In this document: piece after piece, positions 1 to 64,000 of the stretch | Layout: the number at the start of each line of letters is the position of its first letter | Position numbering within the stretch: the stretch's first letter is position 1 | Assembly: GCA_964657925.1 (NCBI GenBank) | Contig: CAZZWK010000020.1 | Span: forward strand, 1,359 to 65,358 | From: an uncultured Dictyobacter sp. | GTDB lineage: Bacteria > Chloroflexota > Ktedonobacteria > Ktedonobacterales > Ktedonobacteraceae | Direction of reading: 5' to 3' | Length of the DNA stretch: 64,000 nucleotides | The notes under the pieces: generated by a model | The model's database searches: none | Told to the model about the DNA's origin: nothing | Seen by the model: the letters and a program-made list of their open reading frames with translations, nothing else | Position numbers and translations under genes: made by a program

Positions 1-475
1 AACTGGTGGAAAGCAACAACTTTACATCCTGGACTAGGCGCAAGCGATCAATCACATGCACCGGCGTATCCACTGGCACCTCTAAGTTCGCGGCTACCTC
101 GACAGAAGCAGGAATAACCTCTTGCCGGAGCACCGTTGTTGTCACGGTCAGGCCACGGCGCTCCATATCATCATAGATGCCAAAGGCTCGCTGCACAAAG
201 CGCTCCTGCAATTTGGGCGAGGCAACATAGGTACCCTTCCCCTGGACCGTGCGCAATTTTCCCTCGTTTACCAGGTCCCCAATCGCTTTACGAATTGTAA
301 TGCGACTGACCCCAAATTCTTGACAAAGCTCTGGCTCTGGAGGAACGAGTGCGCCAGGCGTCAGCGTGCCATTCGTAATGCGCCCCAGAAGCACTTCTTT
401 GACACGGTGATACTTGGGAATAGGAATGGGGGTTTTTCTAAAAGGTGTCTCTAGAGAGCTATGCTCAAAATTCAT
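1..475 (-). CDS. GntR/HutC-family transcriptional regulator (C-terminal part runs off the window start)
   Basis: Absent from the ORF track because it is open to the window edge. My minus-strand translation from ATG 475..473 reads MNFEHSSLETPFRKTPIPIPKYHRVKEVLLGRITNGTLTPGALVPPEPELCQEFGVSRITIRKAIGDLVNEGKLRTVQGKGTYVA..., a classic GntR winged-helix N-terminus. The + strand ORF 122..454 is its antisense shadow. Confidence 0.8.
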   Translation of the reverse strand, partial: MNFEHSSLETPFRKTPIPIPKYHRVKEVLLGRITNGTLTPGALVPPEPELCQEFGVSRITIRKAIGDLVNEGKLRTVQGKGTYVASPKLQERFVQRAFGIYDDMERRGLTVTTTVLRQEVIPASVEVAANLEVPVDTPVHVIDRLRLVQDVKLLLSTS

Positions 476-591
476 ACAGTTGCTCCTTGCAATGGATCTT
501 GCTTTCTATAGTGATAAGAGTATTCTATCATTATTCCATGCTCTCTCCTGGACCCTTCCTGTTTAGCAATGACGTTTAAACAAATCATTGT

Positions 592-605
592 GTCGTTATG
601 ATGAC
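592..605. promoter_or_regulatory. Candidate GntR-type operator (GTCGT-N4-ATGAC) in the GntR gene upstream region
   Basis: Sequence is gtcgttatgatgac. Its reverse complement gtcatcataacgac matches gtcgtcataacgac at 11044..11057 in 13 of 14 positions. It lies about 120 nt upstream of the GntR start. Confidence 0.3.
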
Positions 606-626
606 TATAGATAAATTATAAAACCT

Positions 627-673
627 TTAAGAGTGAGCGTCAATGGTATCTGAGCATTGACGCTCACTCTTAA
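627..673 (-). terminator. Rho-independent-type terminator hairpin downstream of the 847..3054 gene
   Basis: Perfect 19-bp arms ttaagagtgagcgtcaatg / cattgacgctcactcttaa with a 9-nt loop. On the minus strand the hairpin is followed by ggttttataatttat (T-rich). Confidence 0.6.
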
Positions 674-846
674 AAGTCGCGTCTCCACCCCTTGCAGTCC
701 GCTTGAGAACTGCTTTTGTATGCGCCGCAGACGCGAGGAGCGTGCAAAGAGCGTGACTTTTGAGAAACCCTGAACGTTGAGCAGGGCTGGTACAAAGTCG
801 AGAACAGCAAGAGTGACGATGGAGTCTCAGGCAAATGGATGCCCTG

Positions 847-3054
847 TTACAAACAATTATCGAAATCAGAGTCGTAGTACGGCGAAGGAATAGTGCCAGA
901 GGCATTTCCTTCCGCGACCTCTGCGATGACGTTCGCGCTGGGACAATTGGCCGCTGGCTGCCCGGAGGCAAACGCAGTCAGGACAAAATTCAAAGGATGG
1001 CTACCGTCATTGCTGATGGTAGTGTTGAGCATGCCAGCCACGGCTATACCCGCGCGCACGCGCGCGCTCAATGATCCGGTGGTATTATTGCTAAATACAG
1101 CACCAGTAGCATTTGTGGCAATACTCGGCGAAAACCACTCGCGCACGCCCGCCACAATGCCGAAATCAAAGGTAGTATACGGACCGGTCCAGAAGGTATT
1201 ATCGCTATACGTTGTCTGGCTATAGTCCAGGGTTGAGCCTGGAGCATTGCCACCAGTGATTGGGTCCGCTGCAATTGGCCCATTTATCGAGCTACCAGCA
1301 GAGATAATCACATTATTCTTAATGGTCGAGTCCTGGGTAACGCCATTTGAGCTGAACAGCACAATTCCGATATCGGTGACATCGACAATGCTATTGTTCT
1401 CGATATCAATATTTTCGCAACGCATGGTCAGACCATCCGAGTTATCGGAATACCCGTGATTGGCACTGTAAGCAGTAACGAGATTGCCTGTAACTGTTTC
1501 GTTTGAGCACGCGTACCCATCGGCTTTGCCCGCCGAATAGAAATTCGTGCCACCCTGGGGATCTGAGAGCTTGTCGTTCGAGACAATGGTGCCATTTCCA
1601 CCCAGCGAGGCGATATTCGCATTGTCATTCTGCGAGCCGCCTGGTTTGTAGTACCCCAACACATTCCGTTGACCATCAACCCAGACGCTTGTGAGCTCTC
1701 CTCCACCATCGATATTGACCACTGGCCCATTGAAAGAGCTTGTACGCACCAGACGCGCCATCAGCGCGTACTGCGTGGGTCCCGGTTGACCCGTCGTAGT
1801 CAGGGTGACACCAGAGGGAATGGTTAATCCGCTTGAGATATCAATGACCGCGCTCTGAGCAAGGTAAACAGTTGAACCCGCGCTCGCGTTATTCAAAGCC
1901 GTTTGCAAACCACTTTCGTCACCGATATAGCCGCTTCCTCCTGTAGGTGGCTCAGGTGGAGTCTGTGAGCCAAAGTGATAATTAGGCGACGAAATGCTAC
2001 ATATGGCCGGAACCAGGCCATTGAATTCACTACTGGAGAAAAAGTCACTGACCACAGATGACCAGGAGGTGCCCGCATTCAGGTCGTTGGTGTAGGAGGT
2101 TAAACCTCCATTATCAGCGTCGCGATTGAGCGCGCCCCGGTATAATGCGAAGACTCTGAGTGCGTTAGAACTATAATCACCAGTAAACTCGCTCGAGGTA
2201 TAGATCTGCGCGCCCAATGCTCCCAGTGTGCTCGCGCTACATCCATTGGTGAGAAAAGAGTTAACGGCGTTGCTCCATTCGCTCTGGCTGGGAGCACGCC
2301 CCAGTCCCTCGGTATAGAGCTTGGCAATGAACTGCGCGGGTACAATCGGCGGGTTATCAAGGTTGGCTAGCTGGATATCATCGATGTAGCCACGATAGCC
2401 ACCAACGCTCTGCCCACCATCAAAACCGACATTCAAACGGTTGATGGTCTTACCACTCACATAGCCTCCAATCACTGACGTGACCTCGTTCCAGGTATCC
2501 AACGTCAGATGTCCACATTGTGAGGCTGGATGCAATGGCACGCCGTTCTCCGTGGCTGCTCCCGAGTCACGCAAAGTGCTTCCATCACTAAAGATCATGT
2601 CGAGTGCTACGCAAGTGCTGTTGTCTCCTCGTACGTTCCCATTGGAGTTTTGACTTTGCGGATAGATCCAATAGGAAAGCGTGGTGTTCGCATTCACAGT
2701 GATAGTCTGGCCGCTCAGGTCGAACACCTTCATGTATGCATAAGGGTCACTGCTGGTTGAACTTACATTCCCAGAGTACATTAACGCGTTGCTGCCAGTA
2801 TGGGCAAACTCACTACGCACGCCCATCTCCGATCCGCTTACGCCACAACAAATGCCAGTGACATTACTACTGCCACCGCCCGAACTATCAACCGTATCGG
2901 TCCATGTTGGCTGTGATTCACCGGTTTCTAAACCGGTACTGAAAAGGGTGCTGTCGGCATGGACCCTGGGAGCCGGTCCGGCGACTAAGAAACTGGCCGA
3001 GAGAGCAAGAAGTACAGCCAGTACCAGAGAGAGTAATACGGGATAAGGACGCAT
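847..3054 (-). CDS. Secreted multidomain protein: N-terminal CBM-like region, DUF4214-like segment, C-terminal right-handed parallel beta-helix
   Basis: The ORF track gives 847..3138. I prefer ATG 3054 (MRPYPVLLSLVLAVLLALSASFLVAGPAPRVHA, a signal peptide). FIAKLYTEGLGRAPSQSEWSNAVNSF resembles DUF4214. The C-terminus has repetitive N/G/S/T-rich turns (NNSIVDVTDIGIVLFSSNGV, KNNVIISAGSS) typical of pectate-lyase-fold repeats. Confidence 0.6.
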   Translation of the reverse strand: MRPYPVLLSLVLAVLLALSASFLVAGPAPRVHADSTLFSTGLETGESQPTWTDTVDSSGGGSSNVTGICCGVSGSEMGVRSEFAHTGSNALMYSGNVSSTSSDPYAYMKVFDLSGQTITVNANTTLSYWIYPQSQNSNGNVRGDNSTCVALDMIFSDGSTLRDSGAATENGVPLHPASQCGHLTLDTWNEVTSVIGGYVSGKTINRLNVGFDGGQSVGGYRGYIDDIQLANLDNPPIVPAQFIAKLYTEGLGRAPSQSEWSNAVNSFLTNGCSASTLGALGAQIYTSSEFTGDYSSNALRVFALYRGALNRDADNGGLTSYTNDLNAGTSWSSVVSDFFSSSEFNGLVPAICSISSPNYHFGSQTPPEPPTGGSGYIGDESGLQTALNNASAGSTVYLAQSAVIDISSGLTIPSGVTLTTTGQPGPTQYALMARLVRTSSFNGPVVNIDGGGELTSVWVDGQRNVLGYYKPGGSQNDNANIASLGGNGTIVSNDKLSDPQGGTNFYSAGKADGYACSNETVTGNLVTAYSANHGYSDNSDGLTMRCENIDIENNSIVDVTDIGIVLFSSNGVTQDSTIKNNVIISAGSSINGPIAADPITGGNAPGSTLDYSQTTYSDNTFWTGPYTTFDFGIVAGVREWFSPSIATNATGAVFSNNTTGSLSARVRAGIAVAGMLNTTISNDGSHPLNFVLTAFASGQPAANCPSANVIAEVAEGNASGTIPSPYYDSDFDNCL

Positions 3055-3288
3055 CAATGCGCCTGTATACTGTTCGTTTTGTTTCCTTGCGAATAATCGT
3101 CGCACGCTTAATCTCCTTCGATAATCAAACAGATGCAAATAATCTCGGCGTAGATCCTCTCCTTTCGTTTCCTCTCTGGATGGCTCAGAGCAACACTGTT
3201 TGCCCTACCCATCTCCAAAGAGATGATTTATAGATGCAAGTCCAACGAAGAACTTGAGAAAAATTCACACGTGGTCAGAGTTGGAGGC

Positions 3289-5037
3289 TTACTTCACAAA
3301 AGCTTTGACGACCTTGCAGAGCTGCGCATCAGAATTGCGGAGCTGGTAGTGTCCTACACTGGCAGGAATAATGATGCTCTCCGCGAAACGCAATTCAACA
3401 GGATCGCAGCCGTCAACCAGAATGGTGCAGCTTTCTCCTTCAACGAGATTGAGAATATGGAAACGCTCGTGGGTATCATCTGCAATCTGGTCGGTAAACT
3501 CAAAGCGATGAATGGCGAAAAAGAGCTGATCAATATTGCCGATCTGGTATTCTTTGCCGCCCGCCCCCTCGCGCAGAAGCACCGACCGCGGGCACAGGTG
3601 CTCCTCTACCCAGTTCGCCCTTCGGCTCTCGTCAAGATTGGCAAACGCGTGCTCCAGGTGCGTGTGGCGCAGGTTGCCTGACAGATCCTTGCGCAGATAG
3701 TCATAGATCTTGAAGGTGTAAATATAGGGCGTGGCGCTGATCTCCAGCACCAAATTATTTTTGCCACTACAATGGATGGTGCCGCTAGGAATAAGAAAGA
3801 GATCATGGGGATTACTGGGCTGACTATGCACGTAGCTGTCGATCTCAAAAGGGATCGCCTGATCGCGTGCCGCCAACGCGGCCTGCTGGAACTGGCCTAT
3901 ATCGCTCTCATCACGCAGACCCAGGTAAACGCGCGCGCCTGGTTCGTTGGTCACAATATAATACGTTTCGTCCTGCGTAAATGGCTCGCCAAAATGGTTG
4001 CGGATATAGTCGACCCGCGGATGCACCTGGCACGACAGATTGGTACCATCCATGGTATCCAGGTAGTCAAAGCGAATCGGGAAATAGCTTCCATAGCGCG
4101 CAGCGACGGGTACCCCCAGCACCGCATCGGTTTCGGCCCACAAGACATAATCAAAAGAGCACTCAAGAACATCCTCGCCATTCCCCAATAACACACCATT
4201 CTCCGGCGCGATCAGTTCAAACGACCAGGCATAATTAGGCTGTTCAGGCGGTAGACCAAATTGTTCTTTCATCCACTGACCACCCCAGGGACCGGGAGCG
4301 AACCAGGGCTTGACGCGCAAAGGTCGATGGGCCAGTTCATGTAACACCTGGCGAAAATCATCACCGCGCATGATTTTCGGCTCCATAGCCTCGGTCCCAT
4401 CCACAAAAAAGTCCAGGCGCGCCAGTTGTTCGCGCTTGATGAGATTGAGCATCGGCCAATCGACGAAATAGAAGCGCTTATACATGGCCCCAAAAGCTTC
4501 AGGCTGTTCTGCCCCTACATTACAGATGGCCTGCTGTCCAGCCAGTTGTTGAGCGCGATCCTTCGGCACGTCAATATAGACATGAAGCCCCTGCGCGGTT
4601 ACACGCGAGGCGCCGAAGCCTGAGATGACAACGAGCCCGAAGCGACTTTGCTCCTGAAGCTGTGCTTGCAAATGGGCCAGAGCTTCTGGCCTCCAGAACT
4701 CTTGTAGATCGCCGTGAAAGAGCCGTCCAAAGACTGGATCAGTCGTCAAAGAACTTTCCAATAAGCCCTGTATCTCATGAACTGGACGCAAACATGCCTC
4801 GGTTGACAGCCAGAAAACCTCTCGCGTGCCTTTTTCCAGTTCGGAACGTACGTTGGCGAGAAAATCATGCCAGGGCAGTCCCACAAAGCCATCAAGCACC
4901 AGAATGTGAGGGCCATCAAGCTCGTCCAATGCCTGCACAAGCATCTGAACCAGGGCGGCATGACCAGTCTTTACGGACAAGCCGGAAAATATATGGACCG
5001 GGTGGGTACGATAGTGAGATGAAAAGGATGATTTCAT
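3289..5037 (-). CDS. Type I phosphomannose-isomerase-like cupin protein with an N-terminal domain of unknown function
   Basis: 582 aa. The C-terminal half has the metal-site-like signature LSCQVHP, plus ETYYIV and HCSGKNNLVLEISATP, resembling class I mannose-6-phosphate isomerases. It lies in an operon with a GH38-like gene and a sugar ABC transporter. Confidence 0.6.
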   Translation of the reverse strand: MKSSFSSHYRTHPVHIFSGLSVKTGHAALVQMLVQALDELDGPHILVLDGFVGLPWHDFLANVRSELEKGTREVFWLSTEACLRPVHEIQGLLESSLTTDPVFGRLFHGDLQEFWRPEALAHLQAQLQEQSRFGLVVISGFGASRVTAQGLHVYIDVPKDRAQQLAGQQAICNVGAEQPEAFGAMYKRFYFVDWPMLNLIKREQLARLDFFVDGTEAMEPKIMRGDDFRQVLHELAHRPLRVKPWFAPGPWGGQWMKEQFGLPPEQPNYAWSFELIAPENGVLLGNGEDVLECSFDYVLWAETDAVLGVPVAARYGSYFPIRFDYLDTMDGTNLSCQVHPRVDYIRNHFGEPFTQDETYYIVTNEPGARVYLGLRDESDIGQFQQAALAARDQAIPFEIDSYVHSQPSNPHDLFLIPSGTIHCSGKNNLVLEISATPYIYTFKIYDYLRKDLSGNLRHTHLEHAFANLDESRRANWVEEHLCPRSVLLREGAGGKEYQIGNIDQLFFAIHRFEFTDQIADDTHERFHILNLVEGESCTILVDGCDPVELRFAESIIIPASVGHYQLRNSDAQLCKVVKAFVK

Positions 5038-5131
5038 GGATATGGACAGTCTTTCCTTAGAATACTCGAGTGAGCAGGCGAGCCGAAATCGAGGTGAAGC
5101 ACATATTTCAGCTCGCCTTTGCCACTAAAAT

Positions 5132-7582
5132 TTAATGCCATCCTAGCGCTTCTATCGGCAAGGCCGCAGCTTGCCCTTGCTCCTCACTGGAGAAGCCCTG
5201 CTGACTCAGGAAGCGATAGCGCAAACGCAAGCGCCCGCGCTGACTAACCGGGAAATTGGTGTGCCAGTAGTGATTCACCGGCATAGAAGCCAAAAAACCG
5301 TTCCATTCCCAGGGCTCAGTTTCCCAGCGGTTATAGTTCAATTCCTGCGTCATCACTAAGGGAGCGTCTAGGGGCAACCATAAACCGCGTGCTCCGTTGC
5401 TCTGGGTAATGCGTGCCGCTTGCTGGATGGTATAGTAGCTTGAACAAGTGCCTGCTAACTGACCTCCAGTCACGTGACTACCAGGCCGGAAAAATCCTCC
5501 TCCAGTCTCTAAATCGAGCATACTCTGTTGATTGGCAAATGGAAAAGTAACATATGCTGCTTCTGGCTGCCTGCACCACTCTTTGTCCCACTCAAGCACC
5601 AGCTCGACCATGGGCAAAGCGCGATAAAAACGCCAGGCAAGCTTGAGGGGTCCAAAACTGCTACCAGAACCGTCGAAGACGAGCTCATCGAAAATCGGAC
5701 CACGCGTAAGGATCGGCTCACTCGCGATCGCCGCTGAAGCGCGTGCAAAGACCGGCACATCGGGATACTCCCGCTTCAGTTCTGCGCTGGCTACGCCGAG
5801 CGCGAGAAAACGCTGTTCGTTGCCTACCGCGCGCCAGCCCCAGGGATGGATGACGCGCTCGTGGACGAGTTGCCCAAAGCCATAGGTATGCTCTGCGTTC
5901 ACCCATTCACGCCCACTGGCGCTCTCGTACAAACTGCGCAAACTGCCGGTTGCGGCATCGATATGCGCCTGCCAACCATGAGCTTTGACTTGCCACCCGC
6001 CTGCTACCTGTTCAAGCTGGATCGTATCCGACTGAGACAAAGGTGGCGGCGCTGTATCCACCAACGTAAAAGCCGCAAGCTGAGCAGATGCCAGAGGAAG
6101 CATGGCAACACATTGCTCTAGCTCAACGTTCTCACGCTGAAAGGCGTAAAGCGTACCATCCTCCGCGCGTAAAGCCTGTTGCTCTGGATCAAGCTGTAAC
6201 TCTTCCGAGGTAAAGTGCAACAGATACTCGCCAGCCGCTCGCTCGGCAGAACCAGCGTAGAGCATGGGCTGATGTTGGGACGATCTGGGACCCTTGCGCA
6301 GGGCCGCACCCGCGGCTTCGTTGAGATAGAGCTCCGCGCGATGGAAAAAGAGCTCTTTGACGTTTTGCTCAAATCCGTTCAGCCAAGAGGCCGGACGCTG
6401 CGTGGTCGACCAGGCACCGAATGTATGCTCCAGGGCCATACGCTCCTGCTCCAGAGCACGCGCGAAGTACGCGCTAGCACCAGGTACCTGTGCCTGTTCC
6501 ACAAGAGCGCTCACATCAGCTCGTCGACGCTGCACGCGCCGAATCTGGGCGGTCACGGCTGTCCCCGAGCCCAGGCCATGCGCCCAGGAATCAGGCCATG
6601 CCACTTGATATGTCGGATACGCCCGCGTAGCGTCTTCCGTGAGATAAGCAAACCACTCGCTGACCGTCGCTGTGCGCAGAACAATAGCTTCGTGCTCGCG
6701 ATTCCAGCGCTCGATTATTTCGTACCAGCGCGTATCTGGTGGCGAATTATCAACATAGTAGCCACCTGTACTGATAAGTAACGCGTCCAAAGCATAGCCA
6801 TGAGTACGTAGATATTCGATATAACATGGCACAGCCTCATGCGCAATCGCGTAAAGATCATCGACGCTATCATAATCGGTCTCTGTAAAATAACGCGTTT
6901 TATCAGCATGAAAGCCCTTGCGTCCCGATAGACCCAACACATTGCCAAGCAGATAATGTTCGTTGAGCCAGTGCAAAACCTGACCCCCACGCGGTCCCAA
7001 CCAGTTAAAGCCCTGGGGAATGCGCGTGGGTACATCGGGACGTAGATTATGTGCGTGATTATAGCGCCATTCATAATTGACACTACCGCGAGCACCAAGC
7101 GGATCTGTGCCCATATCAAGATTGAGCTGGCTGATAAAGTAAGGGATAGCATACTCCGCGAGAATATCGGCCACCGCCCAGGGCCAGCCATTCACATCAC
7201 AGTGCAGCGCTGTACGCAGAGGCAACGCGTGTTGCTGACAATACTCAACCACGAGGGCAATACTTCTGCGATAACTATCAGCATCGATCAGATCCGTAAA
7301 ATGCGCGTAAGCAGCAGTAATTTCAATCTGACCACTGCGCACATAACCCAGAAACTCATTCTCGCGCTCAGGACGATGCGTAAGATAATGACGCACTTGC
7401 CAGAATGTCTCACAGGTCCATTTAAAGCGCTGAAACTCAGGAGCTGTGGAGGTTACGCGACAGAGATCGAGCACACGATCATAATACTCCAGGTACATAT
7501 CTTCCAGTTGTTCCTGGGGATGCGTATATCCTATATCAGTGTGAGCAGATTGCATCACGTAGATCGTAAATGGCTTGACCAC
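5132..7582 (-). CDS. GH38-like glycoside hydrolase (alpha-mannosidase family)
   Basis: 816 aa. The N-terminus IYVMQSAHTDIGYTHPQEQ resembles the GH38 N-terminal metal-binding motif. Size and context next to a PMI-like gene are consistent with this call. Confidence 0.6.
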   Translation of the reverse strand: MVKPFTIYVMQSAHTDIGYTHPQEQLEDMYLEYYDRVLDLCRVTSTAPEFQRFKWTCETFWQVRHYLTHRPERENEFLGYVRSGQIEITAAYAHFTDLIDADSYRRSIALVVEYCQQHALPLRTALHCDVNGWPWAVADILAEYAIPYFISQLNLDMGTDPLGARGSVNYEWRYNHAHNLRPDVPTRIPQGFNWLGPRGGQVLHWLNEHYLLGNVLGLSGRKGFHADKTRYFTETDYDSVDDLYAIAHEAVPCYIEYLRTHGYALDALLISTGGYYVDNSPPDTRWYEIIERWNREHEAIVLRTATVSEWFAYLTEDATRAYPTYQVAWPDSWAHGLGSGTAVTAQIRRVQRRRADVSALVEQAQVPGASAYFARALEQERMALEHTFGAWSTTQRPASWLNGFEQNVKELFFHRAELYLNEAAGAALRKGPRSSQHQPMLYAGSAERAAGEYLLHFTSEELQLDPEQQALRAEDGTLYAFQRENVELEQCVAMLPLASAQLAAFTLVDTAPPPLSQSDTIQLEQVAGGWQVKAHGWQAHIDAATGSLRSLYESASGREWVNAEHTYGFGQLVHERVIHPWGWRAVGNEQRFLALGVASAELKREYPDVPVFARASAAIASEPILTRGPIFDELVFDGSGSSFGPLKLAWRFYRALPMVELVLEWDKEWCRQPEAAYVTFPFANQQSMLDLETGGGFFRPGSHVTGGQLAGTCSSYYTIQQAARITQSNGARGLWLPLDAPLVMTQELNYNRWETEPWEWNGFLASMPVNHYWHTNFPVSQRGRLRLRYRFLSQQGFSSEEQGQAAALPIEALGWH

Positions 7583-7613
7583 GTTTCACCTTTCTCTTCT
7601 AGCGTTCCATCGC

Positions 7614-8486
7614 CTATCTCTTCTTTGTCGTTAAAGTCAGACCATCCAGGAAATAGCGCTGGAGTCCCAGGAACAGGATCAGCGTAGGTGCTGACGCCAC
7701 CAGCGCCCCCGCAAGAATCACCGTAAAACTCGTCGCGCTATAGACTCCCATCAGGCTCGTCAGACTTGGCATTACCGGTCGTACCCCGTCCGAAACACCC
7801 AGAACCAGGCCAAAGAGCAGATCATTCCAGATCCAGGTGAACTGCAAGAGGAAGACCACTAACAACGCGGCAAATGAGAGCGGCAGATAGATACGCAAGA
7901 AGATCCCTATTTCGCTACAGCCATCCACACGAGCCGCCCCAACCAGTTCCGAGGGTATCGTGCTAAAAAAGCCGCGCATGACTAACGTACTAAAAGGAAT
8001 ACTGATGGCGGTATAAAAAAGAATCATCCCGATCTGCGTATCATAGAGACCAAGCGCGTTATACATTTGATAAAGAGGCACAATGTAAATCTGCGTGGGA
8101 AAGAGCGTACCGCTAAAAATGACCAGGAACCAGATAAATGCGCCGCGAATCTTCAGCACGATCAGCGCATAACTCGCCAGGGCCCCGATTAAAACCGCCA
8201 GGGCCCCACCCGCACTGGCATAGAGCAAACTATTCATAAAGCCCTGACCCAGGCTGGCATTATTCCAGGCCGTCACCATATTCTGAATCAGATCAAACTC
8301 GCGTGGAAAAGACCAGAACGCGTTCTGAATAAAGTCCGGCGTCGATTTGCTTGCGATACTAATCGTCATCCAGAGCGGAAAAAGCCAGAGCAACCCCAGC
8401 AGCGTCGCTCCTGCATAGGAAAACACGAGTCCCCAGGGGACCGGTCGGCGTGGCCGCGTGGGAGAAGTCTGCACAAGCGTAGCCAT
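7614..8486 (-). CDS. Carbohydrate ABC transporter permease (MalG/BPD type)
   Basis: 290 aa, multi-TM. It carries an EAA-loop-like AARVDGCSEIGIFLRIYLPL. Confidence 0.85.
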   Translation of the reverse strand: MATLVQTSPTRPRRPVPWGLVFSYAGATLLGLLWLFPLWMTISIASKSTPDFIQNAFWSFPREFDLIQNMVTAWNNASLGQGFMNSLLYASAGGALAVLIGALASYALIVLKIRGAFIWFLVIFSGTLFPTQIYIVPLYQMYNALGLYDTQIGMILFYTAISIPFSTLVMRGFFSTIPSELVGAARVDGCSEIGIFLRIYLPLSFAALLVVFLLQFTWIWNDLLFGLVLGVSDGVRPVMPSLTSLMGVYSATSFTVILAGALVASAPTLILFLGLQRYFLDGLTLTTKKR

Positions 8487-8501
8487 AATTTGTTTCCTTC
8501 C

Positions 8502-9473
8502 TTATACATTCTTCCGTAAATAGAAGACCGAAGCGACCAGCACAATCAGGGTAAGCAGGACCGCAATCGCCGAGCCATACCCAACGCGGAAGAGCGCGAA
8601 GGACTGTGTATACATCCACGTAGCCAGCGTAGAAGACGAATTATAAGGCCCTCCCTGCGTCATTACCCAGATCAGACTAAAGGTTTGCAGGCTATTGACC
8701 AGGGTAATTGAGACGATAACCGATGTCACAGGCTGAAGGAGCGGAAACGTAATATAGCGAAAGAGCCTGAAGCTACTCGCCCCTTCCATTCGCGCCGCCT
8801 CAATCACGCTCTGATCCAAACCATTGAGACCAACCAGAAAGAGCAACATATTCGTGCCCATCCCCTGCCAGGTCGCTACAATAATCATGGCAAATGTATT
8901 GACGGGGACCGAGGTCAGAAAATTATATTGCGCAAATTGCGTCAGACCCATGGCACTGAAAAGCGTTGGCAAGCCCGCGTTCGAGAGAAGAAAGGTCCAG
9001 ATCACCCCTGTCGAGGTAAGCCCAATCGCGTAGGGCAGATAAAATACATTTTTAAAGATCACCTGTCCACGCAGATGTTGCAACATCAGCGCGGCAGCCA
9101 ATCCAAGCCCCACAGGCAGCACCACCAGTCCAACCACCCAGAGAAATGTATTCAGCAAGCTGGTACCGAACACAGGATCGTGGAGCAATGTCACATAATT
9201 TTTCAGACCAATAAAATTGGGAGTCGTCAGGCCACCAGAATCAGTAAAGCTCAGCGCAATAGTCATCACGACCGAATACCAGAACATCCCCACTACGAGT
9301 ACAAGCGCGGGTAACAAGAAAGCAAAGGAAACAAGTGGCCTGAACCAGCGACGAGCGGATCGTTGCGGCTTTGTTTTTGGGGTACGTGGTGATGCAGGCA
9401 AGGCTGCTTCGAAATTCATTGTTTGAGTCATCGTTCTCTCTTCATAACGCTGTTTGGTACACTCCATCGTCAC
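8502..9473 (-). CDS. Carbohydrate ABC transporter permease (MalF/BPD type)
   Basis: 323 aa, multi-TM. It carries an EAA-loop-like EAARMEGASSFRLFRYITFPLL. The exact start among several N-terminal Met codons is uncertain. Confidence 0.85.
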   Translation of the reverse strand: MTMECTKQRYEERTMTQTMNFEAALPASPRTPKTKPQRSARRWFRPLVSFAFLLPALVLVVGMFWYSVVMTIALSFTDSGGLTTPNFIGLKNYVTLLHDPVFGTSLLNTFLWVVGLVVLPVGLGLAAALMLQHLRGQVIFKNVFYLPYAIGLTSTGVIWTFLLSNAGLPTLFSAMGLTQFAQYNFLTSVPVNTFAMIIVATWQGMGTNMLLFLVGLNGLDQSVIEAARMEGASSFRLFRYITFPLLQPVTSVIVSITLVNSLQTFSLIWVMTQGGPYNSSSTLATWMYTQSFALFRVGYGSAIAVLLTLIVLVASVFYLRKNV

Positions 9474-9602
9474 GAAACCACGATGGAAGATTCTTTTGTA
9501 CAGGCTACTAGAGAGAAACAGCTACTCTGATAACCTGTACAAAGTTCTGGCTTTGACGAACAGGAGCTTTTTATACTACCCAATGCCGGGAGTATTCGTC
9601 TA

Positions 9603-10862
9603 CTACTGCGCGGACCAGTACTGCTGCGCTAACGTCTGGCAATTCTGCAAGACCTGCATATAGGAGTTGGGATGAAGAATAAACTGAATGAGATCTGCCG
9701 CCGCTGGGACAGCAATCTGAGAAGGGGTGGCTTCCCAATAGCGGTTATGCAAGACAACATTCTGCGCCGAGACCTGCTTGTTCAACGCGGTATTGATACT
9801 AAGATTGGCAGGTACCACCGAATCGCCGCTTACAAAACTAGTGGTGTTGACCCATTGCTGCTGCACGTCAGGCTTCATAAAGATATCGACAGCCTGTATG
9901 GCCTGCTGAACATGCGGGCTATGCGCGGCAACTACAATCGGGCTGGTCTCAAATATCACCTGCGTGGGAATGCCCGATGTGATCGGCGGTAACAAGAAAG
10001 CGTCAAAGTCAACGCCTGCCTTCATACCAGCCTGAATCAGGGTCGGTTCGTACCACTGTCCCATCAAGTTCATCGCCGTTTTGCCCTGCACAAAACTTGT
10101 CGGAGGATTAGCCTGATTTTCAGGCGTGCCGAAATATCCCTTGTCTTCCAGCGATTTCCAGACCTGCATAACCTGAACGATGCGCGGATCGGTATAGGAG
10201 ACCTTCCCAACCATCAGATCTTCATAAAGCTGTGGATCGGTGTTGACTAACAAACTCTCAAACCAGATAAAACCAGACCAGGCTGGCTGGGAATACTGCA
10301 CCAATGGAGCTACACCATGACCCTTCAAGGTTTCGTTGATGTCCATAAACTCTTGCCAGGTCGTGGGTGGTTGCAGATTATATTTGCTAAATACCTGTTT
10401 GTTGTAGAAAATAACCCAGTAAGCGAGATAGCTGGGAGCACCGTAGTAGCGTCCGTTCACCTGAAAAGCCCTGGCTACATCAGGATTGACACCGTTATTT
10501 TTGATCCATCCTTGCATGTGCGTAGTAAGATCGGCAAGCGCTCCCGCCTTAGCCAGTTCGTTCATCTGGTATCCCGACCACCAGGTGAAGAGCGGTGGTG
10601 CCTTCGTGGTCTGCGCGGCTGAGCGGATCACACCTTGGAAGACAGTGGTATCAGTATATGGCTGAGATTGGAAACCAACCTGATACTTGTCTTTCATATA
10701 GGTGCCGACAGAATTAAACCAGGGTGCCCAGCCTGGCTTGTCATTCGCGAGGGAAAGAGTCGTAGGACCGGCGTTTGCTGTTGAGGTTGTGGCCGAACCA
10801 CAGCCAGCTAACAACAATGAGCCTCCAACTAACATTGTTTGCAAGAATTTGCGTCTTTGCAT
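9603..10862 (-). CDS. Extracellular solute-binding protein of the sugar ABC transporter (lipoprotein)
   Basis: The ORF track extends to 11003. The internal ATG at 10862 gives MQRRKFLQTMLVGGSLLLAGCGS, a lipoprotein signal with a lipobox Cys. The rest looks like SBP family 1. Confidence 0.85.
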   Translation of the reverse strand: MQRRKFLQTMLVGGSLLLAGCGSATTSTANAGPTTLSLANDKPGWAPWFNSVGTYMKDKYQVGFQSQPYTDTTVFQGVIRSAAQTTKAPPLFTWWSGYQMNELAKAGALADLTTHMQGWIKNNGVNPDVARAFQVNGRYYGAPSYLAYWVIFYNKQVFSKYNLQPPTTWQEFMDINETLKGHGVAPLVQYSQPAWSGFIWFESLLVNTDPQLYEDLMVGKVSYTDPRIVQVMQVWKSLEDKGYFGTPENQANPPTSFVQGKTAMNLMGQWYEPTLIQAGMKAGVDFDAFLLPPITSGIPTQVIFETSPIVVAAHSPHVQQAIQAVDIFMKPDVQQQWVNTTSFVSGDSVVPANLSINTALNKQVSAQNVVLHNRYWEATPSQIAVPAAADLIQFILHPNSYMQVLQNCQTLAQQYWSAQ

Positions 10863-11026
10863 GGCAATTCTCCTCTTGGTTTTTGCTCTTCCATAGAAAG
10901 AAGCATGCTCCCAGACATCTATCGATTTCGATCTTTTGCTGTACTTCTGAGACCTGAATAGACGAACGTTCCCTTTTCCCTCGCTCTTGTCCAGGACTTG
11001 CAATAAACTGTCAATCGATAGAAGCT

Positions 11027-11074
11027 CCTGGGTATGTTACTATGTCGTCATAACGACATAGTAACATACCCAGG
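11027..11074. promoter_or_regulatory. Perfect 21-bp-arm inverted repeat (6-nt spacer) upstream of the ABC operon; candidate operator or hairpin
   Basis: Arms cctgggtatgttactatgtcg / cgacatagtaacatacccagg flank tcataa. The centre contains gtcgtcataacgac, related to 592..605 and to gtcgtcatgatgtg at 11111..11124. Confidence 0.5.
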
Positions 11075-11114
11075 AAGAGATTGTCAAGCTTTTCACATCA
11101 TATTCAATATGTCG

Positions 11115-11546
11115 TCATGATGTGAACAGTCTGGTGTGAATGGGGTGACAACAGCGACGGAAGAGCAGGCGCATGGGCAAGACCTGCAACTGCTTGCGGC
11201 GGGTGCTAATGGCTCCTTTGGTCGGGATCTGCGCTTCGGCTTGGGGCCAGACGTACAAGAGGCCAGCCGCTATCGTTCGCAGGACCTCCACCACGTTGCA
11301 GGAGGGAAACAGGGAAAGGGCCATGATCAGGGAGATGATGGTGGGCATGTTAAGGGCACGTTCACGCTGTTCCCAGTTCTCACACTCCGAGAGCATGCAT
11401 CCGATCGTCTCGGCTGGATAGCACTCTTGCAAGGCATGCAGCACCAGATGATGGTTCAACTTGTCATCAGCGGGAATTTGGCGTAGTCTAAAGGACATAA
11501 GGAGGTTCCTTTCATATGTGGTTTGTTCATTGTCATTGTATTTCAT
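11115..11546 (-). pseudogene. Remnant of an IS4-family transposase (N-terminal domain only; DDE catalytic domain missing)
   Basis: 143-aa ORF. RERALNMPTIISLIMALSLFPSCNVVEVLRTIAAGL...KGAISTRRKQLQVLPMRLLFRRCC fits the IS4 transposase N-terminal domain pattern. The ORF stops before any DDE domain. Confidence 0.55.
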
Positions 11547-11582
11547 ATGATTGGCCTCCTTTCTCTTTATTTAAACAGCATT

Positions 11583-11669
11583 GTCCCCTTGCGGGCACGT
11601 CTCTACAGCGTGCCAGCAAGCGGCGGACATTCTGGAGAATATGTCCTAGACATGTCCGCGCCCACACGG
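11583..11669. repeat. Composite GC-rich palindromic repeat element (REP-like), one of a family seen at five or more sites in this window
   Basis: gtccccttgcgggcacgtctctac matches 16578..16601 at 21 of 24 positions. gcggacattctgg (11623..11635) equals the reverse complement of 44145..44157. tccgcgcccaca (11655..11666) is identical to 22205..22216. Nested hairpins are present, e.g. cttgcgggcacg / cgtgccagcaag. Confidence 0.6.
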
Positions 11670-11689
11670 TTGATAAAGGAATAAAAAGC

Positions 11690-12559
11690 ATGGATCAACG
11701 AATGCAAGGTGAAAAAGTGGTGCTCGTGACCGGTGCCGCGAGCGGCATAGGAGAAGCATGTGTGCTTGACCTGGCGAAGAGCGGATTCCACGTCTTCGCC
11801 GGGGTGCGCCGCCCCGCAGATGGGGTGGCGCTGGCGCAAAAAGCACAGGGTCATGTGAGTTGGCTCCTACTCGATATCACAGACCCCTGGTCGATTGACG
11901 CCGCGGTGCAGCAGATACAAGCAACCGTAGAGACTGGCAACAGTCTTGCTGGCATCGTCAATAATGCGGGTATAGGTGGCATTGGCCCACTGGAGTTTCT
12001 TCCGCCAGACGATCTGCGCCAACTCCTGGAGGTCAACGTCGTCGGTTCGCTGACCGTCACCCAGGCATTCCTCCCACTCCTACGTCACAGCCATGGACGC
12101 ATCATCACGATTGGCTCCATCAGCGGCTGTCTGGTACTCCCTTTCAGCGGCGGCTATAGCGTCTCAAAATTCGCGCTTGAGGCGCTCATCGAAGAGTTGC
12201 GCATAGAATTACGACCCTGGCATCTCTGCGTTTCCATCATCGATCCCGGCGGCATCACCACTCCCATGTGGAGCAAAGCGGTGGCGGCTGTCGACCAGTT
12301 GACGCAGACGCTCCCACCTCAGGCGAAAACCTACTACGCCCCGCTATGGCCGCGCCTGCGTCAACTCGCCACACGCTGGTCGACCCACGGCACCCCGCCC
12401 TCGCGCGTCAGCCACGCCGTCCTCCACGCCCTCACCGCTCCCCATCCCAAATACCGTTATTTTGTTGGCAGACGCGCCAACCATCTCATGCGCCTACTCG
12501 CAGCGCTCCCACAACCGGTCAGAGCCATGCTTATCGCCAGCCAATTTCCTCATATATAA
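11690..12559 (+). CDS. Short-chain dehydrogenase/reductase (SDR)
   Basis: The ORF track starts at 11516. ATG 11690 gives MDQRMQGEKVVLVTGAASGIGEAC (the TGxxxGIG cofactor motif). The catalytic YSVSK motif is present. Confidence 0.85.
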   Translation: MDQRMQGEKVVLVTGAASGIGEACVLDLAKSGFHVFAGVRRPADGVALAQKAQGHVSWLLLDITDPWSIDAAVQQIQATVETGNSLAGIVNNAGIGGIGPLEFLPPDDLRQLLEVNVVGSLTVTQAFLPLLRHSHGRIITIGSISGCLVLPFSGGYSVSKFALEALIEELRIELRPWHLCVSIIDPGGITTPMWSKAVAAVDQLTQTLPPQAKTYYAPLWPRLRQLATRWSTHGTPPSRVSHAVLHALTAPHPKYRYFVGRRANHLMRLLAALPQPVRAMLIASQFPHI

Positions 12560-13182
12560 TGAGTATGCAATGCCTGCCAGGCCGCCGTCGCCATTCCCTT
12601 TTCGGCAGTCAGAAGTTGTTCTTGGAGTTCCTGCTGGGAAGGCGCAAGATATGATCCATAGGGAGCAAGTATAAGACGAACCAGATACATCGTTGGACCA
12701 AGCCAAAGTGCCAGACATTGCTCAAGTGGGAAAGGCTGGATGATTTCATTCATCATATGGGGCTGCAACCACTCATGTAGTCGCTGATGAAAATCTCTTT
12801 CTGATGCTTTCTCCTGCTCATCGGCTATCTCAATGATCTCTACTTCACGACGATACAATAAATAATATGTTTCCTGCGGATGCTTAACCGCCCAATGAAG
12901 GTAGGCACGGACAAGAGCTTCAACTCCTTCCCGCGCCTCTTGATACTGAGAAATCTCCTGAAGCAAACTTTGATAGAAATTCAACTGCGTTTCTACATAG
13001 AGATTCGCAGCGAGATCAAGTTTATTTTTGAAGAGGTAGTAGAAGCTGCCAACGCTTATACCTGAACCATGTAAGATGTCTTCTACCTTCGTTGCCGCAA
13101 GACCACGCTCGACAAACAACTGCATAGCGGTTTCACAAAGTGTACGACGGGTCGCGGCGAGTAAATCACTTCGGATGCCCAT
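12550..13182 (-). CDS. TetR-family transcriptional regulator
   Basis: 210 aa. The N-terminal HTH reads TLCETAMQLFVERGLAATKVEDILHGSGISVGSFYYLFKNKLDL. It is divergent from the hydrolase gene. Confidence 0.85.
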   Translation of the reverse strand: MGIRSDLLAATRRTLCETAMQLFVERGLAATKVEDILHGSGISVGSFYYLFKNKLDLAANLYVETQLNFYQSLLQEISQYQEAREGVEALVRAYLHWAVKHPQETYYLLYRREVEIIEIADEQEKASERDFHQRLHEWLQPHMMNEIIQPFPLEQCLALWLGPTMYLVRLILAPYGSYLAPSQQELQEQLLTAEKGMATAAWQALHTHYI

Positions 13183-13292
13183 TGTTTCTCCTGATGATAT
13201 CGATGCTCCTCAGAGTGAGAAGACTCCTTGATACTATAGCATAAAAGCAACCACGCTTCTAGAAGTATCCTCTAAAAGATAATGAAAAAACC

Positions 13293-13351
13293 TTGACATC
13301 TCTTCGATCAATCCGTATACTTGTAATTAGTATCTAGAAGAAATTTCTAGA
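13293..13351 (+). promoter_or_regulatory. Sigma70-like promoter plus palindromic operator for the hydrolase gene
   Basis: TTGACA (13293..13298), a 17-nt spacer, then TATACT (13316..13321). The palindrome tctagaa-gaaat-ttctaga (13333..13351) lies just downstream. A related palindrome cttctagaag lies at 13256..13265. Confidence 0.55.
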
Positions 13352-13424
13352 CGTTTATTTACTTGAGAGGGTATCCTTCTCAAGGTTTCACGTTCATGCT
13401 TTACACTTGACGAGGAGGTCACAC

Positions 13425-14381
13425 ATGAATATCACACAGACAATGGATTCCGAACTGAAAGCAACGTATGAACAATTCCCAGCTTTCCCTGTCCCCAAGA
13501 ATGCGAGTGATTATGCGGCTTTTCGGAAAATAGCAGAGGAATCGTTTATGTTCCTTGATGGGGTGAAGAATGATCATGTGGTCATCGAAGATCGAATTGG
13601 ACCACATGCTCCTGGGGCGATAGACGTTCCTGTCCGTATCTACACGCCACGTTCTCGCACTGGTCTTCTTCCTGGCTTGCTGTGGATGCATGGGAGTGGC
13701 TTCACGACTGGAACGCCGAAAATGGATGATGGTGTGCTGACTCGTATCGTTGAGGAAGTCGGGTGCGTCGTGGTCTCGGTCGATTATCGGCTGGCCCCGG
13801 AGCACGCCTTTCCATCGGCCACTGACGATTGCTATGCAGCCCTCGTTTGGCTCGCTACTCATGCCCAGGAATTAGGAGTGAATCGTGAGCACCTCGCGAT
13901 AGCAGGCCAGAGTGCAGGCGGTGGTATTTGTGCCGCAGTCGGTCTCATGGCACGTGACCGTGGCGAGGTGAGCCTCTCCTTTCAGATGCCTCTCTATGCA
14001 TGTCTCGACGACCGACATGTCACCTCTTCCAGCCATGCGATAACGGACCCACGAACCTGGAACCGAGAGTTGTCATTAAAAGCATGGGAAGTGTATTTGG
14101 GAAACCATCGCGAAGGCGACATTTCTCCCTATGCAGCCCCCATTCGCGCCACTGATCTTGCGGGTCTGCCTCCAACCTATATGATGATCGGCACACTCGA
14201 TTTGATGCGCGATGAGAACATAGAATACGCCAACCGCTTGATGCAGGCGGGCGTCCCCACTGAGTTACATGTCTATCCAGGGGCTTCTCATGGTTTTGAA
14301 CTCATGGTACCAAATGCGAGTGTCAGCAAACGAGCTGCCGACGAGTATGTCTCGGCTCTCAAACGAGCACTCAATCCGTAA
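13425..14381 (+). CDS. Alpha/beta hydrolase, hormone-sensitive-lipase-type esterase
   Basis: The ORF track starts at TTG 13407. ATG 13425 is preceded by GAGGAGG. It has the HGSGF oxyanion motif, the GQSAGG nucleophile elbow and a C-terminal HGF. Confidence 0.85.
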   Translation: MNITQTMDSELKATYEQFPAFPVPKNASDYAAFRKIAEESFMFLDGVKNDHVVIEDRIGPHAPGAIDVPVRIYTPRSRTGLLPGLLWMHGSGFTTGTPKMDDGVLTRIVEEVGCVVVSVDYRLAPEHAFPSATDDCYAALVWLATHAQELGVNREHLAIAGQSAGGGICAAVGLMARDRGEVSLSFQMPLYACLDDRHVTSSSHAITDPRTWNRELSLKAWEVYLGNHREGDISPYAAPIRATDLAGLPPTYMMIGTLDLMRDENIEYANRLMQAGVPTELHVYPGASHGFELMVPNASVSKRAADEYVSALKRALNP

Positions 14382-14412
14382 TAACAGCAAAATAGGAAAG
14401 ATACGTATCTGC

Positions 14413-14477
14413 TCGATTGCAACTCCCCACGGTGCCTTGACTTGGCAAGTCAAGGCACCGTGAGGAGTTGCAATCGA
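14413..14477. terminator. Bidirectional terminator: 32-bp stem (one mismatch) between convergent genes
   Basis: The stem is tcgattgcaactccccacggtgccttgacttg / caagtcaaggcaccgtgaggagttgcaatcga around a single central g. It lies between the esterase stop (14381) and the YcaO gene stop (14519). Confidence 0.65.
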
Positions 14478-14518
14478 CTCGCTACTTCCACAATATAAGC
14501 GCACAGAGATGCCTGCAT

Positions 14519-16549
14519 CTACGGAAAAGGATGAGGGACCACAGCAGCGCTATCCGGCACAAAATCCGTTTTACGGAACCCGGCGGTCCTGGGCACGGTG
14601 CGCAAACGCGGCAGGCTTAAAGCACGGTCTCGCCCCCAACCAAAATCTATCGGCAAAAGTCCAGGCACGATAACACAGGCCGTCTTCAACCCGCTGCTAG
14701 CCTGCTCAGGAGCCGTCTGATCTACAACGATCACATCCATACCTAGTCGCTGCATATGCTCGATACAAAAGAGCAGATCATCACGCAAATCGTAGCTTCG
14801 CGGGTGCTGCTCGTACCAGTCCCGATACGCCTCCTCTAACACGCGTACCGCTTGACCTTGAAAGAGAAAATCGATACGATCGCCCATCTCCGGTAGTGCA
14901 TACAGCGTCGCATGATCGGTCAATGTCGTTACTTTGCTATAATCCTGAACCATTGCCCGCAAATCCTCGACACGACCCTCGATACGCGCCCCAACATTGG
15001 AAACATAGGACGCAACCTCGCACAAAGCTCCCTGCAATGCGTCTTCCGGGTCCATTCCGCTACCAGCGGCCACAATCAGGTTCCCCAGGCCAGCCTCCTT
15101 CCGACGGGCGATAGCAACCATAGAAGGAATGCACACATCCATACGCGTATCGAAAAGATACAGGTCGTATCCCTGTCGCTCTATACGCTCAAGGGTGAAC
15201 AGGGTTTCGCGCCGCCTGGAACTGCGCGGGTCAATGCGCCCCGGTGCCAGTTGCGCGTACCACGTCAATAGAAAAGCATCGCGTTCGATCAGTTCCAACA
15301 ATCCATACAGTATCGCCTCCTCCATACAACTGCCCGTCGCACAACCATTGGAAGAATCTTGCACAAACTTTGCAGTATTGTTGCGCTGGCTCATATAATA
15401 CACCAGTTGCTCGGGCACCAGCAGGGCACGCTGGCCGCCAAATGAATACCCCCATACCCACGTCATCGCGCGCTCTGGGTCGAATGGCTGAAACATAGCC
15501 GTGTTTTTACGGTAAAATTCCTCAGGATACATACCACACGTGCGAGGGTCCAGGGCATCTGGTGCCAGGCGTTCGTAGCTATCGACAACATGCACGTGTT
15601 TCCCACGTGGGACGATACCACCATAACGCTCGATACCTTCCAGCAAACCCGCGTATAAACTCTGCTGATAACTATTGCCATGTCCACTCCACCAGACTTC
15701 GTAGACAACGGCATCGTTCCTTGCGCCAAACTGACCGGTAACCGGAGCTGTCAGCGTATTGTTCCATTCTGATAGCGCCACGCCACCAAGCATACCTGCA
15801 ACAGGATTGATCAACGCGGACAACGACAACGCATAGTCAGTAGCTCTGCTCAAACGATAGGCAGAGGGGTCCTTTTTCGGACGACTTTGTAAACACAGTA
15901 GCGCCCCTTGCGCGCTATCTACAAACGGTGTCGCACACATCGGGCAGGTTGAATCTCGCAACAGGTGATACCGGCTCACCCGCAACGACTCGCAGTTCAG
16001 CACATAAAAGCATCCTTGTTCCAACACAGGCGTGGTAGCAAGCAGATGAAAGATCCAGGTCAACAAAGAGCCAACCGCGTCCAGCACAAAAGACGGCATC
16101 TGCACACCGGTAGCGGGAACTAGCATCTGCCGTTTCCCGATAAAAGCTGTCTGCACTACCTGCGGGCGCGTGCTAAACCAGCGCCGTTCCAGGCAACAGG
16201 GGCACGCTGCATTAGCCTGGCCTGGATCGAAAAATGGTCCAAAGATGATTTGTGAACGATCGAGCCTGATCGGGTAGACAGGACAATCCTTCCAGTAACG
16301 CGTAGCCGCGTCCCCTTGTGGGCGCGCAGGGTCATCTCCCCGCATCGCATCTTTTGTCCCCAACACTCCTATATCAATCCATACTTGCTCCACCGGAAAA
16401 GCGAGTGCAGGTTTCTCCAGCTCAAAGAGCAATTGTTCCAGGTAGTGGTGGAGTAGATACGACTTCTCGTCTAGCGGCGAGTCGGAAGGTGTTACCACAC
16501 ATTGTATCCTATATTGCCCCAACACACGAGGAGACTCAACAGAAATCAT
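14519..16549 (-). CDS. Fused E1-like (cyclodehydratase C-type) / YcaO azoline-forming cyclodehydratase
   Basis: 676 aa. The N-terminal part has paired Cys motifs CPCCLERRW and CPMC, as in E1-like docking domains. The YcaO-type segments are GNSYQQSLYAGLLEGIERYGG, SSNGCATGSCMEEAILYGLLELIERDAF and GSGMDPEDALQGALCEV. The protein ends in PHPFP (nt 14522..14536), the PxPxP C-terminal motif of azoline-forming YcaOs. Confidence 0.85.
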   Translation of the reverse strand: MISVESPRVLGQYRIQCVVTPSDSPLDEKSYLLHHYLEQLLFELEKPALAFPVEQVWIDIGVLGTKDAMRGDDPARPQGDAATRYWKDCPVYPIRLDRSQIIFGPFFDPGQANAACPCCLERRWFSTRPQVVQTAFIGKRQMLVPATGVQMPSFVLDAVGSLLTWIFHLLATTPVLEQGCFYVLNCESLRVSRYHLLRDSTCPMCATPFVDSAQGALLCLQSRPKKDPSAYRLSRATDYALSLSALINPVAGMLGGVALSEWNNTLTAPVTGQFGARNDAVVYEVWWSGHGNSYQQSLYAGLLEGIERYGGIVPRGKHVHVVDSYERLAPDALDPRTCGMYPEEFYRKNTAMFQPFDPERAMTWVWGYSFGGQRALLVPEQLVYYMSQRNNTAKFVQDSSNGCATGSCMEEAILYGLLELIERDAFLLTWYAQLAPGRIDPRSSRRRETLFTLERIERQGYDLYLFDTRMDVCIPSMVAIARRKEAGLGNLIVAAGSGMDPEDALQGALCEVASYVSNVGARIEGRVEDLRAMVQDYSKVTTLTDHATLYALPEMGDRIDFLFQGQAVRVLEEAYRDWYEQHPRSYDLRDDLLFCIEHMQRLGMDVIVVDQTAPEQASSGLKTACVIVPGLLPIDFGWGRDRALSLPRLRTVPRTAGFRKTDFVPDSAAVVPHPFP

Positions 16550-16647
16550 AGCTCCACTCCTTACGACGCGTAACCGCGTCCCCTTGCGAGCGCATCTCTA
16601 CTTGCAACACGCCTACGCGTTCTCTGAACGCTGACGCTCGTCCTCGT

Positions 16648-17694
16648 TTAAACTGTCTCAAAATCCACCACACCTTTTGCAGCCATATTCTCCTCTAACG
16701 CCCTTCGCATCAAATATGCCAGATAGATCTCATCTGGAATCATTGTTCCCAGACGATTGTTGGTCATATGAATATAGCTTGATAGCAGCATTGTGTAGAC
16801 AAACGCTCGGTCATCAAAGGCCCTTGGCTGATAGTGCGTCAAACTGTTCTGAAAAATCAGTTTTCGCTCGCTGACAAGCGGGTCCAACCTTGCCTTGAGT
16901 TCACGCACATGCGCGGCCCATTCTTGCTCAAAGAAATTCAGCCTTCCCTGCCCTTCCTGTACGCTCGTCTTCTCTAAATGCTGCACGCGCCGCCGCAAGC
17001 TCGGTGCCATCCTCTCGAACTTTTTCTCACATTGAGCTGGGGTCGCGACGGCAGCTTCAGTATAGCGCTCCTTCCAAAATCGTTCGTAGCGGGCCAGAAA
17101 GGTGATCACCGCCTGCTCATCTTCCAGCAGGGCGAAACACAGGGGCAACGCGAGTTGCATGGAGAGACCAAGCATGATCGAACGCACATGCACGTTCGCG
17201 CTACCAATCAATTTGAAAATGAGGTCGCTCGATTTCTCAAAATGCCATTCGGCCACCTCCACGCCGTGGAGACCCCCATATCGCTCGTATTCGGCCTCGT
17301 AAGCAATAAAGTGCAGCGAGTTGTTGGGCCGAACAGGCATAGTATCGCGCTCTCCATACACCTGTCTCCATTTCTCCTGGCTGTATTCCGTGATGAACAT
17401 GCGTTTATAAAAATCCGCCAGGCGCTCACCCTCGGAGGTATAAAGCGATGGGTGCTGCTTCAGATACGCGGCTATGCTTTCTTGAGCCAATGCCTTTACT
17501 TCTTCCGCGACACCCGCCTCAGGCAGCAGTCTGAGCCGTATATGCGGCCCCTCTTGCCAGTATCTGATGAAAAAATAACGTTGAATGAGTTTTCGCCTGC
17601 GACAGACATCAATCAAGGGCGCAATGGCTTCTAGCAGCAACGGCTCCGGACTGCCAGCATAGAAAATATGCATACTGATCCACTGTTCACTCAT
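16648..17694 (-). CDS. Thiopeptide-type/LanB C-terminal-like (SpaB_C) protein: glutamate-elimination enzyme or [4+2] pyridine synthase
   Basis: MSEQWISMHIFYAGSPEPLLLEAIAPLIDVCRRRKLIQRYFFIRYWQEGPHIRLRL and the C-terminal SYIHMTNNRLG are hallmark patterns of this family. ATG 17694 overlaps the upstream stop as ATGAGTGA. The ORF track start at 17730 is less likely. Confidence 0.8.
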   Translation of the reverse strand: MSEQWISMHIFYAGSPEPLLLEAIAPLIDVCRRRKLIQRYFFIRYWQEGPHIRLRLLPEAGVAEEVKALAQESIAAYLKQHPSLYTSEGERLADFYKRMFITEYSQEKWRQVYGERDTMPVRPNNSLHFIAYEAEYERYGGLHGVEVAEWHFEKSSDLIFKLIGSANVHVRSIMLGLSMQLALPLCFALLEDEQAVITFLARYERFWKERYTEAAVATPAQCEKKFERMAPSLRRRVQHLEKTSVQEGQGRLNFFEQEWAAHVRELKARLDPLVSERKLIFQNSLTHYQPRAFDDRAFVYTMLLSSYIHMTNNRLGTMIPDEIYLAYLMRRALEENMAAKGVVDFETV

Positions 17695-20461
17695 CGAAAT
17701 CTCCTGTATTGGTTTCCCACACAAACTCACTCACATACGACCGACCATCCTGCTGCAACCAGAGGTCATCGCGGTCAGGTAACATCTCGGTGATGATCAC
17801 ACCGTCCGTCTCAGCACGCACTGTAGCCTCCAGTAAAGCAAGCGAAAAATAGTTTTCAAAATCGACGTACAGCGGTTTGTACGTTCGTCTTTTTCGCTCC
17901 ACTCCCTGAGCACCATCAGGCTTCACATCCAGGGTCACAAAAACGCTAGCCGGTAGCTTGTGCTTTTTGCGCCAACGCGCGACTCCCAGGAAAAAGTCAG
18001 CGTCGCTCTGGCCGCTTTGCCGCCGCGGGAAAACGCCCGCTTCCAGTTTCCAATAGGCTCGCTGTAAAATCAAGCGTTTATACCTGAGTCGGGGATAAAA
18101 GACTACACCCTCCCGCTTGATACATCTGCCCTCTACTAGCTCACTGGGCACGTTCTTCCATAGATCGAGCAGGCACGTCGTCACAAACGTAAAGTTGAAC
18201 AATACCTGCTGTATCTCCGGTAATGCCATAGGCAACAAAAACCCCAGGTAGAGAGGAATCACTTCTTTACCCAGCCGTTTCGAATAGAGGCGCAACCGTC
18301 CCTGCTCACCATCATCTTGAATGCACAGATCTTCAAGCAAAATCTGTTCATCCTGTGGACGTGAACTTAGATCTCCGGGACAGACAAGTTCATATGCCGT
18401 TACCTGAGGGTGCAGATTCAGGTTCGTCGCATCATAGCCCCCTTTTAACTCCGCGAACACTGCCCCCCGCGGCTGTAGCTGCTCCAGATGCTCGCGTAAC
18501 TCGCAGACAAAATCCTGCCCCTCTTCCGCGTCAAAAAAATGGGCGAAGCGCGAAAACATCAAGGTACAACCTGTATAAATATGATTGATCACAAGACGAG
18601 CCTCATCATTGACCCGCAGGTACTGCGAAAAATACGATTGTGAAGCAAAAGGCGCACCACTCCTCGGCACGTATGGCAATAGCTCTGCAACAAAATCATC
18701 TTCGAGCACCAGTTCATCCTGACCCGCTGGCAGATCTCTATATGCTCGCTCGACAGCGTTGGTCAGCACCTGTTGCGCACTATTTAACTGCTCGATCTCC
18801 GCTTGTTGAAAAAAATTCACATAACGTCTGCCCGAGGTGGTCCCCACTGTCCCCGCGTTTTTTAGATAATGGACGAAAAAGCGCTGACGAAAATCGTAGG
18901 CGAAGGATAAAAAATCATCGCAACATCCGCCCACCCCATACCGGGCCTGAAAATATCCCCTGGTTACTAATCTTTTGGGCAGGTTGAGATCAAAAAGTGG
19001 CAGCACCTGTTGAAACTCGGCTGTGCTATCAAGCATCGGCTGCCACGCTGTTTCGTTGGCGACCAGCTTTTGAGGTCGGAACACCGTATCCTCGTAGAGA
19101 ACCGTCTGCGGAAGTGGAGTGTGCTCCTGCCCCAATAGCGCGTAACATGCGCGCACCAGTTGCTCGACCTCTGCACGTAGACCACGGCGTTCGACGGCTG
19201 ACGCGCGTTCATATGCCTTCGTCACTATCTCGACCCTCGCAAGCCTGCACGCAACCTCCTCTAGAGCAGGGATTTCTATAGCCCGTAATGCCTTGCGGTA
19301 GTAGGCTATAGGATATTTCTGGTGCATATCCACGGCGAGATCAGGAACGACCAGCAGCCCCAGGCGTATAAGATGCGCCAGGTAAGCACCAACCTCCTCA
19401 CACGCGTTTTGAAATGGCGGCAGGTTGCAGAGATCGGCCAGGAGTTGGTGAAAGCGCAGACGACGCCCATCACCCAGCAGATCGATGATGGCGCCTAAAA
19501 GCGATCCGACTGGCAGGTAAAAAATATTTTCATGCACGACCTCCAATGGCGCAACATCACTTTCATCTCTCTCATCCTCACTTTGCATGCGACGCACGTA
19601 TCTGATCTGACCATGCTCCACGCGCCAGCCCGGCGTCAGACTCAGTGGCAGTTCCGCTCGCGTTTGAGGATGGGCCACGATCAGCGCCGCGAGTTTCGTC
19701 AAAATAGCCATATTCAGGCGCGTAAAACTCTTCTTCTGCACATCATCCGCCTGGTAGATGATATCTTTATCACCGGGCAAGGGCGCGAACTTACCCGCGC
19801 ACACCGCAGTAAACGTGCTAAATGGACTCGTCTTGTACGCGCTACGCAAGAGATATTCGAACAGCGAACGCTCAACCGTGCGCAGCGAACGATTGAGTTG
19901 CCGGTGATCGGAGGCAAGATAGGCATCGGTAACGCTGTCGAGGGCTGGACTGGCAAGCGCGATACCTCGACGAAAGTCTTCTATCGCGATGACCTTTTTG
20001 AGCAATACACGCTTCTGATCCATTTCCTGCGACAATATTTCCTGCCCACTCGCCAATAAAAACCGCCACTGCTCCCACATCTGCACCCATTCGGCGAGCA
20101 ACACATACGTCCCCGCGGGAAGAACGCTGGCGAACCTGCTCACCTCTTCGCTCGCGGCAAAGGGTCTCATATTGAAAACATCCCGTTTCACCTGGAGTAG
20201 ACGACTCCTGAGCACTCGCTCCTGAGCGCAAGCACCAATCGCATCATGCAATGCATCCACCAGACTGTCCCTACAGCTGATCAGTTTCTCCTCAAGCGCC
20301 ACGACAGTCTCTATCCACGCAGTGGTTTCGCGAAATTGTAAAACATCGACCGTGTCGGTAGGAAGTCCGCCCACGCGTAACAAAAACGGCGATGTGATCG
20401 TCTTATCCACTGCACCTATAGCACCTGTCATAACATCTTCCCCTCTCGCTCGCATATGCAC
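17687..20461 (-). CDS. LanB-type lantibiotic dehydratase, N-terminal (tRNA-Glu-dependent glutamylation) type
   Basis: 924 aa. It has SPFLLRVGGLPTDTVDVLQF near the N-terminus and a ...YKPLYVDFENYFSLALL... tail typical of Lant_dehydr_N proteins. I recognised no elimination domain. The start may be ATG 20431 (MTGAIGAV), which has a purine-rich SD. Confidence 0.8.
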   Translation of the reverse strand: MHMRARGEDVMTGAIGAVDKTITSPFLLRVGGLPTDTVDVLQFRETTAWIETVVALEEKLISCRDSLVDALHDAIGACAQERVLRSRLLQVKRDVFNMRPFAASEEVSRFASVLPAGTYVLLAEWVQMWEQWRFLLASGQEILSQEMDQKRVLLKKVIAIEDFRRGIALASPALDSVTDAYLASDHRQLNRSLRTVERSLFEYLLRSAYKTSPFSTFTAVCAGKFAPLPGDKDIIYQADDVQKKSFTRLNMAILTKLAALIVAHPQTRAELPLSLTPGWRVEHGQIRYVRRMQSEDERDESDVAPLEVVHENIFYLPVGSLLGAIIDLLGDGRRLRFHQLLADLCNLPPFQNACEEVGAYLAHLIRLGLLVVPDLAVDMHQKYPIAYYRKALRAIEIPALEEVACRLARVEIVTKAYERASAVERRGLRAEVEQLVRACYALLGQEHTPLPQTVLYEDTVFRPQKLVANETAWQPMLDSTAEFQQVLPLFDLNLPKRLVTRGYFQARYGVGGCCDDFLSFAYDFRQRFFVHYLKNAGTVGTTSGRRYVNFFQQAEIEQLNSAQQVLTNAVERAYRDLPAGQDELVLEDDFVAELLPYVPRSGAPFASQSYFSQYLRVNDEARLVINHIYTGCTLMFSRFAHFFDAEEGQDFVCELREHLEQLQPRGAVFAELKGGYDATNLNLHPQVTAYELVCPGDLSSRPQDEQILLEDLCIQDDGEQGRLRLYSKRLGKEVIPLYLGFLLPMALPEIQQVLFNFTFVTTCLLDLWKNVPSELVEGRCIKREGVVFYPRLRYKRLILQRAYWKLEAGVFPRRQSGQSDADFFLGVARWRKKHKLPASVFVTLDVKPDGAQGVERKRRTYKPLYVDFENYFSLALLEATVRAETDGVIITEMLPDRDDLWLQQDGRSYVSEFVWETNTGDFDE

Positions 20462-20492
20462 ACCTGCACCGGTTGATACATCTGCCCTCTAC

Positions 20493-22139
20493 CTAAACAA
20501 ATTGAGCATTGAAACTGGCATTATTTTTGAGGCCATAGCCGATGGGGAGAAAAAGCATCGAACGCTCGTCCATACCATCCAGGCCAAGGGCTGTGTTCAA
20601 GGCAAGATTGTCGAATCCGAGCGCGGCCCCACAATTGAAACCGAGAGCGCTCGATGCCAGATAAGCACTTTGCGCCACCAGTCCCACCTCGGCATTCAAA
20701 ATTCTATAACCCCGATTTCCATAAGCGGCGAGCATGCGATGCGGTTTTCCCACAATCACCAGCAGAGCCGCCACCTCGCCCAGGTTATAGTTGCGCAGAA
20801 AGTAGTGCTGCTGGAGAAAAAGAGAAAAATCCTGACGAGACACCTCCCACAAACAGTGTCGCGTGGAGTCATACGCGTAGGCACCGCGTTGGAGACCCTC
20901 GATATTGTTTACAAATATCATCAAACGTGTGAAAGCAGGCGTTTCATCCTGATCGCTGCGATACGAGCGACAGGCCGACACAAAGGCAAGCATCGTCGCG
21001 AAATGCGCTAATTGCAGGGGGCAACAACTTGAAAAACGCCCAAACCCCGATTGCCGCCGCCGAAAAATGTCCAGCAGGTCGTCTTCAAGCAACGCCTGCA
21101 CCGGCTCAGGAAGCGCGATAGCCCCCCTGAATTCACCTGACTCGCCGGGCTGACTAAACCAGTCGCAACTCGCTTCGCGCACGACCTTGGCATCAGGAAG
21201 CGGCTCTTCTGAAATTAGAGAGGAGAAATGCACCGCTTCGACGGTAGGGAACCGCGTCACACGTTTGGAGCGCTGGAACGCTGGTCTTGTAACGTATGGC
21301 TCGCTCTTCCCTGGCAACAATTCCCGTTGCCCAGAAGATTCGTCGTGTTCGCCGCAAGCGGGAAGGGGAATCACCACAAAAGCGCTCTCAGACGCCGTTT
21401 CAAGGCCGAGCAGCCGATTCAATTCTTCGTCGCAATACCAGAAGAGAAAAGGCAGGTCAATACCTAAACCCGTACCCAATAGGCGTAAAGATCCCAAAAG
21501 TGCCCCTACATCCTGGGTAACCACGTGGTAAGCATACGAATGATACTTGAAGGCATTCTTCCAGAAGTTGAGCGATACGACAAGAAACTGATCGGTCGCC
21601 AGCGCGGTAGGATGATTGCGTACGGCGACACGAATGCGTCGCGTAAAGTCACCAACCAATAAACGTGCCAGCGCGTGATGGGCCGGATCATAGTGATACA
21701 CACCCGCTCGCAAAGATCCACCTTGCCCACACACCCAGAAAAGTTCCGTGGGATACCTTCCCCCACCCGAGGCTGTACCACGTCCAAAGATGGTCTGAGC
21801 ATAACGCGTCCGCTCACGCTCGTCACGATTCCAATTCACATCAAAACGACGATTGAGCAGGCCGTGCGCGAAAAGCAATAGCGTGGAAAGATCCGCGAGA
21901 TTCATCCCAGCGGAGACCGCTAGTGGGGAACTGATGCGATCGAGTATATGCGCCATTGAGGCAAGCTTCCGCGGAACACAGTCCGGCAAGGGGAAACGCT
22001 CAACCTGTCGGTACACTTTATAACGCGAGGGTTGATCTTTCCAATCAGGAACAAAATTTTTCGGCTCCATCGGCTCGACACCGTGACGAAAAACAGCCTC
22101 AATATAGCGCGTACAAATATCCGTTTGTCGATTGAGCAT
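20493..22139 (-). CDS. SagB/McbC-type FMN-dependent azoline dehydrogenase
   Basis: DWKDQPSRYKVY is an N-terminal SagB-type signature. NFWKNAFKYHSYAYHVVTQDVGALLGSL carries the Lys-Tyr motif. The C-terminal nitroreductase fold reads NRGYRILNAEVGLVAQSAYLASSALGFNCGAALGFDN. I prefer ATG 22139 (SD ggaag upstream) because the ORF track start 22193 lies inside a hairpin. Confidence 0.8.
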   Translation of the reverse strand: MLNRQTDICTRYIEAVFRHGVEPMEPKNFVPDWKDQPSRYKVYRQVERFPLPDCVPRKLASMAHILDRISSPLAVSAGMNLADLSTLLLFAHGLLNRRFDVNWNRDERERTRYAQTIFGRGTASGGGRYPTELFWVCGQGGSLRAGVYHYDPAHHALARLLVGDFTRRIRVAVRNHPTALATDQFLVVSLNFWKNAFKYHSYAYHVVTQDVGALLGSLRLLGTGLGIDLPFLFWYCDEELNRLLGLETASESAFVVIPLPACGEHDESSGQRELLPGKSEPYVTRPAFQRSKRVTRFPTVEAVHFSSLISEEPLPDAKVVREASCDWFSQPGESGEFRGAIALPEPVQALLEDDLLDIFRRRQSGFGRFSSCCPLQLAHFATMLAFVSACRSYRSDQDETPAFTRLMIFVNNIEGLQRGAYAYDSTRHCLWEVSRQDFSLFLQQHYFLRNYNLGEVAALLVIVGKPHRMLAAYGNRGYRILNAEVGLVAQSAYLASSALGFNCGAALGFDNLALNTALGLDGMDERSMLFLPIGYGLKNNASFNAQFV

Positions 22140-22158
22140 AGTCTCTTCCTGCTCGCAC

Positions 22159-22201
22159 GATGACTTTGCCTCGCACAGGCGCGCGCAAGGCAAAAGTCAT
22201 C
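22159..22201 (-). promoter_or_regulatory. Intercistronic stem-loop between the precursor gene and the dehydrogenase gene
   Basis: gatgactttgcc (22159..22170) pairs with ggcaaaagtcatc (22189..22201) with a one-base bulge, and a few further inner pairs follow. It lies about 40 nt after the precursor stop and 19 nt before ATG 22139. Confidence 0.5.
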
Positions 22202-22240
22202 TACTCCGCGCCCACAAGGGAACGCGCCTACGCGATCAAA

Positions 22241-22444
22241 CTAAATCGTGCTACAACTACTGCTGCAACAACTTGTCGTGAAACATGTGTTACAGGATTG
22301 CACCGGCAAAGCCCCGTCGGCCTGCTCAGAAGTGATCAAATCTTCAATTTCAAATGTCTCTATGTCGAGCTGATGCAGTTCTTCTTGCAGGTTGCTAAAT
22401 GGACTCATTAGCTTCGGCATATGTTGTTGTTCCTGAATTGGCAT
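22241..22444 (-). CDS. RiPP precursor peptide (thiopeptide-like): leader plus Cys/Ser/Thr-rich core SCNTCFTTSCCSSSCSTI
   Basis: 67 aa: MPIQEQQHMPKLMSPFSNLQEELHQLDIETFEIEDLITSEQADGALPVQ-SCNTCFTTSCCSSSCSTI. A strong SD (aaggagga) lies 5-6 nt upstream of ATG 22444. In the last 18 residues, 15 are Ser/Thr/Cys. The gene sits between modification-enzyme genes. Confidence 0.85.
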   Translation of the reverse strand: MPIQEQQHMPKLMSPFSNLQEELHQLDIETFEIEDLITSEQADGALPVQSCNTCFTTSCCSSSCSTI

Positions 22445-22498
22445 CCTTTTCCTCCTTTCTCTCCTGATGATTTAAATACCAACCTCCGCCTCTATCAG

Positions 22499-24823
22499 TT
22501 ACGCGGACCTCGTCAGCAAAACAGTTCCACTCATCATCGTCCCCGCATTCCAGATATCAGCGGTGGTAGTATTCACAAAAAGAATGTCACGCCCCTGCTT
22601 ATAGAGATACTCTTCCAGATGCTGCACATCCACAAACGTTTTCTGAAAACTGCGCGTGGACGCAAGGGGCGAGACAAAATCGAACGTAGGGACAAATTCT
22701 GGAAGAAACAAATCTTTATCTATATGATGCTTATTCCCAGGCCCAACCACATTCCCATCTCTAGCGGCAAACGCGTAGGGCAAACCATGCGTTTGCTCTA
22801 CGCGTTCGCCCAGAGCTTCAGTAAGGTCGCCCCGCTTTTCATAAAGCAGCGTTTGCAACTTCCCTATCAACTGGAGTAATGCATTTCTGGCCGCATGAAT
22901 AGAAGAAAGCCCATAGCCGATTCCGCAAGGCTGCTGCACACTTTCGCCATTTGTGCAGACCGCCAGCATAAGAGGAAGTGGCGAAGCGGACAAAACCTCA
23001 AAAAGTGTGTACTGGTACTCGAAATGCCGTAGGCTGCGCAACAAAAAAGTCAGGTCCGCATCAATATCTTCCAGTGTTTCTGGGTCGATCACAGCCACCG
23101 CGATACGTCCCTGGAGCGCTTCTTGTATATGCTCATAAGCCAGGGCGGAGGTAAGACCCGTAGCCAGCATCTCCCCAAAACTCGTGTGCACTCCTGAGCC
23201 TGCTGAAGTCCTTTCAAAAACACAGCGCCGGTTGAGATAGCTAGTGGGGTAGACGGCTGCGGCAGGGACGTAACACACGCGTTGCCTGGAGAACGAAAAC
23301 GCTGGCAACCACTCACAGCGCGTGTCCTCCATAAAAGCAGCCACGCCCGACCAGCCAGCAAGTTGTTGTGCCACGATAGCATCTTTACCCTGTCGCACCA
23401 GCTCGCTACGCTTTGCCAACAGCATCGTGCGAACGTCGGGTAGACTGTTTGTATACTGCCCGATCGCCTCGCGTAAAACGGCCATACGCGCATCAAGCAG
23501 CGTCCCGCTCTCAAAGGCCATCACCACAGGGGAGGTCGAAAGCACCGGAGAGGCGACCGTCAGTTGGCTGACTTTGAGAGGAAGCTGGATCAATGTATCG
23601 TCCTGGTAATCACTCAACAAACCAGTATGCGCTTGCATGAGCACATCTGCGCGACGCAGGACATCGGCATCTGATACCCTATCTCGCTTCCCTTCGACAA
23701 CTTCGAGCAAGATTTGCGCAGCGCGCTCAGGACTACCCTGAGAACACAGCGGACAGAGCGGATACTGCATCAGGCTTTCGTGATAGGACTCCATCGTCTC
23801 CGTGTCCTGGCAGATAATCCCTGCATCCAGTTCCGAGGGGAGATGTCCTGCAAAGAGTTTGAAAAGCTCAAAACCGACGGCGTTACCGACATGCCTGGCG
23901 ATGGGAGTAAAAAATGTGGTATCTGCGCTGGTCAACGCGTTATCAAGCACAAAGGATTTCCATAGCGTGGTTCCCTGCTCTGCGGACATGCGCGCCGCAA
24001 GACGCACCTGCGCGCATAACCAGCACGGACCCCCCGGTTTTACGATTGGTCCAAGCACAGCCTGCCCTGCGCAAAAAACTACCGGTAGAAACTGGCATCC
24101 TTTACGCATACAGTTCTTTTGCAACGCGAGCACCTCCGTGAACGCACTCGTGTCCGAGCAGTAAACAACCGTATCGTAATCAGCTGATCTCTGAAAAGAT
24201 GGGGCGTCACGCGGATCAAAACCAATCTTCGACACACATACCTCGACCCCGGATTGGCATATGTTGTCCACCTCAGCCTCTAGTTGCCGTAGAGCAGTAT
24301 CCCCTTCATCCAATAATGCCAGGGAAAGGTCTCTGATCCCATTGCGCATCAAAGAAATCCCTAAAGCGACAAAAGCCTCGCCCGCACCAACAAGCAGCAC
24401 ACGACTCTGCCTGAACGCCTTGAATCTCTCCACCGGTCGGTCGGCATAGTGATCGATGAGCTCAATCTGCGCTCGAAAACGGCGCAGCACCTCGTCATCC
24501 AATAATCCGGCAGCCTCAGGGATGCATTGCTTGAGCACGCCCCTTTGCAACAACGTATCGATCAGACGTAGAACCGTCTCCCGTTGCGTTGCTCCTAGCC
24601 CCTCGCATAACTCATTTACCGTGTGCTCCCCATTCATATGTGGGCTTAAAGTGGCAAGCAATTGATACACGGATCTCCCTTTTAGTGAAAACACCGCATC
24701 ATCGCTTTGCAAGAAAACACCATCCCTGCTCTGCAGAAAAATTGAGTTCTGCTTGAGCTTTGGACGCACTTCAGCAAGGTTATCCATCATCCACTCCTGT
24801 CGGCGGGCGGCCTCTCTCATCAT
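22499..24823 (-). CDS. Ocin-ThiF-like (E1-like) RiPP maturation protein with an N-terminal RRE-type winged helix and a C-terminal degenerate YcaO-like region
   Basis: 774 aa. GRSVYQLLATLSPHMNGEHTVNELCEGLGATQRETVLRLIDTLLQRGVLK looks like a RiPP recognition element. VLLVGAGEAFVALGISL is a Rossmann-like glycine motif. The C-terminal half (ARMAVLREAIGQYTN, ERTSAGSGVHTSFGEMLATGLTSALAYEHIQ, GYGLSSIHAARNALLQL) parallels YcaO blocks with altered key residues, and there is no PxPxP tail. The start may be ATG 24790 or 24787, after an AGGAG. Confidence 0.65.
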   Translation of the reverse strand: MMREAARRQEWMMDNLAEVRPKLKQNSIFLQSRDGVFLQSDDAVFSLKGRSVYQLLATLSPHMNGEHTVNELCEGLGATQRETVLRLIDTLLQRGVLKQCIPEAAGLLDDEVLRRFRAQIELIDHYADRPVERFKAFRQSRVLLVGAGEAFVALGISLMRNGIRDLSLALLDEGDTALRQLEAEVDNICQSGVEVCVSKIGFDPRDAPSFQRSADYDTVVYCSDTSAFTEVLALQKNCMRKGCQFLPVVFCAGQAVLGPIVKPGGPCWLCAQVRLAARMSAEQGTTLWKSFVLDNALTSADTTFFTPIARHVGNAVGFELFKLFAGHLPSELDAGIICQDTETMESYHESLMQYPLCPLCSQGSPERAAQILLEVVEGKRDRVSDADVLRRADVLMQAHTGLLSDYQDDTLIQLPLKVSQLTVASPVLSTSPVVMAFESGTLLDARMAVLREAIGQYTNSLPDVRTMLLAKRSELVRQGKDAIVAQQLAGWSGVAAFMEDTRCEWLPAFSFSRQRVCYVPAAAVYPTSYLNRRCVFERTSAGSGVHTSFGEMLATGLTSALAYEHIQEALQGRIAVAVIDPETLEDIDADLTFLLRSLRHFEYQYTLFEVLSASPLPLMLAVCTNGESVQQPCGIGYGLSSIHAARNALLQLIGKLQTLLYEKRGDLTEALGERVEQTHGLPYAFAARDGNVVGPGNKHHIDKDLFLPEFVPTFDFVSPLASTRSFQKTFVDVQHLEEYLYKQGRDILFVNTTTADIWNAGTMMSGTVLLTRSA

Positions 24824-25098
24824 CTCGATATCTCGTACCTTCTCGACCTAGTATGAATGATTGTGCATACCCTTGTCTGTCCGTAATTCCCGCAACAAGC
24901 ATCAACGCACCCGCAACAAATGTCTACGGCGAAAAGAGTAGAACAATCGTAATCGAGCAAACAGGCAAAAATCTTCGCATTTTCCCATATCTAACAGGTT
25001 TCCCATCAGACAAGAAAAGTGAGAAAATACATGGTACGACCAGGGCAAGAAAATTTTTTCTTTTGATCAGATTCAAGAGGTGAAAGGGAAAACAATTC

Positions 25099-26508
25099 GT
25101 GTTCGCGTATTTCGCATACAGCCATCAAAACCAGTCTCACCCACCGAGGCAGTCGCTCTCTCACAGCACATTGCCCACCCATCATCACGCTCGAAAACCA
25201 ATCCCTGACTCACAGCCCCTTCTTGCCGTGCGATCCACCCCCTGGCCGCATCACCACCTGATCTGGCAGTTCAGCATCCCCCGGCGCCTGTACGCTGGAC
25301 TGATCATCCTTGGCGTCTTCCTGCTTGTGCTTGCAGGGGCAGGCATCTCCTCCTATTTCACCTTCTCCGGCCCTCTCAGCCAGATCGTCGGTCAGCAAGC
25401 ATCATGCGCCAAAAATGGCGCGGGTAATGTCAATTCCGGTCGCATCAATATCCTCCTGCTGGGTAGCGACAATGATGAGAAATTTCAAGGACGACCACTC
25501 GCCCAGACCGACATCGTCGTCACCATCGATCCATCAGCCAAAACAGTAGGCATGCTTTCCATACCACGCGATTTCTTCCTTAACGTGCCCGGCTACGGCA
25601 TGCACAAATTAGACGAGGCCTACAGCCTGGGTGGTGTAGCACTGAGTTGTCTCACTATCGAGCAGGATTTCGGCATTCCTCTGGGCTATTATGCCTGGGT
25701 CGGCCTGGATGGCTTTATCAACGTGATCAATACCATGGGTGGGATCGATGTCGATGTCACACACACTATCGTCGACGACAACTATCCCGATGATATCAAC
25801 AACAACAGCGATCCCTATGCCTTGCAACGCCTCTATCTTGCTCCCGGCCCACAACACCTCAATGGACAACAAGCATTAGAATACGTACGCTCACGACATG
25901 CCGACCTTGTGGGCGACTTCGGACGCTCGGCACGCCAGCAGCAGGTGTTGATCGCGCTCAAGAGCAAGCTCGATAACCCTGCTATCTTCGGCAAACTCTC
26001 GACTATCGCCAACGAGTTAAAAGGATCAGTCAAAACAGATATGCAGCTTTCTGATGTCTTGCAGGTGATGAATTTCGCACGCGAACTCAATGTCAATAGT
26101 ATTCACAGACTGGTGCTAGGACCACCCTACTCAACAGCAGGCACAGCGCCCGCTGACTCCGGTACGGACGCAGGCGTCTCCGTCGTTTTTCCAGATTGCC
26201 CAAAGATTCTCACCGCGTTACAACAACTCTTTGGGCAAAGCATGCAGCCTATGTGCAATGTTGAGGGCAATCCTGGAGTGAGCTTTTCAGAAAATGCTCT
26301 GACAACCCTTACGACGAACTCTCGCTCACTGTCCAGCACCACTTCCACAGCGTTCGATATCAACTCATCCGCCAGGCTCCCCTTGATCGGGGAAAATAAC
26401 CAGACAGCAGGCCCGCTCGCTGGCCCCAGTGCTCTGTTTGGATGGCGCAGCCTGCTCGATCTACAGCTCCTGGGAGTCTTTGAATCACCAGATGCACTTC
26501 GGGTATAA
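25099..26508 (+). CDS. LytR-CpsA-Psr (LCP) family cell-envelope phosphotransferase
   Basis: It has an N-terminal TM segment, then INILLLGSDNDEKFQGRPLAQTDIVVTIDPSAKTVGMLSIPRDFFLNVPGYGMHKLDEAY and ALEYVRSRH. The GTG start is uncertain. Confidence 0.8.
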   Translation: MFAYFAYSHQNQSHPPRQSLSHSTLPTHHHARKPIPDSQPLLAVRSTPWPHHHLIWQFSIPRRLYAGLIILGVFLLVLAGAGISSYFTFSGPLSQIVGQQASCAKNGAGNVNSGRINILLLGSDNDEKFQGRPLAQTDIVVTIDPSAKTVGMLSIPRDFFLNVPGYGMHKLDEAYSLGGVALSCLTIEQDFGIPLGYYAWVGLDGFINVINTMGGIDVDVTHTIVDDNYPDDINNNSDPYALQRLYLAPGPQHLNGQQALEYVRSRHADLVGDFGRSARQQQVLIALKSKLDNPAIFGKLSTIANELKGSVKTDMQLSDVLQVMNFARELNVNSIHRLVLGPPYSTAGTAPADSGTDAGVSVVFPDCPKILTALQQLFGQSMQPMCNVEGNPGVSFSENALTTLTTNSRSLSSTTSTAFDINSSARLPLIGENNQTAGPLAGPSALFGWRSLLDLQLLGVFESPDALRV

Positions 26509-26521
26509 AGAGGAGCAGCAC

Positions 26522-27727
26522 ATGAGAAACCAGCATCCCACATTCTCCTGGCAGTCACTGCTCCTGCTGGTCATTGTTGTGCTCGGCATGCAAAGTTGTT
26601 TTGAGAGCGGATCAAACCAACGATCCTTTACTACTGGACCGGGCGGCCAATCGGTGAGTGTCCAACAAAGCACATTTACGGGGAAATTTTATCTCAGCAT
26701 CAACGGCAATCTCTATCGCCTGAATGGCACAGCACAGACCACACAGGAACTGGTTCGCAGCGGCCATGTAATGGACCCTGCCGTCTCGCCGGATGGCAAA
26801 TGGGTGGCCTTTATCGAAAAATACCAGAATTACTCGGACCTTTGTGTCGTCTCCACCAGCGGCGGCCCTCTGCACGTCTTGCGCAGCGGCAAAGGGCATT
26901 TCTACAACGCGGACGGTCCCATCCATAATACGTACGTCTGGTACGCGCAACCCGCCTGGTCGCAAGACGGGTCACACCTGCTTTTTCTCAGCGACCTGGA
27001 AAAAGAGCATTGGTACCAGCAGACCGGCCAGGACGCTCCGTTACTCGATTTACAGGTCTTCTCAGTTCCATTCAACGACCCTACCACCACCCCGACCGAC
27101 GTGGCCTACGCGACCTTTGGGGATGGCGGCGATCAGAATCCGGCGTATCGGCCTGATCATCCGAACCAGATCGTCTACACGCACTACACCTATGATGCAG
27201 CTACCCAGACACAACAAGTCATCCAACTCTATATGGAAGATCCCAACACCATCAATACACATCCTGGCCTCTACTATCCCGGATCACCAGGTGGCGGCTA
27301 CGATCCAGCCATCGCGATTACCCCGACGAACAGCACCATAACCGATCCAGCCTTTTCGCCCAACGGCAACGCCCTCGCCTATATCAAAACCGACAGCACC
27401 AGCAACAGGATGGAACTCGATGTGATGTCCGTCCCACCCGCACGTATTACGCAAACCCCGAATGATCCTACGACTGAGCAATTAGCGTTACGCGCCTACC
27501 AGAACACATCTTCCCACCTGTTGACGAACACATATCTTACAGAACCTGTCTGGTCACCCGATGGGAAACACATCGCCTACTACACCTACACCGACAACAC
27601 CTTCAATCTCTGGATCGCCCCGCTGAACTATAACGCCAGAACAGGCAGATATAGCCTTCAGAGCAGTCCTATCCAGGTGACTTCTGGCGGAATCGACGCC
27701 GCCAGCCATCCAGTTTGGACAACATAG
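26522..27727 (+). CDS. Secreted TolB-like PD40 (WD40-like) beta-propeller repeat protein
   Basis: ATG 26522 follows agaggag and gives MRNQHPTFSWQSLLLLVIVVLGMQSCF. Repeated P(A/V)(V/F/W)SPDG(K/N)x(V/L/I)A(F/Y) units are present: DPAVSPDGKWVAF, PAFSPNGNALAY, PVWSPDGKHIAY. Confidence 0.75.
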   Translation: MRNQHPTFSWQSLLLLVIVVLGMQSCFESGSNQRSFTTGPGGQSVSVQQSTFTGKFYLSINGNLYRLNGTAQTTQELVRSGHVMDPAVSPDGKWVAFIEKYQNYSDLCVVSTSGGPLHVLRSGKGHFYNADGPIHNTYVWYAQPAWSQDGSHLLFLSDLEKEHWYQQTGQDAPLLDLQVFSVPFNDPTTTPTDVAYATFGDGGDQNPAYRPDHPNQIVYTHYTYDAATQTQQVIQLYMEDPNTINTHPGLYYPGSPGGGYDPAIAITPTNSTITDPAFSPNGNALAYIKTDSTSNRMELDVMSVPPARITQTPNDPTTEQLALRAYQNTSSHLLTNTYLTEPVWSPDGKHIAYYTYTDNTFNLWIAPLNYNARTGRYSLQSSPIQVTSGGIDAASHPVWTT

Positions 27728-27773
27728 TGGCGTTCCTCTCTGTTGGGAACGCATTATCGGCTAGCCAGACCTG

Positions 27774-29999
27774 CTACAGATACCGGCTGGTCAGGGATTC
27801 TTTGGCGTCGAGCAGATCGCGAGGGGTGCCTTCGAAGATGACCATACCGCCCTTGTGGCCGCCTTCCGGACCCATATCAATGATCCAGTCGGCGTTGCGA
27901 ATCACATCGAGGTGATGCTCAATCACAATCACGGTGTTCCCGCCATCGACCAGCCGATTCATGATGGTGAGCAGGCGACCGATATCCGACAGATGCAGGC
28001 CGGTGGTGGGCTCGTCCATGACGTAGATGTTGCTCTGCTTGTGGAGTTCGCTGGCGAGTTTGATGCGCTGGCACTCGCCACCTGAGAGGGTGCTCAAGGG
28101 CTGGCCCAGGGTCAGGTAGTCCAGACCCACGTCGCTCAACGCCTGCAGCTTTGGCTGCACTGCTTTGATCTTCAAAAACGCCAATGCCTGCTGAACGCTC
28201 ATATTCAAAACATCAGCAATGGATTTCCCGTTCAATGGGTAGGCCAGTACCTCGTCCTTAAAGCGTTTCCCACCGCACACTTCACAAGGAAGCTTGACCC
28301 CCTCAAGGAAACCGAGATCGGTGTAGATTACACCAAGTCCCTGACAGTTAGGACAGGCACCCTTTGAGTTAAAACTAAACAGGCCAGCATCGACATTGTT
28401 GGCTGCTGCAAAAGCCTTGCGCACATCATCCATGATGCCGCTATAGGTCGCGGGATTGGAACGACTGGAAGTGCTCAGGGATGATTGATCAATCACCACC
28501 GCCTCCTGGTGCTGACCCAGAAAGGCTTCATTGATTAACGAGCTTTTGCCTGAACCAGCCACGCCAGTGATGACCGTCAGCACGCCAGTGGGAATATTCA
28601 CACTGACATCCCGCAAATTATTCGCTGTAGCGTGGACAATTGGCAGAGCGCCGGTCGTCTGGCGAAAACTCTCCTTAAGCGGCCTCTTACGCAGTAAATG
28701 GTTGCCGGTCAGCGTATCGGCCTGCAGCAGACCGCTGAAATCACCCTCATAGACAACCTTGCCTCCTTCGCTCCCGGCATATGGTCCCATATCGACGACG
28801 TAATCGGCCCGCTGAATCACATCAGGATCGTGCTCGACGACGATGACTGTGTTCCCTTTGTCGCGCAACTTTTCCAGCAGTTCGTTCAGACGATGGACAT
28901 CGCGCGGGTGAAGTCCGATGCTCGGCTCGTCAAAGATGTACATGACATCGACCAGGCTACCGTTAAGATGCTTGACCATTTTGACCCGCTGCGATTCACC
29001 CCCAGACAGGGTATCGGTGGATCGATCCAGGCTGAGATACTCCAGGCCAATCTCCACCAGATGGCGCAGCCGTTCGGTCAACGTGCGAACAATTGGCGCC
29101 GCCGGTTCTGTGATATCCTTGACGACCTCTAAAAGCTCATCAATCTGCATCGCTGCCATATCGGCAATAGTGTAGCCATTGATTTTGCAGCTCAGCGCTG
29201 CTTGATTGAGCCGGGCACCCTTGCAGAGCGGACAGGGGCCGAGCTTCAAAAAAGGCTCGACCTTTTGTCGTATGCGAGGCGAGAGCGTCTGGATATCGCG
29301 CGCAACAAACCTACGATTGAACTTGTACACCAGACCCTCATAGGTGTTGTACGGCAGATCGGTACGTTTGCGCGGCTCGCTGTAGAGCAGCAGATCCCGT
29401 TCCTCTGCTGTATAATCGGCTATCTTCTTGTCGTTGTCGAAGTAGCCAGAACGGGCATAAAGATCGCTCTCCCAGCCAGCCAGTCCCGGGGCGATGACAG
29501 CGCCCTCGTTCAACGATTTTGTTGTATCGATCAGCGCTTCCGAGGTAATGCCGACCTTACGGCCCAGGCCATTGCACTCCAGGCACATGCCCTGTGGATC
29601 ATTGAAGGAAAAGGCATTGGCAAGACCTACATACGGCTTTCCGATGCGTGAAAAGAGCAAGCGCAACACTGGCGCGATGTCAGTGACCGTGCCCACGGTC
29701 GATTGCGATCCGCCCCCCAGGCGTTTCTGGTCAACAATCACCGCCATGCTCAGGTTCTCGATCACATCGGCGTCTGGTTGGGGATAGCGCGGCAGAAAAT
29801 TGCGTACAAACATACTAAAATTCTCAAACAGGAGCCGTTGCGCTTCGTTGGCAATGGTATCAAACACCATTGAGGACTTCCCTGAGCCAGATACGCCGGT
29901 AAAAATGATGATTTTGCGCTTGGGCAGCCTCAGCGAGACACCCCTCAAATTGTTCTCGCGCGCACCCCGAATCTCAATGTATTCCTGAGACATACTCAT
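27774..29999 (-). CDS. UvrA-like ATPase paralog (short form, two ABC modules)
   Basis: 741 aa. The N-terminus reads IEIRGARENNLRGVSLRLPKRKIIIFTGVSGSGKSSMVFDTI. The second Walker A is TGVAGSGKSSL. Signature-type LSGGE motifs (LSGGESQR, LSGGECQR) and zinc-module Cys pairs (CPLCKG, CPNCQG, CEVCGG) are present. Confidence 0.85.
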   Translation of the reverse strand: MSMSQEYIEIRGARENNLRGVSLRLPKRKIIIFTGVSGSGKSSMVFDTIANEAQRLLFENFSMFVRNFLPRYPQPDADVIENLSMAVIVDQKRLGGGSQSTVGTVTDIAPVLRLLFSRIGKPYVGLANAFSFNDPQGMCLECNGLGRKVGITSEALIDTTKSLNEGAVIAPGLAGWESDLYARSGYFDNDKKIADYTAEERDLLLYSEPRKRTDLPYNTYEGLVYKFNRRFVARDIQTLSPRIRQKVEPFLKLGPCPLCKGARLNQAALSCKINGYTIADMAAMQIDELLEVVKDITEPAAPIVRTLTERLRHLVEIGLEYLSLDRSTDTLSGGESQRVKMVKHLNGSLVDVMYIFDEPSIGLHPRDVHRLNELLEKLRDKGNTVIVVEHDPDVIQRADYVVDMGPYAGSEGGKVVYEGDFSGLLQADTLTGNHLLRKRPLKESFRQTTGALPIVHATANNLRDVSVNIPTGVLTVITGVAGSGKSSLINEAFLGQHQEAVVIDQSSLSTSSRSNPATYSGIMDDVRKAFAAANNVDAGLFSFNSKGACPNCQGLGVIYTDLGFLEGVKLPCEVCGGKRFKDEVLAYPLNGKSIADVLNMSVQQALAFLKIKAVQPKLQALSDVGLDYLTLGQPLSTLSGGECQRIKLASELHKQSNIYVMDEPTTGLHLSDIGRLLTIMNRLVDGGNTVIVIEHHLDVIRNADWIIDMGPEGGHKGGMVIFEGTPRDLLDAKESLTSRYL

Positions 30000-30405
30000 G
30001 CATAATCCCTCTCATATCGCTAACAACATGTCAGCTACATCAGCCATTCTCGTACGAACAGCGTACCAATTGTTGTTCTTTTTTTGTCCAGATATCCAGG
30101 AAGGTCACACCGCAGACTATCATATCGCAAAGGCCACACCGTAGGCGCGGCTAAAGAGATCAAAACGCCCCAGCCTGGCCCATCAAACGACAATTCACCG
30201 GCAAAGCTGTTCTACATCTGGTGTAGAGCGTCCATCTGAAACTGCCAGCATCTTGCATACGTCTCAATGCTGAGAGCAAATCTTGGGGGCTGTGGCAAAA
30301 GTGGTTTAAGGCCGATTCCAGGTGAGATAATCCATTATACTTATGAACCAGCATGAAACACTATTCATCAGCTAAACGCGGAGAGCCGTTTTTATAGGAG
30401 CAAGC

Positions 30406-30870
30406 ATGAACACTCAGCAAGAGCAATGGGCAACTCAGTTCCGTCTGATTCCCATCACGTTTTACCAGGCGATGCGAACAACAGATGATCAAACTATCCG
30501 TCGCCGCCCCGCGTTCGGGGAGTGGTCGGCGATCGAAGTGCTGGGTCACATGATTGACAAGATGGTTCACTGGTCCAACCGCGTGCAACGTATCTTGCTT
30601 GAGGAACGACCGCTATTACCAACATACGATCAAGATACAGAAGTACGTGAGCATGAATACCAACAGGCTGATCCAATAGTCCTGCATGAGCGCCTACAAC
30701 AGCAATGCGAACACTTTGCCACCCTCGTTGCTTCTCTTCCCTCTTCCACACTGCAACGTGAGGGGGTCCATAGTGAATATGGACCGATGACCCTACGACA
30801 ATGTATTGAGGCTCCTCTGGCATCAGTCCCAGAGCACCTTGAGCAACTTCGCGCTGCTCAAGCGACGTGA
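30406..30870 (+). CDS. DinB-family (DinB_2-like) four-helix-bundle protein
   Basis: 154 aa. WSAIEVLGHMID and a C-terminal histidine-containing helix (VPEHLEQLR) fit the family. An aggag SD lies upstream. Confidence 0.6.
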   Translation: MNTQQEQWATQFRLIPITFYQAMRTTDDQTIRRRPAFGEWSAIEVLGHMIDKMVHWSNRVQRILLEERPLLPTYDQDTEVREHEYQQADPIVLHERLQQQCEHFATLVASLPSSTLQREGVHSEYGPMTLRQCIEAPLASVPEHLEQLRAAQAT

Positions 30871-30928
30871 GTAGAAATAGGCGTCTCCCTTCACTACAAC
30901 CGATGGCGCGTTTCTTAAAGACCCTTTG

Positions 30929-31972
30929 CTACTGCTTTACATAAGAAGGCACAGGCAAAGGATTACGTTCGGCAAAAGGCAACTGATGCCAGTAAGGATA
31001 GATCCTGGGCATCTCACTGGCCTGATCGAGCCTGCTCACCTGCTCCGTTGTGAGATTCCACCCCACTGCACCAAGATTGTTTTTGAGTTGCTCCTCGTTG
31101 CGCGCACCCACAATAATACTCGCCACCGTCGGTCGCTGCAATAACCAGTTCAAGGCGATCTGCGCCACCGATTTGCCCGTCTCCTCCGCAATCTCGTCAA
31201 GCACATCCACAATCTCATACACTTTCTCGTCAGGAATACGTGAACCTTCTGAACCAATCTGCTGCACCCGGCTCCCCTCAGGCGCTGGCTGGTTTCTGCG
31301 CATCTTGCCCGAAAGTACTCCGGAAGCCAGCGGACTCCACACAATTGTTCCAATCTTCTGATCAAGGGCTAACGGCATCAATTCCCACTCGTACTCCCTG
31401 CCGACCAGCGAGTAGAATGCCTGGTGTGCCGCATAACGCGTCCAACCGTACGTCTGCGCAGTGGCAAGCGACTTCATCAAATGCCAACCGGAAAAATTGG
31501 AACACGCGATATACCGCACTTTCCCACTCTGCACCAGACTATCAAGCGTACGCAGCGTTTCCTCAACAGGCGTGAGCGCATCAAAACCATGCAACGTGTA
31601 GATATCAATATGATCCGTATTGAGCCTGCGCAAACTCTCCTCACAGGCCCGCATCAGATGATAACGCGAAGACCCTACATCATTTGGTCCATCGCCCATC
31701 CGAAAGGTCGCCTTCGTCGCAAGCAGTAACTGATCTCGTCTCCCTGCAACCGCCTTGCCAAGCACCTCTTCCGACAACCCTCCCGAGTAGACATCGGCGC
31801 TATCAAACAGAGTTATCCCTGCCTCCAGACAAATATCGACCAGGCGACTCGCCTCGGCCACGTCAGTCTTCCCCCAGGCGCGAAAAAACGCATCCCCCCC
31901 ACCAAACGTCGCAGTCCCGAAGCTGAGCGCAGAAACTTTCAGACCAGAACCTCCAAGTTGCCTATATTCCAT
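30929..31972 (-). CDS. Aldo/keto reductase
   Basis: MEYRQLGGSGLKVSALSFGTATFGG..., FDSADVYSGGLSEEVLGKA and IDIYTLHGFD are classic AKR blocks. Confidence 0.9.
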   Translation of the reverse strand: MEYRQLGGSGLKVSALSFGTATFGGGDAFFRAWGKTDVAEASRLVDICLEAGITLFDSADVYSGGLSEEVLGKAVAGRRDQLLLATKATFRMGDGPNDVGSSRYHLMRACEESLRRLNTDHIDIYTLHGFDALTPVEETLRTLDSLVQSGKVRYIACSNFSGWHLMKSLATAQTYGWTRYAAHQAFYSLVGREYEWELMPLALDQKIGTIVWSPLASGVLSGKMRRNQPAPEGSRVQQIGSEGSRIPDEKVYEIVDVLDEIAEETGKSVAQIALNWLLQRPTVASIIVGARNEEQLKNNLGAVGWNLTTEQVSRLDQASEMPRIYPYWHQLPFAERNPLPVPSYVKQ

Positions 31973-32535
31973 GTGTCGTTCCTCTCCTTTTACTCAAAAA
32001 TACCTTTTTTTCAAGCTGAAAAAGATACGAATCCATTGCTCGTTTACCCACTCCCCCTCCTCTACTAGCAAACATCAAAGACCCGCATACCTTCTACACG
32101 TGTTCACTACATACACCGACTCTCCTCGCTGAAAGACTCTTGTCCTCAGACATAGATATGACCATTCTTCACTCATTGTGTCAAAATAAAAATTACACCT
32201 TTAAAATAGGTGCGTTAGAGTCTGTCTGACGAATCAGTGGAGCAAGATGAGTGGAGATACGATGACTCAATTGCCCCGCAGATAGCGGAGCCCTTCTTGT
32301 TCAGAGCCTCGACCTAATGACGGCTCTTCGCAGATAAGGCTCGTCTCCCACGCCTGTGCGTAGCAGGGTAGCGCAACGATCGATGGGGACACAGCGATTG
32401 ACAGGGGAGAATATACTGGGACAAAGAAGCAGTGGTCACACTGGTAGCAGCGGAAGCGGGGCTGAGTCTGCTCGGTGCCAGGTCTACTGAGCTGTTCACT
32501 GCCGCGTGGAATAGGAGACATGAAAGGATTTTTGT

Positions 32536-33135
32536 ATGCTCCCGCTCATCTACACGGTGCCTGCCTATATCATCACCTTCGTCAGTGTCATCGTCATCTC
32601 GCGTGTCTCTGAGACCATCGGCATCTACTGGCGGCGCTCCCAACGCGATCCCACCGCGCGTCAGGCAGATCGCGGGTCACTCGTTGTGATGAGTTTCGTG
32701 ACTGGCGGAGGCGTGATCGTGGCTTGCGCCCTGGCAGCCGTCTGGACGGGTGCAGCGATTCCCTGGCTCAGGCCCCAGGTGACGATTGCTGGCATCGTCG
32801 TCATTCTGCTTGGCACCGTGCTGCGCTGGTGGGCCATCTTCACTCTCGGGCGGTACTTCACCATCGACGTGGCGGTGCGCTCCACGCAGTCGGTCGTGCA
32901 GTCCGGGCCGTATCGCTTCGTGCGACATCCCTCTTACACGGCTATCCTGATTATGTTGCTCGGCGTGGGCATGGCGTTGGCGAATTGGGCCAGCCTCGTT
33001 GCCATGCTCGCTGGTGGACTGATCGGTCTGCTCTATCGCGTCAGGGTGGAAGAGAGCGCGCTGGTTGAAGGGCTGGGCCAGCCCTACATGGACTACATGC
33101 GCATAACCAAGCGCTTCATCCCGTTCATTTTCTGA
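32536..33135 (+). CDS. Isoprenylcysteine carboxyl methyltransferase (ICMT)/phospholipid methyltransferase-family membrane protein
   Basis: 199 aa, multi-TM. It has GPYRFVRHPSYTAILIMLLG and RVRVEESAL. Confidence 0.8.
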   Translation: MLPLIYTVPAYIITFVSVIVISRVSETIGIYWRRSQRDPTARQADRGSLVVMSFVTGGGVIVACALAAVWTGAAIPWLRPQVTIAGIVVILLGTVLRWWAIFTLGRYFTIDVAVRSTQSVVQSGPYRFVRHPSYTAILIMLLGVGMALANWASLVAMLAGGLIGLLYRVRVEESALVEGLGQPYMDYMRITKRFIPFIF

Positions 33136-33450
33136 TCATACGCTGCATCAGTACGCTTGCGGACGCACGCCTGTTGGCAAGCAGTGTTCCAAACGCCAGG
33201 TGAGCCCACATTCTATTCGTCAGACAGACCCTACCTCCTGCGCTATTTCCGCGTGGCTGCACTAGTATACGGATATACATTTCTTATACTGAAAGGTAAT
33301 CAAGAGTAATACGCAGTGCGAGTGAGTATCGTTAAGTCGACCTGGATAAAAAGAAAGCTTTCTTTCTCAGGCCTCTCCTCTATTCTCTTTGGCAATGGTT
33401 ATGATATATAACTATACTGAAAGCACGTTAATAGAAAATTGAGGAAAAGT

Positions 33451-34743
33451 ATGTATGCTACCGCTTTGCGTTGCTCTTTTTGTGACGCAGATTTCCCTTT
33501 AACCAACTTGGCAAGCTGTACACATTGCGCCAAACCTGGTGAGGAGAACGCACTCAACGAAACCCTTGGTGTTACATACAATCTGGCTGCGCTCAAAAAA
33601 CATCTCGATCGGGACGAACTGACAAGACGGCCCGCAGGAATCTGGCGCTACCACGAGTTGTTGCCAGTTGCCAACACCGCTATGCGCATCGATCTTGGCG
33701 CTGGCGGCACACGTTTAGCCCATCTGACTCGCCTGCCGGAGAGCCAGCTTATGCCAAAACTCTTTGTGAAAGTAGAGGGATCAAACCCCACCGGGTCTTT
33801 TAAAGACCGCCCTATCGGTATCGCCGCCAGTGTAGCGCTGGAACATGGCACCCGTGGACTAGCATGCCTGACTTCCGGCAATATCGGCTCCGCTATGGCT
33901 GCCGCAGCTGCAAAAGCTGGCGTTCCAGCACTGGTTTTCTTACTCGGATCAGCAGGTGGAGCCGAGCAAAAAGCTGATGTCAACATCGAAAAATATGTCC
34001 AGATCAGCACATATGGAGCCAGGGTCATTACTCCCATCGGGAATCTGGGACAACTCATGGCTCTCGCTGACCGCGTAGAGCAAGAGATGGGCTGGTCTTT
34101 TATGCACAACATGCAAGCCTACCAGCCCGATGGTGATAAGACAACAGCCTTTGAAATCTGTGAGCAACTCAACTGGCAAGCTCCCGCCGCAGTCTTCGTG
34201 CCAACGGGGACAGGTACCAATCTCTTTGGTCTCTGGCAAGGCTTTCGCCTTTTTCACGAACTGGGCTTCATTGATCGCGTACCTCGCCTGTTCGCGGTCC
34301 AACCAGAAGGCGCCGCCTCTCTTGCAAACGCCTGGAAGGCACATATGCAGGTGCCATCACTATTAGAAGAGGTCAAACCAAATGTAGCAGCACCTATTAC
34401 TCACCGCGTTAGTGGGTACCATGCCTATAAAGCCATTCTGCAATCACGCGGGGGAGCAGTAGGCGTCTCTGACACAGCAATGCTCACAGCGGTCAAAGAC
34501 CTTGCTTCCAACGAGGGAATTTATGCCGAAGCAGCTAGCGCTGCGGCACTAGCGGGCATACGAGTAGCACTAACAGAGCATCTCCTCGACCTGGAGGAGA
34601 TCAATGACTACGGGATTGTGGCTATCCTGACCAGTCATGGCTTGAAAAATAGCTTGGCCCTGAGCAAACTCTATAGCCCTCCCCCACAGATAGAAGGCAC
34701 CTGGGAAAACATCCACACCTATCTCTCAAACCAACCTCTGTAG
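33451..34743 (+). CDS. Threonine-synthase-like PLP-dependent enzyme with an N-terminal zinc ribbon
   Basis: The ORF track starts at TTG 33439. ATG 33451 follows gagga. It has CSFCDADF...CTHC and the PLP lysine motif EGSNPTGSFKDRP. Confidence 0.8.
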   Translation: MYATALRCSFCDADFPLTNLASCTHCAKPGEENALNETLGVTYNLAALKKHLDRDELTRRPAGIWRYHELLPVANTAMRIDLGAGGTRLAHLTRLPESQLMPKLFVKVEGSNPTGSFKDRPIGIAASVALEHGTRGLACLTSGNIGSAMAAAAAKAGVPALVFLLGSAGGAEQKADVNIEKYVQISTYGARVITPIGNLGQLMALADRVEQEMGWSFMHNMQAYQPDGDKTTAFEICEQLNWQAPAAVFVPTGTGTNLFGLWQGFRLFHELGFIDRVPRLFAVQPEGAASLANAWKAHMQVPSLLEEVKPNVAAPITHRVSGYHAYKAILQSRGGAVGVSDTAMLTAVKDLASNEGIYAEAASAAALAGIRVALTEHLLDLEEINDYGIVAILTSHGLKNSLALSKLYSPPPQIEGTWENIHTYLSNQPL

Positions 34744-34793
34744 CATCCCCAAAAGAGGTCAAGCTTGCGCCTGACCTCTCACGATTTTCTCTA

Positions 34794-35663
34794 TCAGCGA
34801 CTTGATGCACGTAACTGACCACCAACGAGAACACACCACGCCGCAAGATTCGCGCTTCCATTGTTAGAGACATGCCGTTGCTGTAAGTACTGACGTAGCG
34901 CTTTTTCCGTTTTCTGCGCGAAAATACCGGTCACAGGTAAACGAGGTTGCGTGCCATGAGCGTTCAATTGGACCTGTAATGCCTTTACCTGATCGCCAGC
35001 AGAATTTTGCTGTGAAGGGATAATCAATCTCTGCCAGGTAAGCCCATTGACAATGCCGTTTGTAGGAAGCCCATTATTCGCCTGGAATGATTGTAGCGCC
35101 TGTTCAGTATATGGGCCAAAACTACCATCGATACCAAAACTTCCCACCGAGTAACCATGTGCTTCTAACATCAACTGGATCGTGGTCACATCGGTCGAGA
35201 CGTGCGAAATATTTTCTGTGTACAGCGGCCAGTCACATGAAATAGTGGGAGAAAACGGGACAGCACTTGACGAGGTAAGACCACAGAGCACGAGCACGAT
35301 ACCCATAGCCAGCAAGAGAACTGCCCCTGATCTCCCACGTCTCTCATCTCCATGTTCCTGAATATCCTGGACAGTTGGAGACGATGCTACACTTTTAGGT
35401 GTAGATGTCTCTCGTGTTTCAAAAACGCTCTGCGCCGGGAGCAAACCCAGTTCATAGGCGTCTTTTTCAAAAAGGGCGCACAGGCGAGCACGATAGTGCG
35501 GGCTCGGAACGGTCTTTCCGCGTTCCCAACGGCTGATGTAAAAAGATCCAGGGGCGTCGATCTTTTCTGCGACCTGTGCCTGAGACCACCCACGTCGTTC
35601 GCGTTCCTCGCGCAAACGTTCATTTGGTCTTCTCATCGGGGTCGCTTGCTCTTCTTCTAGCAT
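34794..35663 (-). CDS. XRE-family HTH, single TM, then peptidoglycan-binding (PG_binding_1) domains
   Basis: The HTH is RLREERERRGWSQAQVAEKI. The central TM is AVLLLAMGIVLVLCGL. The PG-binding repeats are IQLMLEAHGYSVGSFGIDGSFGPYTEQALQSFQANNGL and VKALQVQLNAHG. Confidence 0.75.
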   Translation of the reverse strand: MLEEEQATPMRRPNERLREERERRGWSQAQVAEKIDAPGSFYISRWERGKTVPSPHYRARLCALFEKDAYELGLLPAQSVFETRETSTPKSVASSPTVQDIQEHGDERRGRSGAVLLLAMGIVLVLCGLTSSSAVPFSPTISCDWPLYTENISHVSTDVTTIQLMLEAHGYSVGSFGIDGSFGPYTEQALQSFQANNGLPTNGIVNGLTWQRLIIPSQQNSAGDQVKALQVQLNAHGTQPRLPVTGIFAQKTEKALRQYLQQRHVSNNGSANLAAWCVLVGGQLRASSR

Positions 35664-35872
35664 ACATTCGACCTCTTTTTCTCGCTGCCATTGCGCTCCT
35701 CCTGCTCCCGGACGAACGCTTGAATTGCTTTCTATCCTTCGCCCACATACCTTTCCCCTCTTATAGAATACGTAAAAGAATACATAAAACCTCTCAAAAA
35801 TGGATACACACTCCTCACAGGATGGAGGTATGCAGTCACCTCCATCCTGTTTTCTATCCCTGTACTACCCTG

Positions 35873-37081
35873 CTACCAGAGAGTCAACGACTTCGTCTCG
35901 TCAAAGTCTGCGTCGACCTTGGCCGTACCGGAAAGCGCGTATTGCCAGGCAGGCGTTTTCCCTCCACACGTCGGACTCGCGGGCGCAAACGCAGGTTTGT
36001 CCGCCTTGGTTGTTGCGCTCTTGCTCGGCTCCGTCGAATAGAGCAACAGATTGTTGATGACCGTACTGCCACTCGCACAAAAAGCACCGTTGAACTCACT
36101 ACTCCCCGGAAGCGGATTGGCATAGATGCCAGGCGTATAGTTCGCCGCCTTGATGGTGCTGTACCAATCCTCGATAAAGGTCGCATCAACCGCTGAACCA
36201 ACCTCGACATCAGCAAAAATCACGTTTCCAGTTGGCACTCCCAGCGCTTTGGCCTGCGCGATCGCCTCATTGGCCTTGGTGGTGCCACTCGAACCAGTAT
36301 CGCCACCGTGGTCGGACTCAATCAACAGGATCTTGATACCCTGTCCATGAATATAGGAAACTTCGGTCTTCGTCAGGCCTGTAGTAAATCCCGTTTCCTG
36401 GTCCAGGTAGCGCCCCACAAAGTCCGGGGTACCATAGTCCGACTTGACGCCACTCAAGAACGTCGAGGTGATGGTACCAGTGGTATCAACTCCCCATAAA
36501 GTCGAACCAGATGGTGGGGGCGTTGGGGTCGGTGGCGGCGGCGTGGGTGTGGGCTTAGGCGGTGAGCCACCACCAACCAGACTGCTCCAGGTTTGCGGGC
36601 CAGCGATACCATCGACACCCAAACCATGTTTGCTCTGGTAACTCTTGACCGCCGAGGTCGTCAGCGGACCAAAATCACCATCAACCGTGAGCCTGGCGCC
36701 ATGGGCGTTCAATTGACGCTGCAACGCCTTGACGGCGGAACCGGTGCTGCCTTGCTGCGTCTCGATGATGAGCACGGGCCAGGTCTGTGGACCGACAATC
36801 CCATCAACACTCAACCCGTGGGCCGATTGAAATGAACGAACCGTTGAAGCCGTCTGTGGACCAAAATCGCCATCAATAGAGAGCGAGTAGCCATGAGCTT
36901 GCAGCATGAGCTGAATACTGTAGACATTCTCGCCGGTGCTCCCCTGCCCGACATCGGGCCAGGAATAGGTTGCAGCCTGCACTGGAGTCGCGTGGGCGAA
37001 AAGTCCCAGACCCAGTGTCACGCTCATCACCAGCGCCAGCAGGAAACCAACAACGAACAGGCGGGGGTTTTTCTGTCGCAT
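35873..37081 (-). CDS. Secreted protein: three PG_binding_1 repeats, a Pro/Thr linker, and a DUF1906 (Rv2525c-like glycoside-hydrolase-fold) domain
   Basis: The signal peptide is MRQKNPRLFVVGFLLALVMSVTLGLGLFAHATPVQA. The repeats follow the pattern VxxxQxxLxAHGxxLxxDGxFGPxTxxAVxxFQ. The linker is PKPTPTPPPPTPTPPP. The C-terminal part begins LWGVDTTGTIT...FVGRYL. Confidence 0.7.
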   Translation of the reverse strand: MRQKNPRLFVVGFLLALVMSVTLGLGLFAHATPVQAATYSWPDVGQGSTGENVYSIQLMLQAHGYSLSIDGDFGPQTASTVRSFQSAHGLSVDGIVGPQTWPVLIIETQQGSTGSAVKALQRQLNAHGARLTVDGDFGPLTTSAVKSYQSKHGLGVDGIAGPQTWSSLVGGGSPPKPTPTPPPPTPTPPPSGSTLWGVDTTGTITSTFLSGVKSDYGTPDFVGRYLDQETGFTTGLTKTEVSYIHGQGIKILLIESDHGGDTGSSGTTKANEAIAQAKALGVPTGNVIFADVEVGSAVDATFIEDWYSTIKAANYTPGIYANPLPGSSEFNGAFCASGSTVINNLLLYSTEPSKSATTKADKPAFAPASPTCGGKTPAWQYALSGTAKVDADFDETKSLTLW

Positions 37082-47200: not shown

Positions 47201-47314
47201 TTTACTGCGACCAATAATCGTAACGGCCTTGGTAATCGGGAAAGTACTTTGAGTGAGCGAACCAGCAAGAAAGGTAATCGAAGCCATTATTTGTGGTTTT
47301 TGTTCGAGAGCCAC
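44249..47314 (-). CDS. Triple-FHA-domain ABC transporter (FHA x3, ABC ATPase, ABC-2/ABCG-type permease), Rv1747-like architecture
   Basis: 1021 aa. The FHA cores are VTIIGRSKKNDIVVTDTVVSRVHARL, VVNIGRDPHNDIVINEANISRLHLRL and AIVIGRSPDNDVVLNHPQVSAHHTRL. Walker A is GGSGAGKTTLLDALSG and the signature is LSGGQRKRVSIA. The C-terminal part is a multi-TM ABC-2 domain. GTG 47314 is preceded by aagggga. Confidence 0.85.
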   Translation of the reverse strand: MALEQKPQIMASITFLAGSLTQSTFPITKAVTIIGRSKKNDIVVTDTVVSRVHARLIYGDDVWKIEKLSQTSKVTLNEEAVEQAELFDGAIVGLGEKVNFVFSLTRIDTSQPTTVIAVPAAQDQDRVVTDAHLDVQAASAEPASEYPTPERIERSPSTEIASFAAMGLSSIEVTDNTTGSRRVYPLLKEVVNIGRDPHNDIVINEANISRLHLRLVHEKEQWVLLHPHPDQPRTMNGLIYQGNVIKGDEPFRKVLAHRDIFRIGNEYGLLVTLRYLDGNNPREAAPRIQPIQLGSTAIVIGRSPDNDVVLNHPQVSAHHTRLVQEQETYRLTDLDSTNHTYINGVQADSQLLQVNDEIRIGPFRLVYTQGRLMPFDESNGIRIDALNLTKVGSNQVMLLNDISLSIPARSFVALVGGSGAGKTTLLDALSGLRPAHEGAVFYNGQDYYRNLAVFSSQLGYVPQDDIIHRELTVERALYYAAKLRLPRDFQEAQIALRIDEVLDDVEMKHRRSLLISQLSGGQRKRVSIALELLAKPSIFFLDEPTSGLDPGLDRKMMVLLRKLADKGHTIVLVTHATNNINVCDYVCFLAQGGNLAYFGPPEEAKAYFQQPDFAEIYSVLEPSEEKRTVPLEARETFENSQTYQRYVSERLSQMPKSGTQYLREQKQQVSASRRGALRRQFLLLTRRYIELLRNDFGNLAILLLQAPLFGLLLLVFIKGVGPDGFNRLNVLQCPATAAIVAVNGYPDVPTPNNPVVSQSCQRVENFLRDDAAGKAYAHARGGAINALQDFIEPGQDYQPTVLFLMAFAAIMFGCINAIREFVKEVPIYRRERTVNLGIVPYMFSKIAVLGLLCLLQSLVLVGCVAIFDPFRYSILLPPFLEVYITVALTSIAGLMLGLLVSAVSPNNDRAMSFLPLILLPQVIFSGTIFPLTNWFLQYPAMLFPIRWAMAALGSSVGLHSDKLNKDQLFGNTYTYHSTLFSIYSQQEAWHYLLLMWLALVVMILLLGVGIGYFLKRKDIQK

Positions 47315-47676
47315 GTTCCGTCCCCTTATTCACGAGTGTGAGCGCGCTTCCTCAAGCGATTTTATGCTCCTTGTTTAAAAGCATCCTGCATCCTTTTAAA
47401 GCATCTTACATCTGATTTTGAATTATACGCAGCATACGAAGAGCTCGTCAATATACTCTTCAAAAATAGCCTTTTCAAAGTTGAAAAATAATCGACCTAA
47501 CCTGACCTTACTACAAGCCCAATAAAAAAACAGCTTGAAATGAAAGAGAGAAATATGCGTTTAATACAAACAAAAAGACACACTCACACCGTCAATGTCA
47601 GTCAGTCTCAAACAGTACTGCCTAGGCCAGAGAATCACTCAGGCACCAACGATCACCAACAGGAAAGGACATAACT

Positions 47677-49044
47677 ATGACGTGGCAAACATACCTCGAA
47701 GAACATCAACCTCAGCACCAGGATGAACTCCTGCAATTTCTCAGTATCCCCAGTATTTCCTCGCTACCCGCGCATGCCGAGGCCGTACAACAGGCTGCAC
47801 AATGGGTAGCCAACCGTTTGCGCACCGCAGGTCTGGAACAAGTACAAATTTTGCCTACCGGCGGCCACCCCGTCGTCTATGGCGAATGGCTGCATGCACC
47901 AGGAAAACCAACTGTGCTAATCTATGGTCATTTTGATACTCAACCGGTGGACCCGCTTGATCTCTGGACGCACCCACCCTTTGCACCTACGATCATCGAT
48001 GATCGCGTCTATGCCCGCGGCGCTTCCGATGATAAGGGCAACATGTTTACTCCCATTCTGGGTGTCGAGGCATTGCTCAAAGCGAATGGATCGCTCCCCA
48101 TCAACATCAAATTTTTTCTGGAAGGGCAGGAGGAGATCGGCAGTCCACAACTACCAGCTTTTATCGCCAGTCATCGCCAGCTACTGGCCTGCGACCTCGT
48201 GCTCAGTTCCGACGGTGGTCAGTACAGCGAGGACCAACCTGAGTTGATGCTCTCGGCCAAAGGCCTGGTCGGAATGCAAATCGATGTATATGGAGCAAAA
48301 AGTGATCTCCACTCGGGCATGTACGGCGGTGCAGTCCCCAATCCCATTCACGCACTCACCGCCCTGCTCGCCTCTTTGCACAGTCCCGAGGGCAAAATCC
48401 TCGTCGAAGGGTTCTATGATTCGGTGCTTCCACTCTCGGATGCGGATCGCGCTGCCATCACTACTATTCCATTCGATGCACAAGAGTATCAGCACAATGT
48501 CGGAGTAACAACGCTATTGTCCGAGCCAGGCTATACTCCCCAGGAACACCTGGCCGCACGGCCCACGCTGGAAATCAACGGTATCTGGGGCGGTTTCCAG
48601 GGAGAGGGTGTAAAGACCGTGCTTCCTGCCGAGGCGCACGCGAAAATTACCTGTCGCCTGGTCGCCGATCAAGAACCTGCCCACATCGCCGACCTGATCG
48701 CCAGTCATATTGCACAACACACTCCCGCGGGAGTCCATGTCAGCATGCATCCCCTGCCCGGTTCTGCTCGTCCATATCTCATCCCGGCTGATCACTGGGG
48801 CAATCAGGCGGCAAAGGATGTGCTTCAGGACCTCTACGGGAAAACGCCATATCATAGCCGTTTGGGTGGCAGTATTCCCGTGTGCGAACTGTTCCTGACC
48901 CACCTGAACGCCTATACCGTCGGCTTCGCTTTCGGTCTCAATGATGAGCAGATTCATGCCCCAGATGAATTCTATCGCCTCTCCAGCTTCCGACGCGGCC
49001 CCATAGCATACTGCAAGATTTTGCAGCAACTGGCGCAACAGTAA
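47677..49044 (+). CDS. M20-family metallopeptidase (dipeptidase/ArgE-DapE type)
   Basis: 455 aa. It has VLIYGHFDTQPVD, ARGASDDKG and EGQEEIGSP motifs. Confidence 0.85.
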   Translation: MTWQTYLEEHQPQHQDELLQFLSIPSISSLPAHAEAVQQAAQWVANRLRTAGLEQVQILPTGGHPVVYGEWLHAPGKPTVLIYGHFDTQPVDPLDLWTHPPFAPTIIDDRVYARGASDDKGNMFTPILGVEALLKANGSLPINIKFFLEGQEEIGSPQLPAFIASHRQLLACDLVLSSDGGQYSEDQPELMLSAKGLVGMQIDVYGAKSDLHSGMYGGAVPNPIHALTALLASLHSPEGKILVEGFYDSVLPLSDADRAAITTIPFDAQEYQHNVGVTTLLSEPGYTPQEHLAARPTLEINGIWGGFQGEGVKTVLPAEAHAKITCRLVADQEPAHIADLIASHIAQHTPAGVHVSMHPLPGSARPYLIPADHWGNQAAKDVLQDLYGKTPYHSRLGGSIPVCELFLTHLNAYTVGFAFGLNDEQIHAPDEFYRLSSFRRGPIAYCKILQQLAQQ

Positions 49045-49347
49045 TCCATAGAAAGAAACGTACCAGCGGCGTTTTATAACATAACTGGCAAGCTACCTTC
49101 TGCTCTCTAGCAGACCAATAACGCGAACCAGCCCGCTGGTACATATTACGATGAGGATTTGCCACACCACCATTGTGAGTGAAACCGTTTATGGACTTGA
49201 CAGAACGGACTTGACACACACACAAAATTATTGTATATTTTTGGAAGTTATAAGAATATTATAAACTTTTTTAGCTGTATGTGAGAATCGAAACCATCAG
49301 ACGCAAGAGCAACGTGCTCTCAAAAGCATTGTTGATAAAGGTGAGCT

Positions 49348-50115
49348 ATGATACCCAATGACCTCCACTTTATTTATGTGGGAGGCAAACCTTTCTCACT
49401 TATCCATTATCTAGCCATCAAGTCAGCCTGTATCGTCAACAATCCTCGGCAGGCAACCCTTCACTATAGTCAGGAACCTGCTGGAGAATGGTGGGACAAA
49501 ACACGACCGTATGTCCAGGCGGTACAGGTTGTCGCACCCTCGACAATCGCAGGCACTCCCATCCAGGCCCTTGAACATGCGGTGGACCTGATGCGTTTAT
49601 CTATTTTGCAAGAATATGGAGGCATCTACCTGGATATCGACGTTATCTGCACCCAACCTTTTACCCCCTTGTTAAACTATCCCTGCGTCCTGGGCGAGCA
49701 GGGGGTCGACGGGAAGAAAGGTCTGTGTAACGCGGTTATACTCGCGGAAAAAGGTGCTTTCTTTCTGCAAAAATGGATCGAAGGCTTCGATTCCAGTACC
49801 TCCCTCTGGTCCGGCTTTCGGGCACAAGGACACGATGAGCACTGGGACGAGATGTCTGTAAAGTATCCTATGTATCTAGCCCACATGTTTCCCGAACAAC
49901 TTTGTATCCAGAACTATAAAAAATTTTACTGGCCCTGTTATTATCCATCTCACCTCGAACTTCTCTTCACCCAGCGAGGATGCAGTTTTCCTGAAGCGTA
50001 CTGCATCCATCTTTGGGAATCTCGCTCGTGGCACCGCTACCTACAGACGATCACGATAAACGATGTGCGCAAGAACGACACCAACTTCGCGCACATCGTT
50101 TCCCGCTTCCTCTAA
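49348..50115 (+). CDS. Glycosyltransferase with a DXD motif (GT32/OCH1-like sugar-transferase domain)
   Basis: 255 aa. MRLSILQEYGGIYLDIDVIC matches the conserved region of this family. Confidence 0.6.
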   Translation: MIPNDLHFIYVGGKPFSLIHYLAIKSACIVNNPRQATLHYSQEPAGEWWDKTRPYVQAVQVVAPSTIAGTPIQALEHAVDLMRLSILQEYGGIYLDIDVICTQPFTPLLNYPCVLGEQGVDGKKGLCNAVILAEKGAFFLQKWIEGFDSSTSLWSGFRAQGHDEHWDEMSVKYPMYLAHMFPEQLCIQNYKKFYWPCYYPSHLELLFTQRGCSFPEAYCIHLWESRSWHRYLQTITINDVRKNDTNFAHIVSRFL

Positions 50116-50173
50116 CCTTTTTCACGACCAATGACCTCCACACAACCATCCCCACGTACCCATTGCCACTACA

Positions 50174-53100
50174 TTAAAGGTTCATAGCATTGACCCGCAC
50201 GACCAGTTGTGCTCGATTATGAATACCGAGCTTGCTGTAAATATTTTTGACATACCACTTCACTGTGCTCTCGGCAATCACCATTTCACGCGCGATCTCC
50301 TGGTTTGACATTCCCGTCACCGCGCAACGTACAACCGCAAGCTCCCTCTCATTAAGTAAACCGGAGTTCGATTTTGCCACGACAACACCAGGAACGTGTG
50401 CTTTTTTTTCTAGCAGACCCAGCAGCTCACCACCATAAAGAGAGATAGCATCAGAAACAGCGCCATGCTTCAGCATTTCAGCAAGTAAGACACTCATAGG
50501 CCGCCCTTCGTCGATGAAAAGGCGCACGTATCTCTCGGGCATGGCAAGCTCAAGGGCACGCAACAGCATAGCTAGCGCCTGCTCAAGCTTTTGCTGATGC
50601 TGGTACACCAGACCCTGTAACAAGAGGGACTCGATTAAAATACGCTCCTGCCCGATCGCTTGCGCCCTCTGCTGCACCCGCCCCAATCTTTCGCATGCTT
50701 CATCCAATCGATTTTGAAAGAGTGCAAGGCGCGCAAGCACCAGTTGTTCAAGCGTAGACACATAGTTGCCCGCAAAGGTCGCTTCCCATTCACTCATGGC
50801 TCCGATATCGGCCTGCGCCAGCGCTAGCTTCATATGCTGGGCCCGCGCGGCTACCACAATCCAGGAATAAGAATTATCGTACATCATGTATTGCTCGGTA
50901 TGATAAATGATGCTCTTTGCCTCGATCTGGTCTCCTTGCGCATATTTTACACGAGCAAGCAAGGTGTTTCCATACATATGCATCAATTTATGTTCCCACC
51001 GCTTGCTGAGCGCTATCCCCCGCTGCAAATACTCCTCCGCCCGCCCCAGATCGTTCCACTCGTAGAGGATAATTCCAGCATCCAGATAGGCCGCCGCAGT
51101 CATCCAGAAAGCAGCACACGCCTCTCTCTCAGCCACCAGTTGAAAAATCTGTTGCAGAATGTCGAATGCCCTCTGATAATGGTTATAAGCCATCTGCACC
51201 GTCTCTATACCATAGAGCGCGAACACAAGCGTATAGAGATTATCCGTCACCAGTCCGATCTGGTGCGCGCGAAAAAATGCGTGATCCGCGTCACTGATAT
51301 CTTCATTTAACCAGTAGGCACTCCCTAAAATAAGCTCACAGAGCCCACGTTGAAACAGGTCCCCCTGTGGCAGGTACTCTAAAGCCTGATGCGCAAAAGT
51401 GATGGAGCGAGAAACATCGCCTTTGATGTTGAACAGATGCGCGCGAATGACGGCTATCATACACTTGACCACTCCCTCCTGCCCTCCATTAGCAGCAGAA
51501 TCTCTATCCTGATCCTTATGCTCGGCCAGTTGCAACCACGGCTCGATTAGATCGGTCTGCTGGCCGGTCGCCATCAACAGCCACGCCTTGATCAGGGAAA
51601 GCAGCGAGGAAGAACGAACAAAGCTTTCTGGCAACAGTTGCATCCAGCGCAACAAGGTGTTAACCTCGTTTCGCCGCATCATTGGCTCTCCAATACGTAC
51701 CAGCAAAGACACCGCCCGTTCATAATCGGCAGCCAGTAACGCATGTTCCACTGCCTCCGATAAATAGTGCTGCTCCTCATACCAGGAACAGGCCCGCTGG
51801 TGGAGTCCAGACAACTGCTCAGGGTTGCTTTTGCGCAGTCGCTCGCGCAAAAAGTCTCGGAAAAGATGGTGATAGCGATACCAGTACTGCTGGTGATCGA
51901 GCGGAACCAGGAAAAGATCCACCTTCTTCAAATAATCCTGAACATCACGAGTACTGTTTTGATCGGTAAGAAACAGACAAAGCGAACTACAAAAACGGTC
52001 GGGAACGGATGTCTTCAAAAGGAAATCCTGCATCTGCTGAGATTGCCGCTGAAACACCTCCTCGGCGAAGTACTCGAACAGGTATGTGTTATCACCAATA
52101 ATCGCACTGGCTAAATGCGAAAAATCGGCAGGATTCTCGTGATGCTGCAAAGAAATCGCCATCAGCTGAATACCGGTAATCCAACCCTCGGTATAACGCA
52201 TGAGCAGATCAACAAGTTCGTGTGAGGGATGAAACTCCATCACCTGCCGCAGGAACAAGGTCACTTCATTATCGGTAAAAGAGAGCTCGTCTATCTGCAC
52301 CTCGTTAAGTTGCCCATGACTGCGTAGACGCGAGAGGCTCAATGCCGGACGCGTACGGCTGGAAATGAAAAGATGCGCCTGAGGAGGTAAGTGATCAAGG
52401 AAAAATATCAGCAACTGATTGATATCAGGGTCATGAATCAAGTGATAATCGTCAAGCACCAGCCCAAAATCATAGGGGATAGCGGCAAAAATATTGACGA
52501 GCGATGTGAGCACAGCTTCGACCGGAGTCGTTAATGAAAGCTGCATTTCGTATTCACCAATATCGGGTACGACCTTTTCGAGCGCGGTAATAATGTAACG
52601 CCAGAAACGGAGTCGATCGTTGTCTTTTTCATCAAGGGACAACCATCCAACAACTGGGGCACACTTCCAGGCCCAACTGCTGAGTAGCGTCGTTTTACCC
52701 GACCCCGCCGGCGCGCAAATCAGGGTCAACTTTTTGTGCATACCAAGCTGCAATTTATCGATGAGGCGTGGACGCACAATAACATGAGCAGCAAGTGGTG
52801 GCACCGACAGTTTGGTCACCAGAATTGGATCAATCTTGCTCTCCTCATGCAGTATCGATGTGTGCACCGGTTTTTGCAGCGATCTGCGCGCTTTCGCAAC
52901 AAGCGAAGTCGCCACTTCATTGAGGCGATCAGGGCTCAAAAGTTCCGCTTTACCTAGATAAGCCGTATACAGCATTCCAGATTTCCGGTAGTAAGCGTAC
53001 CAATACATGCCACCTGCACGCTGCTCTCTGCGTGCCGTCATCGTTGCCTCTCCGTCAGGAAGCTCAAAACGAAAGGTACGGTGATGCTCTAACCACAGCA

Positions 53101-53200
53101 ACCACTCCTGAGAGCCAACCTCAAGCGTCTGAGAGAAATAAGCTTCCTCGCTACCCAACTCTAAACGACCACGATACACCTTTGGAACCGAGTTCGCCAT
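50174..53200 (-). CDS. LAL-family (MalT-like large ATP-binding LuxR) transcriptional regulator
   Basis: 1008 aa. It has the P-loop LICAPAGSGKTTLL, a long helical/TPR-like middle region, and the C-terminal LuxR HTH LNERELAVVRCAVTGMSNQEIAREMVIAESTVKWYVKNIYSKLGIHNRAQLV. Confidence 0.85.
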   Translation of the reverse strand: MANSVPKVYRGRLELGSEEAYFSQTLEVGSQEWLLWLEHHRTFRFELPDGEATMTARREQRAGGMYWYAYYRKSGMLYTAYLGKAELLSPDRLNEVATSLVAKARRSLQKPVHTSILHEESKIDPILVTKLSVPPLAAHVIVRPRLIDKLQLGMHKKLTLICAPAGSGKTTLLSSWAWKCAPVVGWLSLDEKDNDRLRFWRYIITALEKVVPDIGEYEMQLSLTTPVEAVLTSLVNIFAAIPYDFGLVLDDYHLIHDPDINQLLIFFLDHLPPQAHLFISSRTRPALSLSRLRSHGQLNEVQIDELSFTDNEVTLFLRQVMEFHPSHELVDLLMRYTEGWITGIQLMAISLQHHENPADFSHLASAIIGDNTYLFEYFAEEVFQRQSQQMQDFLLKTSVPDRFCSSLCLFLTDQNSTRDVQDYLKKVDLFLVPLDHQQYWYRYHHLFRDFLRERLRKSNPEQLSGLHQRACSWYEEQHYLSEAVEHALLAADYERAVSLLVRIGEPMMRRNEVNTLLRWMQLLPESFVRSSSLLSLIKAWLLMATGQQTDLIEPWLQLAEHKDQDRDSAANGGQEGVVKCMIAVIRAHLFNIKGDVSRSITFAHQALEYLPQGDLFQRGLCELILGSAYWLNEDISDADHAFFRAHQIGLVTDNLYTLVFALYGIETVQMAYNHYQRAFDILQQIFQLVAEREACAAFWMTAAAYLDAGIILYEWNDLGRAEEYLQRGIALSKRWEHKLMHMYGNTLLARVKYAQGDQIEAKSIIYHTEQYMMYDNSYSWIVVAARAQHMKLALAQADIGAMSEWEATFAGNYVSTLEQLVLARLALFQNRLDEACERLGRVQQRAQAIGQERILIESLLLQGLVYQHQQKLEQALAMLLRALELAMPERYVRLFIDEGRPMSVLLAEMLKHGAVSDAISLYGGELLGLLEKKAHVPGVVVAKSNSGLLNERELAVVRCAVTGMSNQEIAREMVIAESTVKWYVKNIYSKLGIHNRAQLVVRVNAMNL

Positions 53201-53692
53201 CGTCTTCCCTTTCTAATGGTCATTACGTCGACTGCTCTGTATTCGTGCTTTTCCCAAATCGATAGGCAATTGATGGAATCGTTGCGCATTGAGTAGTATT
53301 ATACAACGACAAATAGACCTTATTGCGAATCACACACAATTTTAACTTACCTTTATTAATAGAAGAAAATGCTCTAAGAAACGGCTTTCCACTCACCTGC
53401 GGATTCAACATACTAAGGCCGCAGGAAAAACACAACAATCACATCACCAAAAACATAGAATGCGCAGACAAAAAGTTACACACAGAGACAATTAGATAGA
53501 CAGAACCTGTCTCCCTACCCCCACATCCCTATCCTGCTATTCAATCACCCCCTTTGCATATGCCTGCTAAGCATCTTCAGTCGCTTTCCCTTCAACTATC
53601 AACAAGGAGGGAAAAAACCGTATATTTTTCCCTCCTTGCTGGTGGTGACATATTGCCCCTTGAGCATGTAAGCTTTAAGACAAGAACGAGAA

Positions 53693-53762
53693 AATAGTAT
53701 TTGCAAGTTTGACAAACTTATTTCAACATCCATTAAAGTTTGTCAAACTTGCAAATACTATT
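53693..53762. promoter_or_regulatory. Perfect 27-bp inverted repeat (16-nt spacer) overlapping the -35 of the lanA promoter; candidate operator
   Basis: The arms are aatagtatttgcaagtttgacaaactt (53693..53719) and aagtttgtcaaacttgcaaatactatt (53736..53762). Each arm contains the near-palindrome AAGTTTGnCAAACTT. Confidence 0.55.
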
Positions 53763-53789
53763 GACATCTTCGACAAAGTATTTTATATA
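53761..53789 (+). promoter_or_regulatory. Sigma70-like promoter of the lanA-lanL operon
   Basis: TTGACA (53761..53766), a 17-nt spacer, then TATATA (53784..53789). The SD aggaggg (53817..53823) precedes ATG 53830. Confidence 0.55.
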
Positions 53790-53829
53790 TGAATAAAGCG
53801 TACTATTTTTATCAGCCAGGAGGGATTCC

Positions 53830-54084
53830 ATGCGTCTTCACACCGCTCGTGCTTTGCTCGCCACTATCGTCCAACGCGTTGCCTCGGATGCTGCCTATCT
53901 AGAGCAATTGCGCTGCTCACCCGTCGAAACACTGGTCAAAGAGGGACTCCCCTACGATATCATCGAAGATTTTTTGCAAGAAACTCATCTACAGGCGGAA
54001 GTTACCGGCTACCTCCTGCCAGGCTGTGCCAATACCTGCGCGCTGACCACATCTGAAGCCTACCCCGAACAATTTTCCCTGTAG
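53830..54084 (+). CDS. Candidate lanthipeptide precursor with an NHLP/Nif11-like leader
   Basis: 84 aa: MRLHTARALLATIVQRVASDAAYLEQLRCSPVETLVKEGLPYDIIEDFLQETHLQAEVTGYLLPGCANTCALTTSEAYPEQFSL. It ends 28 nt upstream of the LanL-type synthetase gene and has a strong promoter and SD. The C-terminal region carries 2 Cys and several Ser/Thr. Confidence 0.6.
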   Translation: MRLHTARALLATIVQRVASDAAYLEQLRCSPVETLVKEGLPYDIIEDFLQETHLQAEVTGYLLPGCANTCALTTSEAYPEQFSL

Positions 54085-54112
54085 TCGGCTGTAGCAGGCA
54101 AAGGAAATTTTC

Positions 54113-56851
54113 ATGCACCTACCATCCGAGACCGCACTGGATCAACTGTGCCAATGTCTTGCAAACGAGATGCACCGCCTATACCGCAAAGTACCAGCAG
54201 TGGAAACACGCTGGATTGTGCGACAAAGCACTGATCCCGCGCAACTCTGGCTCGTATTCACCCATCAAAGTACCACCCTGGTCGAACAGGGATGGAAACT
54301 GCATATCGCAGCCGACCCGTCTACCGCAATACCGCTGCTCAAACGGGTGCTCGTGCCACTGCTGCTTTCCAACTCGTCGTTTAAAGTGATTGCCTCCCTG
54401 CATCATCTCACCGCTCTCAACCAGGGGCAGTACGGATGGAGCCAGATCGGAAAATATATCACTATTTATCCAGCAAGCCAGCAAGAGGCGGTCCGACTGG
54501 CAAAGCTGCTCGATCGGCGCACACGCTCTCTATCCACGCTGACCATCCCTTCCGACCGGGTCTTGCGTGCGGGTAGCACGGTCCACTACCGCTACGGGAG
54601 CTTCCACAACACGCTTTCCATGCAGGAACCCACGGGTCTGATCTCACCGGCTATCCGCGCTCCCACAGGCGAACTGATACCTGACCGTCGTAACCATTCC
54701 TACGCGGTCCCGCCATGGTGCAGCGACCCGTTCAATGAAGCAGGCACCAATAGCGAACTCCCCGCAACGCAACGCATCCTGGCCGAACGCTACCTTCTCG
54801 CCAGGGTCATCGCTACCTCACTCAATCACACACTCTATCTCGCCGGTGACCTGCACAATGCACGCTCCTGCGTGATCAAGGGTCCCGGCAGCGTGTGGAA
54901 GCAGGGCGCAGAGCAAATCAACCAGGGTTTATTGCATGAAGCACATATACTCACCACACTCTCATCCCTGCCTCAGCTACCCAGACTCTACACCTGCATT
55001 CAGCAAGGAACACACATTTTCCTGGTTCTCGAAGATATTGTCGGTGAATCCCTTCACGACTATATGAAGAATATGCGAAATCAGGGCAAACCTCTCGAAA
55101 TTTCCCTGCTTCTAAATTGGGCCCGGCAGATAGCTACCATCCTCAAAGCCATTCATGCACACGAACTCGTCTACGCGGACCTCAAACCCTCAAACATCAT
55201 CATCGCGACGAGCGGTCAACTTCGCTTGCTCGATTTCGAACTGACCGATCGATGGGCAAGCCTACACATAGGCACTCGTGGAACAAGGGGCTACAGCTCT
55301 CCAGCGCGCCTCTCTGCTCTTCCTCTCGATCCCACCGACGATATCTACAGTTTCGGAGCCCTGCTCTACTTCATGGTTACAGCAGCCGATCCCGCGGAAG
55401 CACCACACCCCACAGAGTTACTGCGCCGCGCGCCGCACTGGTTTTCAGCGGCAGGCGTGTTGCTGCAAGACCTTATAGCGCACTGTCTGAGCCCAGTACC
55501 AACCTACACTGCGATGCAACAGGTGGTAGAGGCACTCGATGAACTCCACCCCCCACAGCCATATACGATACCATCCATATCAGATGCGCCAGGCACATGG
55601 AACCAGATCTCACTGAAACTGCTCCAAACGCTCCACGCCTCGGCCTCCCACAGCGCCAAGCAGGAGGGAATCTTCTGGCGTAGTTCCCACCCTATCAGCT
55701 ACGGCCTGGCTACCCGCGATATCAATACAGGCAACGCGGGCACACTGCTGGCACTCAGCGAACTGGTCGACGCCCATCCTGAATCAAGTCGACATTCTCT
55801 GCTGACCCAGGCCGCGCACTGCATGCGGCGCGCTCCACTCATCTGTGGACAGCCACTACCGGGTCTCTATATAGGTGAAGCAGGCGTGGGAGCAGCCCTG
55901 CTCAGGGCAGGACAGGTCTTGCACGACAGCGCACTGATCAGCGCAGCCGTCGAACGCGGCAAGCTCGTCGCATCTCTTGCCTACCAATCACCTGATCTCT
56001 TTCACGGTACCGCTGGTCGTTTACGCTTTCACCTCTGGCTCTGGGACGAAACGGGTGAGCGAGAACATCTCCTGCACGCGCTATCCTGCGGCGACCACCT
56101 GTTGGAGAGCGCGCGTACCAATGAGCAGCAGGAAACATTCTGGACAATTCCAGCCGGCTATCAGGCGCTCAGTGGACAAACCTATCTTGGCTATGCACAT
56201 GGCACAGCCGGTATCGCCGATGCCCTGCTAGATCTCTTTGAAACTACCGGTGACCAACGCTATGTCAATACACTCTGCGCAGCCGCCCGCTGGCTAGCAC
56301 GACAGGCGGTTATTGGGCCGGACGATGAAGTGGCATGGCCCAAACGCGAGGGCGAAGCGGTGACAGCTCCTTTCTGGTGCCACGGCGCCACCGGCATCGG
56401 CCAGTTCTTTTTGCACTTGGCACGACATACGTTCTTTGCACCAGCTGCCGAGCTCGCAATGCGCGCCGCTAACACGCTCAGCAAAACAACACTGTGGGCC
56501 AATCCAACCCAGTGCCACGGCCTGGCGGGCAACATTGAATTCCTGCTCGATATCTATCAGGCAACCGGAGAGTATAGGTACCGCGAGCATGCCTTCTCGC
56601 TCGCGCGCTGTCTCTACGCGTTTGAAGAAGCGCGCCACGGTCTCAGCGTTTTCCCATCAGAGGACCCCACAATCTATACTCCCGACTACATGGTTGGTTA
56701 TGCTGGCGTCGCTATGTGCGCCCTACGTCTCGCCTCACCGGAACACCGACCTCGCCAGCTCAGTCGAGCAGGATTTCGCTATCGCGACATTCAAGAGCAT
56801 ACACTGGGAAACGTATCTCCTCACAAGTCCGATACTTATAGTACCTTTTAA
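54113..56851 (+). CDS. Three-domain lanthipeptide synthetase (lyase, Ser/Thr kinase, LanC-like cyclase with Zn ligands), class IV LanL-type
   Basis: 912 aa. The N-terminal lyase-type block is GWKLHIAADPS...GKYITIYP. The kinase motifs are YADLKPSNIII and LLDFE. The cyclase motifs are GNAGTLLAL, GEAGVGAALLRAG, HGTAG, GYAHGTAGIADALLDL, FWCHGATGIG and QCHGLAGNIEFLLD. The Cys and Cys-His metal ligands are present. Confidence 0.85.
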   Translation: MHLPSETALDQLCQCLANEMHRLYRKVPAVETRWIVRQSTDPAQLWLVFTHQSTTLVEQGWKLHIAADPSTAIPLLKRVLVPLLLSNSSFKVIASLHHLTALNQGQYGWSQIGKYITIYPASQQEAVRLAKLLDRRTRSLSTLTIPSDRVLRAGSTVHYRYGSFHNTLSMQEPTGLISPAIRAPTGELIPDRRNHSYAVPPWCSDPFNEAGTNSELPATQRILAERYLLARVIATSLNHTLYLAGDLHNARSCVIKGPGSVWKQGAEQINQGLLHEAHILTTLSSLPQLPRLYTCIQQGTHIFLVLEDIVGESLHDYMKNMRNQGKPLEISLLLNWARQIATILKAIHAHELVYADLKPSNIIIATSGQLRLLDFELTDRWASLHIGTRGTRGYSSPARLSALPLDPTDDIYSFGALLYFMVTAADPAEAPHPTELLRRAPHWFSAAGVLLQDLIAHCLSPVPTYTAMQQVVEALDELHPPQPYTIPSISDAPGTWNQISLKLLQTLHASASHSAKQEGIFWRSSHPISYGLATRDINTGNAGTLLALSELVDAHPESSRHSLLTQAAHCMRRAPLICGQPLPGLYIGEAGVGAALLRAGQVLHDSALISAAVERGKLVASLAYQSPDLFHGTAGRLRFHLWLWDETGEREHLLHALSCGDHLLESARTNEQQETFWTIPAGYQALSGQTYLGYAHGTAGIADALLDLFETTGDQRYVNTLCAAARWLARQAVIGPDDEVAWPKREGEAVTAPFWCHGATGIGQFFLHLARHTFFAPAAELAMRAANTLSKTTLWANPTQCHGLAGNIEFLLDIYQATGEYRYREHAFSLARCLYAFEEARHGLSVFPSEDPTIYTPDYMVGYAGVAMCALRLASPEHRPRQLSRAGFRYRDIQEHTLGNVSPHKSDTYSTF

Positions 56852-56956
56852 GAATATGACAGAGGAAAGTCATACTAATTTCTAGATGATTGAATTTCTT
56901 CCCTATCTGTGCTACCTTATAGCGAAAGCTAAACGTTAGAGGGAAGACATAGAATC

Positions 56957-57145
56957 ATGGCTATTAATTTAGAAGATCTCATCTGGATCGTCGATGCAGA
57001 GCAACGCTATAACCGGTCACGCGAGTGGTTCTTGAAACAGATCAAACTCAAAAAACTGCACAAAACAAAAATCGCGGGCGACCGCAAAGTCTACTTGCTA
57101 CGCGGCGAGATCGAGCAATTGCTCCAACCACGCATGCTCGACTGA
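56957..57145 (+). CDS. Small helix-turn-helix (excisionase/MerR-like) DNA-binding protein, tentative
   Basis: 62 aa: MAINLEDLIWIVDAEQRYNRSREWFLKQIKLKKLHKTKIAGDRKVYLLRGEIEQLL. The pattern resembles the excisionase-type HTH_17 fold. It lies between convergent lanthipeptide operons. Confidence 0.4.
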   Translation: MAINLEDLIWIVDAEQRYNRSREWFLKQIKLKKLHKTKIAGDRKVYLLRGEIEQLLQPRMLD

Positions 57146-57185
57146 AACACAGTCTACCCGCGGGAGAGCTGATACTCTCCCGCCA

Positions 57186-58760
57186 TCACGCATAACGACC
57201 GGGGGCAAGAATACTATTCGGGTCCAGGGCTGCCTTTATACGTTGTTGCAGGACGGCGGATTCATCGATGGTCGCCGGAAGTCCATGCATCGATTGCACG
57301 CCCAGACGATAAGGAAAATATCCTGCTGTAGCCAGTGCGCATAGGAGTTCGTCATGACACGCCATGACGCGCTCATCCTCTCCCACGACATCACGATCAT
57401 ACAGTAAGGCAACCGTAATGATGAGACTGCGTTCGTTCACGCACTCCAGCGAGAGGTGCGGCTCCATGCGGTGAGCAAAGCACACCGAGCTAATGATGTT
57501 CGTGGCGGCTCGCACGTGTTCGCCAGTCAGTGGCACTAGAGGCGGAACCCAGATCACGCCACAGCGGTCGCGGTCAGGGTGCAGATCGGTGCTTGGCAAT
57601 ATCGGTTTATGCCAGTAAGTTGTACGCATGCCACCATCGTTTTGTACCGTGTCCAGGCTGCCTCTCACCGTCAGCAGGTCGACAATGCCAGTTTCAGCGC
57701 TCATACCTTTTATTACCTGGATAGAGTTCTCTTTAAAGGAAAAAAAACGTAGAGTATCGACCTTGTCATAAAGTGTGTCACGAATATATGCACACATGGC
57801 ATCGCACAACTGCTTGCTCGGGTATTGAAGCGCGATGGAGCCACTCCACGCTCCAACCCCGAGCGCATCACGCACGGAACGCATAAGCTCGGGTGTCAAA
57901 AATCCCTCCCCTCCCGTGGGTAACTGTGGGGCCTGCACGAGCAACATCGAGAGGAACTTGTACTCGTTGTACAGGTAGATTGAAGCCGGGCAGGCCCCCT
58001 CGAACTTCAACACGTATAACGCCTCGATCAACGCCTCAAGACCAGCATCGTCTTTCAATGTGAATAGGCAAGATACCGCTTCACTGGGTGTGGGCAACAG
58101 CCAGATCGTCATACGAGTTACAATACCGAAGTTCGATTGCGTAAAGATACCATCAAAGTAGGGTCCAACACTCCAACGGCTCACCGCACCAGCCTGCGCG
58201 TGCGGGAAACGATTGAAGCCGGTGTGCACGCATTCACCCGTGGGCAGAACCACCTCGAAATCGCACACATAGGCGAAACGGTCTGCGTAGCGTCCCATAC
58301 CCAATCCCCTCTCCAGGGTATTGCCAATCAGACTGGTATCCATAGGTCCACCTACCACACTGACGAAATGCACAGACCCGTGCTCGCGCAAAAATTGGTG
58401 TACCTGGCGCACCGTCACACCAGGCTCCACCGTCACATAGGCCAGGCGCTCATCGTAATCGATAATCCGCCGCATCCGTTGCAGGTGCAAAACCACACAT
58501 CCATCCTGTACAGGCACCTGGGAACCATATCCCCAGTTCTTGCCATTACTGACCGGGTAAAGTGGCACCCTGTACTCATTGGCAATACGCACACAGGCTT
58601 GCACCTGTTCTCTATCTGCCGGTCGCAGCACGGCTGGCACACGCTGGCTGGTAGCAAACGTGGCCGTCTGCACCAGCGCGAGCTCATGTGGATCGGTAAC
58701 TACATACTCATCCCCGATCGCTCCCCTCCAGGCCCGCAATGCTTCAGCAAAAGTATTCAC
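57186..58760 (-). CDS. FAD-linked oxidase (PCMH/FAD_binding_4 type)
   Basis: 524 aa. PAVLRPADREQVQACVRIANEYRVPLYPVSNGKNWGYGS and HLQRMRRIIDYDERLAYVTVEPGVT are typical of the VAO/PCMH flavoprotein N-terminus. GTG 58760 has the SD aaggggg, which lies inside the end of the upstream ABC gene. Confidence 0.75.
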   Translation of the reverse strand: MNTFAEALRAWRGAIGDEYVVTDPHELALVQTATFATSQRVPAVLRPADREQVQACVRIANEYRVPLYPVSNGKNWGYGSQVPVQDGCVVLHLQRMRRIIDYDERLAYVTVEPGVTVRQVHQFLREHGSVHFVSVVGGPMDTSLIGNTLERGLGMGRYADRFAYVCDFEVVLPTGECVHTGFNRFPHAQAGAVSRWSVGPYFDGIFTQSNFGIVTRMTIWLLPTPSEAVSCLFTLKDDAGLEALIEALYVLKFEGACPASIYLYNEYKFLSMLLVQAPQLPTGGEGFLTPELMRSVRDALGVGAWSGSIALQYPSKQLCDAMCAYIRDTLYDKVDTLRFFSFKENSIQVIKGMSAETGIVDLLTVRGSLDTVQNDGGMRTTYWHKPILPSTDLHPDRDRCGVIWVPPLVPLTGEHVRAATNIISSVCFAHRMEPHLSLECVNERSLIITVALLYDRDVVGEDERVMACHDELLCALATAGYFPYRLGVQSMHGLPATIDESAVLQQRIKAALDPNSILAPGRYA

Positions 58761-58771
58761 GCCCTACCCCC

Positions 58772-61700
58772 TTAGTTTTGAGCATGCAACTCGTATGCCA
58801 GCACCACCTGTTCGGCTCCCACCGCCGTCGTGGGCGTCGTTAATAAACCAACCCCACCCATCACGTCGTCCTGACGCATGTGAGCCTGGACCAGAGCAAG
58901 TTCGTTACGACGCTGCTTTATCGTCTGCCAGACCCGCTCATACATTTTTGGGTCTCGCTCAAGCAGTTGCATAAAAGCGCCCTTCGTCAACACATAGCAC
59001 TCGGTAGGTAACGCTGCCCTCACCGAAGCAGTACGCGGTTGTTCGTCCAGTAGAGAAATCTCTCCGAAGAATTCGCCCTCATCTAACACATTGATCCTTC
59101 GCCTGCTGCCATGGTGGGCGAGGAGCACTTCGACCTGACCGAAATTGACGATGTAAAAGGCATCGCCGGGCTCACCCTGGTTGATAATATACTCTCCGGC
59201 AGCATAACGCCTGCGTACCATTTGTGCTGCCACTCTGGCAAGACCATCCTCATCTATCGTCTTGAGCAACTCGATAGCGCGCAGACGCGCGACATCGCTA
59301 GGGGGAACTGCCTGCTCGTTTCCGGCACCCTTATTGCTGACCCCAACCTGCTCCTGGTAGAGTCTGGCGTAAAGGCCCCCTCGCTTGAGGAGTTCTTCGT
59401 GACTTCCCTGCTCAACAAGCTTACCACGCTCCAGGACCAGGATATGGTCAGCGGTCGCGGCCACCGTCAACCTGTGCGTCACACTGATCGTCGTCCTGCC
59501 CTGCTTCACATCGTCCAGCGTCTCCAAAATCTCGTGCTCCGTCTGCGCATCTAAGGCGCTGGTAGCCTCATCCAGGATGAGAACCCGCGGATCGCGCAAC
59601 AACGCGCGAGCAATTGCCAGCCGCTGGCGCTGCCCGCCACTCATGCGCACCCCACGCTCACCCAGCATCGTGTTGTAACCCGCTGGCAATGAACTGATGT
59701 ACTCGTCGAGCTTCGCTCCTCTGGCCGCCGCGATCACCTCGTTATCCGTCGCATCCTTTCTTCCGATGGCAATGTTTTCGCGCACCGTTGTATCAAAAAT
59801 AAAGGTATCCTGAAAGACAAGGCCAATCTGCTCTCTTAAAGAAGACAGCGTCACATCGCGCACGTCGTGCCCATCCCAGAGGATACGCCCCGCGACAGGG
59901 TCCCAGAAACGCAAGAGTAGGCTAATCATGCTGCTCTTGCCCGAACCAGAGGGACCGACAATGGCGACGTTCGCACCAACGGGGATAGTCACACTCAGAT
60001 CGTCCAGGATAATACGGTCGCTTTCATAGCTGAAGCGCACATGATCGAACACCAATGCATCCTTTACAACAGGCAGCTCGATAGCTTCCAGCTTATCGGC
60101 GATGGCGATTGGCTCACTGTGCAACTCCACAATACGCTCCAGCGAACCAGAGGCGGTCTGGATGGTCTCGATGATGATGCCGAGCAGGGAAACAGGTGTG
60201 AGTAGAGCGGGCAACACGCTCCAGGCCGCCATCAACACCCCGATAGTGATTCGACCTTGAATCACCATGTAGCCCCCGACCCCCAGCACAATCAACTGCT
60301 CCACCAGCGAGGCGAACAGCAGGCTGTTTTGAAACAACGCGGCAATGACTTCCAGACGTACCGCGGCCTTGAGTTGCGCCATCAAACGCGTATGAAACGC
60401 GGCGATCACGCTGTTTTCCAGCCCAAAGGCCTTGATGACCGCGTGGGCGGAAATATTTTCTTGAATGCTCGTAGCGGTCTCACCAGCCAGCCGCTGGCTG
60501 TCCGCGCTGGCCTGCTGGAATCGCTTCCCCATCACGCTGTAGCTTACCATCACTAGCGGAATAATCACGACCACCAGCACACCGATAAGCGGTTGCAGAT
60601 ACAGTAATACGATAAGGGATGTAATCGTTTGCAGTATCATCATAAAGCCATTACCCATGACCTGCGACAGAGCCTGCTGCACCAGTTGGATGTCGCTGGA
60701 GAGGCGTGTCATGAGATCGCCGACCTTCGCTCGCCCATAAAACTGGTGGGTTAATCGCTGCAAATGGTCGAAACTTTCCTGCTGTAGATCGGCCACGACG
60801 TGTTGCACGACAACTGCTGTCAGTTGCGAACGACGTATTCCAATCAACGCGTTGAACAGGAGAAAACCAAACATCGCCAGGGCAAACACGAGCAATAATG
60901 AGACATTTTTATGCGGAATGATGGTGTCGAGCAGAAATTTCGTGGACAGCGGCAGCACTACATTGAAAGTAAGGCCCAGCAAAGAGTACACCATGATTTT
61001 GCTATCGTTCACCCAGTACGGTCTCAGTAAAGGTAAAACAAGCTCAACAAACATGAGCACCGCACTTTTGTGCCCGCTCGCTTTGCGCATGTCGTTCAGC
61101 CACGTCTCTTCAAGCTGGCCTAGAGGACGGTGATACACGCTTAGCGCGGCCTGATCCTGTCGCTCCACATCGTAAATCGTCAAGAATTGCCGCAACGCCT
61201 TGGCGCCATGGGTTGTCAACAGGTAGGCTGTAAAAGAAGCGGCGATATCGCGTTGCAGCGCGGTCTCTCTTTCAGAAGCCGGTTGCGCAAAGATCGAAAC
61301 CGTCCGCCCTTGCTTTAGCTCATCGGTTACGCGCGTGTTCAACTCCTCTATCCCTGTCCCGACCCCAGCAGCGGCGGCCACGACACCTGCCAATCCATTC
61401 AGGAAAAATGGGGAGGAAACGGCGCCCTCACCAAACCATCGCCTGAGCGCGGCCTGCGTGAGCGTCGAGAGCAATTCTTCATCGGCGTCATCGGGATACA
61501 ATACAAAGAAAACCGCGTCTTTGTCCACTCCATCAAGAACGTGGACAAGGTCGCGCTCCGCGCCAGTTGCCAGTCCGCCCTCTGCCGTCAAAAACGCGGC
61601 ATCCACCAGGTAGAGCGCAATCGCTCCGCCCGACTTGGCTGGTACCAGCACCTTTACCAGTTCATCCATAAAACGTTCGAGCCGCGACACCAGCGCTTCC

Positions 61701-61804
61701 ACCTGTCTGCCCGCGATGACATCATTGCCATCTGGCACATGGACGCTCACTCTTTTCCCAGGACACGTATGCCAACGCAAAGGCGCTTTGCCGATTTCGT
61801 TCAT
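58772..61804 (-). CDS. ABC exporter fusion: unknown N-terminal domain (about 240 aa), six-TM ABC domain, ATPase, and C-terminal cyclic-nucleotide-binding (CAP-type) domain
   Basis: 1010 aa. Walker A is GPSGSGKSS, the signature is MSGGQRQRLAIARA and Walker B is LILDEATSALD. The C-terminal YAAGEYIINQGEPGDAFYIVNFGQVEVLL...GEFFGEISLLDEQPRTASVRA is a cNMP-binding fold (nt about 58907..59266). A strong SD aaggaggag precedes ATG 61804. Confidence 0.8.
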   Translation of the reverse strand: MNEIGKAPLRWHTCPGKRVSVHVPDGNDVIAGRQVEALVSRLERFMDELVKVLVPAKSGGAIALYLVDAAFLTAEGGLATGAERDLVHVLDGVDKDAVFFVLYPDDADEELLSTLTQAALRRWFGEGAVSSPFFLNGLAGVVAAAAGVGTGIEELNTRVTDELKQGRTVSIFAQPASERETALQRDIAASFTAYLLTTHGAKALRQFLTIYDVERQDQAALSVYHRPLGQLEETWLNDMRKASGHKSAVLMFVELVLPLLRPYWVNDSKIMVYSLLGLTFNVVLPLSTKFLLDTIIPHKNVSLLLVFALAMFGFLLFNALIGIRRSQLTAVVVQHVVADLQQESFDHLQRLTHQFYGRAKVGDLMTRLSSDIQLVQQALSQVMGNGFMMILQTITSLIVLLYLQPLIGVLVVVIIPLVMVSYSVMGKRFQQASADSQRLAGETATSIQENISAHAVIKAFGLENSVIAAFHTRLMAQLKAAVRLEVIAALFQNSLLFASLVEQLIVLGVGGYMVIQGRITIGVLMAAWSVLPALLTPVSLLGIIIETIQTASGSLERIVELHSEPIAIADKLEAIELPVVKDALVFDHVRFSYESDRIILDDLSVTIPVGANVAIVGPSGSGKSSMISLLLRFWDPVAGRILWDGHDVRDVTLSSLREQIGLVFQDTFIFDTTVRENIAIGRKDATDNEVIAAARGAKLDEYISSLPAGYNTMLGERGVRMSGGQRQRLAIARALLRDPRVLILDEATSALDAQTEHEILETLDDVKQGRTTISVTHRLTVAATADHILVLERGKLVEQGSHEELLKRGGLYARLYQEQVGVSNKGAGNEQAVPPSDVARLRAIELLKTIDEDGLARVAAQMVRRRYAAGEYIINQGEPGDAFYIVNFGQVEVLLAHHGSRRRINVLDEGEFFGEISLLDEQPRTASVRAALPTECYVLTKGAFMQLLERDPKMYERVWQTIKQRRNELALVQAHMRQDDVMGGVGLLTTPTTAVGAEQVVLAYELHAQN

Positions 61805-61859
61805 GTACCTCGCTCCTCCTTAATATACTCGATAGACTTGTATACTCGCCAGCTCTTAA

Positions 61860-64000
61860 CTACCCTGTTCCCACTCCATAGCAAGATGCGTTGCTACCTG
61901 GAACGTAACGAAAACCACGTCGACTGAGTTGACGTGGGCGCTGCCCAGGCTGCGCCAGACGCAGCAGGGACACCAGAATGCCCGCGTACCCCACCAGATA
62001 ATCAGGTGAAATACAGGTAGGCTCATCCGACGGCCACACCAGTTGACCCTCCTGCTCTATGGCAAATGTCTCCAGAATACTCGCCAGGGTAAATGCCTCG
62101 CTAGCATACTTCCGCTCACCCGTCCACTCGAACATGTCCAGCAAGAAATCACTATTGCCAGCCAGACCATGACAGAGCGTAGGACCGCTCCAGCGCGAAC
62201 CAAATGCTACCGTACGTGCCGCGCGCACAACCAGATCGCGGGCGACGAGTTCATGTTGAGCTGCATGCAGCAAGAAAGTACCTATGCCCGCAGCACCATG
62301 ACACCAGTAGACACCAGCCATTTCGCGTTTTTTGTCAGCGACGTACAACGGCCAGTTCACTCCACTACCATCGCGCAGCACAGGCACCGCCAGCTGCTCC
62401 AACAGGCGCGTGACACCTACTACCGGGGCGATAAAACGCTCGTCACCACTCGCCTCATAAAGGTCGAGCAGCGCATCTGCGACTCCGGCAGCCCCATGAG
62501 CGTACCCCACATAGGTCATGCCGGTGAACTCGGCGGGCAACCTCCAGCACACCCTTCCCCCGCCAATATCTTCGGCCTCGGATAAAAGCCAGTCTCCGGC
62601 AACACGAGCCGCCTGCAAGTGCTCCTGTTCTCGCGTCTCTTCCCATACCAGAAGATGGAAACGCAGACGACCAGCAGCACCACTCATGATGTCCTGGCAA
62701 GTGTACGCTTGCCGCGCGACCCAACGACTTTTCTCCGCCGCCGCCTCGATGAGCGCGACATCGCCCAGAATCTGGCCCGCGCGTAGCAACGCGGCTCCGA
62801 CACCCGCCTCCCCCACATAGAGTCCCGGTACCCGATTGGCAATGAGATCTTCGCTGTGTAGCAACCACTGCGCACCCTCTTGCAACACCCTACGATGCGC
62901 TTCAATCCCCAGTGCTCCTACCAATTCCGCCAGTGCAAGCAACGTTCCACCACTACCACAGTTTAACGCTCGTAACGCTCGACCATCGGCAAATTGCACG
63001 CTACTCAGCCAACACATACCCGCACGTTCTGGCTGATGCACAGCGCTCCGACAGAGCGTGTCACCTAACCTGGCCGCAAGCCCCAGGTAGTGATTCGGCG
63101 TCGCCACGAATTCTTGCTGTCGCACAGTGTTAGCGCCATACGCAACAGGATCACTCAGTGCCTCCTGCAAGGCAGTCATTGAGGTGAAGCGCTGTTGTGG
63201 ATCATACTCAAGGCATTTCTCGACGATGCGCACCAATCCCTGGTCCACATCAGGATTGAGTATATCCAGTCGACGCTGCAACAAATTGTCGGGATCAGGC
63301 GCGAGCGAAGGATTGGCCCTGGTAAGCAGGTAGTAGAGGAGCGCACCAAGACTATACACATCATCAGCGACGCTGGCTGCCGCTCCGACTCGATGCTGAG
63401 GTGACATAAATCCTCGCGTGCCGATATCGCTCTTCGCGTGTGCGCTTCCCTCTTCGACCATCAACTCGAAATCGATCAGCCGCAATCTGGAGCCCACCAG
63501 CACATTCGCGGGTTTGAGATCGCGATAGATCAGGCCGCGCGCGTGCAGGTCGCCCAGTATACCGGCCAGCACCCTCGTCCAGGCAATAACTTTGTCGACG
63601 CATAGTTCACCACGCGCGAACAAGCGCTCGGCACAGGCACCTAACGTCTCACCCTGCACCTCCTCCATCACCATGTACAGCGTGCCTTCATGTTCGAGCA
63701 AATCAAAAAACGTGGGGAACGCGGGATCACCAGCCAGGCGCTGCAGCATCTCGGCCTCATAACGCAAAATATCGCGAGCATCTGTGCCGTCCCTATCCAG
63801 GTACGCATTTGGGCGAGCGAATTTGAGCATACAGGAACGACCACGCAATGTATCTACCCCCAACGATACTCCACCTCGTGCGGACAGGTAGGGAGTAAAA
63901 AGTGGTAGATATCGTCCACCAACCAATATATTTGCCGTGGGTGCCTGCGCCACTACCACACCCGCCGCGACAAAAGGATCTTGCAGCCAATCGGGTGCCT
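61860..64000 (-). CDS. Second LanL-type lanthipeptide synthetase (kinase plus Zn-ligand LanC-like domains visible; N-terminal lyase part runs off the window end)
   Basis: The ORF track starts at GTG 63959, but the frame stays open to nt 64000. My translation there reads ...APDWLQDPFVAAG-VVVAQAP, and that segment aligns with PPWCSDPFNEAG of the first synthetase, so the gene is 5'-partial. The kinase motifs are YRDLKPANVLV and LIDFEL. The cyclase motifs are GEAGVGAALLRAG, GYAHGAAGVADALLDL, YWCHGAAGIG and LCHGLAGNSDFLLD. Confidence 0.8.
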   Translation of the reverse strand, partial: APDWLQDPFVAAGVVVAQAPTANILVGGRYLPLFTPYLSARGGVSLGVDTLRGRSCMLKFARPNAYLDRDGTDARDILRYEAEMLQRLAGDPAFPTFFDLLEHEGTLYMVMEEVQGETLGACAERLFARGELCVDKVIAWTRVLAGILGDLHARGLIYRDLKPANVLVGSRLRLIDFELMVEEGSAHAKSDIGTRGFMSPQHRVGAAASVADDVYSLGALLYYLLTRANPSLAPDPDNLLQRRLDILNPDVDQGLVRIVEKCLEYDPQQRFTSMTALQEALSDPVAYGANTVRQQEFVATPNHYLGLAARLGDTLCRSAVHQPERAGMCWLSSVQFADGRALRALNCGSGGTLLALAELVGALGIEAHRRVLQEGAQWLLHSEDLIANRVPGLYVGEAGVGAALLRAGQILGDVALIEAAAEKSRWVARQAYTCQDIMSGAAGRLRFHLLVWEETREQEHLQAARVAGDWLLSEAEDIGGGRVCWRLPAEFTGMTYVGYAHGAAGVADALLDLYEASGDERFIAPVVGVTRLLEQLAVPVLRDGSGVNWPLYVADKKREMAGVYWCHGAAGIGTFLLHAAQHELVARDLVVRAARTVAFGSRWSGPTLCHGLAGNSDFLLDMFEWTGERKYASEAFTLASILETFAIEQEGQLVWPSDEPTCISPDYLVGYAGILVSLLRLAQPGQRPRQLSRRGFRYVPGSNASCYGVGTG

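Follow-up and report, generated by a model that had tools for sequence, protein, structure and literature searches.

A six-gene operon in a 64-kb stretch of DNA from an uncultured Dictyobacter sp. (hereafter the window) is a real and complete locus for a heavily modified ribosomal peptide. We consider it probable that this peptide would be made by thiopeptide-type enzymes without the thiopeptide ring-closing step. The product predicted from the gene set is most likely a linear, non-pyridine polyazole/dehydroamino-acid peptide, of whose 18 core residues as many as 15 could be modified, in other words goadsporin-like chemistry performed by enzymes of the thiopeptide clade.

Results

The operon and its precursor peptide

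All six open reading frames that an earlier note on this DNA had described as co-directional minus-strand genes were found where it had placed them and are intact (Table 1), and HMM tests support every function it had proposed for their products, LanB, YcaO and SagB included; scores exceed the curated cut-offs throughout, with the exception of TIGR03693, which is an equivalog model derived from proteins of Bacillus. The 8-nt overlap of the LanB-N and SpaB_C genes (ATGAGTGA) and the PHPFP ending of the YcaO protein (C-terminus VVPHPFP), both claimed in the same note, are likewise seen. Based on this overlap and on the agreement of homologue starts, the SpaB_C gene likely begins at ATG 17694. 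The precursor ATG has a strong Shine-Dalgarno sequence, AAAGGAGG, 6 nt before it, and another Shine-Dalgarno sequence, GGAG, stands ahead of the YcaO ATG. As had been noted before, no transporter, protease or regulator was found within the six-gene operon.

Table 1. Genes of the operon, in the order of transcription (positions in the window).
Gene	Position	Strand	Product
ThiF-like/F-like	22499-24823	-	774 aa
Precursor	22241-22444	-	67 aa
SagB-type dehydrogenase	20493-22193	-	566 aa from TTG 22193; alternative start ATG 22139
LanB-N	17687-20461	-	924 aa
SpaB_C (LanB-C)	16648-17730 (longest ORF); 16648-17694 (from ATG 17694)	-	360 aa; 348 aa
E1-like/YcaO	14519-16549	-	676 aa

The proposal of a thiopeptide-type precursor is borne out by the model TIGR03892 (cut-off 25), which the peptide passes with 25.8 bits, and the leader, which carries the motif LHQLDIETFEIEDL, is of the thiopeptide type. 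In the core, SCNTCFTTSCCSSSCSTI, 15 of 18 residues are Cys, Ser or Thr; it opens with Ser-Cys and has an SSSC motif that resembles Ser10-Ser11-Ser12-Cys13 of lactazole (PMC7210931). The leader motif and Ser/Thr/Cys-rich cores also occur in 75 related loci.

Azole-forming enzymes

The F-like protein matches TIGR03693 at residues 17-432 with 135 bits, which is under the equivalog cut-off, TIGR03882 at residues 245-372 and, weakly, the YcaO model PF02624 at 441-757 (66 bits), and the RRE of PbtF (PDB 8t19) matches its residues 22-98 (E 4e-4). Its E1/ThiF-like domain carries CxxC...CxxC, and its YcaO domain has lost the ExxER and ExxERD ATP/Mg motifs and is without a PxPxP tail (alignment A3); this degenerate domain is kept across the related loci. 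These features point to a scaffold in which an RRE at the N-terminus is followed by an E1/ThiF-like domain and a YcaO domain with degenerate catalytic motifs, and they suggest that the F-like protein is paralogous to the cyclodehydratase over its full length. In the 676-aa protein, PF02624 (283 bits) and TIGR03604 (331 bits, cut-off 219) are matched strongly, TIGR03882 spans residues 90-254, the ATP/Mg motifs are intact (alignment A3), and the matches to LynD, TruD and MusD start near residue 163 (corresponding to LynD 265-751). We therefore regard it as the putative active, F-dependent cyclodehydratase, in which a truncated E1-like domain without an RRE is fused to YcaO.

The combination of a fused E1-like/YcaO protein with a ThiF-like partner had been taken for a hybrid of goadsporin and thiopeptide patterns. 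This interpretation does not hold, because a bona fide thiomuracin-type cluster (L009) encodes a YcaO protein with the same TIGR03882 plus TIGR03604 architecture, and because thiostrepton/thiocillin-type clusters have been described to encode a single fused cyclodehydratase and, in 85% of cases, also an ocin-ThiF-like F protein (Cox et al., 2015, PMC4603692). The pair is the F-protein-dependent cyclodehydratase that is canonical for thiopeptides of the thiostrepton/thiocillin/thiomuracin type. The 566-aa protein scores 161 bits on TIGR03605 (cut-off 78) over residues 99-276 and a second stretch, and matches PF00881 at residues 440-553, consistent with a SagB-type FMN-dependent azoline dehydrogenase with two nitroreductase-like halves; no Lant_dehydr_C profile matched this ORF, which argues against a fused elimination domain.

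The split LanB and the role of the single SpaB_C protein

The LanB-N protein matches PF04738 (Lant_dehydr_N) over residues 162-843 with 153 bits, and its best solved relative is TbtB (6ec7; E 6e-45, 157 bits), with GodF (9jhq; E 4e-17, 65 bits) a weaker one; it is predicted to be the Glu-tRNA(Glu)-dependent glutamylation enzyme of a split LanB. Its partner matches PF14028 (Lant_dehydr_C, 153 bits) and TIGR03891 (95 bits, cut-off 48). The claim that it is the only SpaB_C protein stands: neither a second SpaB_C-type sequence in six frames of the 64 kb, nor an SpaB_C domain fused to SagB or LanB-N (HMM), nor any cyclase-like sequence in the 64 kb was found.

Several comparisons suggest that this protein is a glutamate-elimination enzyme and not a pyridine synthase. 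In tblastn searches against annotated plasmids it picked out the elimination enzyme each time and left the cyclase unmatched: TclL but not TclM for the pBac115 micrococcin cluster, the TbtC-like but not the TbtD-like gene for a cluster of thiomuracin type, and, for one of lactazole type, the LazF-like protein (N-terminal domain) but not the LazC-like protein. By blastp, elimination enzymes gave 74, 66 and 62 bits and cyclases 51, 35 and none, and TIGR03891 was passed by the SpaB_C protein and three elimination enzymes but by none of three cyclases. Profiles built from three sequences each, which assigned 6/6 references correctly in leave-one-out tests, gave 109.7 bits for elimination versus 33.3 bits for cyclase. 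A profile alignment places NisB (4wd9) R786, R826 and H961, which we take to be the elimination residues, at R55, R138 and H309 of the 348-aa protein. Garg et al. 2013 and Ortega et al. 2015 reportedly assigned these roles. Both family alignments show R55 and H309 as invariant, but R138 is so only in the 15-sequence alignment A2. Split LanBs retain the complete set of NisB elimination residues (PMC8546558). The three reference cyclases, on the other hand, lack the R826 equivalent and have Tyr where the SpaB_C protein has the His equivalent to H961; this Tyr probably corresponds to PbtD Tyr293, which is mutated in PDB entry 8ejz.

It seems to us extremely unlikely, and the least probable of the alternatives weighed here, that the SpaB_C protein is bifunctional (elimination and [4+2]) or itself the cyclase, giving a macrocyclic thiopeptide with one enzyme fewer. 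Such a role would be in line with the score of LanB-C proteins of the related loci on the pyridine-synthase model NF045556 (about 105 bits, range 103-110), which is about twice that of known elimination enzymes, and with the length of the protein (about 350 aa against 267 aa for TclL and 324 aa for the TbtC-like protein). In addition, the best Foldseek matches of its structure model (pLDDT 89.7) are the stand-alone cyclases TbtD, PbtD and TsrL (TMq 0.64-0.72), ahead of the elimination domains of NisB, MibB and MadB (TMq 0.47-0.57). However, this ranking does not discriminate, since to our knowledge no stand-alone elimination protein has been solved, and the full NisB triad, the His at the cyclase Tyr position and the profile scores all argue against it. 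With the lone SpaB_C protein as the elimination enzyme, the operon would make azoles and dehydroamino acids without a [4+2] enzyme, so that the product class, which had been held to be unpredictable from known rules, can be predicted as far as its chemistry is concerned.

A widespread family without a pyridine synthase

Relatives of the operon occur in 241 species genomes of Ktedonobacteria and Actinomycetota. We fetched 80 related loci from 80 species, and the 74 with the full region inside the flank all share one order: F-like protein, precursors, YcaO, SagB, LanB-N, LanB-C and an HExxH membrane protease. The enzyme complement, described earlier as non-standard, is thus invariant, and the window holds the standard complement of a large, widespread and uncharacterised family, for which we found no characterised member or described product; the window is unusual only in the place of its YcaO gene, which has moved, and in lacking the HExxH protease. 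The HExxH protein scores 151 bits on a daptide intramembrane metalloprotease model and is probably a dedicated intramembrane leader peptidase.

A pyridine synthase was found in 0/80 related loci within 10 kb either side, so its absence is shared by the family and does not reflect a loss at this locus. This bears on the idea of an ordinary thiopeptide cluster whose pyridine synthase acts in trans from elsewhere in the genome. The visible sequence is 64 kb of the genome, a cyclase or protease could be encoded beyond it, the precursor passes a thiopeptide precursor model, and its Ser-Cys start and lactazole-like SSSC make a [4+2] substrate conceivable. We nevertheless judge such an arrangement very unlikely: besides the lack of a cyclase in the relatives and of cyclase-like sequence in the window, the cores of related loci (20-30 residues, almost pure Ser/Thr/Cys) are unlike those of known thiopeptides, and the dedicated peptidase of the relatives would be needless in a pyridine-forming pathway, where the cyclase expels the leader.

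A further cross-link or modification, such as lanthionine-type addition of an unmodified Cys to Dha or some reaction that the degenerate YcaO domain promotes, would yield a product that is neither linear nor a thiopeptide. The family-wide retention of that domain, the abundance of Cys nucleophiles and potential Michael acceptors (Ser/Thr) in the cores, and an actinomycete core that is almost invariant across genera, suggestive of a defined three-dimensional product, would fit; the domain lacks its ATP/Mg ligands, however, and tailoring genes (LanC, radical SAM, P450 or others) are neither present in the operon nor conserved across related loci. We assign this reading a low probability, ranking above a trans-acting synthase.

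The window as a rearranged variant

Decay of the window copy, with the YcaO gene moved, the protease deleted and no mature product, is the foremost of the alternatives and still an unlikely one. The order, with YcaO at the 3' end, differs from that of all 74 fully visible relatives, the HExxH protease is missing from the whole window, and no transporter is linked. An IS4 transposase fragment, 3 kb from the 3' end, has also been counted in favour of decay. Against this, the six ORFs are intact and have ribosome-binding sites, and the closest relative, a contig (L092) from an independent metagenome with 79% identity, also has YcaO directly after LanB-C. Moreover, three genes have dN/dS values of 0.13-0.15 (dS about 1.0-1.4), from which we infer that the rearranged form is maintained by selection. 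The window locus thus appears to be a functional sub-lineage variant under purifying selection.

Discussion

Homology of each component suggests the following pathway to the predicted, most likely linear polyazole/dehydroamino-acid peptide. The N-terminal RRE of the F-like protein would bind the precursor through its leader (…LDIETFEIEDL…) and present the core to the RRE-less E1-like/YcaO enzyme, which, with ATP, would convert Cys, and perhaps some Ser/Thr, into azolines by cyclodehydration; the SagB-type flavoprotein would oxidise these to azoles. LanB-N would glutamylate Ser/Thr using Glu-tRNA(Glu), and the 348-aa LanB-C would eliminate glutamate to give Dha/Dhb. As no [4+2] enzyme is encoded, no pyridine would form and the leader would not be expelled in that way; since the HExxH peptidase is missing from the window sub-lineage, the leader would have to be removed there by an unlinked protease.

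The proposed system shares features with several known ones. In the heterocycloanthracin type, about 100 N-terminal residues are absent from the cyclodehydratase, and leader binding falls to a separate ocin-ThiF-like protein (PMC4603692). Of the TIGR03693 model, the F-like protein matches the N-terminal but not the C-terminal half, the window having a degenerate but recognisable YcaO domain there, and heterocycloanthracin clusters contain no LanB dehydratase. The 'coryneazolisin' clusters, a bioinformatic family of Cox et al. (2015) whose product is not known, can be likened to the window by published description only; no Corynebacterium sequence is among the best 120 matches of either protein search. 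Dehydrazoles such as carnazolamide (Pei, Zhu and Nair, 2023) are likewise hypermodified, combining Ser dehydration with Ser/Thr/Cys azoles by very few enzymes (PMC10676384), but their dehydration is the work of an unrelated enzyme family, a DUF4135 (LanM-type) domain with a cyclase domain fused to it, and not of a tRNA-dependent split LanB.

Goadsporin (GodA, GodD-H; Streptomyces sp. TP-A0584) follows the same azole plus split-LanB logic: YcaO and an FMN dehydrogenase form azoles, GodF/GodG form Dha, and the product is linear, with no [4+2] reaction (PMC5303826). Unlike the window enzyme, GodD works without an F protein, GodB (a peptidase-ABC protein) for leader removal and export and N-acetylation by GodH have no window counterpart, the goadsporin core keeps many unmodified residues whereas 15/18 are modifiable here, and the window LanB-N scores 65 bits to GodF versus 157 bits to TbtB.

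Finally, the window shares with the thiopeptide systems Tbt (thiomuracin), Tcl (thiocillin/micrococcin) and Laz (lactazole) a TIGR03892-type leader, an F protein whose RRE is homologous to that of PbtF, the RRE-less E1-like/YcaO architecture of the thiomuracin-type protein, a SagB dehydrogenase with two halves, and a split LanB nearest TbtB and TclL, TbtC and LazF-N. In contrast to these systems, neither the window nor the 80 related loci encode a TclM/TbtD/LazC-type [4+2] enzyme, the F partners have 660-774 aa with a degenerate YcaO domain versus 242-597 aa in canonical F partners, the relatives carry a dedicated HExxH leader peptidase, and the cores of the window family are longer and almost purely Ser/Thr/Cys.

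Results

Six co-directional genes backed by curated models

The six minus-strand genes that the earlier note had assigned to this operon were recovered as co-directional ORFs with exactly the coordinates it had listed, and curated HMMs back every one of its assignments, the LanB, YcaO and SagB calls being supported by TIGR03604, TIGR03605, PF04738, PF14028 and TIGR03891 (see the table). The match of the precursor to the thiazolylpeptide model is marginal and comes mostly from the leader. The ATGAGTGA overlap that had been proposed between the genes for the glutamylation enzyme (LanB-N) and the SpaB_C-type protein (LanB-C) is real and, because it sets the start of the SpaB_C gene and homologues begin there too, this start likely lies at 17694, giving a predicted protein of 348 aa. 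The precursor and YcaO genes have good ribosome-binding sites. A search for an attenuator hairpin 3' of the precursor gene gave no signal (z = 0.05), and a scan for consensus promoters and terminators returned counts at or below shuffled expectation.

Features of the 64-kb window and the matches that identify them
Feature	Coordinates	Strand	Matches and remarks
Operon	14519-24823	-	six genes
YcaO cyclodehydratase, 676 aa	14519..16549	-	PF02624 283 bits; TIGR03604 331 bits (cut-off 219); TIGR03882 N-terminal to these; C-terminal PHPFP
LanB-C, 360-aa ORF	16648..17730	-	PF14028 153 bits; TIGR03891 95 bits (cut-off 48)
LanB-N, 924 aa	17687..20461	-	PF04738 153 bits
SagB dehydrogenase, 566 aa	20493..22193	-	TIGR03605 161 bits
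Precursor, 67 aa	22241..22444	-	TIGR03892 25.8 bits (cut-off 25)
F-like (ThiF-like/RRE protein), 774 aa	22499..24823	-	N-terminal two-thirds of ocin_ThiF_like TIGR03693 135 bits; TIGR03882; weak YcaO domain 66 bits
IS4-family transposase, N-terminal fragment	11115-11546	-	3' flank; 3 kb from operon 3' end
Other 3' flank genes			Abhydrolase_3 protein, TetR regulator, SDR, sugar ABC importer
UvrA-like paralogue	27774-29999	-	5' flank; TIGR00630 747 bits; lacks roughly the first 265 UvrA residues; 3 kb upstream of operon
Other 5' flank genes			LytR protein, PD40 propeller protein
Thaumatin-family domain fused to CBM56 carbohydrate-binding module	39536-40780	+	thaumatin-family domain 259 bits
Three FHA domains, ABC ATPase and ABC-2 permease in one fusion, 1021 aa	44249-47314	-
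Second RiPP locus	50174-61804
MalT/LuxR regulator, second RiPP locus	50174-53200
Class III lanthipeptide synthetase, second RiPP locus	54113-56851	+	RamC_N, Pkinase and LANC_like
FAD_binding_4 oxidoreductase, second RiPP locus	57186-58760
ABC exporter, second RiPP locus	58772-61804		C-terminal cyclic-nucleotide-binding domain

The single SpaB_C-type protein resembles elimination enzymes

Thiopeptide clusters contain two SpaB_C-type proteins with different jobs. That the operon has only one, as the earlier note had observed, was borne out by a six-frame profile search of the 64 kb, SagB and LanB-N included, which gave no second LanB-C homologue. In a LazF-type solution the elimination domain would reside in the dehydrogenase and the free SpaB_C protein would be the [4+2] pyridine synthase (cyclase); we reject this, as SagB consists of two nitroreductase-like halves with no Lant_dehydr_C match. 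We likewise reject the idea that the C-terminus of LanB-N conceals an elimination domain, since PF04738 spans residues 162-843 of this protein and the approximately 80 residues left match no profile.

We compared LanB-C with three reference clusters, all from annotated plasmid records, namely the micrococcin cluster of pBac115 (TclL, TclM), a thiomuracin/GE37468-type Streptomyces cluster (a TbtC-like protein and an NCBI-named pyridine synthase, NF045556 434 bits) and a lactazole-type cluster (LazC-like, LazF-like). In each of them LanB-C aligns with the elimination partner and not with the cyclase, with blastp scores of 74, 66 and 62 bits for the elimination partners versus 51 bits, 35 bits and no match for the respective cyclases. 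TIGR03891 is passed by all three reference elimination enzymes, by LanB-C and by its relatives, whereas none of the three cyclases matches this model at all. Moreover, LanB-C scored 109.7 bits against a profile of the three elimination references and 33.3 bits against a profile of the three cyclases, and leave-one-out classification of the references with such profiles was correct in 6/6 cases.

The catalytic residues point the same way. When the family profile is aligned with NisB (4wd9, native numbering), R786 corresponds to the second Arg of GPHxRLR, R826 to the Arg of ERYGG and H961 to the His of YIHMTNNRLG, and LanB-C keeps all three. The equivalents of R786 and H961 are invariant in both family alignments, and that of R826 is invariant in the 15-sequence alignment. 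Mutating these NisB residues reportedly leaves glutamylated intermediates. Split LanBs conserve all NisB elimination residues (PMC8546558). The reference cyclases have no Arg at the R826 position and carry a Tyr at that of H961, which in PbtD probably corresponds to Tyr293 (mutated in PDB 8ejz).

Two observations lean towards a cyclase. The LanB-C model (pLDDT 89.7) has the LanB elimination/cyclase fold, and among its Foldseek matches TbtD, PbtD and TsrL rank higher than the NisB, MibB and MadB elimination domains. We know of no solved structure of a stand-alone elimination protein, so this ranking is uninformative, and we rejected the fold search as a means of separating the two enzyme types. 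In addition, the pyridine-synthase model NF045556 gives the elimination proteins of the family 103-110 bits, about twice the 49-57 bits of the reference elimination enzymes, and does so despite the absence of the cyclase Tyr and the retention of the elimination triad. Because five lines agree, namely blastp, TIGR03891, the NisB residues, the cyclase Tyr and the reference profiles, the lone SpaB_C protein is predicted to be an elimination enzyme.

A predicted F-protein-dependent cyclodehydratase pair

The locus had been described in the earlier note as a thiopeptide/goadsporin hybrid with an unpredictable product class. The gene set behind this description stands; the hybrid reading of the cyclodehydratase does not, as an F-dependent pair is canonical in thiopeptides. 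Clusters of the thiostrepton/thiocillin type encode a single fused cyclodehydratase and, in 85% of cases, a leader-binding ocin-ThiF-like F protein, and the heterocycloanthracin cyclodehydratase lacks approximately 100 N-terminal residues (Cox et al., 2015; PMC4603692). The YcaO protein of the thiomuracin-type reference carries TIGR03882 and TIGR03604, as does the window protein. The latter matches LynD from LynD residue 265 only and would thus lack an RRE, and the N-terminal RRE of F-like is a homologue of the PbtF RRE (8t19, E 4e-4) and precedes an E1-like domain. This F-dependent architecture, an RRE-less fused C-D protein with a separate RRE-bearing partner, is predicted to be a canonical cyclodehydratase pair.

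Canonical partners are 242 aa (TclI), 469 aa (TbtF-like) and 597 aa (LazD-like) in length versus the 774 aa of F-like, which is a full-length cyclodehydratase paralogue whose alignment runs through the CxxC...CxxC region and over the entire YcaO domain. In the window and its relatives, the ExxER and ExxERD ATP/Mg motifs of F-like are degenerate and the C-terminal PxPxP is absent, and we read the protein as a putative dead-enzyme scaffold.

A widespread family with Ser/Thr/Cys cores

Many homologues of LanB-C come from Ktedonobacteria (50-79% identity), and many others from Micromonospora, Streptomyces, Kribbella and a wide range of further actinomycetes (approximately 40-47%). When one genome was scanned for each species, 241 genomes contained relatives, the best species-level relative being Ktedonosporobacter rubrisoli (55%); one of the actinomycete members is the cluster of Micromonospora maris AB-18-032 (CP002638, at 3.66 Mb). 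We fetched 80 loci with 10-kb flanks, the whole region being visible in 74 of them and the other six being short contigs. All 74 full loci share the order F-like, one to five precursors, YcaO, SagB, LanB-N, LanB-C and an HExxH membrane protein, and in each of them every window enzyme best-matches the corresponding gene; the short contigs show the downstream part of this order only. No cyclase lies within 10 kb in any of the 80 loci. The last gene, present in 80/80, encodes an RRE-fused HExxH protein with a weak Pfam M50 hit and 151 bits against NF041824, the model of the daptide intramembrane metalloprotease; MpaP of the daptides is a leader peptidase that depends on an RRE (PMC10028931).

Some members depart from this scheme. 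In a related Streptomyces/Catenulispora subfamily, the loci also encode an M20 peptidase, a third YcaO protein and ABC genes. An extra full-length, apparently active E1-like/YcaO protein is encoded 3' of the protease in some loci (L004 13729-15828, L010 15456-17243, L095 14033-15979 and L096 14057-15991) and is absent from the window and most Micromonospora loci. In Micromonospora sp. M12 (L090, 595-12731), each cluster gene is split into several reading-frame fragments, reflecting either a pseudogenised copy or poor assembly.

The family precursors share an acidic leader motif, L-x-x-L-E-t-E-T-F-E-I-E-D, and have cores made almost exclusively of Ser, Thr and Cys. The actinomycete loci (L015-L091) carry two to four precursor paralogues each, at approximately 2500-3500 in the locus, and their core, SSSCSCSSCCSCSTSSCCSTSTSTSSCG, is near-invariant across Micromonospora, Streptomyces, Kribbella, Saccharothrix and other genera; such constancy is unusual for an antibiotic precursor. 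Ktedonobacteria cores vary, that of the window being SCNTCFTTSCCSSSCSTI, with five Cys, six Ser and four Thr. The window is a family member by five orthologous enzymes and by a precursor whose leader is of the ETFEIED type and whose core is rich in Ser, Thr and Cys.

The window as a rearranged variant

The window stands apart within this family, with YcaO located behind LanB-C instead of between the precursors and SagB, and a search of all frames of the 64 kb gave no homologue of the HExxH protease. Its closest relative, L092, an independent metagenome contig (79% identity), also has YcaO directly after LanB-C, and comparison of the two gives a dN/dS of 0.13-0.15 (dS >1); the window arrangement is thus more than an isolated accident. 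In the next relative (59%), the protease gene is where the family normally has it. The earlier note had seen no transporter, protease or regulator inside the operon, and none that is tied to it was found in either flank. Save an occasional SDR, none of the flank genes recurs near the 80 related loci, and since no flanking gene is family-associated we place the cluster boundaries at 14519-24823.

The IS4 fragment is compatible with a past rearrangement of the region. UvrA-like paralogues can give resistance to DNA-binding metabolites, and the one in the 5' flank was considered as a linked self-resistance gene and rejected, as none of the 80 related loci has it nearby. Further along the window lie a second RiPP locus, a three-FHA transporter fusion and a thaumatin-family/CBM56 protein, a type uncommon for a bacterium.

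Discussion

Homology suggests a five-step pathway, in which the RRE of F-like would bind the precursor leader, the RRE-less YcaO would use ATP to make azolines, SagB would oxidise these to azoles, LanB-N would glutamylate Ser/Thr from Glu-tRNA(Glu), and LanB-C would eliminate glutamate to give Dha/Dhb. From the window core, five thiazoles, possibly with oxazoles, and up to ten Dha/Dhb would be expected. LazB did not accept tRNA(Glu) and GluRS of E. coli (PMC7210931). As there is no [4+2] enzyme, neither a pyridine nor cyclase-mediated leader loss would be expected; the latter is consistent with the separate leader peptidase of the family, and the peptidase of the window lineage must be unlinked. 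Whether an individual Ser or Thr becomes oxazole or Dha/Dhb is not predictable. We entertain only tentatively, as an idea we would sooner doubt than accept, that the family product is a structurally new hypermodified peptide, a contiguous azole/dehydroamino-acid run in which nearly every core residue is converted on a dead-enzyme scaffold, possibly with further spontaneous or scaffold-assisted cross-links. If this were true, a near-invariant core shared by mycelial, spore-forming actinomycetes and mycelial Ktedonobacteria would suggest a conserved physiological role, for example in development signalling (as for goadsporin), metal binding or nucleic-acid binding, and not a diversifying antibiotic.

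A thiopeptide-like cluster without a cyclase is unsurprising to a specialist; we believe that the size of the family, its all-Ser/Thr/Cys substrate and its pseudo-enzyme scaffold make it a worthwhile and easily testable target. Automatic tools label such loci 'thiopeptide', and in a clade of at least 241 species, with the cyclase absent from all 80 loci checked, the pyridine ring that defines thiopeptides would not be formed and these labels over-call thiopeptides. With six or seven genes, the family is a compact, well-defined discovery target for which we found no product description. Its substrate would test how YcaO and LanB enzymes split identical residues between azole and dehydroamino-acid fates, and F-like would offer a natural example of a cyclodehydratase paralogue turned leader-binding scaffold. 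The window variant is minimal and, lacking a dedicated protease, convenient for heterologous work, in which the leader would remain attached. Literature searches by cluster features, taxa and literal core strings, with subscription papers outside their reach, returned no characterised family member, and an earlier characterisation is possible. The family is very widespread, builds on known enzyme logic and is, as far as these searches reached, uncharacterised; the window holds a rearranged, protease-less sub-variant of it.

Among known systems, dehydrazoles were rejected as a counterpart, as they use an unrelated DUF4135 dehydratase. Coryneazolisin clusters, with two YcaO proteins, LanB-like dehydratases, no [4+2] enzyme and Cys/Ser/Thr cores (Cox et al., 2015), are alike by published description only, and no Corynebacterium protein was among the best 120 hits of either protein search. 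Goadsporin, a linear azole/Dha peptide, shares the cyclodehydratase, the dehydrogenase, the split LanB and the lack of a [4+2] enzyme, and its chemistry is that predicted for the operon (PMC5303826). However, the window enzymes are of the thiopeptide clade (LanB-N scores 157 bits with TbtB versus 65 bits with GodF), and the operon has an F protein, which goadsporin lacks. Goadsporin also has GodB (peptidase-ABC), GodH (acetyltransferase) and GodI (immunity), and no peptidase-ABC, GNAT or ffh-like gene was found in the operon flanks. Finally, the operon differs from thiopeptide clusters in having no TclM/TbtD/LazC-type enzyme, neither in the 64 kb nor in the 80 related loci, but shares with them the F-protein/RRE, YcaO cyclodehydratase and azoline dehydrogenase, a precursor of the thiazolylpeptide type (marginal, 25.8 versus 25 bits), and a split LanB with separate glutamylation and elimination proteins in which the catalytic Arg/Arg/His are conserved.

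Follow-up and report, generated by a model that had tools for sequence, protein, structure and literature searches.

Our analysis indicated that the 348-aa protein encoded between positions 16648 and 17694 of the 64-kb stretch of DNA studied here (hereafter, the window) is, with high probability, the subunit that eliminates glutamate in a split dehydratase of class I (LanB-type), that its operon has no pyridine synthase and that the product is likely linear. Paralogue scores, the tree and the catalytic columns of the alignment all point clearly to an eliminase. The peptide is most likely a linear (non-pyridine) polyazole/dehydroamino-acid product of the goadsporin/spongiicolazolicin kind, as judged by analogy with those systems.

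The 348-aa protein and its operon

The genes of the operon all lie on the minus strand and are given below in their order of transcription.

22499..24823, minus strand: ocin-ThiF-like/leader-binding protein with a degenerate C-terminal YcaO-like domain, 774 aa (TIGR03693 135 bits, TIGR03882 48 bits)
22241..22444, minus strand: precursor peptide, 67 aa, MPIQEQQHMPKLMSPFSNLQEELHQLDIETFEIEDLITSEQADGALPVQ-SCNTCFTTSCCSSSCSTI (TIGR03892, leader motif)
20493..22193, minus strand: SagB-type FMN dehydrogenase (azoline to azole), 566 aa from TTG (PF00881; TIGR03605 161 bits)
17687..20461, minus strand: LanB N-terminal (glutamylation) enzyme, LanB-N, 924 aa from GTG (PF04738)
16648..17694, minus strand: stand-alone Lant_dehydr_C/SpaB_C protein, 348 aa (PF14028, TIGR03891, residues, tree)
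14519..16549, minus strand: fused E1-like leader-binding domain and YcaO cyclodehydratase (TbtG/LazE/GodD-like), 676 aa (PF02624, E = 4.6e-84)

The 348 aa are translated from an ATG at position 17694, which is preceded at 6 nt by an AGGAG ribosome-binding site and is the start position of the homologues as well. The beginning of the gene and the stop codon of the upstream LanB-N gene overlap by 8 nt, and the two genes are translationally coupled. The initial annotation had ascribed the hallmarks of the SpaB_C family to this protein. The motifs that it quoted are indeed present, namely WISMHIFY (residues 5-12), FFIRYWQEGPHIRLRL (41-56) and IHMTNNRLG (308-316), and the full PF14028 (Lant_dehydr_C) model (1-255/255) matched with 153.6 bits against a cutoff of 24.4 (E = 1.4e-44), far above chance. 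TIGR03891 (thiopeptide-type bacteriocin biosynthesis protein) gave 95.4 bits against a cutoff of 48.45; with these curated cutoffs exceeded, the protein is a member of the Lant_dehydr_C/SpaB_C superfamily.

The 924-aa protein had been described as a LanB of stand-alone glutamylation size with no elimination domain. Congruently, its sole Pfam match was PF04738 (Lant_dehydr_N; residues 162-843, E = 1.5e-44), with the C-domain absent, and the SpaB_C profiles gave zero matches to it. Its identity is 52-55% with Ktedonobacteria orthologues and 24% with TbtB-like and LazB-like proteins, and the alignment of its homologues places the true start probably at the Met at residue 11 (about 20431). The start of SagB is probably also internal, 18-30 codons downstream of the called TTG, since the alignments to its orthologues (58-59% identity) begin at residue 19 or 31. 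A LazF-like eliminase-dehydrogenase fusion was considered and rejected: LazF has SpaB_C fused to a dehydrogenase, whereas the 566-aa SagB has no SpaB_C region by Pfam or profiles.

The 774-aa protein, in which the YcaO match is weak, is 42-47% identical to the product of the first 'YcaO' gene of related clusters and may act as the cyclodehydratase partner, in a TbtF/LazD-like role. The 676-aa protein matched TIGR03604 (331 bits) and TIGR03882 (72 bits), and is 34% identical to a TbtG-like and 30% identical to a LazE-like protein. As for the precursor, the leader is predicted to end in ...LHQLDIETFEIEDLITSEQADGALPVQ, with the leader/core junction between MPIQEQQHMPKLMSPFSNLQEELHQLDIETFEIEDLITSEQADGALPVQ and SCNTCFTTSCCSSSCSTI. 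The resulting core begins with Ser-Cys, contains an SSSC motif, and consists of Ser, Thr or Cys in 16 of its 18 residues. The precursor narrowly passed TIGR03892 (thiazolylpeptide-type bacteriocin; 25.8 bits, cutoff 25), and this marginal match rests on leader similarity. The enzymes of the operon all correspond to enzymes of thiopeptide clusters (TbtB, TbtC, TbtG and others), and the pyridine synthase is the one enzyme of those clusters that has no equivalent in the window.

Proposed catalytic residues

In NisB, the R786A, R826A and H961A substitutions leave glutamylation intact and abolish elimination (PMC4979651); the role of H961 in elimination is also described in PMC4341554. The initial annotation had proposed to look for this Arg/Arg/His set as a sign of elimination activity. 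We aligned a profile of 40 homologues of the 348-aa protein to NisB, MibB and MadB, and the three residues mapped to R55 (PHIRLR), R138 (EYERYGG) and H309 (YIHMTNNRL), all of them invariant in the 40 homologues, which argues for an eliminase. We propose R55, R138 and H309 as the putative catalytic residues for elimination. The resemblance to the elimination domain of NisB, MibB and MadB extends to the surrounding motifs and the fold, with the difference that elimination resides in a C-terminal domain of those enzymes and in a separate polypeptide here.

A column analysis also found positions that separate six eliminases from six pyridine synthases. At the column of H309, 6/6 eliminases carry His and 6/6 pyridine synthases Tyr, and at that of E322 the former carry Glu and the latter Arg; the window protein has His and Glu. 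It also carries W207 in an eliminase-specific column, R202/R205/F206 where the six pyridine synthases have their SxxSHxEGF motif, and a gap where these have an S-x-F-H insertion. These differences set it apart from TbtD, PbtD, TclM and LazC, with which it shares the SpaB_C fold (TM about 0.7 to TbtD/PbtD) and an N-terminal F.R.W..GPH.R motif.

These columns bear directly on a possibility raised by the initial annotation, a bifunctional enzyme performing both glutamate elimination and [4+2] aza-cycloaddition. The length of the protein (348 aa, compared with 267 aa for TclL), its best fold superposition on TbtD/PbtD, and a partial match to the pyridine-synthase model NF045556 (model positions 1-270), in which residues 220-287 align to TbtD 209-276, could be read in its favor. 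Nevertheless, in every column that distinguishes the two sets of six enzymes the protein has the eliminase state, known eliminases likewise match NF045556 below threshold, and the cores of the family have no conserved Ser pair. We consider a bifunctional enzyme extremely unlikely. This part of the earlier interpretation found no support, in contrast to its single SpaB_C gene, stand-alone LanB-N and missing activity.

Comparison with paralogue pairs

To obtain reference paralogues we used thiopeptide clusters found by tblastn against PLSDB plasmids: the micrococcin cluster on pBac115 (L006) with TclK/L/M, the lactocillin plasmid (L007), two lactazole-like clusters (L010, L014) encoding both LazC and the LazF fusion, and a thiomuracin-type cluster (L013), in which the pyridine synthase scores above the cutoff of the NCBI equivalog; one further Streptomyces eliminase/pyridine-synthase pair completed the set. 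When the window protein was the tblastn query, only one of the two SpaB_C genes was matched per thiopeptide cluster, and it was the eliminase every time: TclL (L006), the lactocillin homologue (L007), the LazF N-domain (L010, L014) and the TbtC-like protein (L013). The window protein was then scored against each member of the pairs with phmmer and with the family profile, as listed here (phmmer bits / family-profile bits).

TclL 61 / 105; TclM -2 / -1
LazF 37-39 / 64-86; LazC 19-21 / 20-21 (two clusters)
TbtC-like 46 / 71; TbtD-like 35 / 48

The eliminase outscored the pyridine synthase in every pair. In a neighbour-joining tree of 321 columns, the phylogenetic placement that the initial annotation had suggested, eliminases and pyridine synthases were split with 94% bootstrap, and the eliminase half took in the window protein along with its family, and three further single-copy proteins. 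Moreover, the TIGR03891 cutoff was passed by the window protein and the known eliminases, while the pyridine synthases gave no match.

The proteins TclL, TbtC and the LazF N-domain resemble the window protein in their PH(I/L)R(L/I)R, PE..(R/K)Y and H...NR motifs, in their place in the tree and in having their genes directly downstream of LanB-N. The identity of the window protein to TclL, TbtC-like and LazF-N eliminases is 26-29%. It is 25-80 aa longer than TclL and the TbtC-like proteins and has Arg at the position of NisB R826, where these have Lys. A further difference is that TclL, TbtC and LazF-N are accompanied by a pyridine synthase, and the window protein, within the 64 kb, is not.

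Signals pointing towards a pyridine synthase

Some of the results suggested the opposite assignment, in which the 348-aa protein would be the pyridine synthase and the eliminase the missing activity. Its top NCBIfam match by E-value was NF045556 (TbtD_PbtD_pyrid), and the 103 bits of that match slightly exceeded the 95 bits of TIGR03891, the opposite of what three calibrating eliminases showed. Its best PDB matches, by both sequence and fold, were TbtD, PbtD and TsrE/TsrL: the sequence searches listed TbtD and TsrE first, and Foldseek with an AlphaFold model (pLDDT 92) ranked TbtD/PbtD first, at a TM of about 0.70-0.73. The superposition on LanB C-domains was poorer (TM about 0.5).

Since the PDB matches contained no stand-alone eliminase structure, the fold ranking cannot separate the two activities, and the catalytic-residue columns disagree with it; we therefore rejected a pyridine synthase as the reading of the PDB and Foldseek rankings. 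The top rank of NF045556 was rejected as a guide because known eliminases also match this model below threshold: the window protein reached 103.2 bits against a cutoff of 325, over positions 1-270 of 354 only, compared with 434 bits for the TbtD-like control and 49-57 bits for the known eliminases. By reciprocal comparison, in the tree and by its catalytic residues, the protein groups with the eliminases. Furthermore, a glutamylating LanB-N with no eliminase would be a dead end, and the LanB-N gene is translationally coupled to this one. It is thus very improbable that the 348-aa protein is the pyridine synthase. The initial annotation had stated that one of the two thiopeptide activities is missing; because the phylogeny and the Arg/Arg/His residues identify the eliminase, the absent activity would be the pyridine synthase.

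Among the PDB matches, entry 7cww, a protein of SpaB_C fold from thiostrepton biosynthesis, has TsrE as its molecule name and TsrL in its title, and one review places tsrE among the quinaldic-acid genes (PMC5682303). Because of this naming conflict and the listing in the review, we used 7cww as a reference for neither activity.

Where fold searches and the top NCBIfam match mislead, as they do here, the discriminating positions can serve as an annotation guide for eliminases and pyridine synthases: His or Tyr at H..NR, Glu or Arg 13 residues further on, and the SxxSHxEGF motif.

Search for a second SpaB_C gene

The initial annotation had counted a single SpaB_C-type gene in the window, and no search added another. 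We found no second SpaB_C-like ORF in the 64 kb by tblastn, none when two SpaB_C profiles were run against the 448 ORFs of 60 aa or more from all six frames, and no further SpaB_C-type domain in Pfam scans of 36 of the larger ORFs. Likewise, phmmer with TclM, LclM, LazC-like and TbtD-like queries, together with two pyridine-synthase profiles, found no pyridine synthase in the window. The [4+2] cycloaddition enzyme that defines a thiopeptide cluster is thus not present within the 64 kb. An HExxH/M50-like leader protease was also searched for in the window and was not found.

Related loci

Homologues of the 348-aa protein with 40-79% identity are abundant both in Ktedonobacteria and in many actinomycete genera; the best genome match in the GTDB representative set was Ktedonosporobacter rubrisoli (55%). 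The arrangement of the window, in which a LanB-N that lacks its own elimination domain adjoins the eliminase gene, is kept in 13 related loci, and in 13/13 there is one SpaB_C gene within +-10 kb, always directly after LanB-N. The six thiopeptide loci examined have two SpaB_C genes each (6/6), with the pyridine synthase within the operon.

The conserved operon, shared by Ktedonobacteria and many actinomycetes, encodes a ThiF/YcaO-like protein, the precursor, a SagB dehydrogenase, LanB-N, the eliminase and a YcaO protein. All five enzymes of the window are syntenic with Ktedonobacteria loci, at 42-59% identity. A metagenomic locus (L020) has a gene order identical to that of the window, including the YcaO gene after the eliminase, and the identity between its five enzymes and their counterparts in the window is 47-59%. 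The precursors of the related loci share a leader motif, L..L..ETFEI(E/Q)D, which reads L..L..ETFEIED in the window, and their cores are dominated by Ser, Thr and Cys, highly variable in length and sequence, and without a conserved Ser pair.

Most of the relatives encode an HExxH intramembrane metalloprotease of ~420 aa directly downstream of the eliminase, for example at the following positions.

L002, 11071-12333: HExxH protease
L004, 11020-12300: HExxH protease
L005, 11113-12357: HExxH protease
L021, 5031-6287: HExxH protease

This protein is similar to the daptide protease, with 151 bits for NF041824, less than the cutoff, and its presence in most relatives implies that the leader is removed by proteolysis. 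It is absent from the window cluster and from the L020 and L022 loci.

The same cluster type was seen on an Actinomyces oris plasmid (NZ_CP116225.1, a megaplasmid of human oral origin; L008, 3894-17833), with an eliminase 33% identical to that of the window. Four precursors are encoded in tandem at this locus, STCSSSSSTSSCSSCSSTSSCATF being an example of their cores, and the eliminase gene is followed by one for a 360-aa protein that matched no family.

The related loci helped us to weigh another of the possibilities put forward by the initial annotation, that the missing gene is encoded elsewhere. A pyridine synthase from another part of the genome would then act in trans, with the 348-aa protein still an eliminase and a pyridine-macrocyclic thiopeptide as the product. 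Thiopeptide leaders are ejected by the pyridine synthase itself, and a trans-acting enzyme would fit the lack of a leader protease that the window cluster shares with L020 and L022, as well as the precursor passing TIGR03892. In addition, the Ser-Cys start and the SSSC motif of the core recall the lactazole core (PMC7210931). However, SSSC-like runs are frequent by composition in the Ser/Cys-rich cores of the family, a second SpaB_C gene within +-10 kb was present in 0/13 related loci from different organisms, all six thiopeptide clusters keep the pyridine synthase in the operon, and most family members have a dedicated HExxH protease. We regard a pyridine synthase acting in trans as unlikely. 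A pyridine thiopeptide whose core is macrocyclised with neither a canonical pyridine synthase nor a leader protease in the operon, either by a second activity of the eliminase or by an unrelated enzyme that our searches did not recognise, has a very small probability.

The linear product, which the initial annotation had listed as its first option, is the best supported of its three: the 13 loci have a single SpaB_C gene, most of them encode a leader protease, their cores vary, and goadsporin, which has been studied by experiment, provides a precedent.

Proposed pathway and known systems

Working from domain content, residue conservation, paralogue assignment and the synteny of the family, we infer the enzyme activities, their order, the structure of the product and the removal of the leader. 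The 774-aa ThiF-like and 676-aa E1-like/YcaO proteins would bind the 67-aa precursor by its leader and cyclodehydrate Cys and some Ser/Thr residues to azolines, which SagB would oxidize to azoles. The 924-aa LanB-N would then use Glu-tRNA(Glu) to glutamylate the Ser/Thr side chains that remain, and the 348-aa protein would beta-eliminate the glutamate, by means of R55, R138 and H309, to leave dehydroalanine or dehydrobutyrine. As the operon has no [4+2] pyridine synthase, the result would most likely be a non-pyridine linear peptide.

Goadsporin, from Streptomyces sp. TP-A0584, is made in this manner: GodD/GodE form the azoles and the split LanB GodF/GodG the dehydroalanines, there is no cyclase, and the product is linear (PMC5303826). 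In the same study LazF was able to replace GodG (PMC5303826). Goadsporin and the spongiicolazolicins are described as the RiPPs outside the thiopeptides that combine azoles and dehydroamino acids via a split LanB (PMC10676384). The window has the gene content of this type, with a YcaO cyclodehydratase, a SagB dehydrogenase, a split LanB and no cyclase. Its enzyme set can be likened to that of goadsporin item by item: a YcaO cyclodehydratase, an FMN dehydrogenase, LanB-N, a stand-alone LanB-C eliminase and a ribosomal precursor, and neither cluster has a [4+2] enzyme. In contrast to goadsporin, we saw neither a GodH-type acetyltransferase nor a GodB peptidase-ABC exporter beside the window cluster, which adds the 774-aa ThiF/YcaO-like protein and has a core much richer in Ser/Thr/Cys (16/18) than that of goadsporin. 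The 'Dehydrazoles' were considered as a match and rejected, as their dehydratase is of the LanM type (DUF4135) instead of a LanB (PMC10676384). We suspect that the Streptomyces members of the cluster family correspond to the spongiicolazolicin cluster.

With this assignment, a thiopeptide-like cluster with one SpaB_C gene poses no puzzle: the goadsporin logic suffices, and no new bifunctional enzyme is needed. The cluster family is large, extending over Ktedonobacteria, many actinomycetes and an oral Actinomyces plasmid, and we found no characterisation of it in the literature searched, nor a structure for its Ser/Thr/Cys-rich, hyper-modifiable products. The family may merit product discovery.

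Other genes in the window

The right end of the window holds a separate RiPP locus, marked by two class III/IV-type lanthipeptide synthetases, and an ABC exporter is encoded between their genes.

54113-56851, plus strand: class III/IV-type lanthipeptide synthetase with RamC_N, kinase and LanC-like domains, 912 aa
57186-58760: FAD_binding_4 oxidoreductase, adjoining the ABC exporter gene
58772-61804, minus strand: ABC exporter (transmembrane and ATPase regions) with a C-terminal cyclic-nucleotide-binding domain
61860-63959, minus strand: class III/IV-type lanthipeptide synthetase with kinase and LanC-like domains, 699 aa as called

Positions 27774-29999 (minus strand), some 3 kb upstream of the azole/dehydratase operon, encode a soluble protein of 741 aa. 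It has one or more ABC ATPase domains as well as a second P-loop region (UvrA-like/ABC-F-like), gave no transmembrane-domain match and might serve as a resistance factor. The N-terminal domain of an IS4 transposase is present as a fragment (11115-11546, minus strand) about 3 kb from the downstream end of the operon. Finally, we observed a 1021-aa fusion of three FHA domains with an ABC ATPase and an ABC-2 membrane domain (44249-47314, minus strand), and a gene (39536-40780, plus strand) whose product combines a CBM56 carbohydrate-binding module with a bacterial thaumatin-family domain.

What the first reader, a model, noticed from the sequence alone, without database searches (positions are those of the whole stretch)
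22241..22444. Precursor peptide with thiopeptide-like core SCNTCFTTSCCSSSCSTI
Directly visible: a strong SD (aaggagga) precedes ATG 22444. The leader contains the acidic/hydrophobic stretch LHQLDIETFEIEDLITSEQ. The last 18 residues (nt 22244..22297) contain 15 Ser/Thr/Cys.

From memory, thiocillin, thiomuracin and lactazole leaders carry similar (L/I)D(L/I)xxF/L-acidic motifs. The GE2270/thiomuracin cores begin SCNC and carry a CCS motif whose Ser pairs with Ser1 in pyridine formation. Here a CCS motif sits at residues 10-12. By analogy, Ser1/Ser12 would give a 32-membered macrocycle with a 6-residue tail. This is pure inference. If no pyridine synthase exists, the product would instead be a heavily modified linear polyazole/Dha peptide.
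Basis: partly seen in the sequence, partly recalled or inferred. Interest (0 to 1): 0.8.

Follow-up and report, generated by a model that had tools for sequence, protein, structure and literature searches.

The report
Thiopeptide-like precursor without a pyridine synthase
This is a real, strongly conserved gene for a small peptide that neighbouring enzymes convert into a heavily modified natural product, but the enzyme that closes the ring in true thiopeptide antibiotics is missing, so the product is most likely a linear azole- and dehydroalanine-rich peptide.

Summary
The ORF at 22444-22241 (-) encodes a 67 aa peptide behind a strong SD, and its last 18 residues (SCNTCFTTSCCSSSCSTI) are the most Cys/Ser/Thr-rich 18-mer in the window. 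Its only database homologue keeps 17 core residues identical despite 11 synonymous codon changes.

The gene lies in a six-gene minus-strand operon (24823-14519): an RRE/E1-like/degenerate-YcaO protein, the precursor, a SagB dehydrogenase, a LanB-N glutamylase, one SpaB_C protein and an E1-YcaO cyclodehydratase.

The thiopeptide macrocycle reading fails on the defining feature.
- The only SpaB_C protein keeps all NisB-type glutamate-elimination residues.
- Its family profile scores eliminases (TclL, LazF-like) far above pyridine synthases (TclM, LazC-like).
- No second SpaB_C gene exists in the window or in the 80 related loci.

The family occurs in 310 species genomes (Ktedonobacteria, Actinomycetota), and I found no characterised product. 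Caveat: the eliminase's predicted fold is closer to solved pyridine synthases than to LanB elimination domains.

The parts
22499..24823 (-). 774 aa leader-binding scaffold protein. It has an N-terminal RRE, an E1/ThiF-like domain and a C-terminal degenerate YcaO-like domain.
   Evidence: NCBIfam TIGR03693 ocin_ThiF_like (E 2.9e-39) and TIGR03882; Pfam YcaO 65.9 bits. Residues 22-98 match the solved PbtF RRE (8t19, E 4e-4). hhalign to the canonical YcaO family gives probability 99.4 at 19% identity. The LEGxER, SNGCAxG and LELxERDAF motifs and the PxPxP tail are lost. Present in 75 of the 80 related loci plus the window.
22450..22457 (-). Shine-Dalgarno sequence AAGGAGGA, with GGAGG 6 nt upstream of the ATG
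   Evidence: Read directly from the sequence.
22241..22444 (-). Precursor peptide gene (67 aa plus stop). The inferred leader is residues 1-49 (22444-22298) and the inferred core is residues 50-67 (22297-22244).
   Evidence: The leader/core boundary is inferred from where the block identical to homologue P0002 begins.
22159..22201 (-). Stable RNA stem-loop between the precursor and the dehydrogenase gene, with no U tract. It may act as an mRNA stabiliser or attenuator (inference).
   Evidence: strand folding on 22135-22245(-): MFE -48.1 kcal/mol, z = -3.2 against shuffles; the hairpin is kept in the centroid structure.
20493..22139 (-). SagB-type FMN dehydrogenase (azoline to azole). The gene-call start gives 548 aa; the longest ORF starts at 22193.
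   Evidence: TIGR03605 160.9 bits and Pfam Nitroreductase. The PDB match 3eo7 covers two nitroreductase halves. No SpaB_C/eliminase domain was found. Gene call taken from the identical contig L002.
17687..20431 (-). LanB N-terminal-type Glu-tRNA-dependent glutamylase (914 aa by gene call; the ORF extends to 20461)
   Evidence: Pfam Lant_dehydr_N, E 1.5e-44. Closest solved structures are TbtB 6ec7 (E 6e-45) and the goadsporin protein 9jhq (E 4e-17).
16648..17694 (-). Stand-alone glutamate eliminase (348 aa, SpaB_C fold). It overlaps the glutamylase gene by 8 nt and is the only SpaB_C protein in the window.
   Evidence: Pfam Lant_dehydr_C and TIGR03891. R53, R55, E135, R138 and H309 are invariant in the 36-sequence family and align with NisB R784, R786, E823, R826 and H961 (residue roles from PMC9486935). 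Family profile scores: TclL 103 bits against TclM -1.2; LazF-like 63.5 against LazC-like 20.5.
14519..16549 (-). Fused E1-like/YcaO cyclodehydratase (676 aa), the catalytically competent azoline-forming enzyme
   Evidence: TIGR03604 330.6 bits (cutoff 219), TIGR03882, Pfam YcaO 283 bits. PDB matches LynD, TruD and MusD, E 1e-32 to 1e-35. The C-terminus is PHPFP, and the YcaO motifs and two CxxC pairs are conserved.

Best explanation
The ORF is the precursor of a RiPP made by a compact six-gene operon of thiopeptide ancestry that lacks the ring-forming pyridine synthase.

Proposed pathway, with the basis of each step:
1. The thiopeptide-type leader (ELHQLDIETFEIED) is bound by the RRE of the 774 aa scaffold protein. 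The domains are shown; the binding is inferred.
2. The 676 aa E1-YcaO enzyme cyclodehydrates the five Cys and probably some Ser/Thr to azolines, using ATP. The SagB dehydrogenase then oxidises them to azoles. The enzyme families are shown; the sites are inferred.
3. The TbtB-like LanB-N enzyme glutamylates remaining Ser/Thr from Glu-tRNA(Glu). The 348 aa eliminase removes the glutamate to give Dha/Dhb. The catalytic residues are shown; the activity is inferred.
4. No [4+2] enzyme is present, so the core stays linear. The leader must be removed by a protease encoded elsewhere.

The product would be a linear polyazole/dehydroamino-acid peptide, closest in chemistry to goadsporin. The producer is an uncultured Ktedonobacteria-type bacterium.
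For: The precursor is real and under selection: strong SD, a TIGR03892 hit, the most extreme Cys/Ser/Thr stretch in the window, and a core with 11 synonymous and 0 non-synonymous codon differences from its only homologue.

The enzyme set is established.

The single SpaB_C protein is an eliminase:
- The five NisB-type elimination residues are invariant in a 36-member family spanning 40-79% identity (residue roles from PMC9486935).
- Where TbtD, PbtD and TsrL align, they lack these residues.
- The family profile scores eliminases at 64-103 bits and pyridine synthases at -1.2 and 20.5 bits, tested on a micrococcin cluster and a lactazole-type cluster.
- Its gene overlaps the glutamylase gene by 8 nt.

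There is no second SpaB_C. A profile search of all six frames and Pfam scans of all large ORFs found none, and none appeared in the 80 related loci.

Family precursors have cores of about 18 to 35 residues, often 2-4 per cluster. That variation does not fit a fixed macrocycle.

Cox et al. 2015 (PMC4603692) drew the same non-macrocyclic inference for clusters with two D proteins, split dehydratases and no [4+2] enzyme. Goadsporin is the precedent for the chemistry (PMC5303826).

Taxonomy rests.
Against: - The predicted eliminase structure (pLDDT 91) is closer to the solved pyridine synthases PbtD and TbtD (query TM-score 0.70-0.73) and TsrL (0.65) than to the NisB, MibB and MadB elimination domains (0.50-0.57). 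NCBIfam's pyridine-synthase model also scores 103 bits, though its cutoff is 325. No stand-alone eliminase has a solved structure, so this may reflect only shared split-type ancestry, but I could not test that.
- This window lacks the roughly 419 aa membrane protein with a faint M50-like match that is present in 79 of 80 related loci. A linear product therefore has no obvious leader protease in the cluster, whereas a thiopeptide would not need one.
- Only 64 kb of the genome was examined, so a cyclase encoded elsewhere cannot be excluded.
- No product, transcript or enzyme activity has been observed. The modification sites are inference.
Confidence: 0.75

Rival explanations
1. It is a true thiopeptide. 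Two Dha residues (for example Ser1 with Ser12, or Ser1 with Ser14) undergo aza-[4+2] cyclisation to a pyridine macrocycle. The catalyst would be either a cyclase encoded outside the window or the 348 aa protein acting as both eliminase and cyclase.
For: The precursor passes TIGR03892. The leader motif and SC-N..CCS core resemble thiopeptide precursors (from memory; compare TclE). The RRE resembles PbtF and the glutamylase resembles TbtB. The 348 aa protein's fold is nearest to PbtD and TbtD. No leader protease lies in the cluster.
Against: The only SpaB_C protein carries the full elimination catalytic set and scores as an eliminase rather than a cyclase. No second SpaB_C is present in the 64 kb window or in the 80 related loci across two phyla. 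The lactazole-type fusion is excluded. Core lengths in the family range from about 18 to 35 residues. I know of no precedent for a bifunctional eliminase/cyclase.
Confidence: 0.07
2. The peptide is modified as proposed, but the final product is not simply linear. Further steps may occur that cluster content does not predict, such as non-enzymatic or in-trans Cys-to-Dha thioether formation or tailoring by neighbouring genes (for example the alpha/beta hydrolase at 13407-14381). Alternatively only a subset of residues is modified, giving an azole-only or partly dehydrated product.
For: The core has 15 modifiable residues and only the enzyme families are known. An alpha/beta hydrolase and a TetR regulator flank the operon. 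A related MAG cluster carries a third YcaO gene and a BAAT/hydrolase-type gene, and the A. oris plasmid cluster also carries a third YcaO gene.
Against: No LanC-type cyclase or other tailoring enzyme lies in the operon. The flanking genes are on the opposite strand and are not among the gene families conserved across the related loci. The Cys residues are the preferred YcaO substrates, so free thiols are unlikely to remain (inference from the goadsporin and thiopeptide literature, PMC5303826).
Confidence: 0.12
3. The cluster is a silent or decaying remnant. It has lost the conserved downstream membrane protein and been rearranged, and it makes no mature product.
For: The membrane protein with a faint M50-like match, present in 79 of 80 related loci, is absent. 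The E1-YcaO gene sits in an unusual 3' position.
Against: All six ORFs are intact with the expected lengths and catalytic motifs. The core is under strict purifying selection relative to a diverged homologue, 0 non-synonymous against 11 synonymous differences. The same precursor sequence occurs on contigs from three further sequencing runs.
Confidence: 0.05

Closest known systems
Goadsporin (Streptomyces sp. TP-A0584; GodA, D, E, F, G) and the related spongiicolazolicins
   Same: A linear RiPP that combines azoles with dehydroalanines. Azoles come from a fused cyclodehydratase and an FMN dehydrogenase. Dha comes from a split LanB, a stand-alone glutamylase plus a stand-alone eliminase. There is no [4+2] enzyme (PMC5303826, PMC10676384).
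   Different: This cluster adds a conserved 774 aa RRE/E1-like/degenerate-YcaO protein and uses a thiopeptide-type leader. Its glutamylase is much closer to TbtB than to the goadsporin protein (E 6e-45 against 4e-17). It has no GNAT acetyltransferase and no peptidase-ABC exporter. The core is far richer in Cys/Ser/Thr, with 11 contiguous modifiable residues. The host is Chloroflexota rather than Streptomyces. The spongiicolazolicin gene cluster could not be examined.
Thiopeptides (thiomuracin/GE2270, micrococcin/thiocillin, lactazole)
   Same: Leader motif and RRE type (PbtF-like), a TbtB-like glutamylase, the stand-alone SpaB_C fold, and a precursor that passes TIGR03892. Public annotation labels family members as thiopeptide-type or thiazolylpeptide-type.
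   Different: The class-defining pyridine/dehydropiperidine synthase (TbtD, PbtD, TclM, LazC) is absent. The sole SpaB_C protein is the TclL/LazF-N-type eliminase. Core lengths in the family vary from about 18 to 35 residues.
'Coryneazolisin type 1/2' clusters predicted by Cox et al. 2015 (PMC4603692)
   Same: Two YcaO (D) proteins, one of them fused to a C protein, plus lanthipeptide-like split dehydratases and no [4+2] enzyme. The authors predicted a non-macrocyclic product. The precursor core is almost wholly Cys/Ser/Thr with an Ile.
   Different: That family was described only bioinformatically, in pathogenic Corynebacterium. Orthology with the present family was not tested. Here both YcaO-type proteins carry N-terminal fusions, and one YcaO-like domain appears catalytically dead.

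Membership tests
Thiopeptides | A dedicated [4+2] aza-cycloaddition enzyme (pyridine/dehydropiperidine synthase of the TbtD, PbtD, TclM or LazC type) in the cluster | tested here: not met
   The window holds only one SpaB_C protein. It carries the eliminase residues and scores with eliminases, not cyclases. None was found in the 80 related loci.
Thiopeptides | Precursor with a thiopeptide-type leader and a Ser/Cys-rich core | tested here: met
   TIGR03892 scores 25.8 bits against a cutoff of 25, a narrow pass. Pfam PF19409 gives no hit for this peptide and a weak hit for homologue P0002.
Thiopeptides | Azole-forming YcaO with an F-protein RRE, an FMN dehydrogenase and a split LanB dehydratase | tested here: met
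Thiopeptides | Six-membered nitrogen heterocycle closing a macrocycle in the product | not testable with these tools
   This needs MS/NMR of the product. The genetic evidence argues against it.
Lactazole-type thiopeptides | Eliminase domain fused to the N-terminus of the dehydrogenase (LazF), with the stand-alone SpaB_C acting as the pyridine synthase (LazC) | tested here: not met
   The SagB protein has no PF14028 hit or family-profile hit and is filled by two nitroreductase halves. In a genuine laz-type cluster (L091), the query matches the LazF-like N-terminus (63.5 bits), not the LazC-like protein (20.5 bits).
Goadsporin-type linear azole/Dha peptides (LAPs with a split LanB) | YcaO cyclodehydratase plus FMN dehydrogenase | tested here: met
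   TIGR03604 scores 330.6 bits, the C-terminus is PHPFP, and TIGR03605 scores 160.9 bits.
Goadsporin-type linear azole/Dha peptides (LAPs with a split LanB) | Separate glutamylation and glutamate-elimination proteins, with no macrocyclase | tested here: met
Goadsporin-type linear azole/Dha peptides (LAPs with a split LanB) | Linear mature product containing azoles and Dha/Dhb | not testable with these tools
   This needs expression and MS/MS. The unmodified core has a monoisotopic mass of 1833.6348 Da. Each azole removes 20.03 Da and each dehydration removes 18.01 Da.
Goadsporin-type linear azole/Dha peptides (LAPs with a split LanB) | Orthology of the enzymes to GodD, GodE, GodF and GodG | tested here: inconclusive
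   The glutamylase matches the goadsporin protein 9jhq only at E 4e-17, against 6e-45 for TbtB.
Coryneazolisin-type predicted TOMMs (Cox 2015) | Two D proteins (one fused to a C protein), split lanthipeptide-like dehydratases and no [4+2] enzyme | tested here: met
   The architecture matches the published description. Sequence orthology to the Corynebacterium clusters was not tested.

The most novel reading that the evidence does not exclude
The 348 aa SpaB_C protein has a predicted fold closer to the solved pyridine synthases than to the LanB elimination domains. It could be bifunctional, both eliminating glutamate and catalysing the aza-[4+2] cyclisation. Alternatively it could work with a cyclase encoded elsewhere in the genome. 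Either way, this minimal six-gene operon would make a pyridine-macrocyclic thiopeptide in Chloroflexota, for example a 32-membered ring from Ser1/Ser12 or an unprecedented 38-membered ring from Ser1/Ser14.
Probability: 0.05. Interest if true: 0.85.

Novelty: new variant of a known kind. Interest (0 to 1): 0.45.

Why it matters
- Automatic annotation calls this cluster type "thiopeptide" (NCBI product names seen here). The analysis shows it belongs to a large family, found in 310 species genomes in Actinomycetota and Ktedonobacteria, with no characterised product that I could find. The family has thiopeptide-type recognition and dehydration enzymes but no ring-forming enzyme. Genome-mining counts of thiopeptides that rest on precursor or SpaB_C hits alone would therefore be inflated.
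- The cores contain long uninterrupted runs of modifiable residues: 11 in this peptide and up to about 30 in relatives. The products may be contiguous polyazole/dehydro peptides beyond those so far described.
- The conserved RRE/E1-like/dead-YcaO fusion protein suggests that a pseudo-enzyme scaffold contributes to azole installation.
- The window's version is a compact six-gene, one-precursor operon from an uncultured Ktedonobacteria-type organism, which suits synthetic-gene expression.

Tried and rejected
- Dehydrazoles (PMC10676384) were considered and rejected, because they use a LanM-type DUF4135 dehydratase rather than a split LanB.
- The lactazole arrangement was rejected.
- Structure comparison does not separate eliminase from cyclase. 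All SpaB_C proteins share the fold, and no stand-alone eliminase has a solved structure.
- The primary NisB and TbtD/PbtD papers could not be retrieved. The NisB residue roles were taken from PMC9486935 instead.
- The spongiicolazolicin paper and gene cluster are not in the library, and Streptomyces spongiicola was not among the 80 loci returned. Its relation to this family is therefore untested.
- Literature searches for the core string found nothing. Searches for later goadsporin-citing work found no characterisation of this architecture. The Ktedonobacteria genome surveys only count automatically labelled "thiopeptide" clusters.
- The apparent extra SpaB_C members in the locus clustering were alternative-frame ORFs over the LanB-N gene in high-GC genomes, not paralogues.
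- The consensus promoter and terminator scan gave nothing above the shuffle expectation.
- A second Cys/Ser/Thr-rich stretch at 57923-57988(-) is, by my frame arithmetic, out of frame with the FAD-binding ORF it overlaps. I treated it as chance.

Full report
**Observation**

AAGGAGGA lies at 22457-22450, with GGAGG 6 nt before the ATG. The product is MPIQEQQHMPKLMSPFSNLQEELHQLDIETFEIEDLITSEQADGALPVQSCNTCFTTSCCSSSCSTI. The last 18 residues hold 5 Cys, 6 Ser and 4 Thr.

This composition is not a chance feature of the window. Of 73,237 stop-free 18-residue windows in all six frames, only two reach 15 Cys/Ser/Thr, and both are this stretch. The leader motif occurs nowhere else, so there is a single precursor gene. 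NCBIfam TIGR03892, the thiazolylpeptide-type bacteriocin precursor model, is passed narrowly at 25.8 bits against a cutoff of 25.

**Selection on the peptide**

A search of 5.8 billion proteins found only the peptide itself and one homologue, P0002, on a 1.8 kb metagenome contig. P0002 has the same 17 core residues, SCNTCFTTSCCSSSCST, followed by NSVS instead of I. A codon-level comparison gives:

| Region | Identical codons | Synonymous differences | Non-synonymous differences |
|---|---|---|---|
| Shared core (17 residues) | 6 | 11 | 0 |
| Leader (49 residues) | 16 | 13 | 20 |

The enzyme encoded next to it is only 58% identical. The core is therefore translated and under strict purifying selection. 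The same precursor sequence occurs on contigs from three further sequencing runs.

**Gene context**

The precursor is the second gene of a compact minus-strand operon:

| Coordinates (-) | Product |
|---|---|
| 24823-22499 | 774 aa ocin_ThiF-like/E1-like protein with a weak YcaO domain |
| 22444-22241 | Precursor peptide |
| 22139-20493 | SagB dehydrogenase |
| 20431-17687 | LanB-N glutamylase |
| 17694-16648 | SpaB_C protein (8 nt overlap with the glutamylase gene) |
| 16549-14519 | Fused E1-YcaO cyclodehydratase |

A stable hairpin at 22201-22159 separates the precursor from the enzyme genes (z = -3.2). The flanking genes are unrelated or lie on the opposite strand.

**Is the single SpaB_C protein a pyridine synthase or an eliminase?**

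Thiopeptide clusters carry two SpaB_C-fold functions, a glutamate eliminase and the [4+2] pyridine synthase. Only one is present here, so its identity decides the interpretation. The first tests were ambiguous. The pyridine-synthase model NF045556 scored 103 bits, far below its 325-bit cutoff. phmmer against the PDB hit 7cww, TbtD and PbtD only weakly.

I then aligned 36 family members at 40-79% identity and searched the PDB with the profile. The family's invariant motifs are PHIRLRL, EYERYGG and YIHMTNNRLG. They align with FFLRYTDPKPHIRLRI, YDQEVERYGG and IHVHNNRL of NisB, and with the equivalent motifs of MibB. Counting positions in those alignments (my arithmetic), this window's R53, R55, E135, R138 and H309 correspond to NisB R784, R786, E823, R826 and H961. 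PMC9486935 describes these as the γ-carboxylate-binding arginines, the Glu conserved in all class I glutamate lyases, the Arg that activates the α-proton, and the catalytic His base (the paper does not give the His residue number, and H961 is from my memory of the NisB work).

The pyridine synthases lack these residues where they align:
- TbtD has PHLRIYV.
- PbtD has HLELW.
- 7cww (TsrE, deposited as TsrL) has DWLGG and NWHLYRLG.

Direct comparison with eliminase and cyclase pairs from real clusters gives the same answer:

| Source | Protein | Role | Family-profile score (bits) |
|---|---|---|---|
| Micrococcin plasmid pBac115 | TclL position | eliminase | 103 (E 5e-33) |
| Micrococcin plasmid pBac115 | TclM position | pyridine synthase | -1.2 |
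| Lactazole-type Streptomyces plasmid cluster (core SWGSCSCQGSSSCAQPQ...) | LazF-like fusion | eliminase domain | 63.5 |
| Lactazole-type Streptomyces plasmid cluster | LazC-like | pyridine synthase | 20.5 |

The Tcl roles come from my memory of the published micrococcin pathway. In the lactazole-type cluster, the tblastn match of this window's protein falls in the N-terminal eliminase part of the LazF-like protein. The E135, R/K138, H309, N313 and R314 columns are filled only in the eliminases.

The lactazole arrangement, where the eliminase is fused to the dehydrogenase and the stand-alone SpaB_C is the cyclase (PMC7210931), is excluded here. The SagB protein has no SpaB_C signal and is accounted for by two nitroreductase halves. 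A maximum-sensitivity profile search of all 448 six-frame segments of the window found only this one protein.

**Counter-evidence**

The AlphaFold model is confident (pLDDT 91.3). Its nearest solved folds are PbtD and TbtD (query TM-score 0.70-0.73) and TsrL (0.65), ahead of the MibB, NisB and MadB elimination domains (0.50-0.57). No stand-alone eliminase has been solved. This may therefore show only that split eliminases and cyclases form one structural lineage, but I could not test that. It is the main reason a bifunctional or otherwise unusual role keeps a small probability.

**The family**

The eliminase family has more than 1000 database members and relatives in 310 species-representative genomes. 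These are chiefly Micromonospora, Streptomyces, Kribbella and other Actinomycetota, plus Ktedonobacteria. The best match is only 55% identical, in Ktedonosporobacter rubrisoli.

Clustering the ORFs of 80 loci plus the window gave these conserved plus-strand gene families (each count except the membrane protein's includes the window):

| Conserved gene | Loci |
|---|---|
| ThiF/YcaO-like protein, about 723 aa | 75 |
| E1-YcaO, about 660 aa | 75 |
| SagB | 76 |
| LanB-N | 80 |
| Eliminase | 81 |
| Membrane protein, about 419 aa, faint M50-like match | 79 |

No locus has a second SpaB_C. The window differs in two ways. It lacks the membrane protein, and its E1-YcaO gene sits at the 3' end of the operon.

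Precursors across the family share the (E/D)TFE(I/V)x(D/E) leader motif. Their cores run from about 18 to 35 residues and are almost wholly Cys/Ser/Thr, for example SSSCSCSSCCSCSTSSCCSTSTSTSSCG. There are often 2-4 precursor genes per cluster. An Actinomyces oris plasmid has the same architecture, with four precursors annotated as 'thiazolylpeptide-type bacteriocin'.

**The two YcaO-type proteins**

The 676 aa protein is a canonical cyclodehydratase. It resembles LynD, TruD and MusD. It ends in PHPFP, as do 74 of 76 family members, and it keeps the LEGxER, SNGCAxG and LELxERDAF motifs and two CxxC pairs. I recall the PxPxP C-terminus as a hallmark of azoline-forming YcaOs.

The 774 aa protein begins with an RRE like that of the thiopeptide F-protein PbtF. 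Its YcaO-like domain is homologous to the canonical one (hhalign probability 99.4) but has lost those motifs and the Pro-rich tail. I read it as a leader-binding scaffold rather than a second catalyst.

**Comparison with known systems**

Goadsporin and the spongiicolazolicins are the known non-thiopeptide RiPPs that combine azoles with Dha made by a split LanB (PMC10676384, PMC5303826). Cox et al. 2015 predicted uncharacterised 'coryneazolisin' clusters with two D proteins, split dehydratases and no [4+2] enzyme, and inferred non-macrocyclic products.

The present cluster follows that logic, but its parts are of thiopeptide lineage. TbtB is the closest solved glutamylase (E 6e-45, against 4e-17 for the goadsporin protein). 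The core string appears in no searchable paper. I found no characterised product for this architecture.

**Origin**

A neighbouring threonine-synthase-like gene has its named relatives in Ktedonobacteraceae and Chloroflexota MAGs at 70-73% identity. This agrees with the eliminase hits. The window comes from an uncultured Ktedonobacteria-type organism.

**Verdict**

The precursor is real and selected, and the resemblance to thiopeptides is genuine at the level of the leader and the enzyme lineage. The predicted pyridine macrocycle lacks its enzyme. The most likely product is a linear polyazole/Dha(Dhb) peptide. That makes this a new variant of the goadsporin-type kind, belonging to a widespread family whose members public annotation labels thiopeptide-type and for which I found no characterised product.

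Noticed in passing
window 54113-63959: A second RiPP locus. It holds a 912 aa RamC_N + kinase + LanC-like protein (54113-56851, +) and a 699 aa kinase + LanC-like protein (61860-63959, -, near the window end), which are class III/IV lanthipeptide synthetase types. It also holds an ABC exporter with a C-terminal cyclic-nucleotide-binding domain (58772-61804, -) and an FAD_binding_4 oxidoreductase (57186-58760, -). I did not search for a precursor.
   Followed up: no
window 27774-29999 (-): A 741 aa soluble protein with ABC ATPase domains and no detected membrane domain, about 3 kb upstream of the operon. It could be an ABC-F-type ribosome-protection or resistance factor, but I did not test that.
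   Followed up: no
window 44249-47314 (-): An unusual 1021 aa fusion of three FHA domains with an ABC ATPase and an ABC-2 membrane domain.
   Followed up: no
window 39536-40780 (+): A bacterial thaumatin-family protein fused to a CBM56 carbohydrate-binding module.
   Followed up: no
L005/L010 (Ktedonosporobacter rubrisoli CP035758), locus 11062-13297: The conserved downstream membrane protein (faint M50-like match, HELAHG motif) appears split into a 297 aa ORF and a separate 115 aa ORF, whereas other loci have a single protein of about 420 aa. This may be a frameshift or a disruption.
   Followed up: partly
L092 (Anoxybacillus amylolyticus plasmid pDSM15939_1), 1299-15223: Another cluster with YcaO, SagB and LanB-N genes and a single eliminase-type SpaB_C (78.6 bits to the family profile). 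It also has a PqqD-family protein, a CAAX protease and two Cys/Ser/Thr/Gly/Ala-rich precursors, one annotated 'thiocillin family RiPP'. It may be a further linear azole/Dha system labelled as a thiopeptide type.
   Followed up: partly
L006 (Ktedonobacteraceae MAG) 12389-15828 and L090 (Actinomyces oris plasmid) 15456-17243: Some relatives carry a third YcaO gene. The MAG also carries a BAAT/dienelactone-hydrolase-type gene downstream of the core set. This suggests extra tailoring in some members of the family.
   Followed up: no

Follow-up and report, generated by a model that had tools for sequence, protein, structure and literature searches.

Gene content and regulatory region

The window, that is, the whole 64,000-nt stretch of DNA that was analysed, contains two convergent biosynthetic units: unit 1 on the plus strand, with precursor peptide 1 and the synthetase LanL1, and unit 2, a minus-strand operon in the order LanL2, ABC exporter, oxidase. 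All open reading frames named in an earlier, sequence-only reading of this DNA were recovered with matching coordinates, lengths and strands, as were the short spacers of the minus-strand operon (55 nt and 11 nt), and Pfam and NCBIfam profile searches agreed with the domain content proposed there for the synthetases, exporter, oxidase and regulator. The cluster type is conserved in public genomes and metagenomes, and its pairing of genes is not peculiar to the present locus.

LanL1 (912 aa; 54113..56851, plus strand) comprises a lyase (residues about 40–210), a kinase (about 220–440) and a zinc cyclase domain (536–878), with Pfam matches to RamC_N (4.7e-41), Pkinase (1e-25) and LANC_like (4.3e-42). 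LanL2 (61860..64000, minus strand, running on past 64000) is truncated at its 5' end, as had been proposed: no in-frame stop occurs at 63959–63998, and the upstream stretch APDWLQDPF aligns at about residue 200 of LanL1. Its 712 codons within the window cover the kinase (Pkinase, 3.2e-25) and the zinc cyclase (LANC_like, 4.6e-34), with the NCBIfam class IV match beginning at model position 182; the lyase domain lies beyond 64000. A full-length 912-aa relative with 95% identity to LanL2, P0001, has the RamC_N domain.

Divergent from precursor 1 lies a gene for a 1008-aa LAL-type regulator (50174..53200, minus strand) with an NTPase region, MalT-like TPR repeats (Pfam TPR_MalT, 1.7e-59) and a C-terminal LuxR/GerE helix-turn-helix (GerE, 2e-17); the NCBIfam MalT match (3.2e-134) falls below its cut-off. 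The domain content and strand bear out the divergent arrangement already described for this regulator, and the regulator and precursor are likewise divergent in a related locus (L005, 42% identity). Between the two genes we identified a candidate sigma-70-type promoter, TTGACA-17 nt-TATATA (53761..53789, plus strand), which was read by eye; the consensus scanner missed it because it demands a T as the sixth base of the −10 hexamer. Boxes of the TTGACAA type at −35 are also seen repeatedly ahead of orthologous precursor genes, and an AGGAGG ribosome-binding site (53818–53823) lies 6 nt before the precursor 1 ATG.

A perfect 27-nt inverted repeat (53693..53762; arms 53693–53719 and 53736–53762, 16-nt spacer), a candidate operator, adjoins this promoter. 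A repeat search confirmed 100% complementary arms, and the pattern occurs nowhere else in the window (chance expectation, 0.02 matches). The regulator, and possibly the repeat too, would control precursor transcription. The 27/27 symmetry is typical of a dimeric-regulator site, each arm holds a near-palindrome AAGTTTG(A/T)CAAACTT whose 7-1-7 arrangement, with centres 31 bp apart, is also dimeric-regulator-like, and the repeat abuts the −35 hexamer between the regulator gene and its likely target. Nevertheless, it is quite conceivable, if somewhat less probable than an operator function, that the repeat instead forms an RNA hairpin, is left over from a terminator, marks the scar of a mobile element or consists of two −35-like boxes facing each other. 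It was absent from the other retrieved loci, including the promoters of orthologous precursors (same-contig copies excepted), each arm contains the −35 consensus TTGACA, and a second, imperfect 22-nt hairpin is found 50 nt upstream.

A gene for a conserved 62-aa protein (56957..57145, plus strand), which the earlier reading did not list, is located downstream of LanL1 between the convergent operons. Copies with 70–81% identity occur near precursor-1 orthologues in L004, L007, L012, L059, L080 and L082/L164. Profile searches with this protein gave no match, and an AF2 model (pLDDT 60) gave no fold match; its sequence pattern bears a loose likeness to an excisionase/MerR-type helix-turn-helix.

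Precursor peptides and predicted rings

Precursor peptide 1 (84 aa; 53830..54084, plus strand) consists of a leader (residues 1–61), ending in AEVTGY, and a predicted core of residues 62–84 (nt 54013–54081), LLPGCANTCALTTSEAYPEQFSL. It was the sole match in the window to an HMM of the leader family (2e-24), and its orthologues in Ktedonobacteria loci (56–67% identity) share the core pattern P.CA[NT][TS]CA[LI][TS]....YP. By these homologies, the open reading frame is identified as a genuine precursor.

The leader family is conserved, adjoins LanL genes and frequently occurs in tandem copies; profile comparisons place it as a large, undescribed family within the nitrile-hydratase-leader (NHLP) clan. 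When searched alone, precursor 1 matched only an NHLP-clan model, and weakly (E = 0.0034); its assignment to NHLP follows from the family, since 21 of 30 relatives matched TIGR03793. The precursor had been called NHLP/Nif11-like, and it is the first half of this label that is retained, as Nif11 models gave weak matches to 2–5 of the 30 relatives. The leaders end in EV(S/T)GY instead of Gly-Gly. With a leader lacking the Gly-Gly site and an exporter lacking a C39 peptidase, the system is therefore not a canonical NHLP system. Walker et al. (PMC7268733) reported NHLP/Nif11 leaders for class II families only.

The gene of P0001 is preceded by a precursor reading ...AEVSGY|QANFSDYCCITGIY, in which the core runs ...FSDYCCITGIY. 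From this 95%-identical relative, LanL2's own precursor (precursor 2) is predicted to lie just outside the window, beyond 64000, and to read ...EVSGY|QANFSDYCCITGIY.

Cys-x-x-Ser/Thr is the prevailing motif of the cores: across 70 cores, 117 instances of C-x-x-[ST] were counted, compared with 33 ± 5 in shuffled sequences (z = 17), and the canonical [ST]-x-x-C showed no clear enrichment over shuffles in the same 70 cores. Precursor 1 contains two conserved C-x-x-T units, and two small non-overlapping methyllanthionine rings are therefore predicted, Cys66–Thr69 and Cys70–Thr73, both with the Cys N-terminal to the dehydro residue. We give an even chance to the formation of rings of this reversed polarity from C-x-x-T. 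By homology, the helical leader would present the core to LanL1, whose kinase would phosphorylate Ser/Thr; the lyase would then eliminate phosphate to yield Dha/Dhb, to which the zinc cyclase would add the Cys thiols. Two non-overlapping MeLan rings are likewise present in SflA (PMC8341899).

Exporter and flavoprotein oxidase

The ABC exporter (1010 aa; 58772..61804, minus strand) had been described as carrying a cNMP domain, and Pfam agrees (ABC_membrane 1.7e-36, ABC_tran 2.4e-33, cNMP_binding 1.8e-25). Its transmembrane domain spans residues 271–536 and the ATPase 600–749, followed by a cyclic-nucleotide-binding domain (864–951; nt 58952–59215) with an FGE...PRTAS cassette. Residues 1–255 (nt 61040–61804) form a degenerate peptidase-MA-like domain that lacks HExxH; Peptidase_MA_2 was matched by 8 of 14 homologues (best 4.2e-5). 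This architecture adjoins LanL in at least 15 loci, transporters of this type neighbour LanL genes in several phyla, and related clusters additionally hold adenylate/guanylate-cyclase STAND regulators and GAF proteins. The protein would export the products, its N-terminal domain probably binding the leader or peptide. The C-terminal domain may well couple export to a cyclic-nucleotide signal, although we propose such gating tentatively, at less than an even chance. No leader protease gene was found in the window.

The last gene of the minus-strand operon encodes a 524-aa flavoprotein of the VAO/PCMH family (57186..58760, minus strand), in line with the FAD-linked oxidase proposed earlier (FAD_binding_4, 1e-27). 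Homology assigns it to the 4-phenol-oxidising subgroup: it has full-length homology to vanillyl-alcohol oxidase, p-cresol methylhydroxylase, eugenol oxidase and VAD, with PDB matches to VAD (8s7s, 5.3e-68), PCMH (1dii, 2.7e-62) and eugenol oxidase (5fxd, 4e-57). Tyr78 and Tyr484-Arg485 align with the active-site Tyr and Tyr-Arg of VAD, and these positions are kept in 78–83 of 83 homologues. Identity to the solved 4-phenol oxidoreductases is about 30–35%, and the FAD-linking His of VAD, the closest solved enzyme, is replaced by Val402, a difference that bears on how the cofactor is bound and on the electron acceptor.

At least eight further contigs carry close homologues of the oxidase together with LanL and a cNMP-type exporter (synteny with both was observed in L019, L081–L085, L087, L164 and L165); the order LanL-ABC(cNMP)-oxidase is found in L081, L085, L087 and L165, and co-occurrence in L019, L083 and L082/L164. 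Wherever a LanL2-type precursor could be read in an oxidase-bearing cluster, the cluster encodes a peptide that has a Cys-Cys pair and ends in Tyr. This combination was present in 7 of 15 distinct precursors from oxidase-containing LanL loci and in 0 of 55 elsewhere (Fisher p = 5e-6, in a test that ignores shared ancestry), and it spans three unrelated core types: SDYCCITxIY, CCQGGTxCNxxY and SDSNCCGSNY. A C-terminal Tyr, regardless of the Cys pair, is likewise found on six precursors whose loci showed no oxidase.

As the oxidase gene lies within a RiPP operon, its presumed substrate is a peptidyl tyrosine and not a small lignin-derived phenol. After ring formation, the flavoprotein would oxidise a tyrosine of precursor 2, and the invariant C-terminal Tyr is the foremost candidate, to which we assign slightly less than an even chance. 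Hydride abstraction from the benzylic carbon would yield a p-quinone methide, a mechanism described for the 4-phenol oxidoreductase family (PMC7617285). This intermediate could be hydrated to beta-hydroxy-Tyr, could tautomerise or lose its carboxylate to leave a styryl-amide terminus, or could be captured by a thiol. Oxidases at 46–48% identity with the same Tyr/Tyr/Arg are found beside peptides of another family, which end in Cys and in some cases have a tail without Tyr; it may therefore be that Tyr does not serve as substrate throughout the clade.

A different account of the chemistry, which leaves pathway membership undisputed, is that benzylic hydroxylation of Tyr mainly creates or accompanies a glycosylation site and that the products are glycosylated lanthipeptides. 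Hydration of the quinone methide to the benzylic alcohol is a standard outcome in the family (PMC7617285), glycosyltransferases lie beside the oxidase or in its operon in L081, L082, L084, L085, L087 and L164 (in L085 accompanied by a nucleotidyl transferase), and the window itself has a small DXD glycosyltransferase (49348..50115). However, the related clusters lack a homologue of the latter gene, the oxidase operon in the window contains no glycosyltransferase, and the oxidase loci L083, L019 and L165 carry an unrelated 357–377-aa protein in its place. We consider this account of the chemistry rather unlikely.

We consider it improbable that this enzyme is a mere neighbour of the cluster that leaves the peptides untouched, be it a 4-cresol/4-alkylphenol dehydrogenase of ordinary catabolism or another housekeeping oxidase. 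Several sources do name its homologues "4-cresol dehydrogenase (hydroxylating)", most of 80 metagenomic homologues (42–46% identity) have no LanL, exporter or precursor nearby, and a cytochrome or electron-acceptor partner gene is absent here. Against this, the gene is only 11 nt from the ABC gene on the same strand, all homologues with at least 50% identity on sufficiently long contigs sit in LanL/ABC-cNMP clusters, there is a strict association with CC...Tyr-COOH precursors, and the next clade out likewise adjoins NHLP-like peptides. The oxidase is quite likely part of the lanthipeptide pathway.

Synthetase class and relation to known systems

The class IV (LanL) assignment, which had been drawn from WCHG and CHG motifs, held up: the motifs are found in both synthetases, and profile scores and Cys-Cys-His zinc ligands favour class IV over class III. 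The NCBIfam class IV model scored 635.7 bits for LanL1 (class III, 346.1) and 644.9 for P0001, standing for LanL2 (class III, 379.3), roughly twice the class III values. The best PDB match of LanL1, over its full length, is 8car (2.7e-50). The catalytic residues of SgbL, Asp642/His710/Cys769/Cys814/His815 (PMC9292228), correspond to Asp628/His696/Cys756/Cys801/His802 of LanL1; all five, including the zinc ligands, are present in both synthetases with the spacing of SgbL and are invariant in 17 relatives. Although both enzymes score slightly below the class IV trusted cut-off of 650 and also match the class III model, it is highly improbable that they are misread LanKC-like enzymes making labionin or mixed rings, given a class IV lead of about 265–290 bits, the invariant zinc ligands and Asp/His acid pair, a cyclase domain that aligns with 8car but does not align with that of the class III enzyme ThurKC, and cores devoid of the S-x-x-S-x-x-x-C labionin motif.

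Taken together, the locus is very probably a class IV lanthipeptide gene cluster, and this identity combined with an oxidase acting within the pathway is likely, slightly less so than the oxidase's membership taken by itself. By gene content, the greater part of a hitherto uncharacterised biosynthetic gene cluster, with two class IV lanthipeptides as its predicted products, is contained in the region. The likely source is a soil-dwelling, Ktedonobacteria-like member of the Chloroflexota.

The lyase-kinase-zinc cyclase enzyme is common to VenL/venezuelin, SgbL/globisporin, CuvL and SflL/SflA. Unlike these known class IV systems, the present locus comes from Chloroflexota (~40% identity to actinobacterial relatives), has an NHLP-clan leader ending in EV(S/T)GY and cores of C-x-x-S/T units, carries two synthetases, each paired to its own precursor type, and encodes an exporter of its own together with a flavoprotein. 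Secondary modifications are absent from the class IV peptides that have been characterised (PMC7268733). The pairing seen here had been thought undescribed for class IV; for the oxidase this does not stand, as the same work had already noted, from bioinformatics, class IV clusters with FAD oxidoreductases (PMC7268733). Our literature search gave no report of a VAO/PCMH-type phenol oxidase in a RiPP pathway, and the novel element is the proposed tailoring step by a phenol-oxidising flavoenzyme paired with Tyr-ending precursors.

Prochlorosin-type class II systems with NHLP/Nif11 leaders (LanM, PCAT) are similar in that their leader is long, helical and akin to the alpha subunit of nitrile hydratase, in that they have several precursors whose leader is conserved while the core varies, and in that the cluster encodes an ABC exporter. 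They differ in using LanM instead of LanL, in their Gly-Gly cleavage site and in the C39 peptidase of the PCAT exporter, in place of which the present exporter has its degenerate peptidase-MA-like and cNMP domains. The LanD decarboxylases (EpiD, MicD; AviCys/avionin) likewise combine a flavoprotein with a lanthipeptide synthetase and are linked to a conserved residue at the C-terminus of the core, but their fold is unrelated (HFCD as against VAO/PCMH) and they target a C-terminal Cys, whereas the conserved C-terminal residue here is Tyr. The end of epidermin, ...NSYCC, resembles the ...SDYCC... stretch of the predicted precursor 2 core.

Gene content and class of the synthetases

The cluster is bounded by a minus-strand LAL regulator (50174..53200, 1008 aa), in which Pfam and NCBIfam recognize MalT-type TPR and GerE domains. 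The plus strand carries precursor 1 (53830..54084), an 84-aa ORF with AGGAGG 6 nt upstream, and the synthetase LanL1 (54113..56851, 912 aa). A convergent minus-strand operon starts with a second synthetase, LanL2 (61860..>64000), and continues with an exporter (58772..61804, 1010 aa; ABC_membrane, ABC_tran and cNMP_binding) and an oxidase (57186..58760, 524 aa; FAD_binding_4), with spacers of 55 nt (LanL2/exporter) and 11 nt (exporter/oxidase). The coordinates, strands, lengths and spacers listed in an earlier sequence-only reading of this DNA match our ORF map exactly, and the domain searches agree with its naming of a cNMP-domain ABC exporter, an FAD-linked oxidase and a LAL/LuxR regulator. 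It overlooked one conserved 62-aa ORF (56957..57145, plus strand). Its description of LanL2 as 5'-partial also holds: the frame stays open as far as base 63998, where its additional residues APDWLQDPF align near residue 200 of LanL1.

One contig alone was found to carry the same proteins (Logan ERR13306335_98668), and it stops short of the window's end. As a stand-in for the sequence past 64000, the predicted LanL2 peptide (precursor 2) was read from a 95%-identical ENA contig, L002, in which a run of N lies within the precursor 2 leader. An upstream ORF of L002, considered as a subtilisin-like leader peptidase, was rejected, as it did not resemble the S8 peptidase of the related locus L164 and gave no Pfam match. 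Upstream of the regulator, genes for a glycosyltransferase (49348..50115) and an M20 peptidase (47677..49044) have no counterparts in related clusters and were therefore left out of the cluster.

The two synthetases had been read as kinase-cyclase enzymes, LanL1 with an additional lyase domain, and profile HMMs recovered RamC_N, Pkinase and LANC_like in LanL1 and Pkinase and LANC_like in LanL2. The LanL1 lyase domain (residues 40-210) matches PF25816 (RamC_N, OspF-like) at 4.7e-41; that of LanL2 lies beyond the window, and its full-length 95%-identical relative P0001 (912 aa) carries RamC_N at 2.7e-47. Kinase domains were detected at 1e-25 (LanL1) and 3.2e-25 (LanL2), with D-x-K-x-x-N and DFE invariant in the LanL alignment. 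Class III cyclases lack the Cys-Cys-His zinc ligands and the His/Asp acid pair. In a 17-sequence alignment, Asp628, His696, Cys756, Cys801 and His802 (LanL1 numbering) are invariant and spaced as Asp642, His710, Cys769, Cys814 and His815 of SgbL, which were validated experimentally (PMC9292228). LanL2 shows the cyclase motifs QDIMSG, GYAHG, YWCHG and LCHG, in keeping with the WCHG and CHG motifs reported earlier for both enzymes.

LanL1 scored 635.7 bits with the class IV model NF038150 (cut-off 650) versus 346.1 with the class III model NF038151 (cut-off 575), and P0001 scored 644.9 versus 379.3; both fall narrowly under the 650-bit class IV cut-off, which is a curated threshold and not a mechanistic feature. 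Close homologues are already named class IV LanL by NCBI. The best solved relative of LanL1, 8car, matches over the whole length (2.7e-50), whereas class III ThurKC aligns over the lyase and kinase domains only. By conserved zinc ligands and profile scores, both synthetases are thus assigned to class IV (LanL), as the sequence-only reading had preferred. They share about 39% identity and belong to separate lineages. Among GTDB species representatives we found 529 LanL relatives, spanning Ktedonobacteria, Chloroflexia, Thermomicrobiales, Actinomycetota, Acidobacteriota, Myxococcota, Abditibacteriota and one cyanobacterium. A Ktedonobacteria-like origin of the locus is indicated by the best named matches and by the orthologues of precursor 1 and of the 62-aa gene.

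Precursor family and core pattern

In dozens of loci, searches with tblastn and a leader HMM located relatives of the 84-aa peptide beside LanL genes, often in tandem arrays; the window itself holds a single member of this leader family. The leader consensus is R..A....R..SDP.F..QL..DP...L..AGLP.....DF..E....EVSGY, and EV(S/T)GY marks the leader end in nearly all members. Precursor 1 matched only one NHLP-clan profile, NF038399, and its score of 17.4 bits (E = 0.0034) fell short of that model's NCBIfam cut-off of 40. Across 30 family members, NF038399 matched 24 and TIGR03793 matched 21 (E <= 0.1; best values 1e-7 and 3e-6), Pfam Frankia_peptide was found in 11, and Nif11 was marginal. No Gly-Gly cleavage site was found in the leader family and no C39 domain in the exporter; because of this, the leader, placed by its profile similarities, is a remote relative of the NHLP clan and not a canonical member. 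Of the NHLP/Nif11-like label given earlier, the NHLP-clan part is retained, while canonical NHLP status and the Nif11 affinity are not.

Precursor 1 orthologues from Ktedonosporobacter, Dictyobacter, Tengunoibacter and MAGs keep the core P.CA[NT][TS]CA[LI][TS]....YP. Throughout the family, C-x-x-[ST] occurs 117 times in 70 distinct cores versus 33 ± 5 in shuffles, an excess whose z-score overstates independence since the cores are related to one another. The motif takes in 71% of all Cys and is tandem in 31 of these cores; the canonical [ST]-x-x-C barely exceeds expectation. This enrichment therefore predicts small rings of reversed polarity, in which Cys would lie N-terminal to the dehydro residue.

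A variant was seen in an Abditibacteriaceae MAG (L022, 8712-9772), where three tandem precursors with the same leader have unusually Tyr-rich cores, e.g., VQYADCTYYTDYVVYGCTYYTY. They adjoin a LanL gene and a cNMP-ABC exporter gene, and no oxidase gene was found within 10 kb.

The flavoprotein oxidase and Tyr-terminated precursors

The oxidase contains FAD_binding_4 (PF01565, 1e-27), and its PDB matches are VAD (8s7s, 5.3e-68, residues 14-522), PCMH (2.7e-62) and eugenol oxidase (4e-57). [quoted passage not shown] Such oxidoreductases act on para-substituted phenols, where loss of a hydride from the benzylic carbon leaves a p-quinone methide (PMC7617285). In the alignment with VAD, Tyr78 falls on the Tyr of GKNFAYGG and Tyr484-Arg485 on GEYRTH; they are kept in 78/83 (Tyr78) and 83/83 (Tyr484 and Arg485) homologues, and by alignment would form the phenolate-stabilizing active-site constellation. 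Tyr382-Trp383 and Cys400 are also invariant among the aligned homologues. In this family, FAD is covalently linked through His in oxidases and through Tyr in PCMH-type dehydrogenases; the position of the FAD-linking His387 of VAD is Val402 here.

Oxidase homologues of at least 50% identity sit in LanL clusters. Three loci (L081, L085 and L087) share the window's order LanL-ABC(cNMP)-oxidase; L165 reads LanL-ABC-unknown-oxidase, L083 and L019 read oxidase-precursor-LanL-...-ABC, and in L082/L164 a single 38-kb contig carries the oxidase gene together with both LanL types. Glycosyltransferase genes frequently flank the oxidase gene in related clusters. In L083 and L165, a 357-377-aa protein without family assignment is encoded directly upstream of it.

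Every oxidase cluster with a readable LanL2-type precursor encodes a peptide that contains a Cys-Cys pair and ends in Tyr. The tails read SDYCCIT[AGV]IY in L002, L081, L087 (two copies) and L164, ...CCQGGT[AV]CN..Y in L083 and L019, and ...SDSNCCGSNY in L165. Among distinct precursors, this combination was found in 7/15 from oxidase loci versus 0/55 elsewhere (Fisher p = 5e-6, calculated on distinct precursors without phylogenetic correction). As a counterpoint, the next oxidase clade (46-48% identity) adjoins multi-copy NHLP-like peptides of a different family that end in ...[WFL]C, some without Tyr in the tail. These loci (L093-L100 and L113) look like a separate, uncharacterized RiPP system sharing the oxidase and the cyclic-nucleotide theme. 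In L094, the peptides lie at 4194-4442, 6742-6987 and 10057-10302, and a 685-aa protein (7836-9893) combines two cNMP-binding domains, a PqqD-like domain and an M50 peptidase.

The link between flavoprotein and C-terminal Tyr is, in our view, the most interesting testable element of the locus. We tentatively propose, as a plausible reading short of a probable one, that a VAO/PCMH flavoprotein has been recruited for RiPP tailoring and acts on the invariant C-terminal Tyr of a CC-containing class IV lanthipeptide by way of a peptidyl p-quinone methide. Candidate products would be a 4-hydroxystyryl-amide terminus formed by oxidative decarboxylation, a Cys-S-C(beta)-Tyr crosslink, or a beta-hydroxy-Tyr that would be glycosylated afterwards. 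If this is true, the modification would be new to lanthipeptides and the first secondary modification in class IV, in peptides with reversed-polarity C-x-x-T rings and cyclic-nucleotide-gated export, and the oxidase could bring quinone-methide chemistry into the RiPP toolbox.

To our knowledge, no other lanthipeptide class has been explored less than class IV; its handful of products come almost all from actinomycetes, and none is known to carry a tailoring modification. As the sequence-only reading stated, few class IV peptides are characterized; besides the venezuelin type and SflA, there are two that came out of the FAST-RiPPs screen (PMC8341899, PMC9576775). Its view that the pairing with such a leader, an oxidase and a nucleotide-gated exporter was undescribed for this class stands in part: NHLP/Nif11 leaders were published by Walker et al. 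for class II only, but in class IV clusters the same survey noted, and did not follow up, FAD oxidoreductases as well as glycosyltransferases and acetyltransferases (PMC7268733). Our literature search returned no VAO-type enzyme in a RiPP or lanthipeptide pathway and no characterized Chloroflexota class IV peptide. Overall, the locus belongs to a widespread, uncharacterized class IV cluster variant. This branch occurs in Chloroflexota, Actinomycetota, Acidobacteriota, Abditibacteriota and others, and is marked by its own leader family, the C-x-x-S/T core grammar and an exporter with a cyclic-nucleotide sensor; one sub-branch adds the phenol-oxidizing flavoenzyme tightly linked to Tyr-terminated cores. 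The leader family could also sharpen genome-mining rules, which at present miss most class IV precursors.

Export, regulation and neighboring genes

The C-terminal domain of the exporter (residues 864-951; PF00027, 1.8e-25) carries a canonical cNMP cassette, FGE...R(T/S)A, present as GEFFGEISLLDEQPRTASVRA, and is predicted to bind ligand. Its N-terminal 255 residues gave no direct profile match; a word-indexed homology search with this domain alone returned nothing, a profile run against PDB sequences yielded nothing above noise, and a single-sequence AlphaFold model was unusable (pLDDT 37). Member-wise Pfam scans placed Peptidase_MA_2 in 8/14 homologous N-domains (best 4.2e-5). Because this likeness comes without HExxH, and with a variable usual third-ligand position in the N-domain alignment, the domain is probably a degenerate, peptide-binding one. 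With C39 and HExxH both absent, the exporter has no catalytically competent peptidase domain of the PCAT/LanT kind. In at least 15 loci, distributed over several phyla, this three-part transporter adjoins LanL genes.

Related clusters (L082/L164, L083, L087 and L165) carry adenylate/guanylate-cyclase regulators (STAND type, NB-ARC-TPR) and GAF proteins, and among them an S8 peptidase gene adjoins LanL genes; none of the three is encoded inside the window. The cyclase and GAF genes fit a putative cyclic-nucleotide control. Class III and IV clusters usually have no protease gene (PMC8341899), and the window likewise has none for the leader, unlike the relatives with the S8 peptidase.

Upstream of precursor 1 lies a perfect 27-nt inverted repeat (53693-53719/53736-53762), which occurs nowhere else in the window (0.02 matches expected). 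It directly adjoins a promoter candidate, TTGACA-17-TATATA, that was read by eye and not called by a consensus scanner. The operator proposed earlier corresponds to this repeat, whose regulatory role is putative. Its motif did not recur in any of the other loci, and the upstream regions of orthologous precursors yielded no common motif. A second hairpin-like repeat (53595-53646; 22-nt arms, 86% complementary, 8-nt loop, GGAGGGAAAAA...TTTTTCCCTCC) precedes the perfect one by about 50 nt, between the regulator and precursor genes, and one arm also pairs with the precursor's ribosome-binding region (53629-53641/53813-53825, 92%). An Rfam search of the window found no RNA family.

With 70-81% identity across L004, L007, L012, L059, L080 and L082/L164, the 62-aa protein is better conserved than the precursors, and its gene is always near precursor-1-type genes. 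It had no Pfam or NCBIfam match, its AlphaFold model reached pLDDT 60, and no Foldseek match had an E value below 6; a resemblance to HTH proteins is a visual impression only.

Further upstream, a 1021-aa minus-strand protein (44249..47314) combines three FHA domains, an ABC ATPase and an ABC-2 permease; related lanthipeptide loci showed only generic ABC similarity and no counterpart. A second, unrelated RiPP-type cluster occupies 14500-25000, with ORFs including 17687..20461 and 22499..24823 (both minus strand). It encodes a 924-aa protein with an N-terminal lantibiotic-dehydratase domain (1.5e-44) and a 774-aa protein with YcaO (5e-18), which suggests a thiopeptide- or LAP-like pathway. Finally, thaumatin domains are mostly eukaryotic, and the plus-strand ORF 39536..40780 encodes a bacterial member of the thaumatin family (3.4e-77), fused to the carbohydrate-binding module CBM56.
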